Under the pieces are notes generated by a model. That model worked only from the letters and a program-made list of their open reading frames with translations. It was not told where the DNA came from and searched no databases. Of a DNA stretch of 64,000 nt, positions 1-64,000 are shown piece after piece. Position 1 is the stretch's first letter; every line of letters begins with the position of its first letter. The DNA comes from a virus. The DNA lies in IMG/VR virus record IMGVR_UViG_3300034069_000021, positions 1 through 64,000 of that record; one strand, 5' to 3'. A program made the position numbers and the translations under genes.

Positions 1-21
1 CCCGACATCGACGCCAAGTAG
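1..21 (+). CDS. 3' end of an upstream gene (partial, cut by window edge)
   Basis: Frame 1 is open from the edge to TAG at 19-21. A strong hairpin terminator follows. Confidence 0.3.
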   Translation, partial: PDIDAK

Positions 22-34
22 GCCCGAGGCCCCG

Positions 35-72
35 GATGTTGGGGCGTGAGATCGCTTGCGCCCCAACATCTT
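35..72 (+). terminator. Intrinsic terminator hairpin
   Basis: Perfect 12-bp stem GATGTTGGGGCG (35-46) / CGCCCCAACATC (59-70), followed by TT. Confidence 0.7.
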
Positions 73-80
73 GTGCCTGG

Positions 81-109
81 TTACAACACCCCTGATCAGG
101 GTCTAGGCT
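81..109 (+). promoter_or_regulatory. Candidate promoter with a distinct palindromic operator in the spacer
   Basis: TTACAA (81-86), a 17-nt spacer, then TAGGCT (104-109). The spacer contains the perfect 12-bp palindrome CCCTGATCAGGG (90-101). Confidence 0.4.
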
Positions 110-152
110 GGCGTGCCCGGCCACCACCACACCACCACCGACAGGACCACCA

Positions 153-1025
153 GTGACTGACATTCCCAAGTACGGCGAGGTCGATGAGACCGACGCCGCC
201 CGCCGCCAGAAGGCCCTCCAGACGACCACCTGCCTGTGCCCCGGCGACCCCTCGGCCAGCGCCGCCGGGTGGAACCCGCTGTGCCCTCAGCACGGCAACG
301 AGGCCCACCGCCACCCGTGGCTCCGTGACGCCGCTCAGCCTGAGCCGGGCTCGGAGTGCCCCGATCAAAACCACGTCGGCCACTGCCAGTGCCACCTCGG
401 CGGGCCGGTGCTGATGGGCGCGGACGTGGAGCTGTACGACTGCTGCCGCGCCCCGGCGGGCGGTGACCATGACGACGACTGCCCCGATCACCCGGCTGAC
501 CCGCCGACCGTCGACACGGTGACCCCGCTGGTGAAGACCATGGTCGAGATCCCCGCGCCCGAGGTGCCGACGCTCGGTGACCTGGCCGAGTACATGCGGG
601 CCTGGCGCTCGGTGGGCGTCTCGGGTGAGTCGGTCCAGTACGCGGCGTCCAAGGTCTGGGAGGAGCTGCCGCCGCTCACCCTGGCCGACGTGCCTCCGGT
701 GACGCGCGTCAAGGTCACGGGTGACTACGCCGCCGACATCCTCACCACCGCCTCCGCGCTGGTCAACGGCCAGCGGAACGCGGACTACGGTGACGCCCGC
801 GACAATTTCACCGAGACCGCCGGTCTCTGGCAGATCGTCCTTGGCCCGCTGCTCCGCGACGACGCCGTGATCACCGCCGAGCAGGTGGCCCTGTGCATGA
901 ACCAGCTCAAGGTCGCCCGGCTGATCCACAACACCGGCCACGCGGACAGCTGGATTGACGGGTGCGGGTACCTCGCGCTCGGCGGCGGCATCGCCCATCA
1001 GACCCAGGCCGACGACCGCGCCTGA
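153..1025 (+). CDS. DUF6378-like phage protein
   Basis: GTG start and high GC3. C-terminal motif QRNADYGDARDNF..GLW..KVARL..GHADSWIDGCGYLALG is typical of DUF6378-type proteins. Confidence 0.7.
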   Translation: MTDIPKYGEVDETDAARRQKALQTTTCLCPGDPSASAAGWNPLCPQHGNEAHRHPWLRDAAQPEPGSECPDQNHVGHCQCHLGGPVLMGADVELYDCCRAPAGGDHDDDCPDHPADPPTVDTVTPLVKTMVEIPAPEVPTLGDLAEYMRAWRSVGVSGESVQYAASKVWEELPPLTLADVPPVTRVKVTGDYAADILTTASALVNGQRNADYGDARDNFTETAGLWQIVLGPLLRDDAVITAEQVALCMNQLKVARLIHNTGHADSWIDGCGYLALGGGIAHQTQADDRA

Positions 1026-1062
1026 GCACCACCACCACCACAACCGAAGGACTCACTGACTC

Positions 1063-3906
1063 ATGCTCGGAAGCAAACCGCTGGAAGCCGTTCTCGGCGC
1101 TGGCATCGACAACACCGACCACGCCGCCGTGCGGGCGTTCATCCGCCAGGCTGCCGACCTCGGGCTGAACATCCTGTTCATCTATCCGAACTCCAAGGTG
1201 CCCGCCGACATGCGGACCTCGGCCAAGCGCCGCTCCGACGACAAGGCCGCGCAGGAGGCCGCTCAGCAGGCCGGTCGGCGTGACTGGGCCACGGTCAAGT
1301 CGCCCGCCGGGCTGGCGCTGGCCACCTCGGACAAGGCCACGCTGGACCGCTACCTCAAGGCCTACGTCCAGCAGTTCTCCACCTGGGCCGAGGTGCTGCC
1401 CGACGGCACCTACGGCCAGGAGGTGACCTGGGCCAAGAAGCGCGAGGACGCGGGCGAGATCGTCATGGTCGAGCCGGTCGGCGTCAACCTGGCCGTGGAG
1501 GTCGGCGGCTCGGGCGTCGTGGTGGTCGACTGTGACACCGCCGCCCAGGTGGACCGCTGGTTCGAGGTGGCCGAGATCCCCGAGGATCAGCGCCCCGCCC
1601 CGACCGTGCTCACTCCCGGCCAGGTGGCCGACGGCGACCCCGACGACCCCGAGACCTGGGCTCACTCCGACGGCGGTCACTTCTGGTTCACGGTGCCCGA
1701 TGAGCTGATGCCCGTGCTGCCGCGTCACATCGGCGCGATGACCTGGGGCGGCGACAACGGGTTCGCGGTGCTCTGGGACCGCCGGTACGTGCTGATCCCG
1801 CCGTCGACCAGGCCCGAGGGCGCATACGAGCAGCTGGGCCACGTCTACGAGCTGCCGGACTGGCTGGCTGAGGCCATCGTCAAGGCCGGGGAGTACCGCG
1901 TCCAGCGGGCCGAGGGCCACCGCACCGATAACGCCGAGCTGGCCAGCCAGATCGACGCATGGGCCGAGAAGGTCAGCTGGGCGTCGATCCTGGAGCCCCT
2001 GGGCTGGACCCCCGCGCCTCGGGCCGACTCCTGCGGCTGTGCCGTGTGGACCGCGCCCGGCGTCCACGCCTCCCCGAAGTCGGCCACCGCTCACGACGCG
2101 GGCTGCACCGCTGGCCGGTACACCGAGACGAACGCGCCGCTCCACCTCTGGACCGACCACGACGCCGCCCCGTTCACCGACCACATGGGTGAGCCGGGCT
2201 GGACGCCGACGTTCTCCAAGCTCCAGGCCGTGGCGCTGGTCAGCTTCGGCGGCAAGGTCGGCGCGGCCATGGACGCACTGGAGGTCACGCCCGACCTGAG
2301 CGTGGAGCCGGGCCTGGACGTCAAGGGGCCGGATCGCGACCTCGGGATGACCGGCGATGGTGATTTCACCCTGCCTGAGCCCGACGAGTCCGAGCTGGCC
2401 ATCCGTGAGCAGCAGGAGCGGAACGAGGGTCTGGCCGACGACGATCCGGTCACGGTGGTCTGCCAGTGCGGGGACACCATCACCATGGATGACGCCTTCG
2501 AGTCGGGCGGCGTCTGGTACCACCACGGCGGCGGCGCGGACCCCTCGGCTGACCATCCCATCGACGCGCCTGACCCGGCTCAGCGCGGCACCAGCACCCC
2601 GCTGCCGGACGCCCAGATCGGTGAGGCCGAGACGTTCAAGGACGACCTGCCGACGCCGCTCCCGCTGCCCGCTGATCCCGGCGACCTCCCGGCTGACTTC
2701 GGGTCGGCCCGGCCCAAGGCCGAGACCCCGTACCCCGATCACGTGGACGATCCCGACCCCGACGTGTTCGACTCGGCGCACACCGGGGTGCCGCGCATCG
2801 CGCCGTTCTCCCACTGGCGGGACATGCCGCCGCCCGAGTTCATCATCGACGGCCTGCTGGAGCACGGCGGGCTCACCAGCATCATCGGCCCGCCCGGCAT
2901 GGGGAAGTCGACGGTCGCTCTGGACATGGCCTGTCACATCGCCACCGGGAAGCGGTGGCAGGGCCTGCGCACGTTCAAGACTCCGGTCCTGTACCTCCCC
3001 GGTGAGGGCCTGAGCGGCGCGGTCCAGCGCATCAGGGCCTGGGAGGACGCCCACGACATGGACCTGGGCTCGGACCTGCTGCTCGGCAACGGGATCATCC
3101 TGGTGGCGGCTCAGAACGAGGCCTGGGGTGAGGTCGCCGCGTACATCGCCCGGCGCGGGATCGGTCTGGTCATCTTCGACACGTTCGCCCGCATGTCGGC
3201 GGGGCTGGAGGAGAACAGCGCGACCGACGTCGGCAAGGCGGTCAGGCGGTTCGACAAGCTCAAGGAGCTGACGAACGCCGGGGTGTGCGTGGTCCACCAC
3301 ACCGGCAAGGCCGACCCGAGCACCGGGCGCGGGTCGTCGGCGCTGAACGGCGCGCTCGACTCCGAGCTGCTGGTCCGCGACGCCCGGTGGGATACCAGCC
3401 AGGTGGCCGACGCCAACGGGCGGCTGCCGGGCAAGCCCATCGAGGTGATGACCACCAAGCAGAAGAACGCCGAGCAGCTGGAGAACGCCATCCCGCTGCT
3501 GATGGTCAGCCACGACCTGGGCGAGGGCATCACCGCCCCGCTGATCACCGGCCCCAACGGGACCGTCGACCCGATGGAGGGGGAGCCCGTGCTGGCCCGA
3601 CCGCTGCCCGAGCCCATCGTGGAGACGGCCATCCGCATCCGCGACTACGTGGACCGGCTGACCCAGCAGGGTGCCACGCGCACGGAGATCGTGGCGGCTG
3701 TCCAGCCCGACGGGTACGCCCGCTCGCGCAACGACACCACCGCCTACTGGAAGCAGCGCATCGCTGAGGCCGTCGACCGTGGCCTCCGCTACTCGCTGAT
3801 CGAGACCCTGACCGGCACCGCGTCCGGCTCCAGGTACATCCCGAGCACCAACACTCGGGAGCAGGCTCGGGCGGCTGCCGCCGCCGAGATCAACGACGCC
3901 GACTAG
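1063..3906 (+). CDS. Bifunctional DNA primase/polymerase (PrimPol) fused to a RecA/DnaB-like P-loop ATPase
   Basis: 947 aa. N-terminal PrimPol-like motifs (ILFIYPNSKVP, VVVVDCDT, GGHFWF). Walker A IIGPPGMGKST, Walker B LVIFDTFARM, VVHHTGK. Confidence 0.85.
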   Translation: MLGSKPLEAVLGAGIDNTDHAAVRAFIRQAADLGLNILFIYPNSKVPADMRTSAKRRSDDKAAQEAAQQAGRRDWATVKSPAGLALATSDKATLDRYLKAYVQQFSTWAEVLPDGTYGQEVTWAKKREDAGEIVMVEPVGVNLAVEVGGSGVVVVDCDTAAQVDRWFEVAEIPEDQRPAPTVLTPGQVADGDPDDPETWAHSDGGHFWFTVPDELMPVLPRHIGAMTWGGDNGFAVLWDRRYVLIPPSTRPEGAYEQLGHVYELPDWLAEAIVKAGEYRVQRAEGHRTDNAELASQIDAWAEKVSWASILEPLGWTPAPRADSCGCAVWTAPGVHASPKSATAHDAGCTAGRYTETNAPLHLWTDHDAAPFTDHMGEPGWTPTFSKLQAVALVSFGGKVGAAMDALEVTPDLSVEPGLDVKGPDRDLGMTGDGDFTLPEPDESELAIREQQERNEGLADDDPVTVVCQCGDTITMDDAFESGGVWYHHGGGADPSADHPIDAPDPAQRGTSTPLPDAQIGEAETFKDDLPTPLPLPADPGDLPADFGSARPKAETPYPDHVDDPDPDVFDSAHTGVPRIAPFSHWRDMPPPEFIIDGLLEHGGLTSIIGPPGMGKSTVALDMACHIATGKRWQGLRTFKTPVLYLPGEGLSGAVQRIRAWEDAHDMDLGSDLLLGNGIILVAAQNEAWGEVAAYIARRGIGLVIFDTFARMSAGLEENSATDVGKAVRRFDKLKELTNAGVCVVHHTGKADPSTGRGSSALNGALDSELLVRDARWDTSQVADANGRLPGKPIEVMTTKQKNAEQLENAIPLLMVSHDLGEGITAPLITGPNGTVDPMEGEPVLARPLPEPIVETAIRIRDYVDRLTQQGATRTEIVAAVQPDGYARSRNDTTAYWKQRIAEAVDRGLRYSLIETLTGTASGSRYIPSTNTREQARAAAAAEINDAD

Positions 3907-3940
3907 TTCGGCGTCAGCCACCACAACACCAAGGAGATCC

Positions 3941-4420
3941 ATGTCCATCACGTTCCAGACCAGCTCCCTCATCGCCGCCGCGAAGGAGGCGCTGGAGGGC
4001 CACCGCAAGGCCGACGCGCTCTACCAGGCCGACGCCGAGGCCTACCGGGCCGAGAAGCTGGCCGAGCAGGACCGCCTCGGTCAGATCAAGGCGCTCCGTG
4101 ACGAGCTGAGCGCCCTGCTCAAGGCCAAGCGCCAGCCGACCCGCGCCGACGCCCAGCGGTTCCGCAAGGCGGCTGGTGAGGACTATCTGAGCAACCTGTA
4201 CTCGGGCGGCGTCAGTGACCGCGACATCGCGAACAACGTCCAGAAGCCGACCGGCTGGCTCCACCCGACCAAGCGGGCCAGCTACGAGGGCCTGATCAAG
4301 ATGCTGGGCGCTCACACCGAGCCGACGATCACCGCGAACCAGCTCAAGCTGTTCGGCTACACCGACCTGGAGCTGCTGTTCCGCCTGGCGGCGCTGCACT
4401 CCCCGGTGGTGGACGAGTGA
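3941..4420 (+). CDS. Hypothetical protein
   Basis: 159-aa ORF with high GC3. An SD (AAGGAGA) lies upstream of the ATG. Confidence 0.75.
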   Translation: MSITFQTSSLIAAAKEALEGHRKADALYQADAEAYRAEKLAEQDRLGQIKALRDELSALLKAKRQPTRADAQRFRKAAGEDYLSNLYSGGVSDRDIANNVQKPTGWLHPTKRASYEGLIKMLGAHTEPTITANQLKLFGYTDLELLFRLAALHSPVVDE

Positions 4421-4581
4421 GCAAGGTCGCGCGCTGGCGCGTGGAGGGTCGGGACATGACGCCCGACGGCTACCACGACCAGCTGCTCTACGAGGGCAAC
4501 TCGGTGCGCGAGGTCTGGCGGGCCTACCGCTCGGCCAGGCGCAACGAGATGCAGGTCTGCGTCACTCGACGCTGGCCTTGA
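4417..4581 (+). CDS. Small hypothetical protein (54 aa, below ORF-track cutoff)
   Basis: GTGA overlap with the previous stop; nearly all third positions are G/C. Its stop TGA lies inside the TTGACA of the following promoter. Confidence 0.5.
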   Translation: MSKVARWRVEGRDMTPDGYHDQLLYEGNSVREVWRAYRSARRNEMQVCVTRRWP

Positions 4582-4607
4582 CATACCCGACTGACTCGGG
4601 CTAGTGT
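4578..4607 (+). promoter_or_regulatory. Promoter-operator cassette (variant -10)
   Basis: TTGACA (4578-4583), TA, palindrome CCCGACTGACTCGGG (4586-4600), then TAGTGT. Confidence 0.65.
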
Positions 4608-4609
4608 CA

Positions 4610-4657
4610 GGTGGTCGGGTCCGGTGACAACACCCAGCGTCATCGGACCCGACCACC
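4610..4657 (+). promoter_or_regulatory. Large perfect hairpin in the helicase leader
   Basis: 14-bp arms GGTGGTCGGGTCCG (4610-4623) / CGGACCCGACCACC (4644-4657) with a 20-nt loop. Confidence 0.6.
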
Positions 4658-4718
4658 ACCTACACCAGCCTCCGCTCCCGCCTCCACCTCCACCTCCACA
4701 CCAGCTAAGGCCCACCAC

Positions 4719-6464
4719 ATGACATCCACGCTCCCCGCCCCTCGGGCGCTGAGGCCCTACCAGACCGCCGCCGCCGATGCAGTCGAGAAAGACTGGTCCA
4801 ACGGCAAGACCCGGTGCGGTGTCGTTCTCCCCACCGGCTCAGGTAAATCCACCGTCATCGGTGAGCTGGCGCGCCGCGCCCTCGACCGTGGCCAGCGCGC
4901 CGTCGCCCTCGCCCACCGGGGTGAGCTGCTTGACCAGATGCGCCGCGACTTCATCGCCGTAGCCCCTCAGTACGCCGACCGCACCGGCATCGTCCGCTCC
5001 GAGGTTGACGACAGCCACGCGGACATGGTGTTCGCCACGCTCCAGACGTTGGCCACGGCCCACCGCCGCCAGGCCCTGGGCGAGCGTCAGGTCATCCTCT
5101 GGGACGAGGTACACCACGCCGGGGCCGAGGGGTTCCACACCACGTTCACCGAGCTGGGCGGGTACGACCGCGCGCTGATGGCCGGGTTCACCGCCACCAT
5201 GTACCGCGACGGGCGTGGCGTGATCGGCCTCGGTGACGTGATCGAGAAGGTGAGCTACGAGAAGGACATCGCCTGGGCGATCAAGATGGGGTTCCTCGTC
5301 AAGCCTCACGGGCTCACCGTGAAGATCAAGGGCCTGGACAAGCTCGATGACGTGCGGAACGTGGCCGGTGACTTCCACCAGGCCGAGCTGGCCGAGGTGA
5401 TGGAAGCCGCCACTCAGTACGTGGTCGACGCCATCCAGCTCCACGCCGAGGACCGCCAGCCGATCATCTTCGCCGCCTCGGTCGACGCCGCCCACCACAT
5501 CGCGGACAGCCTCACCGCCGCCGGGTACCGCGCCGAGGCCGTGACTGGGGCCATGCCCTATGCCGAGCGCCAGCCGGTGTACGCCCGGTTCCGCTCGGGT
5601 GAGGCCCGCGCGCTGGTGACCGTCCAGGTGCTCACCGAGGGCGCTGACTTCCCCATGTGCGACACGGTGGTCCTGGCCCGCCCGACGCGCTCCAAGAACC
5701 TCTACAGCCAGATGGTGGGCCGGGCGCTGCGCCTCCACCCCGGCAAGACCGACGCCCTGGTGCTGGACCTGGCCGGGTCGGCGCGCCACATGAAGCTCGT
5801 CAGCCTGACTCAGCTGCTGCCCGGTGTCGACGCCAAGGAGGTGGACGAGGACGGGAACACCCTGTGCCCGAACTGCGGCGCGCTGCTGATGGGCCAGGCC
5901 GAGTGCTACGCCTGCGCTGACATCCCGCTGGACGACGGCCTCGGCGGCGGTGAGGAGGCCATCAAGCAGGTGCGCCAGGGGCCGGTCGAGCTGATGAGCA
6001 TCGACCTGCTGGCCAGCTCGGACAACCTATGGATGGAGACCACCGGGCGCGTGCCGTTCATCCCGCTGATGAACAACTCCGTGGTGTTCCTGTGGCCCGA
6101 GGACGGCGTGATGCCGCCGGTCGGTGAGGCCGAGTCGGTGCGCTGGGCCATCGGTCAGGCCACCACGCGCGCCCCGTACCGCGTGATCAGCGTGACCGGC
6201 TCGGGCCGGTACCAGACCGACAACGAGGACTACGTGAGCCTGGTCCAGGCCATCGACGGCGCGGAGACCTGGATCCTGGAGTCCGACCAGCAGCTCCCCG
6301 AGAAGGGCGCGAGCTGGCGGCGCAAGCAGAAGCCGTCTGAGCCTCAGATCAACTACGCCCGCACCCTCGGCATCCCGCTGGCCGAGGACATGACCAAGGC
6401 CGAGCTGTCCGACGAGATCAGCGTCAAGATCACCAGCCGCGTCCTGGATCGGTACCTCGGCTGA
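4719..6464 (+). CDS. Superfamily-2 DEAD/DEAH-box DNA helicase
   Basis: Motifs LPTGSGKS, DEVHH, TATMYR, QMVGRALR. ATG 4719 is preferred over GTG 4611 because 4611-4718 has poor GC3 and holds the leader hairpin. Confidence 0.85.
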   Translation: MTSTLPAPRALRPYQTAAADAVEKDWSNGKTRCGVVLPTGSGKSTVIGELARRALDRGQRAVALAHRGELLDQMRRDFIAVAPQYADRTGIVRSEVDDSHADMVFATLQTLATAHRRQALGERQVILWDEVHHAGAEGFHTTFTELGGYDRALMAGFTATMYRDGRGVIGLGDVIEKVSYEKDIAWAIKMGFLVKPHGLTVKIKGLDKLDDVRNVAGDFHQAELAEVMEAATQYVVDAIQLHAEDRQPIIFAASVDAAHHIADSLTAAGYRAEAVTGAMPYAERQPVYARFRSGEARALVTVQVLTEGADFPMCDTVVLARPTRSKNLYSQMVGRALRLHPGKTDALVLDLAGSARHMKLVSLTQLLPGVDAKEVDEDGNTLCPNCGALLMGQAECYACADIPLDDGLGGGEEAIKQVRQGPVELMSIDLLASSDNLWMETTGRVPFIPLMNNSVVFLWPEDGVMPPVGEAESVRWAIGQATTRAPYRVISVTGSGRYQTDNEDYVSLVQAIDGAETWILESDQQLPEKGASWRRKQKPSEPQINYARTLGIPLAEDMTKAELSDEISVKITSRVLDRYLG

Positions 6465-6706
6465 TGGCTCAGGTGAGGGTGTACGCCACCACGTACAAGC
6501 GCGGGGACGCCGCCGACAACATGACGCACGACCTGGGCTGGTTCCCCGCCGCCCCGGTCGCGGGCCAGACGCTCCACTACGGCACGACCAAGAACGAGGA
6601 CGACAGCCTCCCGTGGCTGATCGACCGCGTGTCCTGGTGCCTCGGGACCAAGCACTTCGGCACGCCCGGCCAGTGGCACATCGAGATCGCGATGAGCGCC
6701 CGATGA
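6464..6706 (+). CDS. Hypothetical protein
   Basis: 80-aa ORF. ATGA overlap with the helicase stop. Confidence 0.7.
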   Translation: MAQVRVYATTYKRGDAADNMTHDLGWFPAAPVAGQTLHYGTTKNEDDSLPWLIDRVSWCLGTKHFGTPGQWHIEIAMSAR

Positions 6707-8133
6707 CCGAGCGATTCAACGTGGCCGAGGCGTTCCCGGCCCGCCGCCAGCCCGACGGTCGGACCTACTACCGCGCGTTCGACGCCCACGAAGGCCGGAA
6801 CGGGCGGCTCGGTGACGGCTGGACCGACAACCTGGCTCTCGCCCACCCTGACTACCGCGCGGAGGGCGCGCCTGAGCCGCTGTGCGCCACGCTGGCCGAC
6901 GAAACCGCCCCCGCCGGGGTCACCATGCCCGAGATCGTCTCTGTGACGTTCTCAGCCGCCCCCGAACCGCCACCACACAACCCTGAGGAGATCACCGTGG
7001 CCCGACGTAAGCAGCCTGATGGCTTGGACGAGAATTTCGAGCCGGTCGCGCCTGTCCGCGTGACCCAGTACATGCACTACCCGCTGCCGCCCGAGTCGCC
7101 GCGCGCCGCCAGTGAGTTCGGCCAATGGGGCTGGTACAAGCTGCCGAACCCCGAGACCGGCAGGCCGACCATCTACCCGCGCGCCACCACCATCGCCAAG
7201 ACGCTGGAGGAGCAGAGCAACCTCACCAAGTGGAAGATCCGCGAGCGCGCCATGCAGGTACTCCAGCTCAGCCGGATGGACCCGGCCACGGTGATCTACA
7301 CCGACCCGACCGGGCCGACCACCGCCGCCGACGCCCTCGGCGCGCTCGATGACGCCATGAAGTCCGGCAAGGCCTACGCCATCGACGGCGTGCTGGAGAT
7401 GATCGACAACGTGATGGGCGGCGCTGAGGCCCGCGAGCTGGGCGAGTGCGCTCACGCCTGGCTGGAGGCGCTGGCCCAGGGCCTGGTGCTGATGAAGGAC
7501 GTGCCCGAGGTGGTGCTGCCGCACGTCAAGCACGCCCACCGGGTCATCGCTCACCGGGGCCTGATCATGCTGCCCGAGTACGTGGAGCGCACCGTCCTCA
7601 ACGACCAGGGCGAGGAGACCGTGGCGGGCAAGCTGGACTGCATTTTCCGCGTGATCACCACGGGCGAGCTGGTCCTGGGTGACGTCAAGACCAGCAAGGG
7701 CCTGGACTACAGCTGGCTCACCTACGGCGTCCAGATCGGTGGCGTGTACGGGTGGGCCACCAAGATGCTGACCACGGACGGGAAGGGCTGGGAGCCCATG
7801 CCCGAGATCCGGCACGACTTCGCCATCCTGCTCCACGTGCCGAGCAACGACCCGGCCAAGGCCGCTGCCATCACGATCGACATGTGGTGGGCGGGTGAGG
7901 TGCTGGTGGAGAGCCTGTCTGCCCGCGCCCGGCGCAAGGAGGCCCCGAAGGTGGTCCCCCGCCACGCCATCCCGACCCCGAGCAAGGAGGCCGTTCGCCA
8001 GGCCGAGGCGCGCATCGCGCTGAGCGCCATCACCACCGCCGACGAAGGTCAGGCGGTCTATGAGACGTACCAGGACGTCTGGAATGACGACCTGGACGAG
8101 TTCGGCGGCGTCGTCGCCGGGCTGCTGTCGTAA
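6703..8133 (+). CDS. PD-(D/E)XK Cas4/RecB-like exonuclease
   Basis: ATGA overlap start. Motifs GKLDCIF ... LGDVKTSK (D..D/ExK). Confidence 0.65.
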   Translation: MTERFNVAEAFPARRQPDGRTYYRAFDAHEGRNGRLGDGWTDNLALAHPDYRAEGAPEPLCATLADETAPAGVTMPEIVSVTFSAAPEPPPHNPEEITVARRKQPDGLDENFEPVAPVRVTQYMHYPLPPESPRAASEFGQWGWYKLPNPETGRPTIYPRATTIAKTLEEQSNLTKWKIRERAMQVLQLSRMDPATVIYTDPTGPTTAADALGALDDAMKSGKAYAIDGVLEMIDNVMGGAEARELGECAHAWLEALAQGLVLMKDVPEVVLPHVKHAHRVIAHRGLIMLPEYVERTVLNDQGEETVAGKLDCIFRVITTGELVLGDVKTSKGLDYSWLTYGVQIGGVYGWATKMLTTDGKGWEPMPEIRHDFAILLHVPSNDPAKAAAITIDMWWAGEVLVESLSARARRKEAPKVVPRHAIPTPSKEAVRQAEARIALSAITTADEGQAVYETYQDVWNDDLDEFGGVVAGLLS

Positions 8134-8172
8134 CCCAACCTCAGCAACAACACCAACACCAGGAGTAACAAA

Positions 8173-8808
8173 GTGCCCAGCCCGTTCGACAAGAAGTCCG
8201 GCTCCACCGCTACCGCCCCCGCCGCCGCCGCCCCGGCGGCTGAGGCCCCCGGCCTGCCCGCGCCCGAGACCAAGGGTGACGGCGCGCCCAAGTCCACCGG
8301 GGCCAAGGCCGACCCGTTCGGCAACGTCCAGGATGCCACCGGTATCTCGGGCCTCAAGTCCTCGGCGTTCCTGGGTCAGATGATCCTCATGCACGCCAAG
8401 GAGACCGGGGAGATGTCCACCTCGGTCAAGCGCGAGGACGGGAAGCCGAGCCCGTTCGCCCGCTGCGACATCATCCCGCTGACCGTGCCCGAGCCGGGCG
8501 CGGTCAACGGCCAGACGGCCACGCTGAACGACGAGGGTCTGATCCAGATTCTCGACAAGGACGGCGACATCCAGACCTTCGAGGCCTACGAGCTGGGCGA
8601 GAAGCTGGAGGACGTTCTGCTGTTCAACGCGCCGCTGATCCGTGAGGCCAAGGGCGCGCTGGAGAAGGGGATCACCTGGAAGCGCGGGTGGATCGTCAAG
8701 GGCAACAAGAAGCCCGGTCAGTCGGCCCCGTACATCCTCAAGGCGCTGGAGGAGGACGACATCGAGGTCTACAACCGGGGCCTGGAAGCGGCTCGCGCTC
8801 GGGCGTAG
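8173..8808 (+). CDS. Hypothetical protein (Ala/Pro-rich N-terminus)
   Basis: GTG start preceded by an AGGAG SD. 211 aa. Confidence 0.7.
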   Translation: MPSPFDKKSGSTATAPAAAAPAAEAPGLPAPETKGDGAPKSTGAKADPFGNVQDATGISGLKSSAFLGQMILMHAKETGEMSTSVKREDGKPSPFARCDIIPLTVPEPGAVNGQTATLNDEGLIQILDKDGDIQTFEAYELGEKLEDVLLFNAPLIREAKGALEKGITWKRGWIVKGNKKPGQSAPYILKALEEDDIEVYNRGLEAARARA

Positions 8809-8821
8809 CACCCACAACGGC

Positions 8822-8853
8822 AACGGCCCCGGTGATCACTCACCGGGGCCGTT
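8822..8853. terminator. Bidirectional terminator between convergent genes
   Basis: 14-bp stem AACGGCCCCGGTGA / TCACCGGGGCCGTT with a 4-nt loop, followed by GTTCGTTTT. Confidence 0.75.
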
Positions 8854-8894
8854 GTTCGTTTTGGCCACCACAACCAAGACCGACGCCGCCCAGA

Positions 8895-9890
8895 TTACGC
8901 CGCCTTGCCCCGCGCCACAATCGACTCCAGCCGAGTGGTCGCCAGGCGCTCCAGGTGGGTGATGCCGTGCTCGTAGTAGGTCTGGCCGGTGCCGGGGCAC
9001 TGGTTCCGGTGGTACTGGACGTGAGGCCCGGTGCCCTTGATGACGAACATGCCGCCGCGCAGGATGGCCCGCCCGGCCCACAGGATCTCAAACGGGTTGC
9101 CGCTCAGCAGCTCACCCAGCTGCTCCAGGATGGAGTCGCGCCCGGTAAACCGCATGAACACCCCGTTGAACACCGCCCGAGCCATCTCCTTGGACCCGTC
9201 GTCCTCCCAGGAGGTGTAGATGTCGCCGGGGTCGGCCAGGTGCAACATGCCGGGCTCACTGGCCGTCTCCAGCGTCGGGTCCAGGCCCGAGCCGCCGGGG
9301 TCGACGTTGCCCGCGTACGCGCCAGCGGGGCGCATGGGGTTGCCAAACGTCACGCCGCCGAGCAGCTTGACCTCGGGGCGGACCTTCCCGGCGCGGATGG
9401 CGTTGCGCGCCCGGCCACCGCAGATCGAGCCCTGGCTGTAGTCCACGAACGCCGCCGCGCTCGGAACGATGAACGGGTCGGCCAGGAACCGCATGATCTC
9501 GGCGGTGCCCTGGTCGGCGCTCTTGTTCATCGGCACCGAGGTGGCCGGGTAGTTGCCGGTCGGCTGCCACCAGTACAGGTGCAGCAGACGCCGCGCCACG
9601 TCGGCGGGGTAGCCGATCCCGAACGGGTCAGGCTGGCCCGAGCCGTGCGTGCTGATCAGCGTGGGCAGCAGCCCGAGCTGGTGGAGGTCGTGGTCACTCA
9701 CCCGGCCCGTTGGATCCTGACCCGTGCGCGACTGGTACTGGGCCTGCACGCCCTCCTCGTCGTAGCCGAAGTAGCCATCGACGCCGAGCGGCTTGCCGTC
9801 ACGGCCCAGCGCGTAGCCGGGGAACCTGAGGCGCATCATCGCCGCCCAGGCGGCGGGCATCAGCCCCGACGAGCCCAGGGCCAGGCTCAC
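8895..9890 (-). CDS. lysB: Lysin B (mycolylarabinogalactan esterase type)
   Basis: N-terminal peptidoglycan-binding-like repeat (GVDGYFGYDEEGVQAQYQ). Cutinase-like serine motif DYSQGS. Confidence 0.8.
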   Translation of the reverse strand: MSLALGSSGLMPAAWAAMMRLRFPGYALGRDGKPLGVDGYFGYDEEGVQAQYQSRTGQDPTGRVSDHDLHQLGLLPTLISTHGSGQPDPFGIGYPADVARRLLHLYWWQPTGNYPATSVPMNKSADQGTAEIMRFLADPFIVPSAAAFVDYSQGSICGGRARNAIRAGKVRPEVKLLGGVTFGNPMRPAGAYAGNVDPGGSGLDPTLETASEPGMLHLADPGDIYTSWEDDGSKEMARAVFNGVFMRFTGRDSILEQLGELLSGNPFEILWAGRAILRGGMFVIKGTGPHVQYHRNQCPGTGQTYYEHGITHLERLATTRLESIVARGKAA

Positions 9891-10408
9891 CGCCGGAACG
9901 CCCCGAGATAGTCGGTGACGTCCTCGAAGGTGTCGACGGCCCCGGCCAGCGGCTTGCCGATCACCGGGATGGCCCCGAGCACCCCGCCGATCACGTCGGC
10001 GGCGTCCTTGGCCCGGTCGACGCCCCGGTTCAGCTCTTGATCGGCCACGTCGCGGATGATCTTGAGCTGTTCCAGAGCAGGTACCACCGGCAGCTCACGG
10101 GCGGGCGGGGCCTGGGTGAACGTGCCGTTGTCGATCTGCTTCTTGGTGCGGAACGCCGCCACCGCCGTGCCGACCGCCGCCACGAACGCGGTGCCGGTGG
10201 TGGACACCTGGCCCAGGCTCGCGGCCTGCTCCCCGGTGATCATGCCGAGCGCCGAGGCCAGGCCGACGAGGCCCGCCACGGCGGTGAGGCCCGCGTAGAA
10301 CTTCTGGATCAGCGGGGCCTTCGGGTCGGCGGGGCCACCGGGGACGAAGTTGGGGCTCACCCGAGCGGTCGTGCCGTCGGGGTTCACGTACAGGGTCTGG
10401 TCAGACAT
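9887..10408 (-). CDS. Holin-like membrane protein
   Basis: Lies between lysA and lysB. Hydrophobic helices LTAVAGLVGLASALGMITG and GTAFVAAVGTAVAAF. Confidence 0.5.
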   Translation of the reverse strand: MSDQTLYVNPDGTTARVSPNFVPGGPADPKAPLIQKFYAGLTAVAGLVGLASALGMITGEQAASLGQVSTTGTAFVAAVGTAVAAFRTKKQIDNGTFTQAPPARELPVVPALEQLKIIRDVADQELNRGVDRAKDAADVIGGVLGAIPVIGKPLAGAVDTFEDVTDYLGAFRR

Positions 10409-10416
10409 GGGTCTCC

Positions 10417-11892
10417 TTAGGCGGGGATGGCGGCGCGGATGAACTCGGCGGGGATCAGGCGGAAGGCGTCGGTGGCCTGCTTGATAGCCGCCGGGGTCTT
10501 CACCTTGCCCTGACCGTTGGCCGTGCGGGCGATGCGGCGGATGGAGTCGGCGTCACCGAACTCGATGGCCTGGCGCTCGACGTAGGGCTCATGCGGGCCG
10601 TGAGCGTCCAGCGCGGCCAGCATCACCGCCAGCGGCACGTCCGGCTCGCCGGGGTTCGCGTAGATGGACAGCGACGGAACGGCGGTGGCCATAAGTTCCT
10701 CCCAGGGTTCGACAGGGTTGGTGAGCAGCAGGTTCGCGTTCTCAGCGAGAGCGCGGTTGTAGACGGCCCGACGGCCCTCCAGGTTGGTCAGCCCGCCGTT
10801 CACGTAGCGCGTGGCCAGCTCCAGGTTGCGGGCGTCGGCGGCGTCGTTCATCGGGCGCTGAGTGGTCCAGTACCAGGTGACGCCGAGGAACGCGAACCGC
10901 TCGTCATCGAGCTGATCGGGGTGGACCACGAAGTAGTCGGGCGTCGGCACGTAGCCCTTGCCGTGAGCCCAGCCGGACATCTTCGTGTAGTTGGATCGGC
11001 CCGTGACCTGCATAAACGACCGGCCCTTGAACCTCACACCGTCGCCGGGCTGGCAGTTGCCCAGGCCCTCGCACCGGCCCTCGTAGGCCGCGCCGCTAGC
11101 GATCTCCTCGGTGTAGACCAGGTTGCCCGACTCGGGGAACACCTGGGAGTACCACATGGCCGAGCGGTCGATGTTGCCCAGCACGCCGCACGCCGCCTGG
11201 CACTCGACCAGCTCATCGAACCACCGCTCGAAGTGGCCGACGGACAGCTTCGACGCCGCGCCCCCGGCGATCCTCCACAGCACCTCGGGGGTGAGGCCCG
11301 AGGTCGGCTTGATCGGGTGGAGCGGGGCAGCGGGCACCTCGGCGAAGCCGCCGCCGCGCGGGGTGCCGCCACGTCGGTACGTGGAGAACCCGTCGGCGCG
11401 GATCTTCCGCTGGATGAACGAATGCACCCGGTCGAAGTTCTGAGCGCCAAACGTGTTGTAGCCCATCTGGAAGTGCATCGAGTCGATGAACGAGTTCCAG
11501 TCGTTGCCCCAGAAGACCATGCCCTCGTACCACGCCAGCAGCTCGCGCATGGCGGGCACCTGGGAGCCGTTGATGAGCACCGAGCCGTCCCAGCCCGCGT
11601 CGCGGATCTTGACCGGGTGATCGGACCAGTTCCAGTCGACGGCGGTCGCGCCCTTGTGGTTCGACGTGTAGACCGAGTTGTTCTCGGTCCAGCTGCCCTC
11701 GTCACTCAGCCCTCGGGCGTTCATCACCGGCTCGATGAACTCGTTGACGTCACGGAAGAACGCTTGCAGGATCGCGTGCGGCTGGCCCTTGCGGATCGGC
11801 AGGCTCAGCGCGGTGCCGGGGATCGTCAGGCGCTCAGTGTCGGACAGGTCGCACTCAGGCCACCCGTTCTCCAAAGTCATTCCCAAAGCCAC
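10417..11892 (-). CDS. lysA: Lysin A endolysin (M15-type peptidase plus GH19-like domain)
   Basis: GTG start. Peptidase motif HKGATAVDWNW..SMHFQ. GH19-like motifs GRSFMQVTGRSNY and GVTWYWT. Confidence 0.85.
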   Translation of the reverse strand: MALGMTLENGWPECDLSDTERLTIPGTALSLPIRKGQPHAILQAFFRDVNEFIEPVMNARGLSDEGSWTENNSVYTSNHKGATAVDWNWSDHPVKIRDAGWDGSVLINGSQVPAMRELLAWYEGMVFWGNDWNSFIDSMHFQMGYNTFGAQNFDRVHSFIQRKIRADGFSTYRRGGTPRGGGFAEVPAAPLHPIKPTSGLTPEVLWRIAGGAASKLSVGHFERWFDELVECQAACGVLGNIDRSAMWYSQVFPESGNLVYTEEIASGAAYEGRCEGLGNCQPGDGVRFKGRSFMQVTGRSNYTKMSGWAHGKGYVPTPDYFVVHPDQLDDERFAFLGVTWYWTTQRPMNDAADARNLELATRYVNGGLTNLEGRRAVYNRALAENANLLLTNPVEPWEELMATAVPSLSIYANPGEPDVPLAVMLAALDAHGPHEPYVERQAIEFGDADSIRRIARTANGQGKVKTPAAIKQATDAFRLIPAEFIRAAIPA

Positions 11893-11923
11893 ATACCCGA
11901 GCGTAGACCGTCGGGGTGAACAG

Positions 11924-11953
11924 TTGACATACCCGACTGACTCGGGTTAGTCT
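11924..11953 (+). promoter_or_regulatory. Promoter-operator cassette at the divergent lysA junction
   Basis: TTGACA (11924-11929), TA, CCCGACTGACTCGGG (11932-11946), then TAGTCT. Leader hairpin GGCGGG/CCCGCC at 11965-11981. Confidence 0.65.
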
Positions 11954-12001
11954 GATCTCATCAAGGCGGGACCGGCCCGCCGAGACTGAGAGGCCAAGAC
12001 C

Positions 12002-12772
12002 ATGGGTTCACCGTTCAAGACCACCGCCGCTGCCGCCGACGTGCGCCCGGCCACCGACGCCCAGATCCAGCGGGCCATCGTTCCGGCCCTGGAGCGCGGC
12101 TACTGGCGTGACGCCACCGACGCCGACAAGTACATCCAGCGTTGCACCGTGCTCAACCTGGTGATCAGCTGGGCGCTGGCCCCGATGGCCGACGCCACGC
12201 CCGCCGAGGTCAGCCGCGCCATCCATAACGCCGTCGGGCGCGGCGCGCCGGTCGGTGACCGCGTGAACGCCATCCTGGCCCACCTCAACGAGGCCAACGG
12301 CGGTCTCCGCGCCGAGGACCGCTGGCTGTACGCGCCGCTCACCAAGGAGGGCGCGTCCAAGCTGATCACGTGGCTGTTCGACCTGACGCCGGGCGCGCCC
12401 AAGGCCGACGCTGAGCTGCCCGTCACGGGTGACCGCCCGAGCGCCGAGGTGGTGCCCGCCGGTCGGTACGCGGTGGCCACCGAGGCGGGCGCGACCAACG
12501 AGCTGGCCTTCTACAAGGTCGACCGGCCCGACTCGGGCAAGTGGGCCGGGTTCGTGTTCGTCAAGCTGATGCAGTCCGACGAGGAGCAGCGGCTGAGCCG
12601 CGCCGCTGGTGACGCCATCCTCCGCAAGATCGCGGCGGTCGGCGCTGAGGCTGCCAGCGCGGCCTACGGCCACCACATCGGTGAGTGCGGCCTGTGCGGG
12701 CGCACCCTCACCAACGACGAGAGCCGCGCTCGGGGGATCGGACCCAAGTGCGCGTCCAAGGCGGGCTGGTAA
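12002..12772 (+). CDS. DUF6011 domain protein
   Basis: C-terminal motif GECGLCGRTLTNDESRARGIGPKC. Confidence 0.8.
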   Translation: MGSPFKTTAAAADVRPATDAQIQRAIVPALERGYWRDATDADKYIQRCTVLNLVISWALAPMADATPAEVSRAIHNAVGRGAPVGDRVNAILAHLNEANGGLRAEDRWLYAPLTKEGASKLITWLFDLTPGAPKADAELPVTGDRPSAEVVPAGRYAVATEAGATNELAFYKVDRPDSGKWAGFVFVKLMQSDEEQRLSRAAGDAILRKIAAVGAEAASAAYGHHIGECGLCGRTLTNDESRARGIGPKCASKAGW

Positions 12773-12789
12773 CCACCAGCCGCCCCGAC

Positions 12790-12815
12790 GGCCCCGGCTC
12801 ACCCGAGCCGGGGCC
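12790..12815 (+). terminator. Intra-operon hairpin (attenuator or terminator)
   Basis: 11-bp stem GGCCCCGGCTC / GAGCCGGGGCC with a 4-nt loop. Confidence 0.45.
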
Positions 12816-12836
12816 ACCACCACGAAAGGCACGCAG

Positions 12837-13271
12837 ATGACCATTACTGCCGCCGACGCCGCCCCGGCGCGCTCGGCACCCGTCCAGCCCACCGAGCGGT
12901 GCTACGGCCTCGGTGAGCTGATCTACGCCCACCGGACCTACATGGGCATCAGTCAGCGCGCCATGGCGGCGCGGCTGGAGTTCGACCGGCGCGACTACCA
13001 GCGCATCGAGAACGGGCGCAACATGTGCCCCGTCGGGTTCCTGACCAAGGTGACCGAGCTGGTGGACCTGTTCGACGCCACCGCCGACGCCCTGGTGGAT
13101 CAGGCCCGCAAGGCCGGTGGCGTCACCATCCTGATCGACACCGATCCGCGCTGGGAGTGGGAGCGCAACGTGGCCGGGCGCGCGGCGATGTTCGCCCTGA
13201 CGGCTGAGGATCAGCCGCGCGTTACGCTCACGTCCAAGCAGAACCCCACCGACATCAGGAGCCCGCGATGA
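12837..13271 (+). CDS. XRE-type helix-turn-helix DNA-binding protein
   Basis: Internal ATG of ORF 12609-13271. HTH-like segment YMGISQRAMAARLEFDRRDYQRIENG. Confidence 0.7.
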   Translation: MTITAADAAPARSAPVQPTERCYGLGELIYAHRTYMGISQRAMAARLEFDRRDYQRIENGRNMCPVGFLTKVTELVDLFDATADALVDQARKAGGVTILIDTDPRWEWERNVAGRAAMFALTAEDQPRVTLTSKQNPTDIRSPR

Positions 13272-13465
13272 GCGCCACCATGGCCGTGTACCTCAGCAAG
13301 ACCGAGGTGGCCGAGCGCCTGGGGATGAAGTCTGTCCGGTCGCTGAACAAGGTTCCGCTGCCCGAGCCTGACGCCCGTATCGGCGGGACGGTCGGCTGGC
13401 TCCCCGCCACCATCGACGCCTGGCACGCTGAGCGCCCAGGCCGAGGCTGGTGGGGCGGGCGCTGA
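13268..13465 (+). CDS. Small HTH protein (excisionase/MerR-like fold)
   Basis: ATGA overlap start. Motifs YLSKTEVAERLGMKSVRSLNK and WLPATIDAW. Confidence 0.55.
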   Translation: MSATMAVYLSKTEVAERLGMKSVRSLNKVPLPEPDARIGGTVGWLPATIDAWHAERPGRGWWGGR

Positions 13466-13467
13466 GC

Positions 13468-14595
13468 CTACGCGGCCTCGATGTAGTCCAGCGATGGGCT
13501 GAACCGCCGCACGCCGAACAGTTCCTTCGACCCCGACATCACCATCGCGACCGACCGGTTACTGCTGCCCCTGGCGGCGGTGCCGGTCGCGTCGTTCCAG
13601 GGGTCACCGACGGGGATGCCGTCTCGGTACAGGGTGTGGACGTTGCCCGCCTGGTGGAGCCGCAGCCGCGTGCCGGGGCCGAACTCGGTCAGGCCGGGCT
13701 TGACGATGGTGTTCGCGCCGCCGGTACGCCGGACGATGCCGACCCGGTTGTCCCTGAGGTCGAGACCGACGCCGGTCTGCGCCGCGCCGCTGTTCTGGTA
13801 GCGGCGGAACACCTGGGTGCTGTAGCCGGGGCTGCCCATCTGGCCGACGCGGATGTCCAGCCAGCCGTCATCCGTGGGGTGCTGGGTCGGGAAGCGCATC
13901 CGGCTGGTCTGAGCGTTCAGGCTCAGGAGGCCGTCGGGCACCAGCAGCCGGGCCATGCCGCCGCTCTTGCCGATGACGTAGCCCACCGCCTCCTCGGTCT
14001 CGGCGGTCGGGTGGAAGGCCCCGCACGTCAGCGTGCCGATCACGTCACCGACGGCGTTCACGATCCAGTTGATGGGGTCGCGCAGCAGGCCGGTGATGGC
14101 GTCGGGGATAAGGCCGATCATCTGGCCGAGCTGGCCGATAATCGGAATCTGGCCGACGAGCTTCTGGATGTCCAGGTCACCCTCCAGCCAGTCGGCCAGG
14201 CCGGGGCCGATGATGGGGATGTCGTTGACCATGCCGACCAGGCCATCGGGCGCGGCGGTGCCGCCCCACGCCCCGCAGTAGGCGTCCACCAGGCCCTGCC
14301 CGGTGTTGGCCACCAGCTTGCCCAGGCCGTTGACGCCGCTCTCCACGAACGCCACGGTCTGGCCCACGAAGTTGCCGAGGCCGTCGACCAGCCGCCCGAG
14401 CCCGTCAGAGAACAGGACGCCGAGGTCACCGTTCCACAGCTCGTTGATCCAGCCGGTGAGCCAGCCGTCCACGTTGAAGTCGTCGCGGATGGCCGAGCGC
14501 GTCCAGACCAGCGTCGAGCCCCGGTACACGGCGCTGATGGGTGTCCCGCCCCGGTAGAGCTGGCTGATGGCGGTCCCGCCTCGGTACAGGCTCAC
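13468..14595 (-). CDS. Minor tail protein
   Basis: GTGA overlap start. N-terminal repeats LYRGGTAIS/LYRGGTPIS/VYRGSTLVW. Last gene of the virion block. Confidence 0.7.
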   Translation of the reverse strand: MSLYRGGTAISQLYRGGTPISAVYRGSTLVWTRSAIRDDFNVDGWLTGWINELWNGDLGVLFSDGLGRLVDGLGNFVGQTVAFVESGVNGLGKLVANTGQGLVDAYCGAWGGTAAPDGLVGMVNDIPIIGPGLADWLEGDLDIQKLVGQIPIIGQLGQMIGLIPDAITGLLRDPINWIVNAVGDVIGTLTCGAFHPTAETEEAVGYVIGKSGGMARLLVPDGLLSLNAQTSRMRFPTQHPTDDGWLDIRVGQMGSPGYSTQVFRRYQNSGAAQTGVGLDLRDNRVGIVRRTGGANTIVKPGLTEFGPGTRLRLHQAGNVHTLYRDGIPVGDPWNDATGTAARGSSNRSVAMVMSGSKELFGVRRFSPSLDYIEAA

Positions 14596-14999
14596 CGGAC
14601 GTAGTAGTTGGTGTTCGGGTCGGGCTGAGTGATCTGCTGGAACTCGGTGGCGGTCCCGTGCCACTCCTTGCTCTCGATGTACGCGCCCGAGGCGTCCACG
14701 GCGCTGACCACGCCCGGCCCGGCCTTCTCACCGGTCACCGAGTCGGGCTGGAGCGCGGCTGTGCCCACCGCCAGCGGGGCCACGTTGACCGCCTGCACGC
14801 CGTTCTCGGCGATCTGGGGTGAGTCCACCGCCCCGAGCTTGATCTTCGCCCTGGAGACCGCCTGAGCGCCCAGCTCCACCTCACCGACCTGTCCGGCCTC
14901 AAGGTCGGGGCTCAGGAACTCGATCTCGGCGCGGGTCTCGTCATCGAACTTGGACCCACGCTCGGCGGCGGTGTCCATCAGCACGTTGACAATGGCCAT
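14592..14999 (-). CDS. Minor tail or fibre-associated protein
   Basis: 135-aa ORF in the tail block with high GC3. Confidence 0.6.
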   Translation of the reverse strand: MAIVNVLMDTAAERGSKFDDETRAEIEFLSPDLEAGQVGEVELGAQAVSRAKIKLGAVDSPQIAENGVQAVNVAPLAVGTAALQPDSVTGEKAGPGVVSAVDASGAYIESKEWHGTATEFQQITQPDPNTNYYVR

Positions 15000-15018
15000 G
15001 CTGATCAGGGTAGCTCAG

Positions 15019-15704
15019 CTAGGTCAGACCCTGGCCGAGGAACGCATCGAAGCTGGCCTCCATCTCCTCCTCGGAGAACCCAGGAGGCGGCGGCATGTAC
15101 CCGTCGCCGTCGATCACTCGGGCGGTGATGTCCGGCTTGTAGAGCTTGTCGAAGTACCGCGTGATCTCGGACTTCGCCTCGGCGGCGGTCTTGGCCCCGT
15201 TGGTGCTGGACTCCGCGCCGATCTGCTCCATGACGTCGAGCACCGCGTGCATCGTGGTCACCTGGCCCATGGGGTCAGCGATCCCCTTGTCCGCGTACCG
15301 GGCGCGGACGGCCCGCCAGTTGTGAGCGGTCATCAACGCGAGGTAGATGACCGCCGTGTAGGGCGGGCGGTACCCGCCGTTGCAATCGCCCGGCTCACCC
15401 TCAGCATGGTGTCCGGCGGCATGTCCCCGTCGGGGTCCATCATCTTGGCCAGCAGCTGCTCGAACTCGCCTTCGGCCAGGTGGTTCTGGACGAAGATGTC
15501 GAGCTGGTCAATCCTCATCTGAGGCCCGACCTTGCTGTTCGCCGCCCCGGCCAGCGCCGGGATGGCGTTCGGCAGAGGCTTGCGGGCGTGGAGCGTCATG
15601 CCGATCCCGTCGACCGCCAGCTCCCGGTACGGGTGGCCGGGCGGCGTCGGATGGTCCTCGGCGTCTGATTCGCAGTCGTCGTAGCCAGCAGGTGGATCGT
15701 ACAA
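15019..15704 (-). CDS. Tail assembly chaperone G-T fusion by predicted -1 frameshift
   Basis: The -1 frame of ORF 15019-15336 stays open and shows high GC3 for about 14 codons upstream of its TTG. Frames swap around 15372-15392. The T part, HNWRAVRARYADKGI, resembles chaperone T domains. Confidence 0.45.
15333..15704 (-). CDS. Tail assembly chaperone-like protein (G frame)
   Basis: TTG start. Paralogous to the C-terminal half of 31235-31915 (FVQNHL..KMMDPDG..RAIATA vs FIARHL..RLMDPDD..NAIVTA). Confidence 0.6.
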   Translation of the reverse strand: MYDPPAGYDDCESDAEDHPTPPGHPYRELAVDGIGMTLHARKPLPNAIPALAGAANSKVGPQMRIDQLDIFVQNHLAEGEFEQLLAKMMDPDGDMPPDTMLRVSRAIATAGTARPTRRSSTSR

Positions 15705-15731
15705 GTCAGCTCCCGAAGCCGTTGGTCAGTC

Positions 15732-16934
15732 TCAGAGTACGGGCACCGCGAACAGGTCCAACCGGGTCTCGCCCGAGTCGAAGCTGGACTCCGTGCCCGA
15801 GTCGCCGCCGTCGATGCTGGTGTTCTCCCAGAACTCGCTGATGAACCGCAGCTCCACCGCGCCGACGAACGTGCCGCCCGGCGGGACCAGCGTCCAGCCG
15901 ACGCGCTCGGGCGCGAGCGGGAACGTGACGCTGTTCATCCGCTGCTCCATCACGCCGAACTCGGTGCCGATGGCCAGGGTGCCGCCGCGCCCGATGTCAC
16001 CGCCGATGCCGAACATGCTGGCGTCGACCAGCACCGGCTCCAGGGTTCCCCGAGTGATCTTGACGTCATCCAGCCTCAGCGCCCCGGCGGTGTGATTGCC
16101 GCCGACGGCCACGCGGAGGCCGGTCACGCCCGCCGGAACGACGAACGTCTTGGTCAGGGTGTACCAGGTGCCGTTAGCCGGGAGAGCCGCCAGCGGGAAC
16201 TTCAAGGTCGAGTCGCCGCCGAACGGGGAGCTGGTGTTGGCCTGGTTCCGTACGACGAGGTAGCCCGTGGTGGCGGTGACGTCGTTTCCGTTGTAGGCGC
16301 TGTCGCGCCGGGCTCGGGTGCTGAGCACGACCGTCTCGCCGGGCGTGACGGGGAAGATCCCTTGACGGGTGAACGAGATCGCGTTGCCGCCCGCCAGCAG
16401 GAGGGTCTTGCCGTCATCACCGAACGCGCCGATGGACGCGCCGGTCGTGAGGGGCCACTGGCTTGGATCATCGAAGCTGTCGTTCAGGATGACGGCCTGC
16501 ATGGCCTGGCCCGAGCGCACCACCAGGCCACCGCGCGACCGGGCCTGGAGGCTCACCCGGCAGCCGCCGCGCGTGATCATCCCGTAGACCCACTGGTCGA
16601 CGGGGCTGTTGTTCGTCCACGACCGCTGGAGCTTGTGGATCAGCTGGTTCTTGTTACCGGCGGCGCTCACCGACGGCGCGAGCCCGGCCAGGATCGAGCT
16701 GGCCCCGAACACCGTGGCCAGGCTGGAGAACAGTGAGCCGAACAGGGTGCCGAGGGTTCCGAACACGCCTGCGCCGCTCGCGCCCGAGGTCAGGGTGACG
16801 CCGTACTGAGCCGACCGGCTCGGGGCCTTGATGCCGCCGACGTTGCGCCACTGCATCCACGGCTGAGGCGTGACCACGCCGTCAATTACCTGGAAGTGGT
16901 TCTCGTCAATCGGGGCCTGGAGCGGCGCGGTCAT
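15732..16934 (-). CDS. Minor tail protein with carbohydrate-binding-like domain
   Basis: ATGA overlap start at 16934. Segment ILNDSFDD..GNAISF..LRLDDVKIT resembles CBM/galactose-binding-like modules. Confidence 0.6.
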   Translation of the reverse strand: MTAPLQAPIDENHFQVIDGVVTPQPWMQWRNVGGIKAPSRSAQYGVTLTSGASGAGVFGTLGTLFGSLFSSLATVFGASSILAGLAPSVSAAGNKNQLIHKLQRSWTNNSPVDQWVYGMITRGGCRVSLQARSRGGLVVRSGQAMQAVILNDSFDDPSQWPLTTGASIGAFGDDGKTLLLAGGNAISFTRQGIFPVTPGETVVLSTRARRDSAYNGNDVTATTGYLVVRNQANTSSPFGGDSTLKFPLAALPANGTWYTLTKTFVVPAGVTGLRVAVGGNHTAGALRLDDVKITRGTLEPVLVDASMFGIGGDIGRGGTLAIGTEFGVMEQRMNSVTFPLAPERVGWTLVPPGGTFVGAVELRFISEFWENTSIDGGDSGTESSFDSGETRLDLFAVPVL

Positions 16935-17539
16935 AGCGATCCCATCGGTGAGCCGAGCGCCACCAGGCGCGTCCACCGAGCGTAGGCCTCCCAGCGCGGC
17001 TCCACGTCGGCGTCGGGGCCGGGCGTGACCCAGGTGCCGGGGGTCTGGACGCTGGCGATGTAGCGGAAGTGGAAGCTGTGCATGGGCTGGACCAGGCCAA
17101 TGTCGATGACCGTCTGGCTGCCCTCGCCGTCGAGGAAGAACCGACCGAACTGGATGGCGTTGCGGTCGACGCTGGAGCGGTCGATCTGCATCCGCCCGCC
17201 GAACGTGTCCATGGCCACGCTCGGGTAGTCGGCCTCGGGCTCCTCACCGATCATCCAGCTGACCGCATCGTGGATGACCACGGTGCTGGGAGACTGGACG
17301 ATGACCGAGCGCGGCGCGCGGTTCACCACGATGGCCACGCGCTGGCGATCTCGGCTGTTGTTGAACCAGGTCAGGTCGCCGTCGATCATGGTCACCGGGT
17401 CGGGGCTGAGCTTGATCGGCCCGTCCTTGGTGCTCTCCAGGAACGCCTCGGTGAGCTTGCGCGGACGCCACGTGTCAGCGATGCCGAGGCCCCGGCTGTC
17501 GCTGATCAGGTACTCCGAGGTCTGGATCTTGAGGCTCAC
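16931..17539 (-). CDS. Minor tail or hypothetical virion protein
   Basis: GTGA overlap start at 17539 (internal to ORF 16931-17893). Confidence 0.6.
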   Translation of the reverse strand: MSLKIQTSEYLISDSRGLGIADTWRPRKLTEAFLESTKDGPIKLSPDPVTMIDGDLTWFNNSRDRQRVAIVVNRAPRSVIVQSPSTVVIHDAVSWMIGEEPEADYPSVAMDTFGGRMQIDRSSVDRNAIQFGRFFLDGEGSQTVIDIGLVQPMHSFHFRYIASVQTPGTWVTPGPDADVEPRWEAYARWTRLVALGSPMGSL

Positions 17540-18180
17540 CCGGTCACCAGCCTTCCGGCGCGCGGGAACGTCTGGAGCTGGATCCGCGCCCATCCGGCCT
17601 CCGCTTCGTGGCGGGGCGCGTTCTTGTTCGCGTTGTCGCTGAAAGGCCCAGGCGTCCAGCAGTATTGGCGGTACCAGACCCTGATCGTTGCGCCGGGCTT
17701 GAGTGGTCCCAGCCACTCCTCGGCCACGCCGGTACCCCACCAGTGATGGAACAGGCCGGGGTTCGGCTCGGCCACGGTGTTGCTCTGCATGTCCCCGGCG
17801 CTGCCCACCTGGCCGTTGAACAGGCTGGCCACGGTCGGCTCCACCGGGATGACCGGCTCCAGCGCGTCGGCGGCGGTGATGGCCGACGACCACCGGTCAC
17901 GGAACTGGACGGCGTTCGGGTTCGACGTGACCCAGCGCCGCCAGCGCCGAGTGACCATGACGCGGATGTCCTGCTCGATGGGCGTGTCGTTGGTGTAGTC
18001 CACCAGCCGGTCGATGAGCAGCCGCCCTGGCAGCGTGTCGGTGATGAGCAGCTTCGTGGTGTCGTTGCCGCTCTGGGCCTTGACGTCGACCACGTTGCGC
18101 GGCACCGACCACGGGGCCAGCTGGAGGTTCCCCTGGGAGTCGGTGACCAGGTGCTCCCCGAGGCAGACCTGCCCGTTCAC
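17536..18180 (-). CDS. Minor tail or hypothetical virion protein
   Basis: 214-aa ORF with 4-nt overlaps at both ends. Confidence 0.65.
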   Translation of the reverse strand: MNGQVCLGEHLVTDSQGNLQLAPWSVPRNVVDVKAQSGNDTTKLLITDTLPGRLLIDRLVDYTNDTPIEQDIRVMVTRRWRRWVTSNPNAVQFRDRWSSAITAADALEPVIPVEPTVASLFNGQVGSAGDMQSNTVAEPNPGLFHHWWGTGVAEEWLGPLKPGATIRVWYRQYCWTPGPFSDNANKNAPRHEAEAGWARIQLQTFPRAGRLVTG

Positions 18181-18557
18181 TCCACCACGGTCCAGGTGAT
18201 CACCGGGGCGGTCACCAGGTCCACCGACCGGACGAACGCGTTGCCCTGGTTGGCCTCACGGGTCAGCGCCAGCTGCTGGCGGGCGGTGGCCTCGTCGGGG
18301 TAGACCTGCACGGTGTACTGCCACCACTCGTCGTGCTCAGCGATCAGCGCCAGCACGTCCTGGTACCAGGTGGCCATGACCGCGTTCCACGCGGCGTAGT
18401 CGATAGCCTGCTGGGCCTCGGCCTCGGCCACCTGCTCCTCGGTCATGCCCTCGTAGTTGATCGGCGCGGGCGCGGGAATCTGCTCGGGCATCTCGCCCTC
18501 GGGGATGATCGGCACCTCCTGGCGCACGCCCCACTGGACCGTCGTCGGCTGAGTCAT
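18177..18557 (-). CDS. Hypothetical virion protein
   Basis: 126-aa ORF in the tail block. Confidence 0.65.
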   Translation of the reverse strand: MTQPTTVQWGVRQEVPIIPEGEMPEQIPAPAPINYEGMTEEQVAEAEAQQAIDYAAWNAVMATWYQDVLALIAEHDEWWQYTVQVYPDEATARQQLALTREANQGNAFVRSVDLVTAPVITWTVVE

Positions 18558-18565
18558 GGGTCTCC

Positions 18566-18952
18566 TTACGCCGCCAGGCCGGTGATGCCGAGCGTGATGC
18601 CGGTGAGTCGGATGATGTCGCCGGAAATGCCGCCCTTGGACACCGACGCCGCCGCCGTCCAGAGGCAGTTGCCGCCGGTCGGCGCGTCCCAGAGGGAGCC
18701 ATGCGTGATGGTCTCGGTCGCGTTCAGGGTCAGCTCGGGGGTGCCGGTCATGGTGATCAGACCCGACGCCGCCGCCGCCCAGGTGGTCGCCAGGCGGGTT
18801 GCCTGGGCGCTGGCGTTAGCCGCGCCGGTCGCGCCGGGGTCTCCGGTGTGAGCCTTGAAGTACACCGTCGCGGGCGGCGTCCAGGTGACGCCGGAACGGA
18901 AGGTGTGATCCAGCAGCTTGTTCACCAGATACGCGGTAGGTCCGACGGCCAT
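18566..18952 (-). CDS. Hypothetical or minor tail protein
   Basis: 128-aa ORF in the tail block. Confidence 0.65.
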   Translation of the reverse strand: MAVGPTAYLVNKLLDHTFRSGVTWTPPATVYFKAHTGDPGATGAANASAQATRLATTWAAAASGLITMTGTPELTLNATETITHGSLWDAPTGGNCLWTAAASVSKGGISGDIIRLTGITLGITGLAA

Positions 18953-18961
18953 GGCCCGAGT

Positions 18962-20188
18962 CTATCCCTGGCCCGCGCGGAACCAGACCTGGCCGCGTGC
19001 TCCCGCGCCGCCCGAGCTGGCCCCGAACCCGCCGCCAGCGCCGCCGCCGCCCGGCGCGATCCCCGCGTTGCCGAGCGAGCCCTGGCCCCCGCCACCGGCA
19101 TAGGTCACGCCGTTGAACGTGTAGCTGCCAGGGCTCTCGCCGCCGGGGTTGGTCACGCCCATGTTGCCGGTGCCGCCGTTGGCCAGCAGCGTGGCCAGGC
19201 CCGCGCCGGGGAACACGTAGGTCTGCCCGCCGGGGCCACCGTTGCCGGTGCCGCCCGCGCCGATTGTCGCCTGCATGACCGTCTGAGACCAGGGCAGCTG
19301 CGATCCCCGGTAGTACCGTTGGGCGTTCCACTCACCGGCCCGGCCACCCGAGCCATTGCCCCAGACGATGCCCGTACCGGCCTCGCCCGCGCCGAGCACC
19401 ACGACGTCGATCCACTCGGCGGCGCGCGGGATGGTGTAGTTCCCCGAGGCGGTGAGGATGGTGGTCGCGCCCGCATATGGCCGGAAGCCGAACGTCAGCG
19501 TCTCGCCCGAGCCCGCGCCGCTGGAGAACGGGGCCATGGAGCTGATGCTGTTGAGACCGATCGCGCCGAGCGCGTACCCGAGGTAGACGTAGCTGCCCGC
19601 CGCCGGGTCGTACACAATCGGCCCGACCGAGACGAACTCCAGCAGGTAGATCCGAACCAGGGCCAGCGCCTCGGAGGCGTCGGTGGTCTGGGTCATCGCC
19701 AGCGTCACCAGACGTTCCAGGCTCAGCGCCTCGGTGGTGTCGGCGGTCTGGGTCAGCGCCACCGTGCCGATGCGCGCCAGCGCCAGGGCCTCGCTAGATC
19801 CCGCCTGGCTGGTCGCCAGAGCCATTTCCATCACCTTGACGAGGCCGAGGGCCTGGTAACCCGGCGCTGTCCGGCTGAGGGCCAGCATGGCGATCTTCTG
19901 GAGGGTGGCCGACTCGACGGCCTCGGTGGTCTCGGTGAGCGCCACCATGGCGATCTTCCGCAGCGTCATCGACTCGCTCGACGCCGCCAGGTTGGTCAGT
20001 GCCCAGACCTTGATCGCGCGCAGCGTCATGGCCTGGCTGCGACCGGCGGTCTGGCGGGCGTCGATGGTCAGCACCGCCCACCAGCCGACCTCCACCACCG
20101 GATCCACGCCGGGAGTCGGCTCATCGTCAGTCCAGCCGGGCGCGCCCACCGTGATCGGGGCGGGCGGCGCGTCGAACCACCCGGCCAT
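18962..20188 (-). CDS. Minor tail (fibre) protein with tandem repeats and Gly-rich C-terminal domain
   Basis: About 6.5 repeats of 20 aa. The C-terminus (GVTYAGGGGQG, APGGGGAGGG) is paralogous to the C-terminus of 20188-22689. Confidence 0.75.
   Translation of the reverse strand: MAGWFDAPPAPITVGAPGWTDDEPTPGVDPVVEVGWWAVLTIDARQTAGRSQAMTLRAIKVWALTNLAASSESMTLRKIAMVALTETTEAVESATLQKIAMLALSRTAPGYQALGLVKVMEMALATSQAGSSEALALARIGTVALTQTADTTEALSLERLVTLAMTQTTDASEALALVRIYLLEFVSVGPIVYDPAAGSYVYLGYALGAIGLNSISSMAPFSSGAGSGETLTFGFRPYAGATTILTASGNYTIPRAAEWIDVVVLGAGEAGTGIVWGNGSGGRAGEWNAQRYYRGSQLPWSQTVMQATIGAGGTGNGGPGGQTYVFPGAGLATLLANGGTGNMGVTNPGGESPGSYTFNGVTYAGGGGQGSLGNAGIAPGGGGAGGGFGASSGGAGARGQVWFRAGQG
19649..20038 (-). 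repeat. About 6.5 degenerate tandem 60-nt (20-aa) repeats inside the fibre gene
   Basis: Units such as SEALALARIGTVALTQTADT / TEALSLERLVTLAMTQTTDA (aa 51-180). Confidence 0.8.
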
Positions 20189-22689
20189 CAGTTGTTGTTC
20201 TGCCGCGCGACGACCCAGGCCCCGCCACGCGCACCCGCGCCACCGGCCCAGGCCACCGTGTAGAAGCCGCCAGCGCCGCCCGCGCCCGAGCCGCCCGGCG
20301 CGCTGCCCGGCTGGCCGTTCTGCGCCGAGGCGCTGACGCCGCCCTGACCGCCCGCGTAGGTGATCCCCCGGTACGTCAGGTTGGGCGGGTTGGGACTACG
20401 GCCCTGGGCGTCGTTGGTGTTGTAGCCGTTGCGGGCCAGACCGCCGGGGGCACTCAGCGCCGCCTTGCCGCCGCTGATGGCACGCCGCGTGGTCGCGCCG
20501 CCGGACTGGCCGTTGGCCTTGCGCCCGCCGCCCGCGCCGCCCGCGCCGATGTCCAGGATGAGCTGGGTCGCGTTCACCGGGAAGTCGACGCCGCGCACCA
20601 GGGTCTCGGTGAACCACTGGCCGGGCAGGCCCGCGAGGCCGTGGAGGCTGGTGCCGCCGCTGCCGCCGTGGCCACCGCCAGCGGCGCTGATACCTACCAC
20701 GTCCACGTAGTTGGCCCACGTCGGGATGGCGTACACCTGGCCTGCGCCGGGCGTGGCGAACTCGGTGGTGCGGGGCGCGTAGAACGGCGGCGCGATGTCG
20801 CCCTCCACGATGCCGACGCCCACCCAGGGGATGTCCCCGGCGTAGGTGATCGAGCCGAGGCCGATGGTCCCCGCCGCGCCCGAGCGCGTGCCCGCCGGTC
20901 GGCGCGGGATCATCGCGGTGTCGGAGGGGAGCCAGCTGGCGTAGTGCCCGGCGATCTCATGGGTGCCGGTGCCCTGGGGCCGGATGGCGAACATGAGTAC
21001 GTCACCGTGGACCACCGGCACGCGGTTGGCCGTGATCATGTTGTAGCGCATGACCTTCCAGGCCGTGCTCGCCTGGGGGAGGAGGTCGAAGCTGCTATGC
21101 AGCAGCTGGGCCTGGTTGGTGGTCTTGTTCACCCGGTAGACGTCCACGTACAGCGCGGTCAGGGTGCCGTTGTTGCGCCCGAACCACATGACCGAGCCGC
21201 GCGTGTCGTCCTGCTCGGCCATCCAGAACACCACCGGCACCGAGCTGGCCGTGGCCGGGACGACGGGCGGATCAGCACCCACGCCGCCCGCGAACGGGAT
21301 CTGGTACATGCTGACCACGGTCGGGTCCATGCCCGAGTCGAACCCGTTGGCATCGCGGATGCCGAGGATGGCGTTGTTCCATTCACCGATCTGCGCCGCC
21401 TGGTCGGCGGTCTCGGCGATGTTCGACGCCGCGTTCGCCGCGTCCGCGATGCTCTTGCCGCCGACGCCGATCTGCCGCGCGAACCCGCCCCACAGCTGGT
21501 TCCACGTCTCCGCGATGGTCTCGAAGATGTTCGGCATACCGCCGAGCCCGAGCACGTTCAGCGGGTTGATCTGCTGGAGCGCGTCGAACATCTCGGCCAG
21601 GGTCTTCGGCGCGTCCAGCACCGACCGGGTGATGCCGGTCCAGACGCTGTTGATCATGTCCTGGAGCTTCTGCGCCGCCGTCGTCAGCGCGCCGACCAGG
21701 CCCGAGACGAACGACTGCGGGAACGCGCCGACCTTGCGCACCGAGGCGTCATCGAACTTGACGACGCCAGCGGTGGCCCCGGCGGTCACGGTCAGCTCAA
21801 TGACCACGTAGGCGGCGGTGGCGGGCGGCGTCCACTCGGCCACGGCCAGGCGCTCATCCCATCCGGCCTTGGTTCCCGCGCCGCTGGTGCTCGCGAGCAC
21901 GGTCGGCTCGGTGCCGATGCGCTGGTCGTCGGCGGTGTAGCTGCTCACGGCCAGCTGGATCGACCCGGCGGTGGACGTCAGGCTCAGCCACCGGGTAAAC
22001 ACCTCGATGGCCAGCTTGTCGCCGTCGGGGCCGGTCTCCACCTCGATGGGATTGGAGTGGATGATGTGCGTGTTGCCGTCGGCCACGGTGTACGCCGCGC
22101 CGGGACGGCTCTTGCCGTCCTCCTCGTCGTAGTCCCAGTCGGGGAACCCGGCCAGGCTGGCCTCGTCATCGAACGACCCGTCCGTGAGCAGGTTGGGGTT
22201 GACGTCGCGGATATGGCTCAGCGGGATGATCGGCAGCCGGGCCGAGCTGATCAGCCCGCCCAGCTCCACGCGGAAGAAGTTGGCCAGGCTGGCCAGCGCG
22301 TCCACCGGGTTGCTCAGGATGCCGGTGAGCTTGTGGTAGAGGTCGGTGAACGCCGACACGATCATGCCGGGGACGTCGGGCAGCGTCGGGATGTCCGGCA
22401 GGCCGTCGATGGCGGCGCTGAGCTGAGCGTTCGTCACGTAGCCGGTCAGGTCCACCTCGACGGGCGTTGCCGCCGCGCCCAGGGACTCCTCGGTCGCGCC
22501 GCTCTCGTCAATCAGGACCGTATGGCCGGGCCGGGTGGCCCGCAGGTTGCCGCTGATCGGGTCGGTGCTGATCACCCAGGGGCCGACGCGCAGCGTGTTC
22601 GTCGTCTCCAGCTTGCGGAGACGGAGGTGCATGTCGCGGATCAGCTCGTCGTCGTTGGCCGGGGCCATGCCCGGTAGCGCGGCGGTCAC
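20188..22689 (-). CDS. Minor tail protein (833 aa) with Gly-rich C-terminal domain
   Basis: N-terminal motif LRLRKLETTNTLRVGPWVI. C-terminal motifs GGHGGSGG.., ITYAGGQGG, APGGSGAGGAGG. Confidence 0.8.
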   Translation of the reverse strand: MTAALPGMAPANDDELIRDMHLRLRKLETTNTLRVGPWVISTDPISGNLRATRPGHTVLIDESGATEESLGAAATPVEVDLTGYVTNAQLSAAIDGLPDIPTLPDVPGMIVSAFTDLYHKLTGILSNPVDALASLANFFRVELGGLISSARLPIIPLSHIRDVNPNLLTDGSFDDEASLAGFPDWDYDEEDGKSRPGAAYTVADGNTHIIHSNPIEVETGPDGDKLAIEVFTRWLSLTSTAGSIQLAVSSYTADDQRIGTEPTVLASTSGAGTKAGWDERLAVAEWTPPATAAYVVIELTVTAGATAGVVKFDDASVRKVGAFPQSFVSGLVGALTTAAQKLQDMINSVWTGITRSVLDAPKTLAEMFDALQQINPLNVLGLGGMPNIFETIAETWNQLWGGFARQIGVGGKSIADAANAASNIAETADQAAQIGEWNNAILGIRDANGFDSGMDPTVVSMYQIPFAGGVGADPPVVPATASSVPVVFWMAEQDDTRGSVMWFGRNNGTLTALYVDVYRVNKTTNQAQLLHSSFDLLPQASTAWKVMRYNMITANRVPVVHGDVLMFAIRPQGTGTHEIAGHYASWLPSDTAMIPRRPAGTRSGAAGTIGLGSITYAGDIPWVGVGIVEGDIAPPFYAPRTTEFATPGAGQVYAIPTWANYVDVVGISAAGGGHGGSGGTSLHGLAGLPGQWFTETLVRGVDFPVNATQLILDIGAGGAGGGRKANGQSGGATTRRAISGGKAALSAPGGLARNGYNTNDAQGRSPNPPNLTYRGITYAGGQGGVSASAQNGQPGSAPGGSGAGGAGGFYTVAWAGGAGARGGAWVVARQNNN

Positions 22690-23777
22690 CGGGCGCTCGC
22701 CCCGCTGCCCAGGGTCACCGACGGCCCCGCCTTCGTGTCGGTCAGCTCCAGCTCGGGTTCCACGCTCTCCATTGTGACCCGTACCGACGCCGCGCCCTGA
22801 CGCCGCTCCACGTCGACCGCCTTGAGTTCAAAGAGCTGGCGGATGCCGCGCGCCTCGATCACGAACCGGGCGCTGGGCATCAGATCCTCGATGCTGACCG
22901 GCGCGGTGGCCTTGAGCACGGTGTTCGGCGGCAGCTCCAGCCGGACGCGCGGCTTGCCGGTCTCACGGATGTAGTCCTGAGCCGCGCCCTTGACGTTGCT
23001 CACGCCGAACATCGAGTCCAGGTTGACGATGGTCTGGAGGTTCTGGCCGTAGTAGTCGGTGCGGGCTCGGGCCAGGTTGTCGGCCCCGCGCACCAGCACG
23101 TCGTTGTAGGTGGCCGAGCCGTCCTTCACGAACGTGATGCCATCACCCTCGAAGTCGTCCTCGCTGAGCGTGGCCACCGGCTCACGGCTCACCGGGCCGA
23201 GGATCGGCGTTCCGCTGACCACCGCGTATCGCAGACCGAGGTCGGTCAGCTCGGTGAACGTCCGGTCCAGCATCTGCTCGTCCGCGACCGTCTGGAAGTC
23301 GTAGGTCTTGCCCTCGGGATCAGGGCGCACGATGGGCCGAGCGTTGATCCCCTGGGCCTCGACCATGCGGGTCCACAGCTCCCCGGCGATCCTGGCCGGG
23401 GGCGCGGCGTCCCAGCGCCGGGTGATCGGCGCGCGGGTCCGGCTGAGGTAGGCGGCGTGGTCCTTGGCGCTGACCGTGAGCCCGCCCCGGTTGTCCTTGG
23501 CGGTCATCACCGGGCCAGTCCAGAGCAGCTGGCCGTTGTCGCCGTCGTACACCGAGGCCCAATCGCGCCACGTCTCGATCTCGGCCAACCGGTCGATGTC
23601 GAAGTCCGGCGGCGCGGTCAGGTCGAACCGGCTCGCGTCACGCCCGACCCGGCCCCACGTGATCGACGTGTACTCGTCGGGGTCGAACTGGAGCAGCTGG
23701 ACGCCCCGAGCGGTGTGGATGCTGACCACCTGGTCCTCGGTGACCACACGGTGCTCATCGTCACCGCGCGCCATCAC
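22686..23777 (-). CDS. Minor tail protein
   Basis: 363-aa ORF with 4-nt overlaps; second gene after the tape measure. Confidence 0.7.
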   Translation of the reverse strand: MMARGDDEHRVVTEDQVVSIHTARGVQLLQFDPDEYTSITWGRVGRDASRFDLTAPPDFDIDRLAEIETWRDWASVYDGDNGQLLWTGPVMTAKDNRGGLTVSAKDHAAYLSRTRAPITRRWDAAPPARIAGELWTRMVEAQGINARPIVRPDPEGKTYDFQTVADEQMLDRTFTELTDLGLRYAVVSGTPILGPVSREPVATLSEDDFEGDGITFVKDGSATYNDVLVRGADNLARARTDYYGQNLQTIVNLDSMFGVSNVKGAAQDYIRETGKPRVRLELPPNTVLKATAPVSIEDLMPSARFVIEARGIRQLFELKAVDVERRQGAASVRVTMESVEPELELTDTKAGPSVTLGSGASAR

Positions 23778-25207
23778 GCCTCCCGGTCAGTGAGCGACAG
23801 GGTGACGTCGAAGCTCGCGGCGGTCGGCGCGATGACCACGAACTCCCAGCAGTCCGAGCGGTCGATGACCGGCGGTCGCCAGGGCGCGCCCTTGGGCGTG
23901 GCCACCATGCCGTAGGGGCGGCGCTTCCGGCCACCGAGGTACACGTGGTAGCCCTTGGTGATCCCGTCCAGGATCAGCTCGGCGTCCGGCGGGAGGCTGG
24001 TCACCTGGAGCGGCCACTGGTCGGTATCGCAGTCGTCGCGAGCGTTGCAGCGCCGCCAGAACGCCTGGAGCGTCAGGTTGTCGGCCCCGGTGTTGCGGAC
24101 GCGCGTGGTCACCGAGGTCTCGGCGGTGCGGAATGGCCGGTCGAACGTCGGAACCTCGTAGACGTAGGTGTCGATGCCGCTCACGGGCATACAGCCGCCG
24201 CACGTCGGCGGCGGGGTCTCCACCGCGTCGATCCGCTCGATGGCGCAGTCCTCGGCGAACAGGGCGGGCATCGGCGCGCAGCTGTAGGTCTCGCGGCAGT
24301 CGGCGGCGTGGACCCAGCTGATCGGCGTCACGTCGATCTCGTCCCACTCCACCGGCAACGTGACCGGCGGGCCGTAGGCGTAGGGCCGGGTGGCCGTCAG
24401 CTCCCACTGGACGCGGTACATGGTGGCTTGCTGGTGCTCGCCCCGGCTGGCGTTCACCGCCTGGGTCACCTCGGGCTGCTGAGTCATCACTACGCCGTGA
24501 AGCTCGCGGATCAGCGACTCGGGGTCAGCCGCCGACTCACCGGGGTGCGCGGCCATGTAGCGGAGCGTGGAGTTGGGCCGGTTGATCGTGGCGCGGATCT
24601 GAGTCTTGAGCCACTGGAGCCCATGGGTCAGGCCCGCGTTCGTGCAGGCCACCAGCAGCGCGTCGAACTGGACGCGGCGGCTGCCGTCACGGTGAGGCCC
24701 AGGCGCGCCGCCGCTCCCGGCCATCTCGGTGACCTCACGGCCACCAGGCGCGCCGTCCAGGCCCTTGACGTCCATCACCCAGATCCCACCGAACTCGGCT
24801 GACTCGGGCACCTGGAGCGAGTACCACGGGGCCAGCTCGGGGCGGTAGATCGTGTCGCCCAGCATGGCCTGGAGGCCCGGCCAGCTGTCGTCGTAGGTGA
24901 TCTGGCCCCGGCACCCGAAGCACATGTTCTCGGGGCTCCAGCAGTCACCGACCAGGGCCAGCAACGGGCTGTAGAGCCGCGACCCGTCGGGCGGCGTAGC
25001 CAGCAGCCGACCGGGCGCGATCAGCTCCTGACTCGGGGCCAGCTCGGCCAGCAGCCGCCCCGGCGCGATGGGCGTCAGCGCGCAGTCCACCGCCTGGCCG
25101 AGGAGGCCCAGGTCGTTGGTCGGCGGGTCCATGCCGAGGTGGGTCGCCACCCGGCTGGAGTTCGCGATCTCGACACCGTTCAGGGCGAAGTAGCCTCGGA
25201 ACGCCAC
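23774..25207 (-). CDS. Minor tail protein
   Basis: GTG start with a GGAGG SD; lies immediately downstream of the tape measure. N-terminus MAFRGYFALNGVEI. Confidence 0.7.
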   Translation of the reverse strand: MAFRGYFALNGVEIANSSRVATHLGMDPPTNDLGLLGQAVDCALTPIAPGRLLAELAPSQELIAPGRLLATPPDGSRLYSPLLALVGDCWSPENMCFGCRGQITYDDSWPGLQAMLGDTIYRPELAPWYSLQVPESAEFGGIWVMDVKGLDGAPGGREVTEMAGSGGAPGPHRDGSRRVQFDALLVACTNAGLTHGLQWLKTQIRATINRPNSTLRYMAAHPGESAADPESLIRELHGVVMTQQPEVTQAVNASRGEHQQATMYRVQWELTATRPYAYGPPVTLPVEWDEIDVTPISWVHAADCRETYSCAPMPALFAEDCAIERIDAVETPPPTCGGCMPVSGIDTYVYEVPTFDRPFRTAETSVTTRVRNTGADNLTLQAFWRRCNARDDCDTDQWPLQVTSLPPDAELILDGITKGYHVYLGGRKRRPYGMVATPKGAPWRPPVIDRSDCWEFVVIAPTAASFDVTLSLTDREA

Positions 25208-25216
25208 GTTCGCCTC

Positions 25217-28200
25217 CTACGACATCAAGCGGACCAGTCGGTCGCTGACCTGCTCGGCGGTCTCGCGGCCACCACCGATCACAGTAATGGGTGCGGACAC
25301 GTGGTTGGTCCGACCGCCGCCGAACCCGCCGTTCTCCAGGGCCTTCACGAACCGGGTGAACAGGTCGGTCTCCACCGGCTTGAGCACCAGCTCGTCGGCG
25401 TCCACGTCCTTGAGCATGAGGCCCTTGCCGGTGGCCATGCCGCCCTGGTCGAACGGGATGCCGGGGATGAGGGTCGACGCGCCACCGAACAGCCCGCCGA
25501 ACAGGCCAGCGAACGCGCCGAACAGCCCGCCGACCAACGTCGTCAGGAACCCGCCCGCCGGGTCGAACAGGCCCGCCAGCAGCCCGCCGCCGAACACGTT
25601 GCTCACCAGGTCGGGCGCGGCTGATTGCAGGCCCTCGGCCACCACGTTGATCAGCTGCTCGGACATGGCCAGGGCGAAGTCCGTACCGATCTCGGCGGCG
25701 ATCTCGACGCCCGCCTGGCCCGCCGAGCTGATCAGGCTGGAGACGATGCCGCCAGCGCCGGGGGCCTGAGTGTTCACCGCCGCGCCCGCCGCGCTCGCGC
25801 CCGCCTGGATGGCCGCGTTCGCCACCGCCTTGGTGATCGGGACGATGACCTTCTCGATGATGTACTTGATGATGGCCTGGATGACGATCTTGAGGATGCG
25901 GATGCGCTCCTCGGCGGCGGTCTCGGTGCTGGACTGCGTGCGCTCGATCAGGCCCGAGGTGTCGTTGAGCAGTCGGCCCTGAGCGTCGAACGCCTTGAAC
26001 GCGTCACCTCGGAATCCACGGAACTCGTCGGTCATCTCGTTGAGGGTGTCGCGGCTCTCGATCTCCACGCCGATCACCTGGAGCAGGGTGCGGATGATCA
26101 GGTTGACGATGGCCCCGAGGATCGGCACCTCGGAGACCCCGAAGAACTCAGCGCCCACCGCGTCGTTGCCGATCACGCCGCCGCCCGTGGCGTACCGGCG
26201 CATCCCCTTGGACGCAATGTTGTCGATCTGAGAGAACCCGCCCATGCGGGCCACCTGAGCCGTGTTCAGCACGTACTCGCCCGGCATGAGCATGGCGGGC
26301 ACCGAGTCCTTGCCAGCCTGGCCACCGCTGACCGGCCCGCCACCCGCGAAGCCCTGAGCTACCACGCCAGCGAGCCCGTTGCCGACGTTCCCCGCGCCGC
26401 TGGTGTCAATCGGTAGCTGGCTCACCGCGCCGCTCACAGCGTCGGCAATGGGCGGCGCGGCGGCGTTGCCGAGCGCCGAGCCGATGGCCGTCGACACCGA
26501 GTCCTTGAGGGATTCGAGCGCGTTCTGCATACCGGCCTTGATGACCGGCTCCAGGGCCTGCTCCTCCAGCCGCTGCTGGACCTGAGTGATGACGTCCACC
26601 AGCTGCTCGCGCATGGCCCCGAGCTGGGCCTGGAGGCTGGAGAACGTGCGGTCCATCAGCCCGGCGGTGTCCGAGAACAGCCGACCCGAGGCGTCGTAGC
26701 CCTCCTCGTTCTTCTGCACCTGGTCCTGGTCGAACGCGCCGCCCGCCCGAGAGAAGTCCTGGACGTTGAACCCCATGGCCTCGGCCAGCGCCAGCGGGTT
26801 GCGCTCGTCAATCAGCTGGTCCAGGCCCGCCGCCGGGGCGCGCTTCCGCCAGCTCTCCTGCCCGAGCCCGGCGATGGCCCCGGTGATGTCGGTGGCCACG
26901 GTCCCCGCCGCGCCGCCCGCAGCGCCGAGGCCAGCGCCGAGAATCTGGTCCATGCCGGGCGGCATTCCGCCGTTCGGACCAGCCACGATGTAGACCGGGA
27001 CCGGCCCGCCACCCGAGTAGCCGAGCGCGTTCGCGCCGCCGCCAGCGCCGCCGGTCATGCTGTCCATGAAGCCGGGCGGGAGCGCGCCCACCGGCAGCGA
27101 CATGATGTTCGGCATACCCTCCGCGCCCTGGGCGTTGCCGCCGTAGGTCGCGCCCTGGCCGGTGCCGCCGCCCGACTCGAAGGCCACGCCGTTGGGCAGC
27201 GTCGAGCGCATGTGAGTGTCGCTCCAGCCGATCTGGAGCGCGCCGGGGACAGCGCCCTCGACCGCGCCGAGCTTGGTCAGAACGTCGCGGGCCGAACCGG
27301 TGGCGAACAGGCGCTCAGGCCCGGCCTGCCCCTTGGTGATCAGCTCCACCAGGTCACTCACCGCGCCCGAGCAGTCGGACAGGCCCTTGGCCAGGTCCGA
27401 TCCGCCCCACACGTACTTGCCACCCGAGGACCGCTGAGCCAGGTCCACCACGGCCCCGGCCATACCGGTGCCGGGCGCGGCGGTCGACGGGGCCAGCGCC
27501 CCGCCCGTGAGGCTGTTCGGATCCAGCCCCTGCTGCTTCATCAGCTGCTCGCGGTAGCGCGTCAGCGACTTGACCAGCGGCGTGTTCGTCTCGTCCAGCA
27601 CGCCGCCGTAGCCGCCCTGGCCGAGCACCTGGTCTACCAGGCCCGCGATCTGGTCGTCCTCCAGACCGCCCTTCTTCTTGTTCCGCGCCGAGGTCAGCGC
27701 GGTGATGATCGGGTCGTTCGCGTTCAGCCCGAGCCCGGCCACGTCGGCCAGGTCGCCGGACTTGGCGAACGCCGCCAGCGCCGCCGCCTGAGCCGCGTAG
27801 TTGACCGGGAGGCCCGCGCCGGTCACGCCCGGCAGCTGGCCGACGCCCATGCCGGGCGCGACGTAGGTCGACGGGTCAGCGCCGATCCACTTCTCGGGGT
27901 CGGCCCCGAGCGCCTGGAGCGCCGCCGCCGCCATCTCGTAGCCGGGGTCGCCGCGCTTCTTGAGCGGCGTGCCGAACGGCCCCATGGTGGTGCCGCTGGT
28001 GTCGGTCGCCGCCTGGGCGGCGGTGGCCGTGTTCGCCGCCGTCGCGGCCAGCGGGTTGGACGCCGCGCCGCCCTTGCCGCCGAGGAGGTCGCGGATCTGG
28101 ATGAGCACGCTCAGCTCGGTCTCGGGGCCGATGACCGGCGGCGGGCCGGGCAGCGCGCCGGTACCCAGGTGCGGCTCCACGCCGCCGTCGGCGTAGTACC

Positions 28201-31200
28201 GGCGGCTCAGGCCCGAGCGGAACCGACTGTTGAGCGCGTACACGCCCGCCGCCCCGCCGATGCCGCGCACGGCCTCGGGGATCAGCACGCCCTCACCGGG
28301 GGCCAGCACCGCGTTCACGATGTCTCGGCCCGGCGCGTAGCCGGGGATCACCATGCCGTCAGCGCCGCCTGGGCGCGGCGGAAGGGCGAAGGGGTCTCGG
28401 GGTGCCCCGCTGGGCGTCTGGAAGCGTGGCGGCGCGCCAGGAGGCGGCGCGGGGACCGCTGGGAGCGGGAGCGTGCCGGTGTTGCGGAACAGGTCGCCGT
28501 AGACCTGGCCGAGCACGCCGAGCTTGTTCAGCGTGTCCTGGTACTGGGCGGCGTTGACGCTGACGCTGATGGTCTTGTCGTTGTTGTTCTTGACCTCGAT
28601 GCCGATGGCGCGGAGCTGGTCGAGCACGGCCTGACTCAGCGGCGCGGCGACCTGGATCTGCTTCTGGTTGTTGGTCGAGACCTCGACGCCGATGTTCCGC
28701 AGGATGTCGAACACCGCCTGCCCGCCGGGCATGTCGATGTTGATCGGGACGTCGCGCGGGATGGCGGCGAACGCGTTCTGCACGTTGACCGCCGCCTGCT
28801 CCAGCCCGACGCCCATGGACGTGCTGAGCGTCTGGAGCAGCGGCGCGGCGATCTGCGCGTTGTTGGCCATGCCCAGCGTGTTGTCGCGGATGCTGGCCAG
28901 CTGAGCCGCCGCGATCTGCCCCGCCGGGCCGAGGGCCTGGAGGCGTCCCACCAGCGCGTCGAACTGAGGCTGAGCGCCGGTCACAATGGTGGACATCTGC
29001 TCGGTGGTCTGGCCGACCTGGCTCAGTGCGTCAGCGATGCCCTTGAGGGTGCTGTCGTCGTACGCGCCCGCCAGGCGGTCGGGAATGGCGTTGATCTGCT
29101 CACCGACGGCGGCGATGGTGCTGGCGTCGATGGCTCCACCGCTGGCGTTCAGCGCGTCGTTCGCGGTCTTGATGGCCTGGCTGTTCTGGGCCATGGCGTT
29201 GCGCGAGCGGTCCAGGGTCTCGGCCAGCTGCGCCTGGGCGTTCGCCGCCGCCTCGGCAGCCGCCTTGTTATCCGACAGGAGGTAGTTGATCCCAGCCAGC
29301 GCGGTGCCGACGCCGCCGCCGATCACGGCCCCGAGGGCGGTGCCCAGGCCGGGCACGACCGAGCCGATGGCCGCGCCGGTCAGCGCGCCGCCGCCCACCG
29401 TGCTGAGCGCGCCCATGAGCTGGCCAGCGATGTCGTCGGTGTCGGAGGTCAGGCTGGTGATCGAGCCCGCCGCCAGGAGGCCGAGACCGGCGGTGCCACG
29501 GCCCGACCCGAGCGCCCCACCGATGGCCCCGATGCCGCGCCCGGCCCGCTGAGCCTTGGCGGGCAGCGCGTCCAGCACGCCGCTCATCCGGCTCAGGCCC
29601 GAGGTCAGCGTGGTGATCATCGTGATGGACTTCCACGCCAGGAACCCCACCAGCACGGCCTGGGTCAGGCCGGGGATGGCGGTCAGCGCCTCGGTGATGC
29701 CACGGAGCACCGGCAGCAGCACGGACGTCCAGGTCTTGCTGGCCTCGTAGACGTCACCCAGCAGCTCGGCGAAGTTCTGGAGGATCGGCAGCCACTGAGC
29801 GGCCTGCTCGCGCCCCTCGCGGAAGAACTTGGCGATGCTGGCCTGGCCCGACGCCGAGCCGGTCAGGTCGCGCAGCTTGCCGGTGGCCGACTCCAGCCAG
29901 GTGAGGAACCCGCCCTGGTCAGCGCCCGCCGCCTGGGTCAGGTTCGTGACCACCTTGATGAGGCTCAGGCCCGACTCCCCGAGCTGACGGAGGCCGGTGA
30001 TGCCCTGGTTGATCCACTTATCCAGCCGACCGTCGCCGTCCACCTTGGTGATCCAGGCGTCGAACCGGCTCGCGACACCGGCCAGCCCGTCACCGAGGCG
30101 CGGCAGCACGTCGGACCCGGCGGCGGTGAGCGTGCCGAGCGCGTGAACCAGCGGCTCGATGGCGGCGTTCGCGCGGGTCTGGCCCTCGGCGGTGTTGCCG
30201 AAGATCCGATCCATGAGACCGAGGTTGCTGTCCCGGCCCAGCGCGCCGGTCAGCGTCTTGAGGGTGCCGTTCCAGGCGGTGGCCACCTTGCCCATGCCGC
30301 CCTCGACGCGCGGGAGCGCCTTGTCGGCCAGGCCCTGGAGCGACTGGTCGAACCCGTCGAGCATCTTCCCGGCGATGTTCTTGCGGAACTCCAGCAGCGG
30401 GCCTCGGTTGAGCTTGGCCATGGTCTCTGCCACCGCGACGGTCGCCGGGTGGAGATCCTGCATGGCCTCCTTGGCCTTCTCCAGATCCTTGGGGTCGCCG
30501 GTCTTCATCGCCTCGGACAGCGCCGAGGTGGCCTCGCCCAGGCCCTTGAACCCGAGCACGGCGGTACCGACCGACGCCGCCGCGCCCGCGAAGATGCCGG
30601 GCAGCGCGAGACCAGCCTGGGCCAGCTGCTGGACGCCGCCGACCACCTGGATGAGCGCCGCCGACGCGGCAGGGAGAGACCCGATGCCCAGCGCGATGGC
30701 GTTGACGCCTACCGGGCTGGTGATGAACCGACCGCCGCCGCCCTGGCCGGTGAACAGGTCACCGGTGGCCGTGCGCCGGGGCGGGGGTGCGCCGCTGGAC
30801 GCGCCGCCGGTCGCGGGAGCCGCGCCGACGGGCACAGCCGCGTTCGCCGCCCGAGCGGCGGTGTTCTTGATGATGGCGGCGGTCTGCCGCTCGTAGGCGC
30901 GGGTGACGGCGTTCAGCTGGCGCGCGGTCACCGCGCCCGCCGCCTGAGTCTTGGCGGCGGTCTTGGTCTGCTCGTTGCCGATGTGCTCGACGGCCTCGGC
31001 CACCGCCTTGGCACCTGCGGTCTGGGCGGTGCTGGCCTTCTCGCTGGCGCGGGCGGTCTGGTCGTACTCGCGCTGGACCTTGTTCAGCTCGGCCTGGACC
31101 TTGGCCAGCGCCGGGCCGATGGCGCGCCGGACGGCCTCACCGAGTCGGGAGGCCAGGTCGTCGGCGTCGAGTTCGACGCCAAGACTGATCTTCCCTACAT

Positions 31201-31207
31201 CGGTCAC
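25217..31207 (-). CDS. Tape measure protein with NlpC/P60-like domain
   Basis: 1996 aa, Ala/Gly-rich. NlpC/P60-like motif GGKYVWGGSDLAKGLSDCSG (Cys codon near 27371-27373). Two ..D(I/S)VxAxLxPGExVL.. motifs. Confidence 0.9.
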   Translation of the reverse strand: MTDVGKISLGVELDADDLASRLGEAVRRAIGPALAKVQAELNKVQREYDQTARASEKASTAQTAGAKAVAEAVEHIGNEQTKTAAKTQAAGAVTARQLNAVTRAYERQTAAIIKNTAARAANAAVPVGAAPATGGASSGAPPPRRTATGDLFTGQGGGGRFITSPVGVNAIALGIGSLPAASAALIQVVGGVQQLAQAGLALPGIFAGAAASVGTAVLGFKGLGEATSALSEAMKTGDPKDLEKAKEAMQDLHPATVAVAETMAKLNRGPLLEFRKNIAGKMLDGFDQSLQGLADKALPRVEGGMGKVATAWNGTLKTLTGALGRDSNLGLMDRIFGNTAEGQTRANAAIEPLVHALGTLTAAGSDVLPRLGDGLAGVASRFDAWITKVDGDGRLDKWINQGITGLRQLGESGLSLIKVVTNLTQAAGADQGGFLTWLESATGKLRDLTGSASGQASIAKFFREGREQAAQWLPILQNFAELLGDVYEASKTWTSVLLPVLRGITEALTAIPGLTQAVLVGFLAWKSITMITTLTSGLSRMSGVLDALPAKAQRAGRGIGAIGGALGSGRGTAGLGLLAAGSITSLTSDTDDIAGQLMGALSTVGGGALTGAAIGSVVPGLGTALGAVIGGGVGTALAGINYLLSDNKAAAEAAANAQAQLAETLDRSRNAMAQNSQAIKTANDALNASGGAIDASTIAAVGEQINAIPDRLAGAYDDSTLKGIADALSQVGQTTEQMSTIVTGAQPQFDALVGRLQALGPAGQIAAAQLASIRDNTLGMANNAQIAAPLLQTLSTSMGVGLEQAAVNVQNAFAAIPRDVPINIDMPGGQAVFDILRNIGVEVSTNNQKQIQVAAPLSQAVLDQLRAIGIEVKNNNDKTISVSVNAAQYQDTLNKLGVLGQVYGDLFRNTGTLPLPAVPAPPPGAPPRFQTPSGAPRDPFALPPRPGGADGMVIPGYAPGRDIVNAVLAPGEGVLIPEAVRGIGGAAGVYALNSRFRSGLSRRYYADGGVEPHLGTGALPGPPPVIGPETELSVLIQIRDLLGGKGGAASNPLAATAANTATAAQAATDTSGTTMGPFGTPLKKRGDPGYEMAAAALQALGADPEKWIGADPSTYVAPGMGVGQLPGVTGAGLPVNYAAQAAALAAFAKSGDLADVAGLGLNANDPIITALTSARNKKKGGLEDDQIAGLVDQVLGQGGYGGVLDETNTPLVKSLTRYREQLMKQQGLDPNSLTGGALAPSTAAPGTGMAGAVVDLAQRSSGGKYVWGGSDLAKGLSDCSGAVSDLVELITKGQAGPERLFATGSARDVLTKLGAVEGAVPGALQIGWSDTHMRSTLPNGVAFESGGGTGQGATYGGNAQGAEGMPNIMSLPVGALPPGFMDSMTGGAGGGANALGYSGGGPVPVYIVAGPNGGMPPGMDQILGAGLGAAGGAAGTVATDITGAIAGLGQESWRKRAPAAGLDQLIDERNPLALAEAMGFNVQDFSRAGGAFDQDQVQKNEEGYDASGRLFSDTAGLMDRTFSSLQAQLGAMREQLVDVITQVQQRLEEQALEPVIKAGMQNALESLKDSVSTAIGSALGNAAAPPIADAVSGAVSQLPIDTSGAGNVGNGLAGVVAQGFAGGGPVSGGQAGKDSVPAMLMPGEYVLNTAQVARMGGFSQIDNIASKGMRRYATGGGVIGNDAVGAEFFGVSEVPILGAIVNLIIRTLLQVIGVEIESRDTLNEMTDEFRGFRGDAFKAFDAQGRLLNDTSGLIERTQSSTETAAEERIRILKIVIQAIIKYIIEKVIVPITKAVANAAIQAGASAAGAAVNTQAPGAGGIVSSLISSAGQAGVEIAAEIGTDFALAMSEQLINVVAEGLQSAAPDLVSNVFGGGLLAGLFDPAGGFLTTLVGGLFGAFAGLFGGLFGGASTLIPGIPFDQGGMATGKGLMLKDVDADELVLKPVETDLFTRFVKALENGGFGGGRTNHVSAPITVIGGGRETAEQVSDRLVRLMS

Positions 31208-31234
31208 CTGGTCAGGCTATCCGATGGATGACCG

Positions 31235-31915
31235 CTACTCGGACTTGTCGGCCTCGACACTGGCCGTCACGATGGCGTTGAACAGCTCGCCCACGGTCTC
31301 GACGTCATAGGCAGAGTCGTCGGGGTCCATCAGGCGGGAGAACACGCGACCGTAGCTCTCGGGGCTCAGGTGGCGCGCGATGAACAGGCCGGTCAGGTCG
31401 TTCTTGACGCCGAGGCTGACGTACTTGGAGCTGGCCAGCGAGAACGCCGCCAGGGCCTGCTTCTGCGGCAGCCGGACGCCGAGCAGGTCACCCTCGAACT
31501 CCAGAAAGTCATACGGCCAGGTCTCGTCCGTGTCCTTGGTGACGTCCCACTTCTCGACCAGGGCCACGGCGGTGCCGGTGTCCTCGGGAGCGGCCTCGGC
31601 CTCAGCCGCCGCCAGCTCAGCGCGCAGCTTGGCCAGCCGGGCCTGCTTGGCGTCGGCGTCCTCGGGGTCGGGGGCCACTCGGGCCACCGCGCCCTCGGAG
31701 CGGGGCTCACCCTCGCGGAACGGGCGGGCCGGGTACTCGTCGTCGTCGTCGTCGCCGTTGACCTGGGCCACCTGGTCCTCCACGGGAACCGGCACGACCT
31801 CGCCGGGCTCGTTGTCGCCGTAGGGGTCGGGGTCACGCTCGGTCAGATCAGCCGGGGGAGCCAGCTGGTCCGAGTCGTCGGTGATCATCTTGCCGCCAGC
31901 GCCAAACGTAGCCAT
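31235..31915 (-). CDS. Tail assembly chaperone-like protein with acidic N-terminal extension
   Basis: ATG 31915 with an AGGAGA SD; lies directly upstream of the tape measure. C-terminal half is chaperone-like. There is no room for a T frame. Confidence 0.6.
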   Translation of the reverse strand: MATFGAGGKMITDDSDQLAPPADLTERDPDPYGDNEPGEVVPVPVEDQVAQVNGDDDDDEYPARPFREGEPRSEGAVARVAPDPEDADAKQARLAKLRAELAAAEAEAAPEDTGTAVALVEKWDVTKDTDETWPYDFLEFEGDLLGVRLPQKQALAAFSLASSKYVSLGVKNDLTGLFIARHLSPESYGRVFSRLMDPDDSAYDVETVGELFNAIVTASVEADKSE

Positions 31916-32011
31916 GTGTCTCCTGAGTCCCGAAGCCGAGTTCACGGTGGGCCGGGTCCGGCAGAACCCGGTGACCACCTCACGACCGAGGGTAGCACCG
32001 AGTTATCCGAC

Positions 32012-32425
32012 TCAGTGGACGCGCGGGTCGCTCGCGACGACTCGGTGAGCGGCATTGCGCAGGAACGGGCGGGCGCGGGTGCCGGGGTGCCAGACGCTCT
32101 TGCGGAAGATCACGCGCCCGTGCCAGACGAACCTGAGCGCGTCGGCGCTGCGGGCGGCGATGCGGTGAGGTCGGCTGCCTTCGTGAACCGCCGCCGCGTA
32201 ATCGGCGGTGGCCTCGACGCCGCCGCTCACGTGGAAGGGCCGGTACACCTGGGGCATCTCACCGATGGTTCGCCCGAGGTTGCCGGTGCGAACGGGGACG
32301 TCGGCGCGGGCCTGGTTGGCGATGCGCCGGGTCAGCGAGCGGTGGAACGCCCTGAGGTCACGGCCCGACTCGCGCTCCAGCGCCGCCTCGTCAATCTCGA
32401 CGCGGGCATGGATGCGCGCGGTCAT
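32012..32425 (-). CDS. HK97 gp10-like head-tail joining protein
   Basis: Motifs VPVRTGNLGRTI .. ADYAAAVHEGS .. RPFLRNA. Confidence 0.6.
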   Translation of the reverse strand: MTARIHARVEIDEAALERESGRDLRAFHRSLTRRIANQARADVPVRTGNLGRTIGEMPQVYRPFHVSGGVEATADYAAAVHEGSRPHRIAARSADALRFVWHGRVIFRKSVWHPGTRARPFLRNAAHRVVASDPRVH

Positions 32426-32745
32426 CAGGCGTCGGCGGTCTCGGGGTTGATCGTCCGCTCCCAGAGCGCGACCAGCTCGTTACGGCCCGAGCCGTCGCCC
32501 TCGGCGGGGTAGTCGACGCCCTGGCTGGTGAGGAACGCCTGCCAGTCCTTGGTGCTGGCGTTCGGGCTCGGGGCCTCGGGCAGCGGCGGGGCCTCCAGCT
32601 GGCCGGTCTCGGCGTCGACCACGTTGACGTAGCCCTGCTCGATCAGGAACTTCACGGTCGGGTCGTCGTCTCGGACGTCCATCCGGTCACCGCGCGCCAG
32701 GAACGCGCTCGGGAGAATGCTGCCCTCGACGGTGATCTTGGCCAT
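32425..32745 (-). CDS. Hypothetical virion protein
   Basis: 106 aa. GAGGAG SD. Confidence 0.65.
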   Translation of the reverse strand: MAKITVEGSILPSAFLARGDRMDVRDDDPTVKFLIEQGYVNVVDAETGQLEAPPLPEAPSPNASTKDWQAFLTSQGVDYPAEGDGSGRNELVALWERTINPETADA

Positions 32746-32755
32746 GACTCGCTCC

Positions 32756-33304
32756 TCAGTAGCTCGCGTAGATCACGCCCGACCAGGCGATGATCCCTCC
32801 CTCAGGACCATACGGGACCAGGGTGTCCGTTCCGACCTTGTGATCGTCGCTGACCAGGGTCTTCGCTGCCCGGCACAGCGCGTTCTCCAGCCGCCAGGCC
32901 ACGTCCATGCTGACCTCGGCCTCGCGGGCCAGATCCTCAAACTTGGGCGCGCGGTCGGGCCGGTCACTGATCACCGCGCACCACGCCACGCCGACCTCGA
33001 CCGGCATCACCCTCGGCAGCGAGCACGGGTTCTGGTCCAGGGCCTCGCGGGGGAACGTGGCCGACCGGTACCGGCGCATGGCCCGCACCCAGACGAACGG
33101 CTCCTTGCAGCCCGACTTGCCGCCCTTGGCGTGACTGTCCCAGGCGGCGAGCGGCGCGCCGTCACCGGCCAGGAACCGGACGTTCTCGGTCGCGCCGACC
33201 AGCGGGCCACACTGCTCACGCGGGCCGAACTCCACGGCCATGGCGTCGGACACCGCCGCGATGATCTCCATGGCCGGGTCAGTCCGGCATACGGGCTCGG
33301 TCAT
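32756..33304 (-). CDS. Hypothetical protein (head-tail joining region)
   Basis: ATGA overlap start at 33304 (internal to ORF 32756-33469). Confidence 0.6.
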   Translation of the reverse strand: MTEPVCRTDPAMEIIAAVSDAMAVEFGPREQCGPLVGATENVRFLAGDGAPLAAWDSHAKGGKSGCKEPFVWVRAMRRYRSATFPREALDQNPCSLPRVMPVEVGVAWCAVISDRPDRAPKFEDLAREAEVSMDVAWRLENALCRAAKTLVSDDHKVGTDTLVPYGPEGGIIAWSGVIYASY

Positions 33305-34050
33305 CGCACGCTCGGCGCAGCCATCAGCGCGTTCGGGTTGACCGAGGCCAGCCACAGATCGACCTCGGGGAGGCCGGTCTTGCCGGACTTGTAGATCACC
33401 GCCGGGTCGTAGGCCCGGTACGTCACGCCCTGGCGGCTGGCGGTGGTCACGGTGCGCGGCAGGCGGCACTCGCCGTCGTCGTGCAGCGCGGTCTCGATCT
33501 CCTTGGCCAGCAGGCCGGTCAGCGCGCCGACGCCCGCCGGAACGGGCCGACCTCGGAGGTACGTCACCGCCCAGGTGTTCGCCTCACCGAGGGGCTTGCC
33601 CATGTCCTGGCCGGGCCAGTTGCCGCCGATCCGGTAGAGCGCGTTGCCCTCCAGCCGGTAGCCGACCTCGGGCAGCTCGACGCCCGCCACGACCACGCTG
33701 GTGACCTCGGAGGCAGGGCCGGGCAGATGGACCACCCGAGGCCCGCTGACCGTGCAGCGCGGGCCACAGCCACACGGGACGCCCACCCAGCCGTAGCCCT
33801 CCCAACTGACCAGGTAGCTCGTCACGGTGGCGTCACTGTCGCGGGCGCGGGTGCGGACGCCGCTCGGGCACGGCCTCACGGTCACGGTCTCGTAGCCGAA
33901 CTGCCGACCGCTCAGGTAGTGGATGATCGCGGTGGCCATGGTCTCGGCCCCATTGCGCTCCAGCGCCGCCCTGATCCACTCGGGCGTCACCGGATCAGGC
34001 ATGTCCGGCAGCGGGTCCGTCACGCGGTCGATGGGCCAGTGGATGCTCAC
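33301..34050 (-). CDS. Hypothetical protein, possible head-to-tail adaptor
   Basis: GTG 34050 chosen because the ORF-track N-terminus MSRVSQ only translates the promoter palindrome. The function call rests on position and weak resemblance. Confidence 0.45.
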   Translation of the reverse strand: MSIHWPIDRVTDPLPDMPDPVTPEWIRAALERNGAETMATAIIHYLSGRQFGYETVTVRPCPSGVRTRARDSDATVTSYLVSWEGYGWVGVPCGCGPRCTVSGPRVVHLPGPASEVTSVVVAGVELPEVGYRLEGNALYRIGGNWPGQDMGKPLGEANTWAVTYLRGRPVPAGVGALTGLLAKEIETALHDDGECRLPRTVTTASRQGVTYRAYDPAVIYKSGKTGLPEVDLWLASVNPNALMAAPSVR

Positions 34051-34089
34051 CAGGTCAGGGTAGCCCGAGGCGGTGCGTGAACGTAGGAC

Positions 34090-34118
34090 TTGACTTACCC
34101 GACTCACTCGGGTAACTT
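34090..34118 (+). promoter_or_regulatory. Promoter-operator cassette
   Basis: TTGACT (34090-34095), TA, CCCGACTCACTCGGG (34098-34112), TAACTT (34113-34118). Leader hairpin at about 34132-34146. Confidence 0.7.
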
Positions 34119-34165
34119 AGTTCTTGTCAGCGCGGGACCGGCCCGCCAGACAGAGAGGCCAGACC

Positions 34166-34429
34166 ATGATCACCACCGCCACCGAGATTGACCGTGAGTT
34201 CCGCGTTGCCATCGCTCACACCGAGGCCAGCACCGCCGAGGTCCGCATGGCCCGCGCCCTGTTCGACGTCAAGGCCCTCGACGCCCGCCCCGATACCGTG
34301 GCCGACGCGCTCAGCGCCGCCGCCCGCCTGGACGCCATGGGCCTGCTGCCCAGCCAGGTTCGCCGCCTGTACGGCAACGGTGGCCAGATGCACGACCTGG
34401 TGACCGAGGCGGTCGCCGCCGTCCGCTGA
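34166..34429 (+). CDS. Small hypothetical protein, antisense-embedded in the virion block
   Basis: 87 aa with its own cassette promoter, a GAGAGG SD and a terminator. Confidence 0.7.
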   Translation: MITTATEIDREFRVAIAHTEASTAEVRMARALFDVKALDARPDTVADALSAAARLDAMGLLPSQVRRLYGNGGQMHDLVTEAVAAVR

Positions 34430-34445
34430 GCCCCGACAACCAGAA

Positions 34446-34472
34446 CGGCCCCGGTCAATATGACCGGGGCCG
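34446..34472. terminator. Bidirectional terminator
   Basis: 12-bp stem CGGCCCCGGTCA / TGACCGGGGCCG between convergent genes. Confidence 0.7.
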
Positions 34473-34496
34473 AACTGCTTCGCTGATGGGACCAGA

Positions 34497-35303
34497 CTAC
34501 GCGGCCTGGGCCGGGGCGACGTCGATGGGCTCGGCACCAGCCGGGCCACCGTAGTAGTAGTTCTCGCCCGTGAACAGCGTGCTCGTCGCCAGGGCCACCG
34601 GCTCGTTGCCGGGGGTGACCTCGGGCGGCGCGATGGGCGTGCGGAACGCCGTCAGGTGCTCCTTCTTGGTGGTCGGGTTGATCAGGCGGCGCGGGGAGCC
34701 GTCGGCAGCCGGGGCCACGTTGTACGGCCCCATGCCCCACGCGGGCATCGCGATGGTGCGCCCGGTCAGGGTGAACGTGGAGACCGTCGCGCCGATGCTG
34801 AGGTCACCGGGGATCCACTCGGTCGCGCCGAACAGGAAGTACCCGTACGACCGGCCCGAGCCCGGCGCGGCCAGGTACTCGTCCGTGGTCGGCGGCTCGT
34901 CGCAGTCGTCGTCCATGCGACCGGCGGTCCACAGCTCGATGGCGATGCCGTACTCGGTCTCGACGTCCTTCTGGTCGCGGAAGCCGATGGGCGCGGGAGT
35001 GGCCCCGAGGTCCAGCAGCGTCTCCCAGCCGGTGAACATGGACACCAGGCCGGTGTTCACGTTGCACAGCTCGATGGCCGGGGTGTACCAGCGGCGCTGA
35101 GGCGGGGTGCGGTCGGTGAAGCACTCCTTGCCCTCGGCGTTGTCCTGAGTGAGGTCCACCGCCTCCTTCATCACCGCCGTCAGCGTGGCGCTGACGTAAC
35201 CACTGGTGACGATGCGGTTGCGGGGACCGGCAATCGGTCGGCCACATGCGTCGATCTTGGTCGCGCGGAGTCGCGTGCCCTTGACGGGCTGGATGCCAGG
35301 CAT
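34497..35303 (-). CDS. Abundant virion protein, putative major tail protein
   Basis: Strong AGGAGG SD, its own 85-nt upstream gap, and a terminator just downstream. No other candidate major tail gene is present. Function is not motif-proven. Confidence 0.35.
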   Translation of the reverse strand: MPGIQPVKGTRLRATKIDACGRPIAGPRNRIVTSGYVSATLTAVMKEAVDLTQDNAEGKECFTDRTPPQRRWYTPAIELCNVNTGLVSMFTGWETLLDLGATPAPIGFRDQKDVETEYGIAIELWTAGRMDDDCDEPPTTDEYLAAPGSGRSYGYFLFGATEWIPGDLSIGATVSTFTLTGRTIAMPAWGMGPYNVAPAADGSPRRLINPTTKKEHLTAFRTPIAPPEVTPGNEPVALATSTLFTGENYYYGGPAGAEPIDVAPAQAA

Positions 35304-35388
35304 ATCTGGTCATTCCTCCTGGGTCAGGCACATGGTGCCGAGTCGGTCTCCGAAGCTGCTGCTGACATTAGGCCAGCACCGTGCAGGT

Positions 35389-35721
35389 CTACCGAGACCG
35401 CACGTCGTCCAGCCGGTCCTGGTAGGGCTCCAGCTCCTCGGGGGTCGCGCCCTTGCGCCGGGCCAGCCCGATCAGATCCTGAGCCAGCTCGATCAGCGCC
35501 GCCCGAATCACGCCGAGCTTGTCGCGGTCGGCGGTGACTCGGCTGGTGACCCCGGCGGCGTCCTCGAAGGCCCCGGCCACGAATGTCCGGTACGCCTGGT
35601 ACGCCTCGGCGCTGCCCTTGGTCTTGGTCGACTTGCGGGTGTTCAGGAAATGCAGCAGCGCCGCCACACCGGCCAGGAACCCGGCCCCTCCGATCATCTG
35701 GAGGATGAGCGCCGCCGTCAT
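35389..35721 (-). CDS. Single-pass membrane protein (paralogue of 59890-60285)
   Basis: ATGA overlap start. N-terminus MTAALILQMIGGAGFLAGVAALLHFLN..SAEAYQAYRTFV. Confidence 0.65.
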   Translation of the reverse strand: MTAALILQMIGGAGFLAGVAALLHFLNTRKSTKTKGSAEAYQAYRTFVAGAFEDAAGVTSRVTADRDKLGVIRAALIELAQDLIGLARRKGATPEELEPYQDRLDDVRSR

Positions 35722-36227
35722 GGGCGGGTCAGCCGTCGAAGGGCGCGGATGATGTCTCGGTCGCGGAAGAACGACCAGAGCCAGAACACGATGCCCATCC
35801 AGGTCCAGAGGGCCGACGGCATTCGCCCGTTGTAGTCGATGGTCGACACGATCTGGATGGCCATGCACGTCTGGAGCGCGATGAGCCCGATCAGCTCAAG
35901 GGTCAGTGACCGCTGTAGCTTCTCGGGGTCGATCTCGGGAACATCACCGTTGACCGTCGCCGCCCACGCTGCCCAGGGCGACGGGGTGTCCCCCTCGACC
36001 AGGTACAGGCCCCAGAGCGCGCACACCGCGCCCACCAGCTGGAACCCGACGAACGTCCAGTCGAACCAGCCCGTGTCCGAGGTGGCCGTGACCGACTGAG
36101 GCGCGCCATAGATCAGCTGGAGCACCGCGCTGATCCCGGCGGCGATCAAGACCAGCCGGTACAGCGGCGTAGGAACGAATCGCGTGTGGGACAGCCATCG
36201 GCCCACCCGCTTGGTGACGCGCGCCAT
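35718..36227 (-). CDS. Multi-pass membrane protein
   Basis: Internal ATG 36227 (TGATG overlap). Several hydrophobic helices. Confidence 0.65.
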   Translation of the reverse strand: MARVTKRVGRWLSHTRFVPTPLYRLVLIAAGISAVLQLIYGAPQSVTATSDTGWFDWTFVGFQLVGAVCALWGLYLVEGDTPSPWAAWAATVNGDVPEIDPEKLQRSLTLELIGLIALQTCMAIQIVSTIDYNGRMPSALWTWMGIVFWLWSFFRDRDIIRALRRLTRP

Positions 36228-36706
36228 CAGCCAGCCGATCCCTTCCAGTGGTGCCGTCGGCCCTTCCGACCGGCCCAAGCCAGCCGGGACCGGGCCAGGA
36301 ACAAGAGCGAGACCACGCCGTACACCAGGGCTGGCGGCAGCGCGCTCACGTTGTCGTTGCCCACCACCTCGACCAGGAACGTGACCATGAACATCGACAG
36401 CATCAGCGCCGTCAGCAGCGTCAGAATGAACACGCAGCGCCGACGATCCATCCGTGCGGAAACGATGGTCCCCACGCCCAAGATCACGAACACCGTTCCC
36501 CACGACTGAGGTGCCCAGGGAACCCCGAGCGCCGTGCCGTAGACGATGTTCCCCGCCCACAGCCTTTCGCCGTAGACCCATGTGAGACCTCCGTACATCA
36601 GCGGTAGGAGGCCGAGCAGGACCGTGGCGGTACGCACGAAGTCCAGCAGCCGCGTGTGCTCAGCTGCCAGTCGGTCGGCCAGTCTCAGCCGCTCGGCCTG
36701 ATTCAT
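36227..36706 (-). CDS. Multi-pass membrane protein
   Basis: 159 aa with about 4 hydrophobic helices and high GC3. Confidence 0.7.
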   Translation of the reverse strand: MNQAERLRLADRLAAEHTRLLDFVRTATVLLGLLPLMYGGLTWVYGERLWAGNIVYGTALGVPWAPQSWGTVFVILGVGTIVSARMDRRRCVFILTLLTALMLSMFMVTFLVEVVGNDNVSALPPALVYGVVSLLFLARSRLAWAGRKGRRHHWKGSAG

Positions 36707-36722
36707 CAGTGATGACCCGTTA

Positions 36723-37667
36723 TCACGCGTTCTCGATGGCCGTCAGCAGCTCGGCCTTGTTCGGGTACCCCGAGGGGTTCTCGATGCCCTTCCAGGTGGC
36801 GTAGCTCTCCAGCTGCGGGCGCAGCCAGTCGGCGTTCGACTCACCCTCGGGAAGACCGTCGGGGCGCGGCGCGCCGTCGGCCTCGGTGACCGGCGCGGCC
36901 TGAGTGCCCTCGGTGACCGGCTCAGCGGGCGGCTGGCTGGCGTTCTCGGGGTTCTCGGGCTCACCGTCCGGCCCGATGACCGTGACGTCCTCAGGGCCAG
37001 CCAGGGGCTCATCGCGGGTGGCCTGGACCGAGGTGTAGTCCTCGGCCACGAACGACCCGCCGACGTCCGGCGTGGAGCCGGGGTCGGTGGCCAGGGCCGA
37101 GGGCTGGCTGGCCAGGCTCAGGTTCGCCTCAGCGCCGGGGTGCCCAAAGCTGGCCACCTGCTGGACGGCCTGGAGCGTGCCGCCGCGCATCTTGACGTGC
37201 TCGATGACCTCGGTGTGGAGCGGGGCCTGGCCCGAGCCGCCGTAGCTGGAGGCGTCCCCGGTGTAGACCTGATCGCGGTCCAGCACGGTGGCGTTCGGCA
37301 CCTGGCCGACGTACTTGTTCGCGCTGGTGTACTGGTCGACGGGGGTGTGCCAATCGGCGTTGTCCGCGCCGGGGTTGACGTTGGGGTCCGCTGCGACCAG
37401 CGCCGCCGCCGCCCCGGTGTCGTACCCTGCCGAGTGGACCCGGCCAGGATTGGTGACCTCGCCCTCCTCGTCCAGGTCAAGCAGGTTGACCTGCTCGGCG
37501 AAGTTGACCAGCACGCGGTACTTCCGGCGCGGGCCGTCACGGGTGATCGTCTCGATGGGCGCGCCCAGCTCGGCCAGCTCGGCCAGGGCGGGGCCTCGCA
37601 GGGACTGGTCCACGAAGTCGATGGTGGCGTAGTCGCCGTCAACGGTGGCGATGATTCCAGCGGGCAT
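36723..37667 (-). CDS. Hypothetical virion-block protein
   Basis: 314 aa. GGAGA SD. Confidence 0.7.
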   Translation of the reverse strand: MPAGIIATVDGDYATIDFVDQSLRGPALAELAELGAPIETITRDGPRRKYRVLVNFAEQVNLLDLDEEGEVTNPGRVHSAGYDTGAAAALVAADPNVNPGADNADWHTPVDQYTSANKYVGQVPNATVLDRDQVYTGDASSYGGSGQAPLHTEVIEHVKMRGGTLQAVQQVASFGHPGAEANLSLASQPSALATDPGSTPDVGGSFVAEDYTSVQATRDEPLAGPEDVTVIGPDGEPENPENASQPPAEPVTEGTQAAPVTEADGAPRPDGLPEGESNADWLRPQLESYATWKGIENPSGYPNKAELLTAIENA

Positions 37668-37680
37668 GATGTCCTGTCTC

Positions 37681-38448
37681 CTACGGGGCGATCTGAGCGG
37701 CAGCGATAACGGCCTCGTACGCGATGCAAACGCTACGCTCTGCCACGGCAGCGTAGAGGTTGTGACGCTCGTCCACGGCGGTGCGAACGTCGGGTGCGTC
37801 CCGCCAGCCGAACGGCTGAGACGTGGCGACGATGGTGTTGACCAGGCCGTCCACGTAGCCGCCGCCGATCACCCAGGTGTGCCCGAGTGGCGACGTCCAG
37901 CGGGTGCCGGTCTTGATGAACAGGCCGAACTCCTGGCTGGCCCACTGAGCGCCGACGTGGAACCAGACCGGGGTGTTCGCCTTGGCAGCCTCACCCTCCA
38001 GGTAGCCCACCGCCAGCTTGAGGCTGGCCACCGCCTCGGGGGTGCCCGCGTCCTCCAGCAGCCGATTGGCGAACTCGCGCTCGACGGCGGTCTGCTCCTC
38101 CAGGCGCAGCACCTGAGCGGCGCGCTCCTCGACCTCGTTGCGGCTCGGCAGCGTCAGGTCGCACTCGTCGTACGCCCAGACGGTCAGCCGGTCGAACGGC
38201 GGAAGCAGGTCGGGCCGGTGGCCCTCCTTGCGCTCCTCCTGGTCAATCGGCGGGACGTCGCACCAGTCGGCCTCCCAGATGCCGAACGAGTCCTCGCCGC
38301 CGTAGTTCGGCCCCTCGACCTCGACGCCGTTGAAGAATCGGCCCTGGGCCTGCCAGTCGGTGGCCGCGTACAGGCCCTGAGCCAGCGGCGTGACCGGCGG
38401 GGCCTTGAAGCGCCAGGCGTTCAGCACCGGGGCGGTGGGAGTGGTCAT
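37681..38448 (-). CDS. Hypothetical virion-block protein
   Basis: 255 aa. AGGAGG SD. Confidence 0.7.
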   Translation of the reverse strand: MTTPTAPVLNAWRFKAPPVTPLAQGLYAATDWQAQGRFFNGVEVEGPNYGGEDSFGIWEADWCDVPPIDQEERKEGHRPDLLPPFDRLTVWAYDECDLTLPSRNEVEERAAQVLRLEEQTAVEREFANRLLEDAGTPEAVASLKLAVGYLEGEAAKANTPVWFHVGAQWASQEFGLFIKTGTRWTSPLGHTWVIGGGYVDGLVNTIVATSQPFGWRDAPDVRTAVDERHNLYAAVAERSVCIAYEAVIAAAQIAP

Positions 38449-38471
38449 GTGGTCCTCCTGGGAGTACGAGA

Positions 38472-38522
38472 GAGGGCGGGCAAGGTGGACGGCTTCGGGT
38501 TGCCCACTACTTGCCCGCCCTC
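38472..38522 (-). terminator. Attenuator or terminator hairpin after the capsid gene
   Basis: 13-bp arms GAGGGCGGGCAAG (38472-38484) / CTTGCCCGCCCTC (38510-38522). Confidence 0.55.
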
Positions 38523-38544
38523 AGTCTGACGTCGGCGCGGTGAC

Positions 38545-40398
38545 CTACGCGGTGATGGCCTGGCGCTCACCGATCGCGCCGTTGACATCGAGCGGAACGC
38601 GGATCAGCGCGCTCTCGCCGCAACGCTTGCCGACGGCGATGGCGTCCTCCGTGAACATCCGCGTGAAGCGGTTGACCTGGAGCTGCTCCTTCGGGTACAT
38701 CACGCCCAGCTCGATGACGTTGCTCATCGAGCGGAACCAGGTGCCCGCCGGGTACATCACGATGTCGACGGTCGACGGCCACCGCAGGGTGTCCATGTGA
38801 CCGGGGAGGCCCGCCGAGCGGGTCTGCCAGTCACCGACGAACTGGAGCGCGATGTTCCGCGCCGTCAGCCACGCCAGGATCTGGGCGTCGGTCACCGCGA
38901 AGGTGTCCGTACCCTCGCGGAACGCCAGGTCGGCGCGCAGCACCTCGAAGAACCACGACGGCGCGATGCCCTCGATGGTGGCGGTGCGGCTCAGGCCGCG
39001 CTTGAGACGGATGTTCGTCGCCACCAGCGCCAGCGAGTTAAGCACCGACGCGACCGAGCCCATGACCGAGGTCGGCGGGATGATCTTCGCCGGGCCGGAA
39101 CCCGCCACGATGTTGAGGATGGACCGGCGCGACAGGGCGCGCAGGTGCTCCTGAGTGAGCGAGCGCATGAACCACTCGATCAGCTCGGGCCAGCCCTGCT
39201 CCTGGAGGATGCCCGCCTCGACGCACCACCCGACCGCGTTCAGCCGGATCTCATCGAAGTCCTCGGGGCACGGGATCTCGACGCAGTGCTTGACCGCCGT
39301 CGGCTGGCCGGTGTCAGGATCGACGGCCTCCAGCTCGGGCTCGGTGAAGAACCACTCGAAGTCCTCGAAGATGCCGGACAGGTCGGGCTCGCGGGGCCAG
39401 CGGACGCCGCCCCGGTTGATCGTGACCTCGGGCATCGAGAGCAGGTCGGTGGCGTCCGGCACGTCGCAGAAGTCGTACAGCTGCTCGGACGGGGCGCACC
39501 AGCCACCGGCAGCCGTGAGGCTATCGGCGGTGACGCGCTGGCCGTTGACCAGGCTCGTCGCGGCGTTGATGGCGGCGACCAGCGCGTGCGGGTCGTCCAC
39601 CACCTGGACGTCGCGCTGGAGGGTGGAGACCACCTGGCGCGCGAACTCCTCGCCACCGAGCATCCGGTTGCTGCGGTTCGGGCGAACCCGAGCGCGGCTA
39701 CCGGGGCGGATGCTGTCGAGCGACTGGGCGATCTGGGCGAAGCCGACCCGACCCATGCCCTCCTGGAAGCCGGGAGCGCCGGGGTGGAGCTGCCAGCCGG
39801 GCTCGCCGCCCTCGTTGGCCGGGGGCGGGGTGGAGCCCGCCGCCGCCGGGGCGAAGTTGACCGGGCGGTTGCCGCCGGTCGTGCCCGCGCCAGCGGTGAC
39901 CACCTCGCGCTGCTCAGCCGGGGTGCCCTCGGGGGCCGAGGCAGCCGGGGGCTGAGTGCCGTCGGAGGCCGGGGGCTCGGTGCCCTCGACCACCGGGGTC
40001 GTCTCGTCGGTGATCTCCTGGCCCTGGGCGGTCTGGCCGCTGACCTCGGCCAGCAGGCCGTCGATCTCGGCGTCGTCCACCGGCTGGCTCGACGCCTCGG
40101 CCTCGACGGCGGCGCTGTGCGCGGCGTCGATGGTCCGGTAGTCGGTGACCAGCTCGCGGAGGCGGTCGCGGTCGGCACCCGTCAGGGTCTCGCCTGCGGC
40201 GCGCCGGGCCTGGATCAGATTGATGTCGGCCTGAGCCGAGTCGAGCAGGGCCTGGAGGCCAGCTGCATCGGCGGGAAGCTCAGCCGGGGTCTGGTGCGCG
40301 AACTGTCCCACCTTGCGGTCCAGGATGTTCACGACGCGCTGCCGTGGAGCGAAGGGGACGTTCACTGCGAACTCCTTGTGAGTCTCGTCTGTCGTCAT
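38545..40398 (-). CDS. Major capsid protein with long N-terminal scaffold-like region
   Basis: 617 aa from ATG 40398. N-terminal half is coiled-coil and low-complexity. C-terminal half has capsid-like motifs (AAGGWCAPSEQLYDF). Confidence 0.75.
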   Translation of the reverse strand: MTTDETHKEFAVNVPFAPRQRVVNILDRKVGQFAHQTPAELPADAAGLQALLDSAQADINLIQARRAAGETLTGADRDRLRELVTDYRTIDAAHSAAVEAEASSQPVDDAEIDGLLAEVSGQTAQGQEITDETTPVVEGTEPPASDGTQPPAASAPEGTPAEQREVVTAGAGTTGGNRPVNFAPAAAGSTPPPANEGGEPGWQLHPGAPGFQEGMGRVGFAQIAQSLDSIRPGSRARVRPNRSNRMLGGEEFARQVVSTLQRDVQVVDDPHALVAAINAATSLVNGQRVTADSLTAAGGWCAPSEQLYDFCDVPDATDLLSMPEVTINRGGVRWPREPDLSGIFEDFEWFFTEPELEAVDPDTGQPTAVKHCVEIPCPEDFDEIRLNAVGWCVEAGILQEQGWPELIEWFMRSLTQEHLRALSRRSILNIVAGSGPAKIIPPTSVMGSVASVLNSLALVATNIRLKRGLSRTATIEGIAPSWFFEVLRADLAFREGTDTFAVTDAQILAWLTARNIALQFVGDWQTRSAGLPGHMDTLRWPSTVDIVMYPAGTWFRSMSNVIELGVMYPKEQLQVNRFTRMFTEDAIAVGKRCGESALIRVPLDVNGAIGERQAITA

Positions 40399-40477
40399 CG
40401 GTACGGGGCGAGCAACCTCGGTACACAACACGGAGCAGGTTTCTCTGATGGGAAAGCTAGCGGTCGACCGTGCAGAC

Positions 40478-40717
40478 CTACGCCGGGACGGGCGTGGCGG
40501 TGGGCTTGACCAGCTTGCGGATGGTGCCGCCACCGGCCAGGGTCACCTGGCGCTGCGCCTCGGCGGCGATCATGTAACCCGGCTCGCCAGCCTCGGGGTC
40601 GGCGGGGTTGACGCCCTCGGGGAGGATGCCGCCGCCCGCCGACTGAGGCAGCTGGACGTACCAGCCCATGGAGTCCTTGTTCTTGCCGACGCCAGCGCCG
40701 CCGTTGCAACCACACAT
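40478..40717 (-). CDS. Small hypothetical protein between protease and capsid genes
   Basis: 79 aa (MCGCNGGAGVGK..). GGAGAA SD. Confidence 0.6.
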   Translation of the reverse strand: MCGCNGGAGVGKNKDSMGWYVQLPQSAGGGILPEGVNPADPEAGEPGYMIAAEAQRQVTLAGGGTIRKLVKPTATPVPA

Positions 40718-40718
40718 G

Positions 40719-43139
40719 TCAGTTCTCCTGCCCGGCCAGCTCGGCCAGCATCGCGTCGATCTCCTGCTCGGGGGTGAGCGCCGGGGCGGGCTCACCGACC
40801 AGCTGAGTGGCCTCAGCCAGCAGCGCGTCCAGCTCGGCCTGCTCGTCGCGGTCGGTCAGCGCCTTGGTCACCGCCGCCGCCACGATCTCACTGATGGCCG
40901 AGGCCGTGAGCGCGGTGCCCGAGGTGCCACGGGGGCCGGTCGGCTTGGGGGCCAGGCTGGCCACCAGCGCCACAGAACGCCCGTCGGCGTCCTCACGCCC
41001 ACGCACAGCGAAACCGGGCGTGTTGACGGCCAGGGCGGCGATCAGGTCCAGGCCCTGACCGAAGTCGCGCCAGTCGCCGGACAGCGGCGCGGCCAGGCCC
41101 ATCTCGATCTGCTCGGCGGTGGCCCAGGGCGCAGCCACGCCCGAGACCTCGATGCCCACCGGGGTCTCGTAGGCGCGGACCAGCGCGAAGCACGACCCGG
41201 TGTTGTCGTAGTGGCTCATCGCCGCCGCGCCGCCCAGGCGCTCGTCCGCGTGGCCGGTGCCGACCGTGAGCCGACCGACGGCCAGGCGCGTCCCGTCGTC
41301 CAGCCGAACGCTCGGGCTGGTGTGGAACTGCGAGTAGTTCGACGGCGACTTGGGGGCCATCACGCACTGAGCCTGGAGCGACCGGTGGCAGCTGCCAAAG
41401 CAGGCCAGGTGGCCGAAGATCCGACCGGTGTCGGGGTCCATCTGGATCTCGGTCGGCTCGGTGAGGTACTGGTCAGGCGTGCGGACGAACTGAGCCGCCG
41501 GGTACACGCGGGGCCGGAACTGCTCGGCGGCGCTGGCCACCAGGCCCAGCTCGCGGTCCTCGGGCTCGGGGTTGAACTCCAGCATCGTCTCGCCGAACGC
41601 CGGGGTCGCCACCAGGGTGAACCCGATCAGCTCGCCCTTCGTCACGCACTGGATCACCTTGGCGTCCATCGGCAGATCCCACCATTCGTCCTCGGTGATC
41701 TCCTTGCCGTTCTCGTCCACCAGCATCCACTCGGTGGCCGCGAGGTCGATGCTCGGGCGGCTCACCTTGCGGGCGGCGTGGTCGAACGCCGTCGAGCTGT
41801 GCTCGTCATCGAGCATGTACCCCGACGCCAGGATGCGGTCGCCCTCCAGGCGCGCGGCCTCGGTGACGCCGACCGTGTAGGCGTCCATGTGGCCGTAGTT
41901 GGTCTGCTGGCACCACATGACCGGAAGCGGCGTCTGGCGCACCGTGAGGTCGATGTCAGGGCTCAGCATCCGACCATCGCTGCTCTCGATGCCGACGAAC
42001 GCCACCGGCTGATCCGTGAAGGTCACGTACTGGGTCATGCCGTACTCCTGCTCACTCGGGGCGGTCCACCCGCCTGCGGCGGTCTGGGCGGTGCGCCCGA
42101 TGCCATCTTCGTCCTCGCGCGCCCTGACGGTGCCCTGACGCTCTCGCCGCTCGATCTCGTCCTGCTGAGACCCGCGCCGGTTGATCTGCACGCTGTCCCG
42201 CCCGTCAAGGCGCTCGGTGTGCCGATCCACCTCGTCGGGAATGGCCTCGTCGTGGGCCAGGATGCCGACGCGGCACCGGCAGTTCTTGACCTCCTCGGGC
42301 GGGCCACCTGGGTCAGCCGGGTAATCCAGCTGGGCGGTCCCGATCTGGAACTTACCGGTGAGGGGTGTGCGCTGACCGTCGGCGGCGAAGTGCGTATGGC
42401 GGGTCTTCCCGTCCAGGGTGGCGATCCACGTCTTGTCCAGCGTGGTGGCGTCCTCGGAGCGGTGAGCCGCCGTCACCACCGCCGCGTTCTGCACCGACGC
42501 CGCCCCGTAGCCCTGGAGCCGGGCCACCACGCGGGTCGCCTCACTGCCGGGGCTCAGCACCTCAGCCGCCGCCCGGCGCTGCTCGGTGATGACCACCTCG
42601 ACATCGGGGGTGTCGTCGGCCAGGGCCGGGGTCGCGTCCCTCACCGCCGCCACCACGCGGTCACGCATCAGGGTCGGGGTCGACGCCACGCTCGGGCGCT
42701 GGCTGTCCAGGTACTCGTCGCGCGCCGCCAGCAGGAACGGATCGGCCTCGACCCGCGCAATTGCGCTCACCAATTCGTCAGTAGCTACTTCCGAAGTGGA
42801 CGTAATTGCATTTACTACTTTCACGGAAATGGATGGAGTAATTACATTCTCATCAAATTCCGGTAGATCAATTTCCAGTCCCTCCGAAGCTTCGACCACC
42901 GACAATGCCCACAGACTTGACAGGCACGCTAGGATCAACTCAGATGACAGTTGATCCCAGACACTGGCGGTCTCAGTCACCGAGTCCGGTTCTGGCGGCA
43001 AACTAGCTGCGACCAAACTACTTACAACAAACGGCTCCGTCGCGACGACCCAGGTGTTCAGGGCCAGAGCGTAGACCTCGGTCAGCGCCGCCTCGCACTC
43101 GATGGTCCGGCTCAGGGCCTCGCCCCGCTCGGGCCACAT
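40719..43139 (-). CDS. MuF-like minor capsid protein / capsid maturation protease fusion
   Basis: MuF motif ATLDGKTRHTHFAADGQ..NCRCRVG. Protease-like motif GHLACFGSCH..C..APKSPSNYSQFH. Confidence 0.8.
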   Translation of the reverse strand: MWPERGEALSRTIECEAALTEVYALALNTWVVATEPFVVSSLVAASLPPEPDSVTETASVWDQLSSELILACLSSLWALSVVEASEGLEIDLPEFDENVITPSISVKVVNAITSTSEVATDELVSAIARVEADPFLLAARDEYLDSQRPSVASTPTLMRDRVVAAVRDATPALADDTPDVEVVITEQRRAAAEVLSPGSEATRVVARLQGYGAASVQNAAVVTAAHRSEDATTLDKTWIATLDGKTRHTHFAADGQRTPLTGKFQIGTAQLDYPADPGGPPEEVKNCRCRVGILAHDEAIPDEVDRHTERLDGRDSVQINRRGSQQDEIERRERQGTVRAREDEDGIGRTAQTAAGGWTAPSEQEYGMTQYVTFTDQPVAFVGIESSDGRMLSPDIDLTVRQTPLPVMWCQQTNYGHMDAYTVGVTEAARLEGDRILASGYMLDDEHSSTAFDHAARKVSRPSIDLAATEWMLVDENGKEITEDEWWDLPMDAKVIQCVTKGELIGFTLVATPAFGETMLEFNPEPEDRELGLVASAAEQFRPRVYPAAQFVRTPDQYLTEPTEIQMDPDTGRIFGHLACFGSCHRSLQAQCVMAPKSPSNYSQFHTSPSVRLDDGTRLAVGRLTVGTGHADERLGGAAAMSHYDNTGSCFALVRAYETPVGIEVSGVAAPWATAEQIEMGLAAPLSGDWRDFGQGLDLIAALAVNTPGFAVRGREDADGRSVALVASLAPKPTGPRGTSGTALTASAISEIVAAAVTKALTDRDEQAELDALLAEATQLVGEPAPALTPEQEIDAMLAELAGQEN

Positions 43140-45055
43140 CAGCTCGCCTCCTGGTGGTCGATCATGGGCCGAGTCAGCTCGGTGGTGATCTTGGCGATGA
43201 CCGCCGCGCGCAGGCCCTCGGTGTTGATCCCGAGGGATGCCACCACCTCGTCGGCCAGGGCGGCGTCGACCTCGCGGATGGCCTTGGGCAGCTCGGCCTG
43301 GGGCAGCGGTGGGAGGTACTTGTGCCAGTCGCGGGCGGGGACGCGCGCCAGCCGGGCCTTCTGCTCGTTCCCCCGAACGCGGCGCTTGTTCGTCACCTCC
43401 AGGACGCGGTTGGTCAGGAACCGCTCGGCCAGCACCAGGTCCGCGCGGCTGGAGGCGGTGACGCTGGCGGTGTCCTCGGTGTCGGGCTCGCCGCCCTCGG
43501 TGGAGCCGGTGTCGTCGTCCTCGTCCTCGTCGCCCTCACCCGGCGGCAGCTCGGCCACGGGCGGCGCGGGCCACTCGAAGTTCGCCAGGTCGGTGTTGCC
43601 CGCGCTCAGCAGCGCCTGGAACACCGGCTGGCCGATCAGCGTCGGATCCTTGGCCAGCGCCTCGGTCACCCAGAGCTGGATGCCGTCCATGGTGGTGAGG
43701 TCATACCCGCCGTCGTCGGGGAGCCCGAGGGCGCGCAGGTACAGCTCGTTGCGCAGCGCGCCCTGATCCTTAGCCTTCTCGGCCTCGTCGGACAGGTCGG
43801 GGTCAGCGGTGAGCCCCGAGGCGTCGTACCAGAGCATGTACTTGTCGGGGTCGATGCCCTCGGCCAGGAACACCGCGCGCAGCACCGACTCGTTGATCGC
43901 GCCGCACAGGGTCTCGATCACCGGCTTGATGTGCGTCTGCACGTCCTCGTCGGCCATCTGCCAGGCCGACCAGTGGTTGCTGTTCGACCCGACGCCCAGC
44001 AGCCGCTCGGGGCTGACGTTCAGGCCCATGGCCAGGCGCGCGATGGCGTCGTTCCTGGTCTTGATCTCCACCTCGGTGATCTCGTTGCCGAACTTGAGGT
44101 GGAGGATCTTCCCGAGGTGTTCGCCGGGCACGGTGGCCAGCAGCGGGATCAGCGCCGCCTGGCTGTTCTCGTCATCGACGGCCACGCTGGCGGTCTGGTA
44201 GAGCTGATCGCGCAGCTCCTCGGCGGCGGGCACACCCTGGACCGTCGGCATCTCGATACCGGGGATGTCGGCCAGGCCCTCGGGGATCGGGGCCTGACTG
44301 GCCGGGAGGCTCATTTCGGCAGGCAGGAACACCACGCCGTTGCCGATCAGCCGGGACTGGCTGGCGTTCTTGATCTTCTTGGTGGTGCGGATGATCTCTC
44401 GGCACGGGTCCAGCACCGCGCGCACCGGGCTGGTGGCCTCCTTGGCGCGCCGGGGCCGAGGGTTCCACACGCGGAACATCACGTCGAGACCCTGGATGAA
44501 GTCGTGCTTCCGACCGTCGGGCAGCTCGATGGTGGTGCCGTTGCCGGTGGTCTTCCACTCGTCGCGCGTCAGCACGAACCACTCATGGAGCAGGTTGCCC
44601 TGGCCGTCGACCTTGCCGGTCATCAGCAGGACGACCCAGTGTTCGCCCGGCACGCTCAGGCACTCGGCGCTGCGCTTCCGCAGCTGGGCCTGGCCGAGCG
44701 GCCCGCCCGCGATGTCCTTGATGATCTTGGCCACGCGGGCCTGCTCGGGGGCCAGGGTGCCGTCGTCGGTCTGGGTCAGCCCGCCGGTCGGGAGGCCGGT
44801 GTCGGGGTCGATCTCCGAGGCGATGAACTGGACGCGCGAGCACGACGCGGTGAGCCAGCTCAGCCAGTAGGCCAGCTCGCCCACCTCGTCCACCATGTTC
44901 CAGGCTTCCACCTGCCAGTCGGCGCGGGGGCCACCGCCGAGGGAGGACCGCATCGACTTCTGTGGGTCGGTGACCAGCTGGCTCGCAGCCGTCAGCGCCC
45001 GGCGCGGGGCTCGGCCCTTGGGGCGGCGAACGACGCGCATGGGGGAGGCAGCCAT
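43139..45055 (-). CDS. Portal protein
   Basis: 638 aa between terL and the MuF gene. Portal call rests on size and gene order. Confidence 0.85.
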   Translation of the reverse strand: MAASPMRVVRRPKGRAPRRALTAASQLVTDPQKSMRSSLGGGPRADWQVEAWNMVDEVGELAYWLSWLTASCSRVQFIASEIDPDTGLPTGGLTQTDDGTLAPEQARVAKIIKDIAGGPLGQAQLRKRSAECLSVPGEHWVVLLMTGKVDGQGNLLHEWFVLTRDEWKTTGNGTTIELPDGRKHDFIQGLDVMFRVWNPRPRRAKEATSPVRAVLDPCREIIRTTKKIKNASQSRLIGNGVVFLPAEMSLPASQAPIPEGLADIPGIEMPTVQGVPAAEELRDQLYQTASVAVDDENSQAALIPLLATVPGEHLGKILHLKFGNEITEVEIKTRNDAIARLAMGLNVSPERLLGVGSNSNHWSAWQMADEDVQTHIKPVIETLCGAINESVLRAVFLAEGIDPDKYMLWYDASGLTADPDLSDEAEKAKDQGALRNELYLRALGLPDDGGYDLTTMDGIQLWVTEALAKDPTLIGQPVFQALLSAGNTDLANFEWPAPPVAELPPGEGDEDEDDDTGSTEGGEPDTEDTASVTASSRADLVLAERFLTNRVLEVTNKRRVRGNEQKARLARVPARDWHKYLPPLPQAELPKAIREVDAALADEVVASLGINTEGLRAAVIAKITTELTRPMIDHQEAS

Positions 45056-45080
45056 GGAGTCAGGTTATCCCGAGGCCGTG

Positions 45081-45512
45081 CTACTGGTCGTCGTCATCGT
45101 CCTCGACGTCGATCTCCTCGGTGTCCGCGAACCGGGCCATCACGCCCACCAGGTGGCTCACCGCGAAGGCGATCAGCGGGTACAGCCACCAGGACAGGCC
45201 CGTGAGCCAGATCGGGTACCAGGTGGTGAGCAGGGCCAGCCACATGCCCACGCACCAGGGGCAGCCGATGAAGTAGTTCACGGTGTGCCACCTGAGCTGG
45301 CGGCGCTGGTGGCCCTCGGCAATCTCGGTCTGCCCGGCCAGCTTGGCCTCGCGCGTGGCGATGAGCGCCGACCGCTCGCGCTGGGCCAGCCGGACGCGGA
45401 TCGGGTCGAGAATGGTGTCACCGTTGATCAGGCGCACCAGGCGCATGACGGCCAGAGTGAACAGGACGAGGACGAGAATCTGGTAGCCGAGGCTCATCCG
45501 GCCATCGTACAA
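45081..45512 (-). CDS. DUF1360-like integral membrane protein
   Basis: TTG start (alternative ATG at 45497). Motif FIGCPWCVGMWLALL. Confidence 0.65.
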   Translation of the reverse strand: MYDGRMSLGYQILVLVLFTLAVMRLVRLINGDTILDPIRVRLAQRERSALIATREAKLAGQTEIAEGHQRRQLRWHTVNYFIGCPWCVGMWLALLTTWYPIWLTGLSWWLYPLIAFAVSHLVGVMARFADTEEIDVEDDDDDQ

Positions 45513-45516
45513 GTCA

Positions 45517-45537
45517 CCCGAGTGAGTCGGGTAACAT
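45517..45537 (+). promoter_or_regulatory. Operator plus -10 for a leaderless ruvC-like gene
   Basis: CCCGAGTGAGTCGGG (45517-45531), TAACAT (45532-45537), then CAGGGC and the ATG at 45544. Confidence 0.55.
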
Positions 45538-45543
45538 CAGGGC

Positions 45544-46122
45544 ATGAGAATCCTCGGGGTCGATACCAGCCTCACCGCCACCGGCCTCGCGTTGATCGAC
45601 ATCGCCACCTGGCCCCCGAGTAACCCGCCGAGGCAGCCCGGCGATCCGGTCTCTTACAGCGCCCAGGTGGTCACTGTGGGCGCGCCGAAGCCCACCAAGG
45701 ACAAGACCAAGCAGGCGATGGCGCGGCGCGTGAGAACGCTGCTGAGCGACATCGAGGAGGTGTTCAAGGAGGACCGCCCCGAGCACGTCGGGATGGAGGC
45801 GCTGGCGTACGGGGCGCGCGGTGAGGGCGCATGGGTGCTGCCCTGGATCTTCGGTGAGGTGATCAGCCTGACCGTCGAGTACAGCGTCCCGCTGACCATC
45901 GTGGCCACCAAGGCCCGCGCCAAGTTCGCCACCGGCAACGGCAACGCCGACAAGCAGACCGTGCTGCTGGCGGTGAACAGGCTGGAGCCCGCCGCCGAGG
46001 TGACCAACGACAACGAGGCCGACGCGCTCAGCGTCGGGGCGGTGGTGTGCCAGAAGCTCGGGGTGCCGATCTGGCCGGTGACCGCCTACCGCACCGACGT
46101 CGTGAGCAAGCTCGGGGACTAG
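45544..46122 (+). CDS. RuvC-like Holliday junction resolvase
   Basis: Motifs MRILGVDTSLTATG, GMEALAYG, NEADALSVG. Opposite strand to the flanking terL and portal genes. Confidence 0.8.
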   Translation: MRILGVDTSLTATGLALIDIATWPPSNPPRQPGDPVSYSAQVVTVGAPKPTKDKTKQAMARRVRTLLSDIEEVFKEDRPEHVGMEALAYGARGEGAWVLPWIFGEVISLTVEYSVPLTIVATKARAKFATGNGNADKQTVLLAVNRLEPAAEVTNDNEADALSVGAVVCQKLGVPIWPVTAYRTDVVSKLGD

Positions 46123-47879
46123 GCCGAGCGACCGATCTTCCGCGTCATCCACGCGGGCGGGGCCTGGTTCTTCCGCGCCTTGGCCGGGCTGGCGATGGTC
46201 ATCTTCGACCCGGCCATCTCCATGATCTTGTCGTAGACGATCACGCCCGCCGCTACCCGGTCGGGCTGGTGCTGACCGGCCTGCCAGTCGGCGGCTTGCT
46301 CCTCGAATACTCGCAGGGCGAACTCCACCGTCCGGCACTGCTTCGTCTCAAACGCCTGGCTGAGCGCGCCCGACCGGGCCACCGCATCGGCCTTGCTCGG
46401 GCCACGCCACGGCACGATCTGGAACGGCGGCAGGTCGGGGATGGCGCGCTGCTCCACGGGCGTCAGCTGCTCGCCGCGCTTGAGTTTGGCCACCGCCTCC
46501 TCATGGAAGGCCCGGTACGCCTTGCGGACCACCTGGAGGTACGTCTTGGCCGAGGTGTAGCCCTCCACCGCGATCACCCGCGCGCCGATCTCCAGGGCCA
46601 GCGTGACGGCCACGGTGGACCACTGGTCCGAGGTGTACTGACCCGAGCGGTCGTGCGTCAGCGCCGCTCGCCCGTCCTGCATCAGCATCCCGCCGATGAT
46701 CCCGGCCTCGTCGCCCTCGCCCGAGTCGGCGGGGTCGACGCCGACCACCGAGGCCACCGGCCAGAGCGGCACACCCTCCAGCCGTGGCTCGAACCAGGCG
46801 CGCTGGAAGATGCCGCCCGCCGGGTTACGCGGGGAGCCCTGGTACAGCGCGTACCAGGTACGTTCGCCGACCTGCTTGCGCGTCATGGCGAAGTTCCGCT
46901 TCGCCTCGGGGGTGTCTCGGGCGCTGATCATGGGCGTGCCCGGCTCGCGCCCGAGCGCGTCGTCAATACCCTCCTCCGCGATGGCGGGGATGTTGATGTG
47001 CCGCCAGGTGCGTTCCTCCTGGTCCAGCAGCCGCTCGCCCTCGATGATCTTCCCGGCCAGATCCTCGGGGTGCCACCGGGTCTGGATCAGGATCACCGAC
47101 GCCGACGGGCTCAGGCGGGTCAGGGCCACGTTGGAGAACCAGTCATCGACCTGGACGCGGTGCGCCGCCGAGTCGGCCTCCATCATGTTCTTGAACGGGT
47201 CGTCAATGATCATCAGGTCAGCCTGGAAGCCGGTAATGGCCGAGCCGATGCCCGCCGCCACCACGCCGCCCGCGCCGCCGTCGATGGACCAGTTGCTGAC
47301 CTTGTTCGCGCCCTGGGCCAGGGACAGTCCGAGCTTGTCCTTCACGGGCAGGCCGGTCAGCGAGTCGACCACGCCCGCGCCGTGAGTGCCGATGATCCGG
47401 CGCATTTCGCGGGAGTGCTTCTCGGCCAGGGCGGCGGCATAGGTCGCCAGGATGATCGGGCGCGGGCGCAGCTGGAGCGCGCGGATCGGGGTCCACACCG
47501 CCGCCGTCGTGCTCTTGCCCTCCTGGGGCGGCATGGTGATCAGGACGTTCAGCTTCTTGGGTGAGCGCAGCACGCGCTCGATGGCCCAGCTGCACAGCTC
47601 GATGGCCGGGGTGATCACGAACCGGGGGTCGCACGCCTTGGCGATCTCGGCGGGGTGCCGGTACTTGGTCTTGACCTCGGCGCGGACCTCGGCGGCGCGC
47701 AGCCGCGCCAGCATGGCCATCCGCTGGGCGTCAGGCCAGTCCTTCGTCTCCTCGTAGATGTCCGAGGCCCGAGCCGAGTCGAACGCGCCGCTCGCGTCCC
47801 AGACGTCGGGCTCAGGCGTCGGCTCGGGGATCTCGACGCGGTGGTTCGGATCCTGGAAATACTCGGGCTGGTCAGCCAT
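46119..47879 (-). CDS. terL: Terminase large subunit
   Basis: 586 aa. ATPase motifs MPPQEGKST and LMIIDDP; C-terminal nuclease half. Confidence 0.9.
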   Translation of the reverse strand: MADQPEYFQDPNHRVEIPEPTPEPDVWDASGAFDSARASDIYEETKDWPDAQRMAMLARLRAAEVRAEVKTKYRHPAEIAKACDPRFVITPAIELCSWAIERVLRSPKKLNVLITMPPQEGKSTTAAVWTPIRALQLRPRPIILATYAAALAEKHSREMRRIIGTHGAGVVDSLTGLPVKDKLGLSLAQGANKVSNWSIDGGAGGVVAAGIGSAITGFQADLMIIDDPFKNMMEADSAAHRVQVDDWFSNVALTRLSPSASVILIQTRWHPEDLAGKIIEGERLLDQEERTWRHINIPAIAEEGIDDALGREPGTPMISARDTPEAKRNFAMTRKQVGERTWYALYQGSPRNPAGGIFQRAWFEPRLEGVPLWPVASVVGVDPADSGEGDEAGIIGGMLMQDGRAALTHDRSGQYTSDQWSTVAVTLALEIGARVIAVEGYTSAKTYLQVVRKAYRAFHEEAVAKLKRGEQLTPVEQRAIPDLPPFQIVPWRGPSKADAVARSGALSQAFETKQCRTVEFALRVFEEQAADWQAGQHQPDRVAAGVIVYDKIMEMAGSKMTIASPAKARKNQAPPAWMTRKIGRSA

Positions 47880-47888
47880 CCGGCCAGG

Positions 47889-48464
47889 CTACAGCCGCAG
47901 CTCGGGGACGCCGGTCTTGAGCACCGACAAGATCGGATCAGGGTGACCGCGCACCACGGACACCGCCTTGCCCTGGTAGGCCGGGCCGGTCAGCGTGTCG
48001 GCCAGGTTGCGGCTGGCGCTCAGTCGGCCCTTCACCCAGCTCGGGTTCTGCGTCTTGCCGATGGCCTTGGATCGGACCTTGCGCCAGTCCTCGGCGTCGT
48101 TGTGGTCGAGCAGGACCAGCGTCACCTCGTAGCCGCCCTCCAGCGCGGCGTCGATGAACCGGCGGTTGGCCAGGCGGGCACCCTCGGCCAGCAGCAGCGG
48201 GTACGGCTGGGAGCGGACCCAGGGCGCGGCCTTGTCGATGATGCTGGAGGGGAGCGCGTCGGTGCCCGAGAACAGCTCACGGCGCACGCCCAGCTCAGCG
48301 CCGACTACCTCGCCGGTCACGCGCTCGGTGAGCACGTCGTGCGCCACGGGGTACGCATCGTTCGGCGCGATCTTGTGACGGTCGAACGCCGCCGTCAGCT
48401 TGGACATGAGGGTGCTCTTGCCCGAACCGGGCTGGCCAACGAGGTAGATCAGGCGAGCGGTCAT
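47889..48464 (-). CDS. P-loop NTPase or kinase-like protein
   Basis: Walker A LVGQPGSGKST. Walker B-like TLVLLDHND. Confidence 0.7.
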   Translation of the reverse strand: MTARLIYLVGQPGSGKSTLMSKLTAAFDRHKIAPNDAYPVAHDVLTERVTGEVVGAELGVRRELFSGTDALPSSIIDKAAPWVRSQPYPLLLAEGARLANRRFIDAALEGGYEVTLVLLDHNDAEDWRKVRSKAIGKTQNPSWVKGRLSASRNLADTLTGPAYQGKAVSVVRGHPDPILSVLKTGVPELRL

Positions 48465-48470
48465 GGCCTG

Positions 48471-48491
48471 ATCATACCCGACTGACTCGGG
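48471..48491 (-). promoter_or_regulatory. Operator plus -10 for a leaderless P-loop gene
   Basis: Minus strand reads CCCGAGTCAGTCGGG (48491-48477), TATGAT (48476-48471), then CAGGCC and the ATG at 48464. Confidence 0.55.
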
Positions 48492-48499
48492 TGACTCGG

Positions 48500-49456
48500 T
48501 TACTGCCGGGGCGTAGAGCTGTTCCAGGGCCGGTCACCCTCGCCCGTGTTGCGCCAGCCGCTCATCGCCTGGCGGTTGACGCCGCGCCCCTTGGAGCCGG
48601 GGATCTCGGTGTCGCCGTTGGCAAGGCGCTTGGCCATCTCCGTCTCGCGCTCGGTGCGCCGCTGGCGTCCGTACGCGGCCTCCTCGGCGGCGGTGCGGCA
48701 GTTCTTCATCCCGCGCAGGGCGTAGTAGACCGCGCTGATCCGGTAGCCCTGCTTGGCCTTCACCCGAGTGATCGGCGTGACGCCGTGGACCAGGCGGTAG
48801 CCCTCGAAGTACGTCACCGTGGAGTCCGAGCAGGGCAGCGTCACGCCGTACTCGGGGATGTGCAGGTGCCCGCCTCGGGTGCCGCGTCGGACCACCGGCA
48901 TGGCCGACCACACCGGGAAGTTGAACCCGTCGCGGTGGTAGGGGAGCTGGGCGGTGTCGTTGACGACGCCGGACGTCCACAGCTTGGCCTCACCGAGCCG
49001 CCAGTCCGGCAGCACGTTGGCGTTAGCTAACTCCCGCTGACCGCGTTCTACCAGCTCGGGGTCGATGGCGCCGAGCCCGTCGGCAAACTGCTCGACGTAG
49101 CTCTCCAGCACGCGCTCGATCTCGGGCTGGTCACGCCCGAGCGTGCTGATCGTGCAGGCCTCCCGCCAGATCACCGGGCGGCGCGGGGCATAGCCGAACG
49201 TCCGTGACCGGCTCCGGTAGTTGTTGGCCCGCTGGACGGCGGCGCTGGTGTCGATCTGGAGCACGGCCCGGCGCAGCGGACCAGCGTCGGCCAGAGGCAG
49301 GTACCCGAGCACGGGCGCGCCGGTCTCGGCGTCGTGGATGACGGTGCCCGGCTTGATGTCCGACGGGGCGCGGTCGGGCACCGTGTCCCCGACCATGGTC
49401 GACGCCTCCTCAGGCGTGGCCAGGCGGGGCAACTCGATGCGCGTCAGCGTGGTCAC
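48500..49456 (-). CDS. 2OG-Fe(II) dioxygenase superfamily protein
   Basis: HxD (YHRDG), a distal His (LVHGVTP) and an RxS motif (YRISAVYY), with the spacing expected for a double-stranded beta-helix. Confidence 0.6.
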   Translation of the reverse strand: MTTLTRIELPRLATPEEASTMVGDTVPDRAPSDIKPGTVIHDAETGAPVLGYLPLADAGPLRRAVLQIDTSAAVQRANNYRSRSRTFGYAPRRPVIWREACTISTLGRDQPEIERVLESYVEQFADGLGAIDPELVERGQRELANANVLPDWRLGEAKLWTSGVVNDTAQLPYHRDGFNFPVWSAMPVVRRGTRGGHLHIPEYGVTLPCSDSTVTYFEGYRLVHGVTPITRVKAKQGYRISAVYYALRGMKNCRTAAEEAAYGRQRRTERETEMAKRLANGDTEIPGSKGRGVNRQAMSGWRNTGEGDRPWNSSTPRQ

Positions 49457-50262
49457 TCGGTGAATCCCTCGGGGTCGGCGGCGTCCAGGAACTCGTCGGC
49501 CTGGGCGCTCAGCTCAGCCGGGGTCGGCTCGATGCCCGGCGCGGTCTCGCCGCTCCACTCAGCCAGCAGTTCCAGCAGCGCCTCGCTGTTGGTCTTGAGA
49601 CCGCGCTCCGTGCGAAAGGCCTCCAGCTTCTCCTGAGACCAGACGAACGCCGGGATCGGCATGGTCAGCACGATCATCCGGTTGTTCGCGTTCTCCGCGT
49701 ACTCGTCGCGCCGCTGAGTCATGTCCTTGGCGTCGATCAGACCGTCCTCGCGCTTGCCCTTGGTGGGCTCGGTCTCGGGCTCAGGGTTGACCGGCGGCAG
49801 GTCGTCCTGTTCCTCCAGCAGCGCGGTCAGGTCTTCCACGTCGGCCTCGGTGAAGCCCAGGCCCTCGATGTCCGCGCCGAACCCGGTGACCAGCTCGGCC
49901 AGCTCGATCTCATCGAACCCGCCCAGCTGGCCGGTCTGGTTGTCCGCGACCACGATGCGCTCGGCCATGTCGTCATCGACGTCCACCCAGTGGACCAGGA
50001 TCTTCTGCCAGGCGGGGTCGTCGGGCTCGGCCTCGGCCAGCTCGCGGAACGCCATCAGGGTGTGGTTGCCCGCCAGGATCTCCAGCGGTCGGCCCGTGTG
50101 CGTACCGATGTTGCCGGTGATCGGCTTGAACTGGGTGTGGCGTCGGAGGCTGGCCATGATGGCCCCGACGTCGCCGCGCCTCGGGTTCCGGTGGAAGGTG
50201 TGGAGCTGAGCAGGGGCGATGGCCGTGGTCTTGCCGACGGCGGGAGCGGATGTCGAAGCCAT
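49453..50262 (-). CDS. ParB-like nuclease domain protein
   Basis: ATG 50262 chosen because the ORF-track N-terminus translates the palindrome. Motifs HRNPRRGD and ILAGNHTLMAFRE. Confidence 0.7.
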   Translation of the reverse strand: MASTSAPAVGKTTAIAPAQLHTFHRNPRRGDVGAIMASLRRHTQFKPITGNIGTHTGRPLEILAGNHTLMAFRELAEAEPDDPAWQKILVHWVDVDDDMAERIVVADNQTGQLGGFDEIELAELVTGFGADIEGLGFTEADVEDLTALLEEQDDLPPVNPEPETEPTKGKREDGLIDAKDMTQRRDEYAENANNRMIVLTMPIPAFVWSQEKLEAFRTERGLKTNSEALLELLAEWSGETAPGIEPTPAELSAQADEFLDAADPEGFTE

Positions 50263-50283
50263 GGGCGCAGGATACCAGGAGGG

Positions 50284-50312
50284 TTGACTTACCCGACTCA
50301 CTCGGGTAACTT
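50284..50312 (+). promoter_or_regulatory. Promoter-operator cassette at the major divergent junction
   Basis: TTGACT (50284-50289), TA, CCCGACTCACTCGGG (50292-50306), TAACTT (50307-50312). No leader hairpin. Confidence 0.65.
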
Positions 50313-50408
50313 GGTGCTCGGAGCCGGTGACGGGGGCGGTACCAGGGGTGGACGTTTATTCGCGGGTCTACCTGCAAAAACTAGTCAAAATTCGTCCTTG
50401 TGGTTCGC

Positions 50409-50437
50409 TTGACATACCCGACTGACTCGGGTAACTT
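50409..50437 (+). promoter_or_regulatory. Promoter-operator cassette
   Basis: TTGACA (50409-50414), palindrome at 50417-50431, TAACTT (50432-50437). Leader hairpin 50449-50465. SD AAGGAGAG. Confidence 0.75.
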
Positions 50438-50489
50438 AGTTGATGTGAGGCGGGGCCGACCCGCCGACAACAACCCAAGGAGAGACACC

Positions 50490-51098
50490 ATGGCCACCAT
50501 CACCTTCACCGCCCAGATCCCCGGCACCGAGAACAGCCCGGTCACCCGCACCTCAGGAACCATGCCCTACGTGGCCACGGTCGAGGGCGTCACCTGGCAC
50601 AAGACGTTCGCCGCCGCCTACGCCGCCGCCAAGGGACGCCAGCACGCCCCCGGTGCCAAGGTCTACCCGGTGGTCCCGACCGCCATCAACGGCAAGATCG
50701 ACGGCACCGAGTTCACGGAAGGCTGGGGTGACATCCCCGCCGAGGCGTTCACCGAGCTGGTCGCGGCCAAGCTGGCCCCGAAGGCCAAGAAGGCCAAGGC
50801 CACCGCCCAGATCGAACTGCCGACCGAGGTGGAGCCCGCCGCCGAGCCCGAGGCCGAGATCGTCACCGAGACCGAAGCCCCCGAGGCTGACGTCCAGGCC
50901 GAGGCTGAGACCGAGGGCGCGGTGCCCGAGCCCGCCCCGGTGGCCGACGACGCCGACGCCAAGAAGGCCGCTCGCCGCGCCCGCCGGGCCGAGCGTCGGC
51001 TGGCCAAGCGCGCCACCGAGTCCCCCGAGGACAAGGCCGCGCGTCTCCAGGCCCGCCGTGAGCGCCGCGCCGCCCGCAAGGCCGCTGCGGCTGAGTGA
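50490..51098 (+). CDS. Hypothetical protein with highly basic Lys/Arg/Ala-rich C-terminus
   Basis: Internal ATG 50490 downstream of the cassette and SD. Tail motif KAKKAKAT..KKAARRARRAERRLAKR. Confidence 0.7.
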   Translation: MATITFTAQIPGTENSPVTRTSGTMPYVATVEGVTWHKTFAAAYAAAKGRQHAPGAKVYPVVPTAINGKIDGTEFTEGWGDIPAEAFTELVAAKLAPKAKKAKATAQIELPTEVEPAAEPEAEIVTETEAPEADVQAEAETEGAVPEPAPVADDADAKKAARRARRAERRLAKRATESPEDKAARLQARRERRAARKAAAAE

Positions 51099-51103
51099 GC
51101 CCG

Positions 51104-51140
51104 AGCGCCCCGGCCAGGTGAATAGCCTGGTCGGGGCGCT
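51104..51140 (+). terminator. Terminator hairpin abutting the next promoter
   Basis: 15-bp arms AGCGCCCCGGCCAGG / CCTGGTCGGGGCGCT (one G-T pair). The 3' end touches the TTGACA at 51140. Confidence 0.6.
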
Positions 51141-51168
51141 TGACATACCCGAGTCAGTCGGGTAACTT
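51140..51168 (+). promoter_or_regulatory. Promoter-operator cassette
   Basis: TTGACA, TA, CCCGAGTCAGTCGGG (51148-51162), TAACTT (51163-51168). Leader hairpin 51180-51196. Confidence 0.75.
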
Positions 51169-51217
51169 GGTTCTTGTGAGGCGGGGCCGACCCGCCGATA
51201 CCGACAGGAGAGACACC

Positions 51218-51538
51218 ATGACCGTGACCAACGGCCTCCCCACCGCCTCGGCGGTCAGCCGCGCCATCCGCCGCGACTTCCAGATCATCAGCCAGCCGAT
51301 CCACAAAGGCGGGTACGTGGTCCGGCGCGGGAACGGGCGTCAGATCGCCGCCAACATCTGGGTCGCGGTCAGCGACCTCGACTCGGCCAACGTCCGCAAG
51401 GCAGGCCAGCTGGCCGAGATCATGCGCGCCGCTGGCTACGACATCCACCACGTCGATGGGTCGACCATCATCTACGTCCACTCGATCCCGAGCGCCGCCG
51501 ACGCCGCGCCCAAGATCGCCGCCTACCTGGAGAGCTGA
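51218..51538 (+). CDS. Hypothetical protein
   Basis: 106 aa. ATG preceded by GGAGAGA. Confidence 0.7.
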   Translation: MTVTNGLPTASAVSRAIRRDFQIISQPIHKGGYVVRRGNGRQIAANIWVAVSDLDSANVRKAGQLAEIMRAAGYDIHHVDGSTIIYVHSIPSAADAAPKIAAYLES

Positions 51539-51540
51539 CC

Positions 51541-51723
51541 ATGGACACCGAGACCGACCTGACGTTCGATGACTGCCTGACCTGGGCCGAGTGGTGGGAC
51601 GAGTTCCACGCGAACGCCTGCTGCCCGAACAGCTCGGTCGCCGCTGCCCGCCTGTGCGGGTGCGGCGGCTCGGGTGAGCTGCCCAGCGGCGTCAGCCGCC
51701 TCCTGATCGGAGACCCCGAGTGA
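51541..51723 (+). CDS. Small Cys-rich hypothetical protein
   Basis: 60-aa ORF, tightly packed against its neighbours. Confidence 0.6.
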   Translation: MDTETDLTFDDCLTWAEWWDEFHANACCPNSSVAAARLCGCGGSGELPSGVSRLLIGDPE

Positions 51724-51869
51724 AGGGCATCCCCGCCGACCCGGCCCAGGCCGAGGCCCGGCGGGAGCGCGCCCGCGCCGAGCTGGCCCGCTGGAAGCGC
51801 CCAATCGACAGCCTGGAGGCGTGGGACGCCTTCGAGCGCCTGACAGGAATTGCGGAGGGAACAGAGTGA
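51720..51869 (+). CDS. Small hypothetical protein (49 aa, below ORF-track cutoff)
   Basis: GTGA overlaps at both ends link the neighbouring genes. High GC3. Confidence 0.5.
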   Translation: MKGIPADPAQAEARRERARAELARWKRPIDSLEAWDAFERLTGIAEGTE

Positions 51870-52228
51870 AGTGGACCAGGCCCGAGCCGGGCGAGTACAC
51901 CGCCGGGCCGTACAAGATCACCAGGTGGATGAGCGCCAAGGGCTCGGGAACCCCGTGGTTCGTGGACGGGCCGGGCGTGCAGATCGGCTGGCACGCCACC
52001 AAGGACGACGCCCAGGCTGAGGCCGAGGACGCCGCCCTGATGCGGATTACCGAGGAGACCAAGTACAGCGTCGAGCCGGTGGTGGGCGATTGGGCTTACC
52101 TGGGCGAATACCTCCAGGTCACCGCCGTGTTCAACGCGGGGACCGGGCCGTCGACCTACTCGCTTCGCACGGCGCGCGGCAAGCGGAAGTGCCTGCGGCG
52201 CTACGAGTTCCCGCTGGTGATCCGGTGA
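51866..52228 (+). CDS. Hypothetical protein
   Basis: GTG 51866 (internal to ORF 51821-52228). Confidence 0.6.
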   Translation: MKWTRPEPGEYTAGPYKITRWMSAKGSGTPWFVDGPGVQIGWHATKDDAQAEAEDAALMRITEETKYSVEPVVGDWAYLGEYLQVTAVFNAGTGPSTYSLRTARGKRKCLRRYEFPLVIR

Positions 52229-52377
52229 TCGCCCTGGTGGTGCTGGCCCTGGTCGGATGCCTCCTGGTGGCCAGCGCGCCCGACCGCTCCGCGTGGAGCT
52301 ACATCGGGGCCAGCCTGGCCCTGGGCGGGTTCCTGGCCATCCCCGTGTTCATCGGGCTCGGCATCATTTCCGTCTAA
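52225..52377 (+). CDS. Small two-helix membrane protein (50 aa)
   Basis: GTGA overlap start. Sequence VIALVVLALVGCLLVA..ASLALGGFLAIPVFIGLGII. Confidence 0.55.
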   Translation: MIALVVLALVGCLLVASAPDRSAWSYIGASLALGGFLAIPVFIGLGIISV

Positions 52378-52395
52378 ATTCCCTGCTAGCAGCGC

Positions 52396-52424
52396 TTGAC
52401 ATACCCGACTGACTCGGGTAACTT
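52396..52424 (+). promoter_or_regulatory. Promoter-operator cassette
   Basis: TTGACA (52396-52401), palindrome 52404-52418, TAACTT (52419-52424). Leader hairpin 52436-52452. Confidence 0.75.
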
Positions 52425-52476
52425 AGTTCTTGTCAGGCGGGGCCGTCCCGCCGATACCGACCCAGAGGAGACCACC

Positions 52477-53514
52477 ATGGCCCACGAACTCGACACCACA
52501 AACGGCGTGACCAGCTTCGCCGACTCCGAGGCCCGCGCCGACGGAACCGTGAGCGCCTGGCACCGGCTCGGCCAGGCCGTCGGTCACACCATGACCGCCG
52601 ACGAGGCCCTGGACGCCGCCCACATGCGCGGCTGGGACGTCCGCAAGGAGGCCCTGGTGGCCCAGGTCGGTGACCTGATGCTCCCGGTGCCCGACCGGTT
52701 CGCGGTCGTCCGCACGAACCCCGTCACCGCCGCCCCTGAGGCGCTGGGCGTGGTCGGTGACCGGTGGACCCCGTTCCAGAACGAGGAGACCACCGAGCTG
52801 CTGAGCGAGATCACCGACGAGGGCGGCGCGCACATCGAGACCATCGGCGCGCTGCGCGGTGGCCGGGACACGTTCGTCACGATGAAGATGCCCGCCCACA
52901 TGGAGTTCCGTTCGCCGGTCACGGGTGAGCTGGACACCACGGATCTCTACATCTCGATCCTGAACAACCACTCGGGCGAGGCCAGCCTGCGGGCGCTGAT
53001 CAGCCCGGTGCGGATCGTGTGCGCGAACACCCAGCGCATGGCCGAGGGCTCGGCGCGGTCCATGGTGGCGCTGCGCCACACGGGCAGCCCGAAGGCCCGG
53101 CTGGCCGAGGTGCGCCAGCTGCTGGGCCTGACGTTCGCCTACCGGGACACGTTCGTTGAGCAGTGCGAGCGGCTGATCGCGCGGGAGATGTCCGACGCCG
53201 AGGTTCTGGAGAGCCTGGAGGGCGTCTGGGGCGTCGGCGGGGCCACCACCGAGAAGCAGGCCGAGGCCCGCAAGGCCAAGGCCCTGGAGGTCTTCGAGGT
53301 CTACGCCAGCGACGTCACCGTGGCGGCGTTCAAGGGCACCGCGTTCGGGGCCTACAACGCCGGGACGCGCTACCTGGACCACGTGGCCCCGGTCAACCTG
53401 AGCGCCGACGCCACCGACGAGGAGCGGGCCATCCGCCGCGCTCAGCGGACGCTGATGTCCGATAGCCTCGGTCAGCTCAAGGGCCAGCTGTTCTCGGCCC
53501 TGCTGCCCGCCTAG
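52477..53514 (+). CDS. DUF932-family protein
   Basis: 345 aa. Motif ALISPVRIVCANTQ is typical of DUF932 (phage/plasmid-like) proteins. Confidence 0.7.
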   Translation: MAHELDTTNGVTSFADSEARADGTVSAWHRLGQAVGHTMTADEALDAAHMRGWDVRKEALVAQVGDLMLPVPDRFAVVRTNPVTAAPEALGVVGDRWTPFQNEETTELLSEITDEGGAHIETIGALRGGRDTFVTMKMPAHMEFRSPVTGELDTTDLYISILNNHSGEASLRALISPVRIVCANTQRMAEGSARSMVALRHTGSPKARLAEVRQLLGLTFAYRDTFVEQCERLIAREMSDAEVLESLEGVWGVGGATTEKQAEARKAKALEVFEVYASDVTVAAFKGTAFGAYNAGTRYLDHVAPVNLSADATDEERAIRRAQRTLMSDSLGQLKGQLFSALLPA

Positions 53515-53525
53515 CGGGTAGACCG

Positions 53526-53553
53526 GCCCGCCTGGTGGGGATGCCAGGCGGGC
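53526..53553 (+). terminator. Terminator hairpin
   Basis: 10-bp stem GCCCGCCTGG / CCAGGCGGGC. Confidence 0.55.
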
Positions 53554-53657
53554 TCGGTGAGCGCCGGGAGGTAAAGGCCGATCTGGGCTCTGCGCGCAAC
53601 CTGGGTCGAGAAGCTGCCGCCCGGCGCTCTCCAAGCCAAAATTGCCGGTCATCCATG

Positions 53658-53686
53658 TTGACATACCCGACTAACTCGGGTAACTT
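53658..53686 (+). promoter_or_regulatory. Promoter-operator cassette (one central mismatch)
   Basis: TTGACA (53658-53663), CCCGACTAACTCGGG (53666-53680), TAACTT. Leader hairpin 53698-53714. Confidence 0.7.
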
Positions 53687-53729
53687 AGTTCTTGTGAGGC
53701 GGGGCCGTCCCGCCGACAGAGAGGCCAAA

Positions 53730-54023
53730 ATGACCACCACCATCGGACACATGACCAAGGGCGTCGAGCTTGACCTGTTCGCGGCCACCGACGCCAACGT
53801 GCTCGACGGCATGATCCGCGCTCAGGGCGCGCTCGGCCAGATCACCTGGACCAAGATCAGCGAGACCGTGGCCTTCGGTCAGTTCACCGAGATCGTGACC
53901 GATCACGACGACGCCACCGAGCGCCCCGTGACCCGCGAGGAGACCCGCCGGGTGGTCGTGCTCGACGTCGACAACGCTGACGTGAAGACCGCCGTGGAGG
54001 CGGCGTTCTGGGTCAACGTCTAA
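53730..54023 (+). CDS. Hypothetical protein
   Basis: 97 aa from the internal ATG downstream of the cassette. Confidence 0.7.
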   Translation: MTTTIGHMTKGVELDLFAATDANVLDGMIRAQGALGQITWTKISETVAFGQFTEIVTDHDDATERPVTREETRRVVVLDVDNADVKTAVEAAFWVNV

Positions 54024-54030
54024 CCAGACC

Positions 54031-54063
54031 GGCCCGCCGGGTTCAGCCCGAGCCCGGCGGGCC
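54031..54063 (+). terminator. Terminator or attenuator hairpin
   Basis: 11-bp stem GGCCCGCCGGG / CCCGGCGGGCC. Confidence 0.55.
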
Positions 54064-54113
54064 ACCTACCGCCACCAGATACCCCGCCAGCACCTACCCA
54101 GAGAGACCAGACC

Positions 54114-55049
54114 ATGAAGACCCTGCTCACCGCCGCCGCCTGCGCGGCCACTGTCGCCGCCCTGGTGACGCCCACCGCGCTCGCTGCGGCCAAGACCGAC
54201 GTCGTGTTCATCGGCGGCACCGGTACCGGCATGAAGCTCACCGAGGTGTTCGGAACGGGCGGGAGCCCGACCGGGCTGACCGATCCGTTCGTCACCGACC
54301 GCGACCAGCTGGAGGTGCCGATCTACGACGGCGCGCCCTGGGCGAACCCTCAGGCCAGCGTGCCGTTCGTGGCCCAGGCCGTGGCCAAGACCGACGACCC
54401 CACCGTGGTGATCGGCCTCAGCAAGGGCGCTCAGGTGACCCATGGCGTGGAGGCCCAGGACACGCGCACCGACACGCGCTACGTGGTGATCGGTGACCCC
54501 GACTCGGACCACGGCATCAGCCGCGCGTTCGGGCTCAGCCCGGCCCAGACCGTGAAGACCCACGACTGGGAGGAGATCGTGGCTGAGCGGGACGCTGTGG
54601 GCGATTTCCCCGACCGCCCGTGGAACCTGCTCGCGACGGCGGAATCGTTGGCCAGCTGGGCCGTGGTCCACCCGCAGTACGGCGCGGGCGGCGACGGCGA
54701 CCCGCTGACCCGGCTGGACGAGGCCGAGGTGACCGAGACCAAGAACCCCAACGGCACCACGTTCACCAAGCGCGTGATCCCGGTGCGGGAGCTGAGCCTG
54801 CTCAAGCCGATGCGCGACACCGAGCGCACGCTGACCGGCCAGGACCGGCTGACCGACGAGGTAGAACGCCACCTCAAGCCCATGGTCGACGCTGGCTGGA
54901 GCCGCAACGACGCGAAGCCCGCCAAGACCACCAAGACCGACGCGGACGACAAGCCCGCCAAGGAGAGCAAGACCACCACCGCCAAGGAGACCAAGGCCGA
55001 CCGGGCCGAGGCTCGCACCACCAAGAAGGAGAGCAGCACCGATGAGTGA
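54114..55049 (+). CDS. Secreted PE-PPE-like / alpha-beta serine hydrolase
   Basis: Signal peptide MKTLLTAAACAATVAALVTPTALAAA. Motifs VFIGGTGTG, GxSxG (GLSKG) and VIGDPDSDHGISRAF. Lys/Thr-rich tail. Confidence 0.6.
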   Translation: MKTLLTAAACAATVAALVTPTALAAAKTDVVFIGGTGTGMKLTEVFGTGGSPTGLTDPFVTDRDQLEVPIYDGAPWANPQASVPFVAQAVAKTDDPTVVIGLSKGAQVTHGVEAQDTRTDTRYVVIGDPDSDHGISRAFGLSPAQTVKTHDWEEIVAERDAVGDFPDRPWNLLATAESLASWAVVHPQYGAGGDGDPLTRLDEAEVTETKNPNGTTFTKRVIPVRELSLLKPMRDTERTLTGQDRLTDEVERHLKPMVDAGWSRNDAKPAKTTKTDADDKPAKESKTTTAKETKADRAEARTTKKESSTDE

Positions 55050-55707
55050 TTACGACGACGAGCGGGCACAGGCCAGCCTGGAGTCCGACGAGGCCGAGCT
55101 GGCCACCGCGCCCTCGGAGGGCGTGACCAGCGTGCCGCCCAGCGCCGCGTACCTGCGCCAGGAGGCCGCGCGCCTGCTGGAGCTGGCCGGTGAGCGTGAG
55201 CGCGCCGAGGCCCGCGCGCTGCTGCTGGCCCGCGAGGCCGCTCGGCCCAAGATGCCCGAGGTCGGTGAAGGCCCCGCCTACGTGATCTTCCGCCGGTACC
55301 AGTCGGGGCGGGAGTACGGCTACGCCGCCGTCGGCTGGCGCGAGGGCCGGTCGGTGCGCTGGGCCGTGACCGGCTCGGAGACCCGCCGGTTCAACTGGCC
55401 GGGCCTGCTGGAGTTCATCGGGGAGGCCAACTGGCCGACGCTGTGGACCGTCACCGCTGGCGAACGCCTCGGCCCCGAGCCCGGCGCGGAGCCGCCGACC
55501 GCTGAGGTGATGGGGCGGTACGGGCGCGTGGAGCGAACCGAGACCGTCGGCGCGGTGGACCACGACCCGTTCGCGGGGATGCTCATCGTCGGCCTGGGCG
55601 GCGGTGGCCGGGCGACCGGCCCGTTCGACCGGAGCCCGCACGCGCCTCAGGGCGGGTACGCCTCGGGCGGGCGGGTTCACCCCGAGTCCGAGCCGAACCG
55701 GTGGTGA
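55042..55707 (+). CDS. Hypothetical protein
   Basis: 221-aa ORF with an 8-nt overlap with the previous gene. Confidence 0.65.
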   Translation: MSDYDDERAQASLESDEAELATAPSEGVTSVPPSAAYLRQEAARLLELAGERERAEARALLLAREAARPKMPEVGEGPAYVIFRRYQSGREYGYAAVGWREGRSVRWAVTGSETRRFNWPGLLEFIGEANWPTLWTVTAGERLGPEPGAEPPTAEVMGRYGRVERTETVGAVDHDPFAGMLIVGLGGGGRATGPFDRSPHAPQGGYASGGRVHPESEPNRW

Positions 55708-55925
55708 GCCCGCGCGAGGAGGTCGGGCTGCCCAAGTACCCCGACGTCGAGGTAGAGCTGCTGGGCCAGGACGGGAACGGGTTCCTGATCGTGTCCAGGG
55801 TCCAGCGCGCTCTGCGCCAGGCGGGCGTGCCCGCCGACGAGGTGACCGCCTACGTCAACGAGGCCACCGACGGCGACTACGACAACCTGCTGGCCGTGAC
55901 CGGCCAGTGGATCACCATCCGCTGA
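55701..55925 (+). CDS. Hypothetical protein
   Basis: 74-aa ORF (alternative GTG at 55704). Confidence 0.6.
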   Translation: MVSPREEVGLPKYPDVEVELLGQDGNGFLIVSRVQRALRQAGVPADEVTAYVNEATDGDYDNLLAVTGQWITIR

Positions 55926-55931
55926 TTGACC

Positions 55932-55963
55932 GAGGGCGGGCCGGGGACACCTGGCCCGCCCTC
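55932..55963 (+). terminator. Terminator or attenuator hairpin
   Basis: 11-bp stem GAGGGCGGGCC / GGCCCGCCCTC. Confidence 0.55.
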
Positions 55964-55980
55964 ACTGATTGGAGACCACC

Positions 55981-56178
55981 ATGGACCCGAACGCCACACT
56001 GTCCGAGCTTCGCGCCCTGTGCGCTCGCGTGCAGGCCGAACAGCGCCTCAGCCAGGCCGACGTAGAGCGCGGCGCTGAGCTGTTCACGGCGCTCGATGAG
56101 TGGCTGTGCCGGGACGGCTTCTTGCCGACCGACTGGAGCTACCTGGACACCGACGGCGCGATCAGCCCGCCACGATGA
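55981..56178 (+). CDS. Hypothetical protein
   Basis: ATG after a GGAGACCACC SD. 65 aa. Confidence 0.6.
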   Translation: MDPNATLSELRALCARVQAEQRLSQADVERGAELFTALDEWLCRDGFLPTDWSYLDTDGAISPPR

Positions 56179-56381
56179 GCCGTGAGCTTCTGCTGCCGCT
56201 GGAGCTGACCCGACCGCCGCGCTGCCCCGGCTCGGGTGAGTGGCCCCACCGGAACTACAAGGGCCGGGCCGAGTGCCAGATATGCGGGAAGCGGTTCGCG
56301 CCCAAGCTGGACGGGCGCGTCCGTCGGCACCCCGCTCAGATCAAGTATTTGCCGGTCAGGGTTGTTGACATACCCGACTGA
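56175..56381 (+). CDS. Small zinc-ribbon-like protein
   Basis: ATGA overlap start. Motif CPGSG..CQICGK. Its stop TGA lies inside the next operator palindrome. Confidence 0.6.
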   Translation: MSRELLLPLELTRPPRCPGSGEWPHRNYKGRAECQICGKRFAPKLDGRVRRHPAQIKYLPVRVVDIPD

Positions 56382-56393
56382 CTCGGGTAACTT
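56365..56393 (+). promoter_or_regulatory. Promoter-operator cassette
   Basis: TTGACA (56365-56370), palindrome 56373-56387, TAACTT (56388-56393). Leader hairpin about 56407-56421. Confidence 0.7.
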
Positions 56394-56442
56394 GATTCAA
56401 GTCAGCGCGGGACCGCCCCGCCAGACAGAGAGGAGACCTCAC

Positions 56443-56664
56443 ATGGTCACCATCGAGATCACCACCACCAGCACCACCGAGTACGACGGTGATTTCGAGT
56501 GGATCATCACCGACCTCCTGAACGGTCAGTTCCGTGTGGAGGTCGCGCACCACGGAGTGTGGTTCGCCAAGGGCATCGCCCCGAGCTACACGCGGGCGCA
56601 GTACACCGCTGGCCTGTTCATCGGGCAGCACATGCGCGCCGAGGCCATGGCGGCGGCGCTATGA
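56443..56664 (+). CDS. Hypothetical protein
   Basis: 73 aa. AGGAGA SD. Confidence 0.65.
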   Translation: MVTIEITTTSTTEYDGDFEWIITDLLNGQFRVEVAHHGVWFAKGIAPSYTRAQYTAGLFIGQHMRAEAMAAAL

Positions 56665-56957
56665 CCGTCACGCCGCCTCAGCCCGGCTCGGGCAAGTCAC
56701 GCCGATGCAACGGCCACAAAGACACGCGCCTCCTGCTGGAGGCCGTGGAGGCGGCTGGCGGTGAGTGCGTCCCCCACGGGCGCACGCGCCCTGGCCACTG
56801 GAAGGTCTACCTCGACGGGAAGATGATCGGAGGAATCAGCGGCACCCCGTCAGACCACCGCACCCGCAAGAACGACATCGCCCGGCTCCGCAGGAACGGG
56901 CTCAACATCACCTCGAAGGGAACCTACGATGGGGCTGCTCCCCAAGATCGACCTTGA
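56661..56957 (+). CDS. Hypothetical protein (weak HicA-like pattern)
   Basis: ATGA overlap start. Segment LLEAVEAAG..GHWKVYLDG..ISGTPSD..IARLRRNG. Confidence 0.55.
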   Translation: MTVTPPQPGSGKSRRCNGHKDTRLLLEAVEAAGGECVPHGRTRPGHWKVYLDGKMIGGISGTPSDHRTRKNDIARLRRNGLNITSKGTYDGAAPQDRP

Positions 56958-57201
56958 CATCGCGCACACGGTGGGCGAGTTCCTGGGCCTGCTCAAGGAC
57001 ATGAACCAGAAGCTCGACACGTTGATCGGCCTCCAGCGCCAGGCGGTGGCCGAGCCCGTGTGCGGTGCGTGCGACCAGATCGGGCGGCTCCACTGCCCCG
57101 AGCATGGCCAGCCGGGGTTCATCGACCAGCGCGACACCCCGTGGCGAGGCCGGTCAGCGCCGCTGCCGTACCCCGACCTCACCGAGGGCGGCACGCGATG
57201 A
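56929..57201 (+). CDS. Hypothetical protein
   Basis: 90 aa. GAAGGGAA SD. 29-nt overlap with the previous gene. Confidence 0.55.
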   Translation: MGLLPKIDLDIAHTVGEFLGLLKDMNQKLDTLIGLQRQAVAEPVCGACDQIGRLHCPEHGQPGFIDQRDTPWRGRSAPLPYPDLTEGGTR

Positions 57202-57683
57202 GCTTCTGGGTGGAGGCGCGCCGCGTCCTGTGCTGGTGGTTCGGCATGTGGCTGTTCTGCCGCTTCGCTGAGTACGTGCTGGGCTACCCCGACGACGTGA
57301 CCGACTGGAGCTGGACCGAGGCGTTCGTGGTCGCGGCGGTGCTGGTGGGCTACGACGCCTGGCGGGCCGGTCGCCCGACCGAGCGGCGTCACTTCGACGT
57401 GCGCGAGACGACCATCCCCGTGGTCGGCCTGGACCCTGGCACCGAGGTCAGCGTGAGCGTGGTCGCCTACCGCGAGCACTGGTTCCGGCCTGACTCGGTG
57501 ACCGAGCCGCTGGCGAAGGCGTTCCTCACCGAGCCGCCGGGGCGGATGAAGCTGGCCGTCACGCACGACCTGGTGACCGTCCACGACGAGTACGGGCGGT
57601 TCATCCTGAGCGCCCCGAACCCCGAGCACCGCACCGGCCCGCGCATGAGCGTGGCGCTGCTGATCCAGCAGGTGATGGCGTGA
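57198..57683 (+). CDS. Membrane protein
   Basis: ATGA overlap start. N-terminal hydrophobic helices. Confidence 0.6.
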   Translation: MSFWVEARRVLCWWFGMWLFCRFAEYVLGYPDDVTDWSWTEAFVVAAVLVGYDAWRAGRPTERRHFDVRETTIPVVGLDPGTEVSVSVVAYREHWFRPDSVTEPLAKAFLTEPPGRMKLAVTHDLVTVHDEYGRFILSAPNPEHRTGPRMSVALLIQQVMA

Positions 57684-58021
57684 CCGCCCGCCGACGCGTC
57701 GAGCACGTGTTCCAGCTGTTCGCCGCCGGGGCCAAGGTGGTCGAGGATCCGCCGTTGCTCCACTACGTGCTCGGTGATCGGCGCGCGGTCGTGGTCAACC
57801 TCCCCGCCCGCCTGGTGTTCCGCGAGGGCGGTCGGCCTCGGTACGCCCACGGCCTGGGCAACACGCACCACGAACTGCGCGACCACCCGATGGCCCCGCG
57901 TGAGGGGTTCGTCCTGCTTGACTGCGACGACTGGACCGGGGCCTCACCCGAGGGCGAGACCTGGTGGTTCAAGCGCGACCCCAACCATGCCCGTCAGCAG
58001 ACCGAGGAGGCCCGGCGATGA
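57680..58021 (+). CDS. Hypothetical protein
   Basis: 113-aa ORF with a GTGA overlap start. Confidence 0.6.
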   Translation: MTARRRVEHVFQLFAAGAKVVEDPPLLHYVLGDRRAVVVNLPARLVFREGGRPRYAHGLGNTHHELRDHPMAPREGFVLLDCDDWTGASPEGETWWFKRDPNHARQQTEEARR

Positions 58022-58290
58022 CGCTCCCCCGTTCGTGCGGCTACTGCGCCGAACAGCGCGACGTGTTGACCGTGTTCGGCGAGGAGCTGGACCCGACCAT
58101 GGACCAGATGATCGAAGCCTGGCACGACAACAATCACCCCGGCCCCGGCCCGTTCCTGGCCGATCCCGGCTGGTATCACCCCAACGGCCAGGGCGACGGC
58201 GTTCTGCTCAGGGACGTGACGCTGGCCCCGAGTGAGGTTATCTGCGCGGAATGCCACCTGGTCCACCGACCTGGGACGGAGTGCCCGTGA
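58018..58290 (+). CDS. Cys-containing hypothetical protein
   Basis: ATGA overlap start. Motifs CGYC..CAEC. Confidence 0.6.
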   Translation: MTLPRSCGYCAEQRDVLTVFGEELDPTMDQMIEAWHDNNHPGPGPFLADPGWYHPNGQGDGVLLRDVTLAPSEVICAECHLVHRPGTECP

Positions 58291-58547
58291 CCGGCCATGC
58301 CGCCCCGCCAGGCGTCGAGCCGTTCATCGACGGCCTGCCGGGCGTCAGCGCCGAGGTGATCTCCGATGCCTGGGTGAACCTGGCCCAGGAGGACCACTAC
58401 GAGGGCCGTCACCGCCGCCCGCGCCCGACCCTGATGCCTGACGGGATGGTGTACGTGACCGAGGACGGCTACGTGTACCGGATCGACGGCGAGTACCCCG
58501 ACGAGTGCATTGCCCGCCCACCGTGTGAGGTTGACTTACCCGACTGA
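58287..58547 (+). CDS. Hypothetical protein
   Basis: GTGA overlap start. Its stop TGA lies inside the next operator palindrome. Confidence 0.55.
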   Translation: MTGHAAPPGVEPFIDGLPGVSAEVISDAWVNLAQEDHYEGRHRRPRPTLMPDGMVYVTEDGYVYRIDGEYPDECIARPPCEVDLPD

Positions 58548-58559
58548 CTCGGGTAACTT
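58531..58559 (+). promoter_or_regulatory. Promoter-operator cassette
   Basis: TTGACT (58531-58536), palindrome 58539-58553, TAACTT (58554-58559). Leader hairpin 58571-58586. Confidence 0.7.
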
Positions 58560-58606
58560 AGTTCCTGTGAGGCGGGGCCGACCGCCACTGACCGAGGGAG
58601 ACCACA

Positions 58607-58753
58607 ATGTCCAAAGCCGCCGCCAAGCGTGAGCTGATGGCCCTGGTGGGCAGCGTCAAGCCGTGGGAGACGTTCACCGAGGCCCAGCAGGCCGAGGTTG
58701 ACCGGCTCAAGGCCATCGCGTTCCCCAACGGCATCCCCCTGCCGAGGATCTGA
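58607..58753 (+). CDS. Small hypothetical protein (48 aa, below ORF-track cutoff)
   Basis: ATG after a GGGAGACCACA SD. Ends in a TGATG overlap with the next gene. Confidence 0.55.
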   Translation: MSKAAAKRELMALVGSVKPWETFTEAQQAEVDRLKAIAFPNGIPLPRI

Positions 58754-58962
58754 TGGCCGGTCACCGCTGCTACTTCGCGGACCCCTCAGGCGGGTTCGGC
58801 TGGCCCGCGTGCGTGATCTGCGGCGCGCCCGCCAGCATCGAGGAGAACCACGGCGCGCTGAGGGCGTGCTGCCAGACCACCGAGGCCGAGGGCCACGTGT
58901 TCACCTGCCAGAGCGTGGACGCCCGCGTGAAGCGCGGCCTGAGCCCGTTCCCGACGTCGTGA
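58753..58962 (+). CDS. Cys-rich hypothetical protein
   Basis: 69-aa ORF. Confidence 0.6.
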   Translation: MAGHRCYFADPSGGFGWPACVICGAPASIEENHGALRACCQTTEAEGHVFTCQSVDARVKRGLSPFPTS

Positions 58963-59165
58963 GGGGCCAGCGGATCGACCCGACGGTGCCGGTCCACCGC
59001 CAGCCGACGTTCGTCGCGAGCCCTGGCCGAGCGCCAGGCTGCCGCCATTTCCACGCCTGGTTCTCCTACGCCAACGGCGTCGAGTGCGCCGGGCCGGGCG
59101 GGTGCCGTCGGCTGCTGGTGCGCCTGGACGGGCGCTGGCGCTACCGAGGGCGGCACAGGCGGTGA
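58959..59165 (+). CDS. Hypothetical protein
   Basis: GTGA overlap start (internal to ORF 58698-59165). Confidence 0.5.
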   Translation: MRGQRIDPTVPVHRQPTFVASPGRAPGCRHFHAWFSYANGVECAGPGGCRRLLVRLDGRWRYRGRHRR

Positions 59166-59320
59166 CCCCGATCCCCACGCGGGCCGACGTTGCCCGCCTG
59201 AATGACGCTGACGCCGCCGTTCGGGGCCTGGCCGGTAGATCGGCCTGGGTTCTGGTGTTCATGCCGCCTCAGGGGCGCTGGCGGCTGGTGTTCGACCCGC
59301 CGAGCCGAGGTGAGCGATGA
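59162..59320 (+). CDS. Hypothetical protein (52 aa)
   Basis: GTGA overlap start (internal to ORF 59084-59320). Confidence 0.5.
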   Translation: MTPIPTRADVARLNDADAAVRGLAGRSAWVLVFMPPQGRWRLVFDPPSRGER

Positions 59321-59532
59321 AGACCGTCAGCCACGGGATGGACGTGGCCAAGCAGCGCCGGAAGTTCATCCAGCGGATTGTCGATGCGCCCGACGTCGGT
59401 GGGCTCGGGCCTAACCCGCACGTCCAGTACCTGGAGTACCTGCTGAGCCTGTTCGATGCCAGCGTGGCGGCGGGCCAGCCGCGCCCGGCCAGTGAATGGT
59501 TGCCCTGGTACGAGGAGGAGTTCGATGCCTAA
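59317..59532 (+). CDS. Hypothetical protein
   Basis: 71-aa ORF with an ATGA overlap start. Confidence 0.6.
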   Translation: MKTVSHGMDVAKQRRKFIQRIVDAPDVGGLGPNPHVQYLEYLLSLFDASVAAGQPRPASEWLPWYEEEFDA

Positions 59533-59893
59533 CGGGAACGACCGTGGCTCCAGCTACGACCGCCGGGCGCGCCGGGCCTGGCTACTCAGTCCGGCCTCGG
59601 GGTTCGGCGGCGATGGCGTCAAGGTGGCCTGCTGGGAGTGCGGGGCCATGGTCTCGGACAAGACCATCCACGTGGACCGGATCGTCCCCGCGCACCAGGG
59701 CGGGCGGTACGTCAGGGCCAACATCCGGCCACACTGCCCGACGTGCTCACACCGGGAGGGCCAGCGCGTCATGCGTGAGCGCGCCCGTGAGGCGTCTCCG
59801 TACGGTGACGATGATCTGTGCCGCGTGTGCCGGGCTCACTGGCTGGCCACGCACGCCGCCGACTGTGCGAACCTGCTGGCGGGCCTCGTATGA
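59525..59893 (+). CDS. HNH endonuclease
   Basis: Motif CWECG..HVDRIVP..GGRYVRANIRPHCPTCSH. Confidence 0.8.
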   Translation: MPNGNDRGSSYDRRARRAWLLSPASGFGGDGVKVACWECGAMVSDKTIHVDRIVPAHQGGRYVRANIRPHCPTCSHREGQRVMRERAREASPYGDDDLCRVCRAHWLATHAADCANLLAGLV

Positions 59894-60285
59894 CCGCCGA
59901 CCTGATCATCCAGATGATGGGCGGCGCGGGCCTGCTCAGCGGCGTGGCGGCGCTGCTCCACTACGTGAACGCCCGAGGCCGTGGCCGAGCACGGGCCAGC
60001 GCCGAGGCCTACGCCGCGTACCGATCATTCGTGGAGGACAGCATGGGCCGTCAGCCGAGCGCCGCCCGATCAGCCGCCGTCGAGCGTGGAAAGCCCAGCG
60101 CAGACACGACGACGCGCGACTGGTGCCAGGGGTGCGGGAACGTCCCGATCCGTCGGCTGATGGGCTGGACCGAGACCGGCCTGTACCGGTGCCGATCATG
60201 CCGAGGTGAGCCGCCGACCGGCCTCCAGAACCCGCCTCCCCGACCGCCCAAGGGCGGCGGTGGCGTGGTGGTCAGGCGGGCCTGA
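59890..60285 (+). CDS. Single-pass membrane protein with C-terminal zinc ribbon (paralogue of 35389-35721)
   Basis: N-terminus MTADLIIQMMGGAGLLSGVAALLHYVN..SAEAYAAYRSFV. C-terminal motif CQGCG..CRSC. Confidence 0.65.
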   Translation: MTADLIIQMMGGAGLLSGVAALLHYVNARGRGRARASAEAYAAYRSFVEDSMGRQPSAARSAAVERGKPSADTTTRDWCQGCGNVPIRRLMGWTETGLYRCRSCRGEPPTGLQNPPPRPPKGGGGVVVRRA

Positions 60286-60300
60286 GATATAGCGCCCGCC
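60275..60300 (+). terminator. Hairpin at the end of the + early block
   Basis: 7-bp stem GGCGGGC / GCCCGCC. The loop contains the stop codon. No T-tract. Confidence 0.4.
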
Positions 60301-60449
60301 CTCCTCAGATCAGAGCGTTTCAAGACCGGTGAGCGCGTCCGCTCGGGTCCAACGGTTCGCCGTCTGGCCTGGCGAGTGATCAAGCTGCCGGGCGCGGAGG
60401 GTCGGGCGTGCTCCAGGGTAACCGCTGGCGGTCGGTGATGACCGGGTTA

Positions 60450-60719
60450 TCACCGTTTCTGGTGAGGCCCGCGCCGATGGTTGATCGTGCCGTTGTGCTG
60501 GGCGTTCGCGATGCGCGCGGCCTTCTCCTTGGAGTAGCCCTTGCGGCGCAGCGCCTCGTAGGTGTTGTCCTTCTTGACGCTGGGGCCGTGACGCCCGAAC
60601 GTGAGGTGACCGCCGCCCCGGCGGCTCAGGTGAGGCCCGCCGTGCCCGCGTCGGGCGACGGTGGCCCGCCCTCGGCGCAGGCTGGCGCGCGTTCCGCGTG
60701 ATCGGTTGCCCTTGGCCAT
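60450..60719 (-). CDS. Small basic protein
   Basis: ATG 60719 with high GC3. Motif YEALRRKGYSKEKAARIANA resembles small actinobacterial basic proteins. Confidence 0.55.
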   Translation of the reverse strand: MAKGNRSRGTRASLRRGRATVARRGHGGPHLSRRGGGHLTFGRHGPSVKKDNTYEALRRKGYSKEKAARIANAQHNGTINHRRGPHQKR

Positions 60720-61306
60720 GGGCTCAGGGTACCCACGGGGGCGGCGCTGGACGCGGCCTTGAGGCGGGCGCGGTACTCGGCCTGGGCCTCGGCGTGGCAC
60801 ATCCGGCAGCTGGTCTTGCCAGTCTTGGGCGCGGTGTAGGTGTTGTAGCGGGTCTTCGGGTGGCCGCACCGGGCGAACGTCGGCCCGAGGTCACCGACCA
60901 GGGCGGCGTCGATCATGCGGCCAAGGTGGCCCTTGTACCGGTCACGCTCGGCGGCGGTCTCGGTCAGCTCACGGCTCAGCCGGGCCAGGTCACCCTGGAG
61001 CATTCTCAGGGTGTCGGCGAACGCCTCGGACTCCACCATGTAGAACCGGGCCAGGATGGCGGCGGGCTCAGCGGCCACCGCGCGCACCTGGCGCAGTGAG
61101 CAGTCCATCTGGTCCGCGATGGCCTCGGCGGTGACCCCGTTCAGCCGCAGCCCCGCGATGGCCCAGGCTCGGTCGCCTCGGGCCAGATCGGCGTAGCGGA
61201 TGGTGGTGCTGCCCGCCAGCAGCGCGGGGAGCAGCTGGTCGTCCGGTGCCCACCGGGGTGTGTCGTCCGATGGGGCTACGAAGTCGCCATCCTCGGGGAG
61301 GCTCAC
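60626..61306 (-). CDS. HTH DNA-binding protein with C-terminal Cys motif
   Basis: GTGA overlap start at 61306. HTH-like segment GVTAEAIADQMDCSLRQVRAV. Motif CGHPKT..CRMCH. The 3' end overlaps the next gene by 94 nt. Confidence 0.6.
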   Translation of the reverse strand: MSLPEDGDFVAPSDDTPRWAPDDQLLPALLAGSTTIRYADLARGDRAWAIAGLRLNGVTAEAIADQMDCSLRQVRAVAAEPAAILARFYMVESEAFADTLRMLQGDLARLSRELTETAAERDRYKGHLGRMIDAALVGDLGPTFARCGHPKTRYNTYTAPKTGKTSCRMCHAEAQAEYRARLKAASSAAPVGTLSPWPRATDHAERAPACAEGGPPSPDAGTAGLT

Positions 61307-61611
61307 TCGATGACGCCCTCCCGGCGCGCCTGGGCCAGCACGCGCGTCCGCGCGATGTGGTGACGGCTGGCCCCGAGGTGGTCGCCGCGCTGGGTCGCGC
61401 CCTGGGCGTGCCACCAGAGATTGCCCGCCAGGTTGGTGACGTTCTTGGCCAGCTGATCACGGTCCTGAGCCGGGGGCGGGGCTACCTGGCCGGTCAGCGC
61501 CGCCAGGCCGTCCTCGGCCAGCGCGTCGGCCTTGGTGCGGGCGCGGCGCTTGTCCACGATGGTGACGGGCTCAGCCGGACGCCCCGTGCGGATGTCGATC
61601 ACGTCACCCAT
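61303..61611 (-). CDS. Hypothetical protein
   Basis: 102-aa ORF. Confidence 0.6.
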   Translation of the reverse strand: MGDVIDIRTGRPAEPVTIVDKRRARTKADALAEDGLAALTGQVAPPPAQDRDQLAKNVTNLAGNLWWHAQGATQRGDHLGASRHHIARTRVLAQARREGVIE

Positions 61612-61852
61612 GGTCAGCGGCCTCCCGGTCGGCGCGCTCCTGATGGGCGCGGAGGAGGCAGTCCTGGGCCTCCATCAGCTTCCGCAGCGCGGTGGTCAGC
61701 TCAGGCCCGTCGAGCCCGTAGCCCGGCGAGCTGACCTCGGTGGCCGTGTAGCTCACCGAGCGAACCAGCGGCCAGCGAGGATCATCCTCGGGGATGTCGG
61801 GTCGGCTGATGTGATCGAGCAGGGACGCAACGCTGGGGTGTCTCGAAGCCAT
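61604..61852 (-). CDS. Hypothetical protein
   Basis: 82-aa ORF. Confidence 0.6.
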   Translation of the reverse strand: MASRHPSVASLLDHISRPDIPEDDPRWPLVRSVSYTATEVSSPGYGLDGPELTTALRKLMEAQDCLLRAHQERADREAADHG

Positions 61853-61869
61853 GACCGCCAGGGTAGCGC

Positions 61870-62634
61870 CTACGTCACCAGACCGGGCGGAACGCCCTCA
61901 CCGGCATCGTCCTCGTCCCAGCCGTCGGCCCGGCGCAGCCACGGCGGGCGTTGATCGGCGGCGTCCACCAGGGTCGGGTCGTCAATCGGCGGGAAGCGGA
62001 CACCGCCGCGCTGGATCTTGATGCCGGTGTCACCCGAGGGCGGCACGCCCAGGGCCTCACGGAGGGAGCCCGGCGCGCGGGTCGGGTCACCGATGCGGGT
62101 CACGCTGGCCAGCCCGTCCTCCCGGCGCGCGATCAGTCGGCCCTGACGGCCCATGCCGTTGAACACGTTGCGCCAGTGCTGGAAGCGGGCGCTCCAGGTC
62201 CAGGCGTCAGCCGCGCCCCGGCCACGGTGATCGGTGTCGATGTCGCCCTTGCCGATCACGACGTCGAACACGACCCCGGTGTACTGGCCGTCGCGCTGAG
62301 TGACGCCGATGTCCTCGGCCCTGAGCGCCAGCCCGTTCCACTCGGCCCATGCCTCGGCGTGGAGCCGCGCGACGGCCACGTTGTCGCCCGTGGCCCCGAC
62401 CGGGATGGTGATCCGGTGACGCTCCACCAGGTCGCAGGTGTGCGTCACGCGGGGCTCGTCAGAGATTGGACCATCCGTCGTCGTCAGGCAGGTCGGGGAG
62501 GCCAGCCTGTCCAGGTACTCGGGTGGGGCGCTCGGGTGAGTCGGGGGCGGGGCCACCAGGGGCTCCCGGCCCTGGGCGCGCTCCGTCAGCAGACGCTCCA
62601 TCAGGCTCCCCTGCCACGGAGGCAGCTTGGCCAT
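61870..62634 (-). CDS. Hypothetical protein
   Basis: This frame has clearly higher GC3 from about 62640 downward. Candidate starts are ATG 62634, ATG 62601 (GGGGAG SD) and ATG 62715. Confidence 0.5.
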   Translation of the reverse strand: MAKLPPWQGSLMERLLTERAQGREPLVAPPPTHPSAPPEYLDRLASPTCLTTTDGPISDEPRVTHTCDLVERHRITIPVGATGDNVAVARLHAEAWAEWNGLALRAEDIGVTQRDGQYTGVVFDVVIGKGDIDTDHRGRGAADAWTWSARFQHWRNVFNGMGRQGRLIARREDGLASVTRIGDPTRAPGSLREALGVPPSGDTGIKIQRGGVRFPPIDDPTLVDAADQRPPWLRRADGWDEDDAGEGVPPGLVT

Positions 62635-63157
62635 CAGGGCCTGGATCCGCGAGCCGGGGTACCGGGTCGGGCTCGGGGATGGGGACTTCCTCGACGTCGA
62701 TGGGTCGTGAGGCATGGGTCAGCTCCTTGAGGGTGTCGGCGTCCTTGGTGGTGATGCTCTCGATGAGGCGTGCGGCCTCGTTGGCGAAGTCCTCGGCGCT
62801 GACGGCGGCGAGCACTCGGGTCGGGCTGTCCAGGCCCAGCAGGTTGGCCTCACGGTGGAGGGCTCGGAGGATGACCATGGCGGCGTCCTTGTCGCCCCGC
62901 ATCATGGCCGGGTAGTTGGCCCGCTGGATGTCGAAGATGACGGCGCGGTGACGGGCCACCACCTGGCTCGGCTGCTCGTTGTTGATGTCCCGCTGGACGA
63001 TGGCCATGTCCTTCCGGCACGTGGCCACGCTGACGCCGACCTGAGCGGCGATCTGCGCCCAGGTGGCCCCGGCGTTCTTGAGGTACATCACCTTGGTCCG
63101 ACGGGCCAGCAGCTCCTCGTTGATCAAGCTGCTGAGGTCGTCATCGCTAACGGTCAT
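62459..63157 (-). CDS. HTH DNA-binding protein with small-terminase-like architecture
   Basis: N-terminal HTH GATWAQIAAQVGVSVATCRKDM followed by a helical region ending REANLLGLDSP. Acidic, Pro-rich tail with lower GC3 that overlaps the next gene. Confidence 0.55.
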   Translation of the reverse strand: MTVSDDDLSSLINEELLARRTKVMYLKNAGATWAQIAAQVGVSVATCRKDMAIVQRDINNEQPSQVVARHRAVIFDIQRANYPAMMRGDKDAAMVILRALHREANLLGLDSPTRVLAAVSAEDFANEAARLIESITTKDADTLKELTHASRPIDVEEVPIPEPDPVPRLADPGPDGQAASVAGEPDGASADGARPGPGAPGGPAPDSPERPTRVPGQAGLPDLPDDDGWSNL

Positions 63158-63181
63158 GGTCAGAGCCTACGCCAAGGGGTA

Positions 63182-63442
63182 TCAAGTGTTACCCGACTCA
63201 CTCGGGGGCTGCTCGGGCTCGGGGTACCAGGCGCTGGTCCCGCAGTCCATGCAGCCCAGGTACTCACCCCGGTCAGAGTGAGCGCGCAGCTCCTCCAGCG
63301 CCGCCTGAGCCGCGCCGAAGTCGGCGGCATCGGCCACGATGACGATCCGGCTCCTGTTGCCGGGGTAGAAGCACGCGGTGGCCCGGTCCACCTGGGCGCG
63401 CACCACCTGGCTGTTATCAACGTCGATCACGCGGACGGTCAC
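63182..63442 (-). CDS. Hypothetical protein
   Basis: GTG 63442 after a GGAGAGCGGAG SD. 86 aa. Its stop abuts the operator. Confidence 0.55.
   Translation of the reverse strand: MTVRVIDVDNSQVVRAQVDRATACFYPGNRSRIVIVADAADFGAAQAALEELRAHSDRGEYLGCMDCGTSAWYPEPEQPPSESGNT
63186..63206 (-). promoter_or_regulatory. Operator-only copy upstream of the HTH gene
   Basis: Minus strand reads CCCGAGTGAGTCGGG (63206-63192) then TAACAC (63191-63186). No TTGACA. 28-nt leader to the ATG at 63157. Confidence 0.45.
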
Positions 63443-63947
63443 CTCCGCTCTCCTCTCGCGGTCGGATGGTGCTCCAGGTCTGGAAGCACCTCGGGCAGCT
63501 CGGCGTGAACACCTGAGCCGGGATCTCCTGCACGTGGCCACACTTGGGGCACTGGACGGTCTTGCTGGCGCTGGCCTCGGCCTGGCCGTGGACCGGGCAC
63601 TGGCGCGGGGCCATCAGCCCGCACAGGCACCCGCCTGGCTCGGGCCGGGGCGCGGCCAGCAGCTGCTCGATCTGGGCCTCGGTGATCTGCTGAGCCGCCG
63701 CCTGGCGCATGGCCGTCACCTGGGCGTCATACAGCGCCACCACCGCCCTCGCCGCCTCAGCGACAGCCTGGGCCTCGGCGCGGTCGGCCTGAGGCCCTGA
63801 CGGGGGCCAGTCATCGAACGCCGCCAACGTCTGGCGCAGGGTCTCGATCTCGGGCTGAGTCGGCTCGGGGACGGTCAGCTCGGGCCACGGACACCGCCAG
63901 CACAGGGCGGGCTCCCACCCATGGGGACAGCTCCCGCGCGTGCTCAC
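63417..63947 (-). CDS. Cys-rich (zinc-ribbon-like) hypothetical protein
   Basis: Motif CPKCGH..CPRC. Start uncertain (GTG 63947 or 63983); close to the window edge. Confidence 0.45.
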   Translation of the reverse strand: MSTRGSCPHGWEPALCWRCPWPELTVPEPTQPEIETLRQTLAAFDDWPPSGPQADRAEAQAVAEAARAVVALYDAQVTAMRQAAAQQITEAQIEQLLAAPRPEPGGCLCGLMAPRQCPVHGQAEASASKTVQCPKCGHVQEIPAQVFTPSCPRCFQTWSTIRPREESGGDRPRDRR

Positions 63948-64000
63948 TGGTCGGCCCCGTCGGCCACCCAGCAGTAGAAGCACCGATGGCCGTCCAGCGG

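Follow-up and report, generated by a model that had tools for sequence, protein, structure and literature searches.

Near-identical promoter-like cassettes with a palindromic spacer and a leader hairpin head most plus-strand transcription units of a Subcluster B6 mycobacteriophage

The window analysed here, the whole 64,000-nt stretch of viral DNA, belongs to a Subcluster B6 mycobacteriophage in reverse-complemented, circularly permuted form and is ~98.5% identical to Julie1. Most + strand transcription units of this mycobacterial virus are headed by a near-identical cassette of ~85 bases. All ten full copies are oriented along the + strand, toward non-structural genes, and the units that carry them are the leftward replication and small-gene blocks of the Julie1 annotation. 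Each gene block named in the preliminary description has a copy upstream of it, as checked by position. Mapping onto Julie1 also bears out that the copies stay outside well-supported coding sequence: each either lies between genes or overlaps just the 3' end of the gene before it, which in gp47, gp79 and gp86 means the stop or the final codons and in gp65 the final ~4-9 codons. For nine of the ten full copies a start codon follows 36-112 nt downstream, and seven cassettes lie in tandem on one strand. The features are as follows.

4578..4721, + strand: promoter variant, TTGACA-TA-CCCGACTGACTCGGG-C-TAGTGT, 18-nt spacer; leader with a 19-bp-stem hairpin (~4610-4657), then a C/A-rich stretch and the helicase ATG at 4719
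11924..12004, + strand: cassette with TTGACA, 18-nt spacer and -10 box TAGTCT; hairpin 11965-11981; ATG 12002
12837..13271, + strand: candidate regulator, a 144-aa Xre/Cro-CI-type HTH protein
34090..34168, + strand: full cassette; hairpin 34131-34147; ATG 34166
45517..45546, + strand: copy lacking a -35 box; 15-mer, TAACAT, 6 nt, RuvC-like ATG 45544; leaderless spacing
48462..48491, - strand: copy lacking a -35 box; 15-mer, TATGAT, caggcc, small terminase ATG 48464; leaderless spacing
50284..50312, + strand: promoter of the full 29 bp, with neither leader hairpin nor an ORF of its own
50409..50492, + strand: full cassette; hairpin 50449-50465; ATG 50490
51140..51220, + strand: full cassette with flipped core GTCAG; hairpin 51180-51196; ATG 51218
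52396..52479, + strand: full cassette; hairpin 52436-52452; ATG 52477
53658..53732, + strand: full cassette with core CTAAC; hairpin 53698-53714; ATG 53730
56365..56445, + strand: full cassette; hairpin 56406-56422, a CGCGGG variant; ATG 56443
58531..58609, + strand: full cassette; hairpin 58571-58586; ATG 58607
63155..63206, - strand: copy lacking a -35 box; 15-mer, TAACAC (an imperfect -10 box), 28 nt, ATG 63157 of a protein annotated 'RNase E'; inside the final ~4-9 codons of the preceding ORF

Thirteen 15-mers, all reported on the + strand, had been listed previously and every one was recovered at its position. The pattern CCCGA(S)T(N)A(S)TCGGG occurs 13 times in the window against 0.12 expected by chance. 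TTGACW-17/18 nt-TANNNT promoters enclose 10 of these 13 copies, and the 29-mer TTGACW-TA-15-mer-TAACTT has nine matches at three or fewer mismatches against 0 expected. An exact 17-nt separation of the two boxes and an almost invariant element ending in TAACTT had been claimed; the spacing holds for eight of the ten full copies, but the 4578 and 11924 copies have 18 nt and replace TAACTT with TAGTGT and TAGTCT, respectively. TAACTT matches the E. coli -10 consensus at 3 of 6 positions, and a generic promoter scan called none of the cassette sites. The inverted repeat, described as 15 bp, does have an operator-like dyad symmetry, but its real extent is 19 bp (TACCCGA-NNNNN-TCGGGTA), the terminal TA at the same time opening the -10 hexamer. 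It is a quasi-palindrome, in which the bases at positions 6 and 10 are identical in every copy (C..C or G..G). Similarly, the 29-bp element stands as a core but not as the full unit. The repeat spans ~85 bp: it begins 0-4 nt 5' of the -35 box, or up to ~19 nt for some pairs of copies, and ends just beyond the start codon. Paralogous cassettes align over this length at 78-89% identity.

The palindrome behaves as one unit, its core flipping orientation among copies and among orthologues with the -35 and -10 boxes remaining fixed. Orthologous sites switch among four core states, the same ones that occur elsewhere in the genome; the 53658 core is CTAAC here and GTGAG in the Julie1 orthologue. The high copy-to-copy identity could owe much to gene conversion instead of selection. 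Between the window and its B6 orthologues in Hosp, 39HC and KayaCho, conservation is 0.99 at the -35 box, the palindrome arms and the -10 box, 0.93 in the hairpin and ~0.75 in the flanks; the stretch spanning the -35 and -10 boxes is 99-100% identical against ~75% beside it. This conservation of the spacer far exceeds what RNA polymerase requires.

The 11924 cassette heads genes 12002-13465, an Xre-type HTH gene among them, and the 34090 cassette has a single target, a lone 87-aa DUF7185 gene lying antisense inside the structural operon. The 50284 promoter is 96 nt 5' of the next cassette and divergent from a ParB-like gene (49453-50262); on the minus strand, its palindrome covers the place where a putative promoter, TATCCT-6 nt-ATG, would have its -35 box.

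The three copies lacking a -35 box had been taken for bare operators. This does not hold, as a TA-initial hexamer, oriented toward the adjacent gene, directly follows each of them. In B6 such a copy places TANNNT 6-7 nt before the start codon of RuvC and of the small terminase gene, and the same geometry is seen for RuvC in B4 and B1 and, in KayaCho and Cooper, where the replication operon begins; the RuvC layout of the 45517 copy recurs in KayaCho, Cooper and Oline. The leaderless geometry at 48462..48491 belongs to a gene of the structural strand. The phage-wide regulon first proposed can be kept as a genome-wide set of predicted sigma-70/SigA-type promoters heading non-structural units, but since -35-less promoters lie at RuvC and the small terminase gene, the set is not confined to 'early and accessory' genes.

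An 81-nt cassette query matched 310 phage records, every one a Mycobacterium phage, with 8-11 places per genome among the B6 and B1 genomes listed. The cassette architecture is present in B1 Oline (14 copies), B4 Cooper, B3 Pipefish and B2 Rosebush, and the promoter slot holds perfect palindromes in a metagenomic relative too. The leader hairpin is common to B1, B2, B3, B4 and B6, whereas the palindrome is subcluster-specific: B1 has a weak and B3 a partial one, and B2 lacks it. The exact 19-mer has only 8 occurrences in 185,579 bacterial species genomes and was not found in M. smegmatis, which argues against a host regulon.

No part of the cassette is conserved more widely than the leader hairpin. 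Eight copies carry GGCGGG-N5-CCCGCC ~11 nt after the -10 box, followed by the ribosome site and the ATG. The minimum-free-energy fold contains this hairpin in all eight leaders, with modest individual z-scores (-0.6 to -2.8); the hairpin of the 4578 copy folds at -42 kcal/mol (z -8.2), and that of the 58531 cassette has a 5-bp stem owing to a 1-nt deletion. Among 49 instances from five subclusters, 29 have the stem exactly 11 nt from the -10 box and 40 have it at 10-12 nt, and the arms are 5 bp apart in 46, the exceptions being loops of 3 nt in two Oline copies and 6 nt in one Pipefish copy. Compensatory changes occur at 3 of the 6 pairs and two G-U pairs are found on the sense strand; the figure of 99% paired is partly by construction, because the filter with which the set was gathered required pairing. 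The spacing between the stem and the predicted 5' end is fixed, though the intervening sequence varies by subcluster. Its own sequence is near-invariant over ~50 copies in the five subclusters, which suggests that the hairpin may be recognised sequence-specifically as well as structurally.

Four HTH proteins had been put forward as binders of the palindrome. One of them, 12837-13271, passes the Pfam threshold (HTH_31, 29.6 bits; cut-off 27), but the others do not: 60626-61306 and 62459-63157 give just sub-threshold HTH_23 matches, and a Pfam search with 13268-13465 returned no match. The Xre-type protein 12837-13271 is the only solid candidate regulator. It matches phrog_955 and, weakly, a 434-repressor-like chain, and its own operon is driven by the predicted promoter of the 11924 cassette. 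Orthologues occur in B1-B4 and B6, with a recognition helix well conserved in all five subclusters, and a preprint has predicted the B1 orthologue to be a repressor. Since the helix is conserved across five subclusters and the palindrome is subcluster-specific, the Xre protein reading the palindrome fits poorly.

We propose, at about an even chance of being right, that each cassette is a SigA-type promoter, with a spacer that serves a phage-encoded dimeric regulator as its operator and a hairpin that acts as a 5'-terminal mRNA element. The sequence of the repeat, where it is placed, how it is conserved and its capacity to pair are seen directly, and from them we infer promoter activity, start sites, protein binding, the sign of regulation (repression) and the role of the hairpin. 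The cassettes would be the phage's own promoters for host RNA polymerase (SigA/sigma-70-type), reiterated as an expression unit of ~85 bp. Host polymerase would read TTGACW and a TANNNT -10 box 17-18 nt further downstream, with transcription predicted to start ~7 nt beyond the -10 box. The quasi-palindrome of 15-19 bp that fills the whole spacer would be the operator, the likeliest binder being the Xre-type protein, and a dimer with its centre near -20 would leave polymerase no room to bind. Repression would shut all cassette promoters together, and with them the promoters that lack a -35 box, namely those of RuvC, the small terminase gene and the 62459-63157 gene. Eight transcripts would start with a GC-rich hairpin within ~4-5 nt, followed by a Shine-Dalgarno sequence and ATG, and this 5'-terminal stem-loop would stabilise each mRNA or mark the mRNAs for a common factor. 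One repressor over replication genes and the small terminase gives no simple early-to-late switch. The searchable literature yielded no transcript, start-site or binding data for Cluster B phages; a 2023 preprint reports many strong predicted promoters in B1 phages and describes neither palindrome nor hairpin. The cassette design seems never before to have been described in detail.

The spacer could instead be a promoter-intrinsic element with no dedicated regulator, which we regard as unlikely. A CCCGAC box by the -35 and a CGGG box in the role of an extended -10 would suffice, the copies being kept near-identical by concerted evolution through gene conversion among ~15 cassettes and the dyad symmetry being incidental or kept by hairpin-mediated conversion. 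CCCGAC or GCCGCC does follow the -35 box in B1-B4 and B6, (G/T)CGGG precedes the -10 box also at -35-less promoters (Oline terS, ...gtCGGG-TAACAT), and the two halves of the spacer behave separately across subclusters. Switching of orthologous sites among shared core states would be expected from inter-copy conversion, and the ~85-bp alignability of paralogous cassettes also favours it. However, in B6, in B4 and in the metagenomic relative one arm is complementary to the other over 5-7 bp, and the element is used in either orientation, which is hard to explain by two independent strand-specific boxes. Constraint on the spacer sequence is, moreover, not normally known for SigA promoters.

It is rather more doubtful that the leader hairpin is itself a DNA operator, GGCGGG-N5-CCCGCC at ~+12 to +28, bound by the cluster-wide Xre protein, with the spacer palindrome a second, lineage-specific site. 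Recognition helix and arms are both kept in all five subclusters examined, and the near-constant 5-bp arm spacing would suit such a site. Yet loops of 3 and 6 nt occur, the two sense-strand G-U pairs would be A-C on the opposite strand, and the stem keeps its distance from the predicted 5' end despite differing intervening sequence; RNA structure suits these features better than a DNA operator.

Binding of the palindrome by another protein, or a positive action, appears improbable. KorB of plasmid RK2, a member of the ParB family, regulates globally through a dozen or so palindromic sites, and the ParB-like protein 49453-50262 might act likewise: full-length homologues occur in B4, B5 and B6, the palindromes being well formed in B4 and B6; B2 and B3 share the N-terminal domain alone, and no B1 phage was among the matches listed, which sample the 265 matching records. 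The 50292 palindrome also adjoins the putative promoter of the ParB-like gene. Against this, Pfam and PDB searches gave no match supporting a DNA-binding domain, and the half-sites of B1, for which those matches include no ParB-like gene, are recognisable and B4-like. An activator could substitute for the -35 contact at the three copies that are promoter-like despite having no -35 box, but a site near -20 in a 17-nt spacer is typical of repressors, not activators.

Least probable is an RNA hairpin that ends or pauses upstream read-through and makes the cassette a terminator-plus-promoter insulator: a simple terminator scan flagged spacer hairpins at 51146, 52402 and 53664 (7-bp stem, 5-nt loop, tail ACTTAGTTCT; fold ~-13 kcal/mol, z -2.0) and the seven-cassette tandem would suit insulation, but the short stem has just 4 G-C pairs, the tail is no U-tract, B1, B3 and B2 cassettes share the layout with little or no spacer hairpin, and the 45517 and 11924 copies lie in divergent intergenic regions with no upstream transcript on the same strand.

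The operator-plus-hairpin reading has partial parallels. Cluster O mycobacteriophages have strongly predicted SigA-like promoters and ~34 copies of a 17-bp palindrome, TGTTCGGNNNCCGAACA, scattered between and inside genes and, as described, outside promoter spacers (PMC4351075). Shared with the present case are the host range, the many copies of a short invariant inverted repeat, its asymmetric centre in both orientations and predicted SigA-like promoters, some of leaderless geometry. Here, in contrast, every copy fills the -35/-10 spacer or abuts the -10 box, the repeat sequence is unrelated and most copies are tied to a conserved leader hairpin. Cluster A stoperators are asymmetric sites of 13-14 bp that all face one way with respect to transcription and block elongation; just one of them overlaps a promoter (PMC9262239). 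They resemble the present repeat as a short motif found many times genome-wide, mostly in short intergenic gaps, with one proposed genome-wide regulator, but the repeat here has dyad symmetry, takes both orientations and is always inside a promoter.

In the Streptomyces phage phiC31, the phage repressor binds conserved inverted repeats (CIRs) at many intergenic sites, binding is experimentally demonstrated and the early promoters are not known to be sigma-70-like. The idea is similar, namely one phage repressor with many near-identical palindromic operators by actinophage early promoters, but the promoters here are of the canonical -35/-10 type and repressor binding is proposed.

The hairpin has parallels of its own. 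Stem-loops at the 5' end stabilise mRNA in the E. coli ompA leader and in B. subtilis mRNAs protected from RNase J; these serve single genes, and structure alone is known to matter. The cassette hairpin is likewise stable, a few nt from the predicted 5' end and upstream of the ribosome site, with its position relative to that end stricter than the linker sequence, but its stem sequence is almost invariant. In Cluster K, start-associated sequences (SAS/ESAS) also place a conserved motif and an imperfect inverted repeat just 5' of many start codons; the SAS overlaps the ribosome site and, unlike the motif here, is not known to be tied to a -35/-10 promoter. T4-type phages carry reiterated intergenic modules of a sigma-70 early promoter and a stem-loop among small variable genes, linked to gene shuffling, in which the stem-loop precedes the promoter and terminates the upstream unit; these PeSL (promoter-early stem-loop) cassettes were reportedly described by Arbiol, Comeau and Krisch in 2010. 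The present modules are similarly reiterated and intergenic in small-gene regions, but the conserved hairpin is downstream of the promoter, in the 5' leader. Evidence of gene shuffling is thin here, amounting to about two breakpoints; one homology breakpoint relative to Hosp and KayaCho stops 2-6 nt short of the 58531 cassette.

All thirteen 15-mers of the form CCCGA(S)T(N)A(S)TCGGG reported in the preliminary description were found at the positions claimed, against 0.12 expected by chance. With the Julie1 annotation mapped onto the sequence, each copy is either intergenic or lies only over the 3' end of the upstream gene, as had been claimed. Ten carry a -35 box, TTGACA or TTGACT (starting at 4578, 11924, 34090, 50284, 50409, 51140, 52396, 53658, 56365 and 58531), and those at 45517, 48477 and 63192 do not. 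The almost invariant full consensus holds for nine 29-mers (0 expected); the copies at 4578 and 11924 deviate from it, their -10 box being one base farther away. A separation of exactly 17 nt between the boxes had been proposed, and this is right for the eight copies with TAACTT but not for two others, in which TAGTGT or TAGTCT stands at 18 nt. The arms of the inverted repeat are present, although its symmetry extends over 19 bp rather than 15, TACCCGA...TCGGGTA, with the TA common to the -10 box.

The -10 box has the mycobacterial TANNNT form and lies 17 or 18 nt after the -35 box, inside the 16-18 nt range of SigA/sigma-70 promoters. A generic promoter scan did not call the cassette promoters because their -10 box is only 3/6 like the E. 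coli TATAAT. The repeat in eight copies continues past TAACTT through about 11 nt (often AGTTCTTGTSA), a GC-rich hairpin and a GA-rich ribosome site to an ATG. Paralogous copies align over ~85 bp at 78-89% identity; the alignable stretch opens 0-4 nt (in some pairs up to ~19 nt) ahead of the -35 box and closes just beyond the ATG. A SigF-type -10 box (GGGTAA resembling GGGTAT) was weighed by eye and rejected: B4 reads GGGTTA, a -35 box of GTTT type is absent, and all subclusters keep TANNNT. An UP-like box, AAATTSCCNG, occurs at 52376-52385 and 53639-53648 (+), 11-12 nt before two -35 boxes, and similar boxes are present in Cooper and Oline; the motif was set aside, with four occurrences found window-wide vs six expected, not above chance.

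Nucleotide matches identify the window as a Subcluster B6 mycobacteriophage, reverse-complemented and circularly permuted, since Julie1 (Jolie1) matches 50000-58600 at 98.4% identity on the opposite strand, up to its own last base; Julie1 1-20265 corresponds to 30000-50300 at 98.7%. Circular permutation has been published for these genomes (PMC3585329), and Julie1, Hosp, 39HC, 40BC and KayaCho are B6 members (PMC6392294). The ends of the Julie1 record join at 50263/50264, the window assembly having another start point and the opposite orientation, as expected if the genome is circularly permuted. On the + strand are the 'leftward' non-structural genes (DNA polymerase/primase, helicase, exonuclease, RuvC and a long run of small right-arm genes), and on the minus strand the structural and lysis genes and gp60-71.

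An 81-nt cassette query matched 310 phage records, all of Mycobacterium phages, with 8-11 places per B6 or B1 genome among the matches listed. Cassettes were read directly in B1 Oline (14 copies), B4 Cooper, B3 Pipefish, B2 Rosebush and four other B6 genomes, and number 8-16 per genome scanned. The cassette is real, ordered and common to Cluster B.

The preliminary description took the three copies without a -35 box to be bare operators. This does not hold, as each precedes a -10-like hexamer facing the adjacent gene, and in sequence they look like promoters.

Copies of the 15-mer without a -35 box
45517, + strand: 15-mer, TAACAT, 6 nt, RuvC ATG (45544)
48477, minus strand: 15-mer, TATGAT, caggcc, small terminase ATG (48464)
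63192, minus strand: 15-mer, TAACAC, 28-nt leader, gene 62459-63157

The -10 box, 6-7 nt, start codon arrangement recurs at RuvC in Cooper and Oline, and KayaCho and Cooper have it again where the replication operon begins; the equivalent replication-head position in Julie1, Hosp and 39HC, outside the window, has the palindrome followed by C-TAGTNT. A distance of 6-7 nt from -10 box to start codon is what would be expected of mycobacterial leaderless transcripts. The 6-nt spacing at 45544 and 48464 lends indirect support to a predicted start ~7 nt downstream of the -10 box and to use by the host polymerase. Similar leaderless promoters have been described in Cluster O phages (PMC4351075). Leaderless spacing is also seen at the gene for a ParB-like protein (49453-50262, minus), as TATCCT, 6 nt (gcgccc) and ATG. 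The palindrome at 50292 covers the -35 position of this putative minus-strand promoter (50230-50306), so the 'orphan' 50284 cassette may control the ParB-like gene too.

The sequence of the cassette, its placement, its conservation and its pairing are established, whereas its activity as a promoter, the positions of its starts, protein binding, whether regulation is negative or positive, and the role of the hairpin are inferred. We propose that the copies would be SigA-type promoters read by the host polymerase; that the spacer would be an operator, at which a phage dimeric regulator would block polymerase; and that the leader hairpin would form a 5'-terminal stem-loop, stabilising or tagging each mRNA.

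The palindrome fills the spacer from about -27 to -13, overlapping the polymerase contact region. Its dyad symmetry falls in the ~14-20 bp range typical of operators for dimeric HTH repressors, with arms TACCCGA/TCGGGTA and 6/7 inner positions paired. Compared across subclusters, the spacer palindrome is lineage-specific.

Spacer sequences by subcluster
B6: CCCGA(S)T(N)A(S)TCGGG
B4: CCCGCCTTAGTCGGG, or the same sequence exactly reverse-complemented
B1: degenerate versions only, e.g. ACCGACTTAGGCGGG
B3: CCCGAC beside the -35 box, little symmetry
B2: a different sequence, with the -35 box GAGACA

B6 orthologues agree at 99-100% between the -35 and -10 boxes, apart from positions 6, 8 and 10 of the 15-mer, and at ~75% in the flanks. 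Positions 6 and 10 hold the same base at 74/74 sites in five B6 genomes, and the core at these sites has four states: CTGAC, CTCAC, GTCAG and GTGAG. The state often differs between orthologous sites (at 53666, CTAAC in the window vs GTGAG in Julie1), and the core also flips in B4, while the -35 and -10 boxes never move. Such flipping suggests that the site would work in either orientation; we read the flips as small hairpin-mediated inversions with gene conversion among copies. The arrangement differs from the Cluster A stoperator, which is asymmetric, 13-14 bp long and held in one orientation, whereas here there is dyad symmetry and the core occurs in both orientations relative to a single direction of transcription. 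In the related metagenomic phage contig IMGVR_UViG_3300005614_000205, which has only ~10% of its length in common with B6 at ~80% identity, the same slot of the same cassette (1234-1248, 4190-4204) holds the perfect palindromes CCCGACTGAGTCGGG and CCCGACTGCGTCGGG. Because of these the conserved mismatch would not be essential, and the notion that the site must never be a perfect palindrome was discarded as a functional rule and treated as lineage history. One rival to an operator is a promoter-intrinsic element, whose copies would have been homogenised by gene conversion.

The leader hairpin, with consensus GGCGGG-N5-CCCGCC, is the most conserved module of the cassette. In 49 instances from five subclusters, most of them gathered with a filter demanding pairing, the arms GGCGGG/CCCGCC occur in 43 and a 5-nt loop in 46; in 40 the -10 box and the stem are 10-12 nt apart, though the linker sequence varies by subcluster. 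It is present in the minimum-free-energy fold of 8/8 leaders (total energies -12.7 to -16.8 kcal/mol). Compensatory changes affect 3/6 pairs (G-C to A-U three times, G-C to C-G twice), again mostly in pairing-filtered instances, and two G-U pairs stand in the sense-strand stem of a 42-sequence alignment in which one Rosebush loop was shortened by one base to hold register. If transcription starts ~7 nt after the -10 box, the hairpin would begin near +4 or +5; several leaders have their opening UGU paired with an ACA beyond the stem. Rfam at its gathering threshold gave no family anywhere in the window. An alternative to a stem-loop in RNA is that the leader hairpin would itself be a DNA operator.

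A second promoter type (KayaCho 54978, Cooper 55847, Oline 55236) has TTGACG or TTGCGA, ~17 nt, and TATAAC or TATATC. Near the head of the replication operon, outside the window, it carries the same leader hairpin with no palindrome, so the two modules are separable. A distinct structure is found at 4608-4721 (+), where the promoter at 4578 is followed, 1-3 nt past its -10 box, by a perfect hairpin with a 19-bp stem (-42 kcal/mol, z -8.2), followed by a C/A-rich leader to the helicase ATG at 4719. Oline (B1) and Cooper (B4) have equally long hairpins of unrelated sequence in the same place (z -6.3 and -5.7), so structure is kept at the helicase leader and sequence is not.

A further alternative is that a different protein, or an activator, occupies the palindrome. 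Four HTH proteins had been put forward, and only that at 12837-13271, the candidate regulator, passes a Pfam threshold (HTH_31, 29.6 bits vs a cut-off of 27); it also weakly matches a 434-repressor-like chain, and its B1 orthologue was predicted to be an XRE-family repressor (bioRxiv 10.1101/2023.05.30.542743). The recognition helix of this Xre protein is conserved in all five subclusters and does not vary with palindrome type. Such conservation counts against the Xre protein as palindrome binder, and would suit the hairpin arms, which do not vary, better than the palindrome, which does. By analogy with KorB, an alternative candidate is the ParB-like protein at 49453-50262, whose full-length homologues among the matches listed come only from B4, B5 and B6. 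The proteins at 60626-61306 and 62459-63157 gave sub-threshold HTH_23 Pfam signals only, and were rejected as paralogous regulators, having no detectable mutual similarity. The latter (minus strand) has only a weak N-terminal HTH_23/HTH_24 signal. Its 'RNase E' label in related records finds no support in Pfam or PDB sequence searches and looks unfounded, and the protein was dropped as a candidate hairpin nuclease.

Another rival is a terminator-plus-promoter insulator. In a lenient scan for terminators three of the thirteen copies qualify, on a stem of 7 bp and a T-rich tail that is interrupted. An uninterrupted U run is absent, and the terminator-like feature is absent from B1, B2 and B3 cassettes. 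A host regulon is unlikely and was rejected, because 185,579 bacterial species genomes contain the exact 19-mer only eight times and M. smegmatis has no match, the sole Mycolicibacterium match being one perfect palindrome without promoter boxes around it.

In the furthest-reaching reading, an operator at every promoter would let a single Xre-type repressor silence the whole genome. We think it improbable that the full form of this scheme is correct, namely that (i) one Xre repressor acts through one operator at every promoter, including the leaderless small terminase and RuvC promoters; (ii) the hairpin gives a phage protein a second, post-transcriptional handle on all early mRNAs; and (iii) the cassette is a self-contained module that spreads by gene conversion, has its core flipped by hairpin-mediated inversion and seeds gene replacement. 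If true, whole-genome silencing would lead to unstable, plasmid-like lysogeny, of which there are anecdotal reports in B1 and B6 phages, supposedly lytic and integrase-less. Unstable lysogeny has been reported for B1 phages (bioRxiv 10.1101/2023.05.30.542743).

Sequence comparison hints that cassettes mark boundaries of gene replacements. A PeSL-type mobile cassette would be a repeated promoter and stem-loop module placed where genes are gained, lost or replaced; here the module repeats over ~85 bp, and only two such events were seen (one breakpoint at a cassette edge, one differing gene). Against Hosp and KayaCho, homology is lost at 58290 and returns 2-6 nt before the 58531 cassette (58290/58529), and the KayaCho gene after the 53658 cassette differs (53537-54026).

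The cassette is best seen as a variant among the reiterated promoter or operator cassettes known from phages, the closest described analogue being the 17-bp palindrome of Cluster O (PMC4351075). A literature search that did not extend to the older Hatfull reviews found no description of the palindrome or hairpin, and no transcript data, transcription map or regulatory model for Cluster B phages. At least ten top-scoring predicted SigA-like promoters were reported in the B1 right arm, with no mention of spacer or leader conservation (bioRxiv 10.1101/2023.05.30.542743). Cluster B is the second largest mycobacteriophage group, with more than 350 genomes (PMC9262239), and the ~85-bp cassette would offer an immediate, testable map of its transcription units, in which control of the entire non-structural programme would probably lie with a single DNA site and a single RNA hairpin. 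For mycobacterial genetics and engineered therapeutic phages it may serve as an expression unit that is compact, probably strong and perhaps open to switching. A repressor that covered all promoters would bear on the claimed integrase-free persistence of some Cluster B phages.

The map would also correct several start-codon annotations. For the Julie1 gp17 orthologue, RefSeq puts the start within a cassette leader (34124-34166, +), probably too far upstream; the ATG at 34166, behind the ribosome site, gives an 87-aa protein spanning the entire DUF7185 profile. The start of Cooper RuvC looks mis-set likewise.

At 60433-60455 (+), ~150 nt beyond the end of the + strand right-arm block, at its convergence with the minus-strand genes, a hairpin with a 10-bp stem is followed by TTTCTGGT and is a likely terminator. 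Long alternating purine-pyrimidine tracts (GCGCGCACGCGCGC...) lie upstream of KayaCho gp59, Cooper gp61, Oline gp65 and Rosebush gp60. Seen in these relatives just outside the window, they are kept in the intergenic region from which the replication operon and the gp60-71 block diverge, and may point to an origin or to late control.
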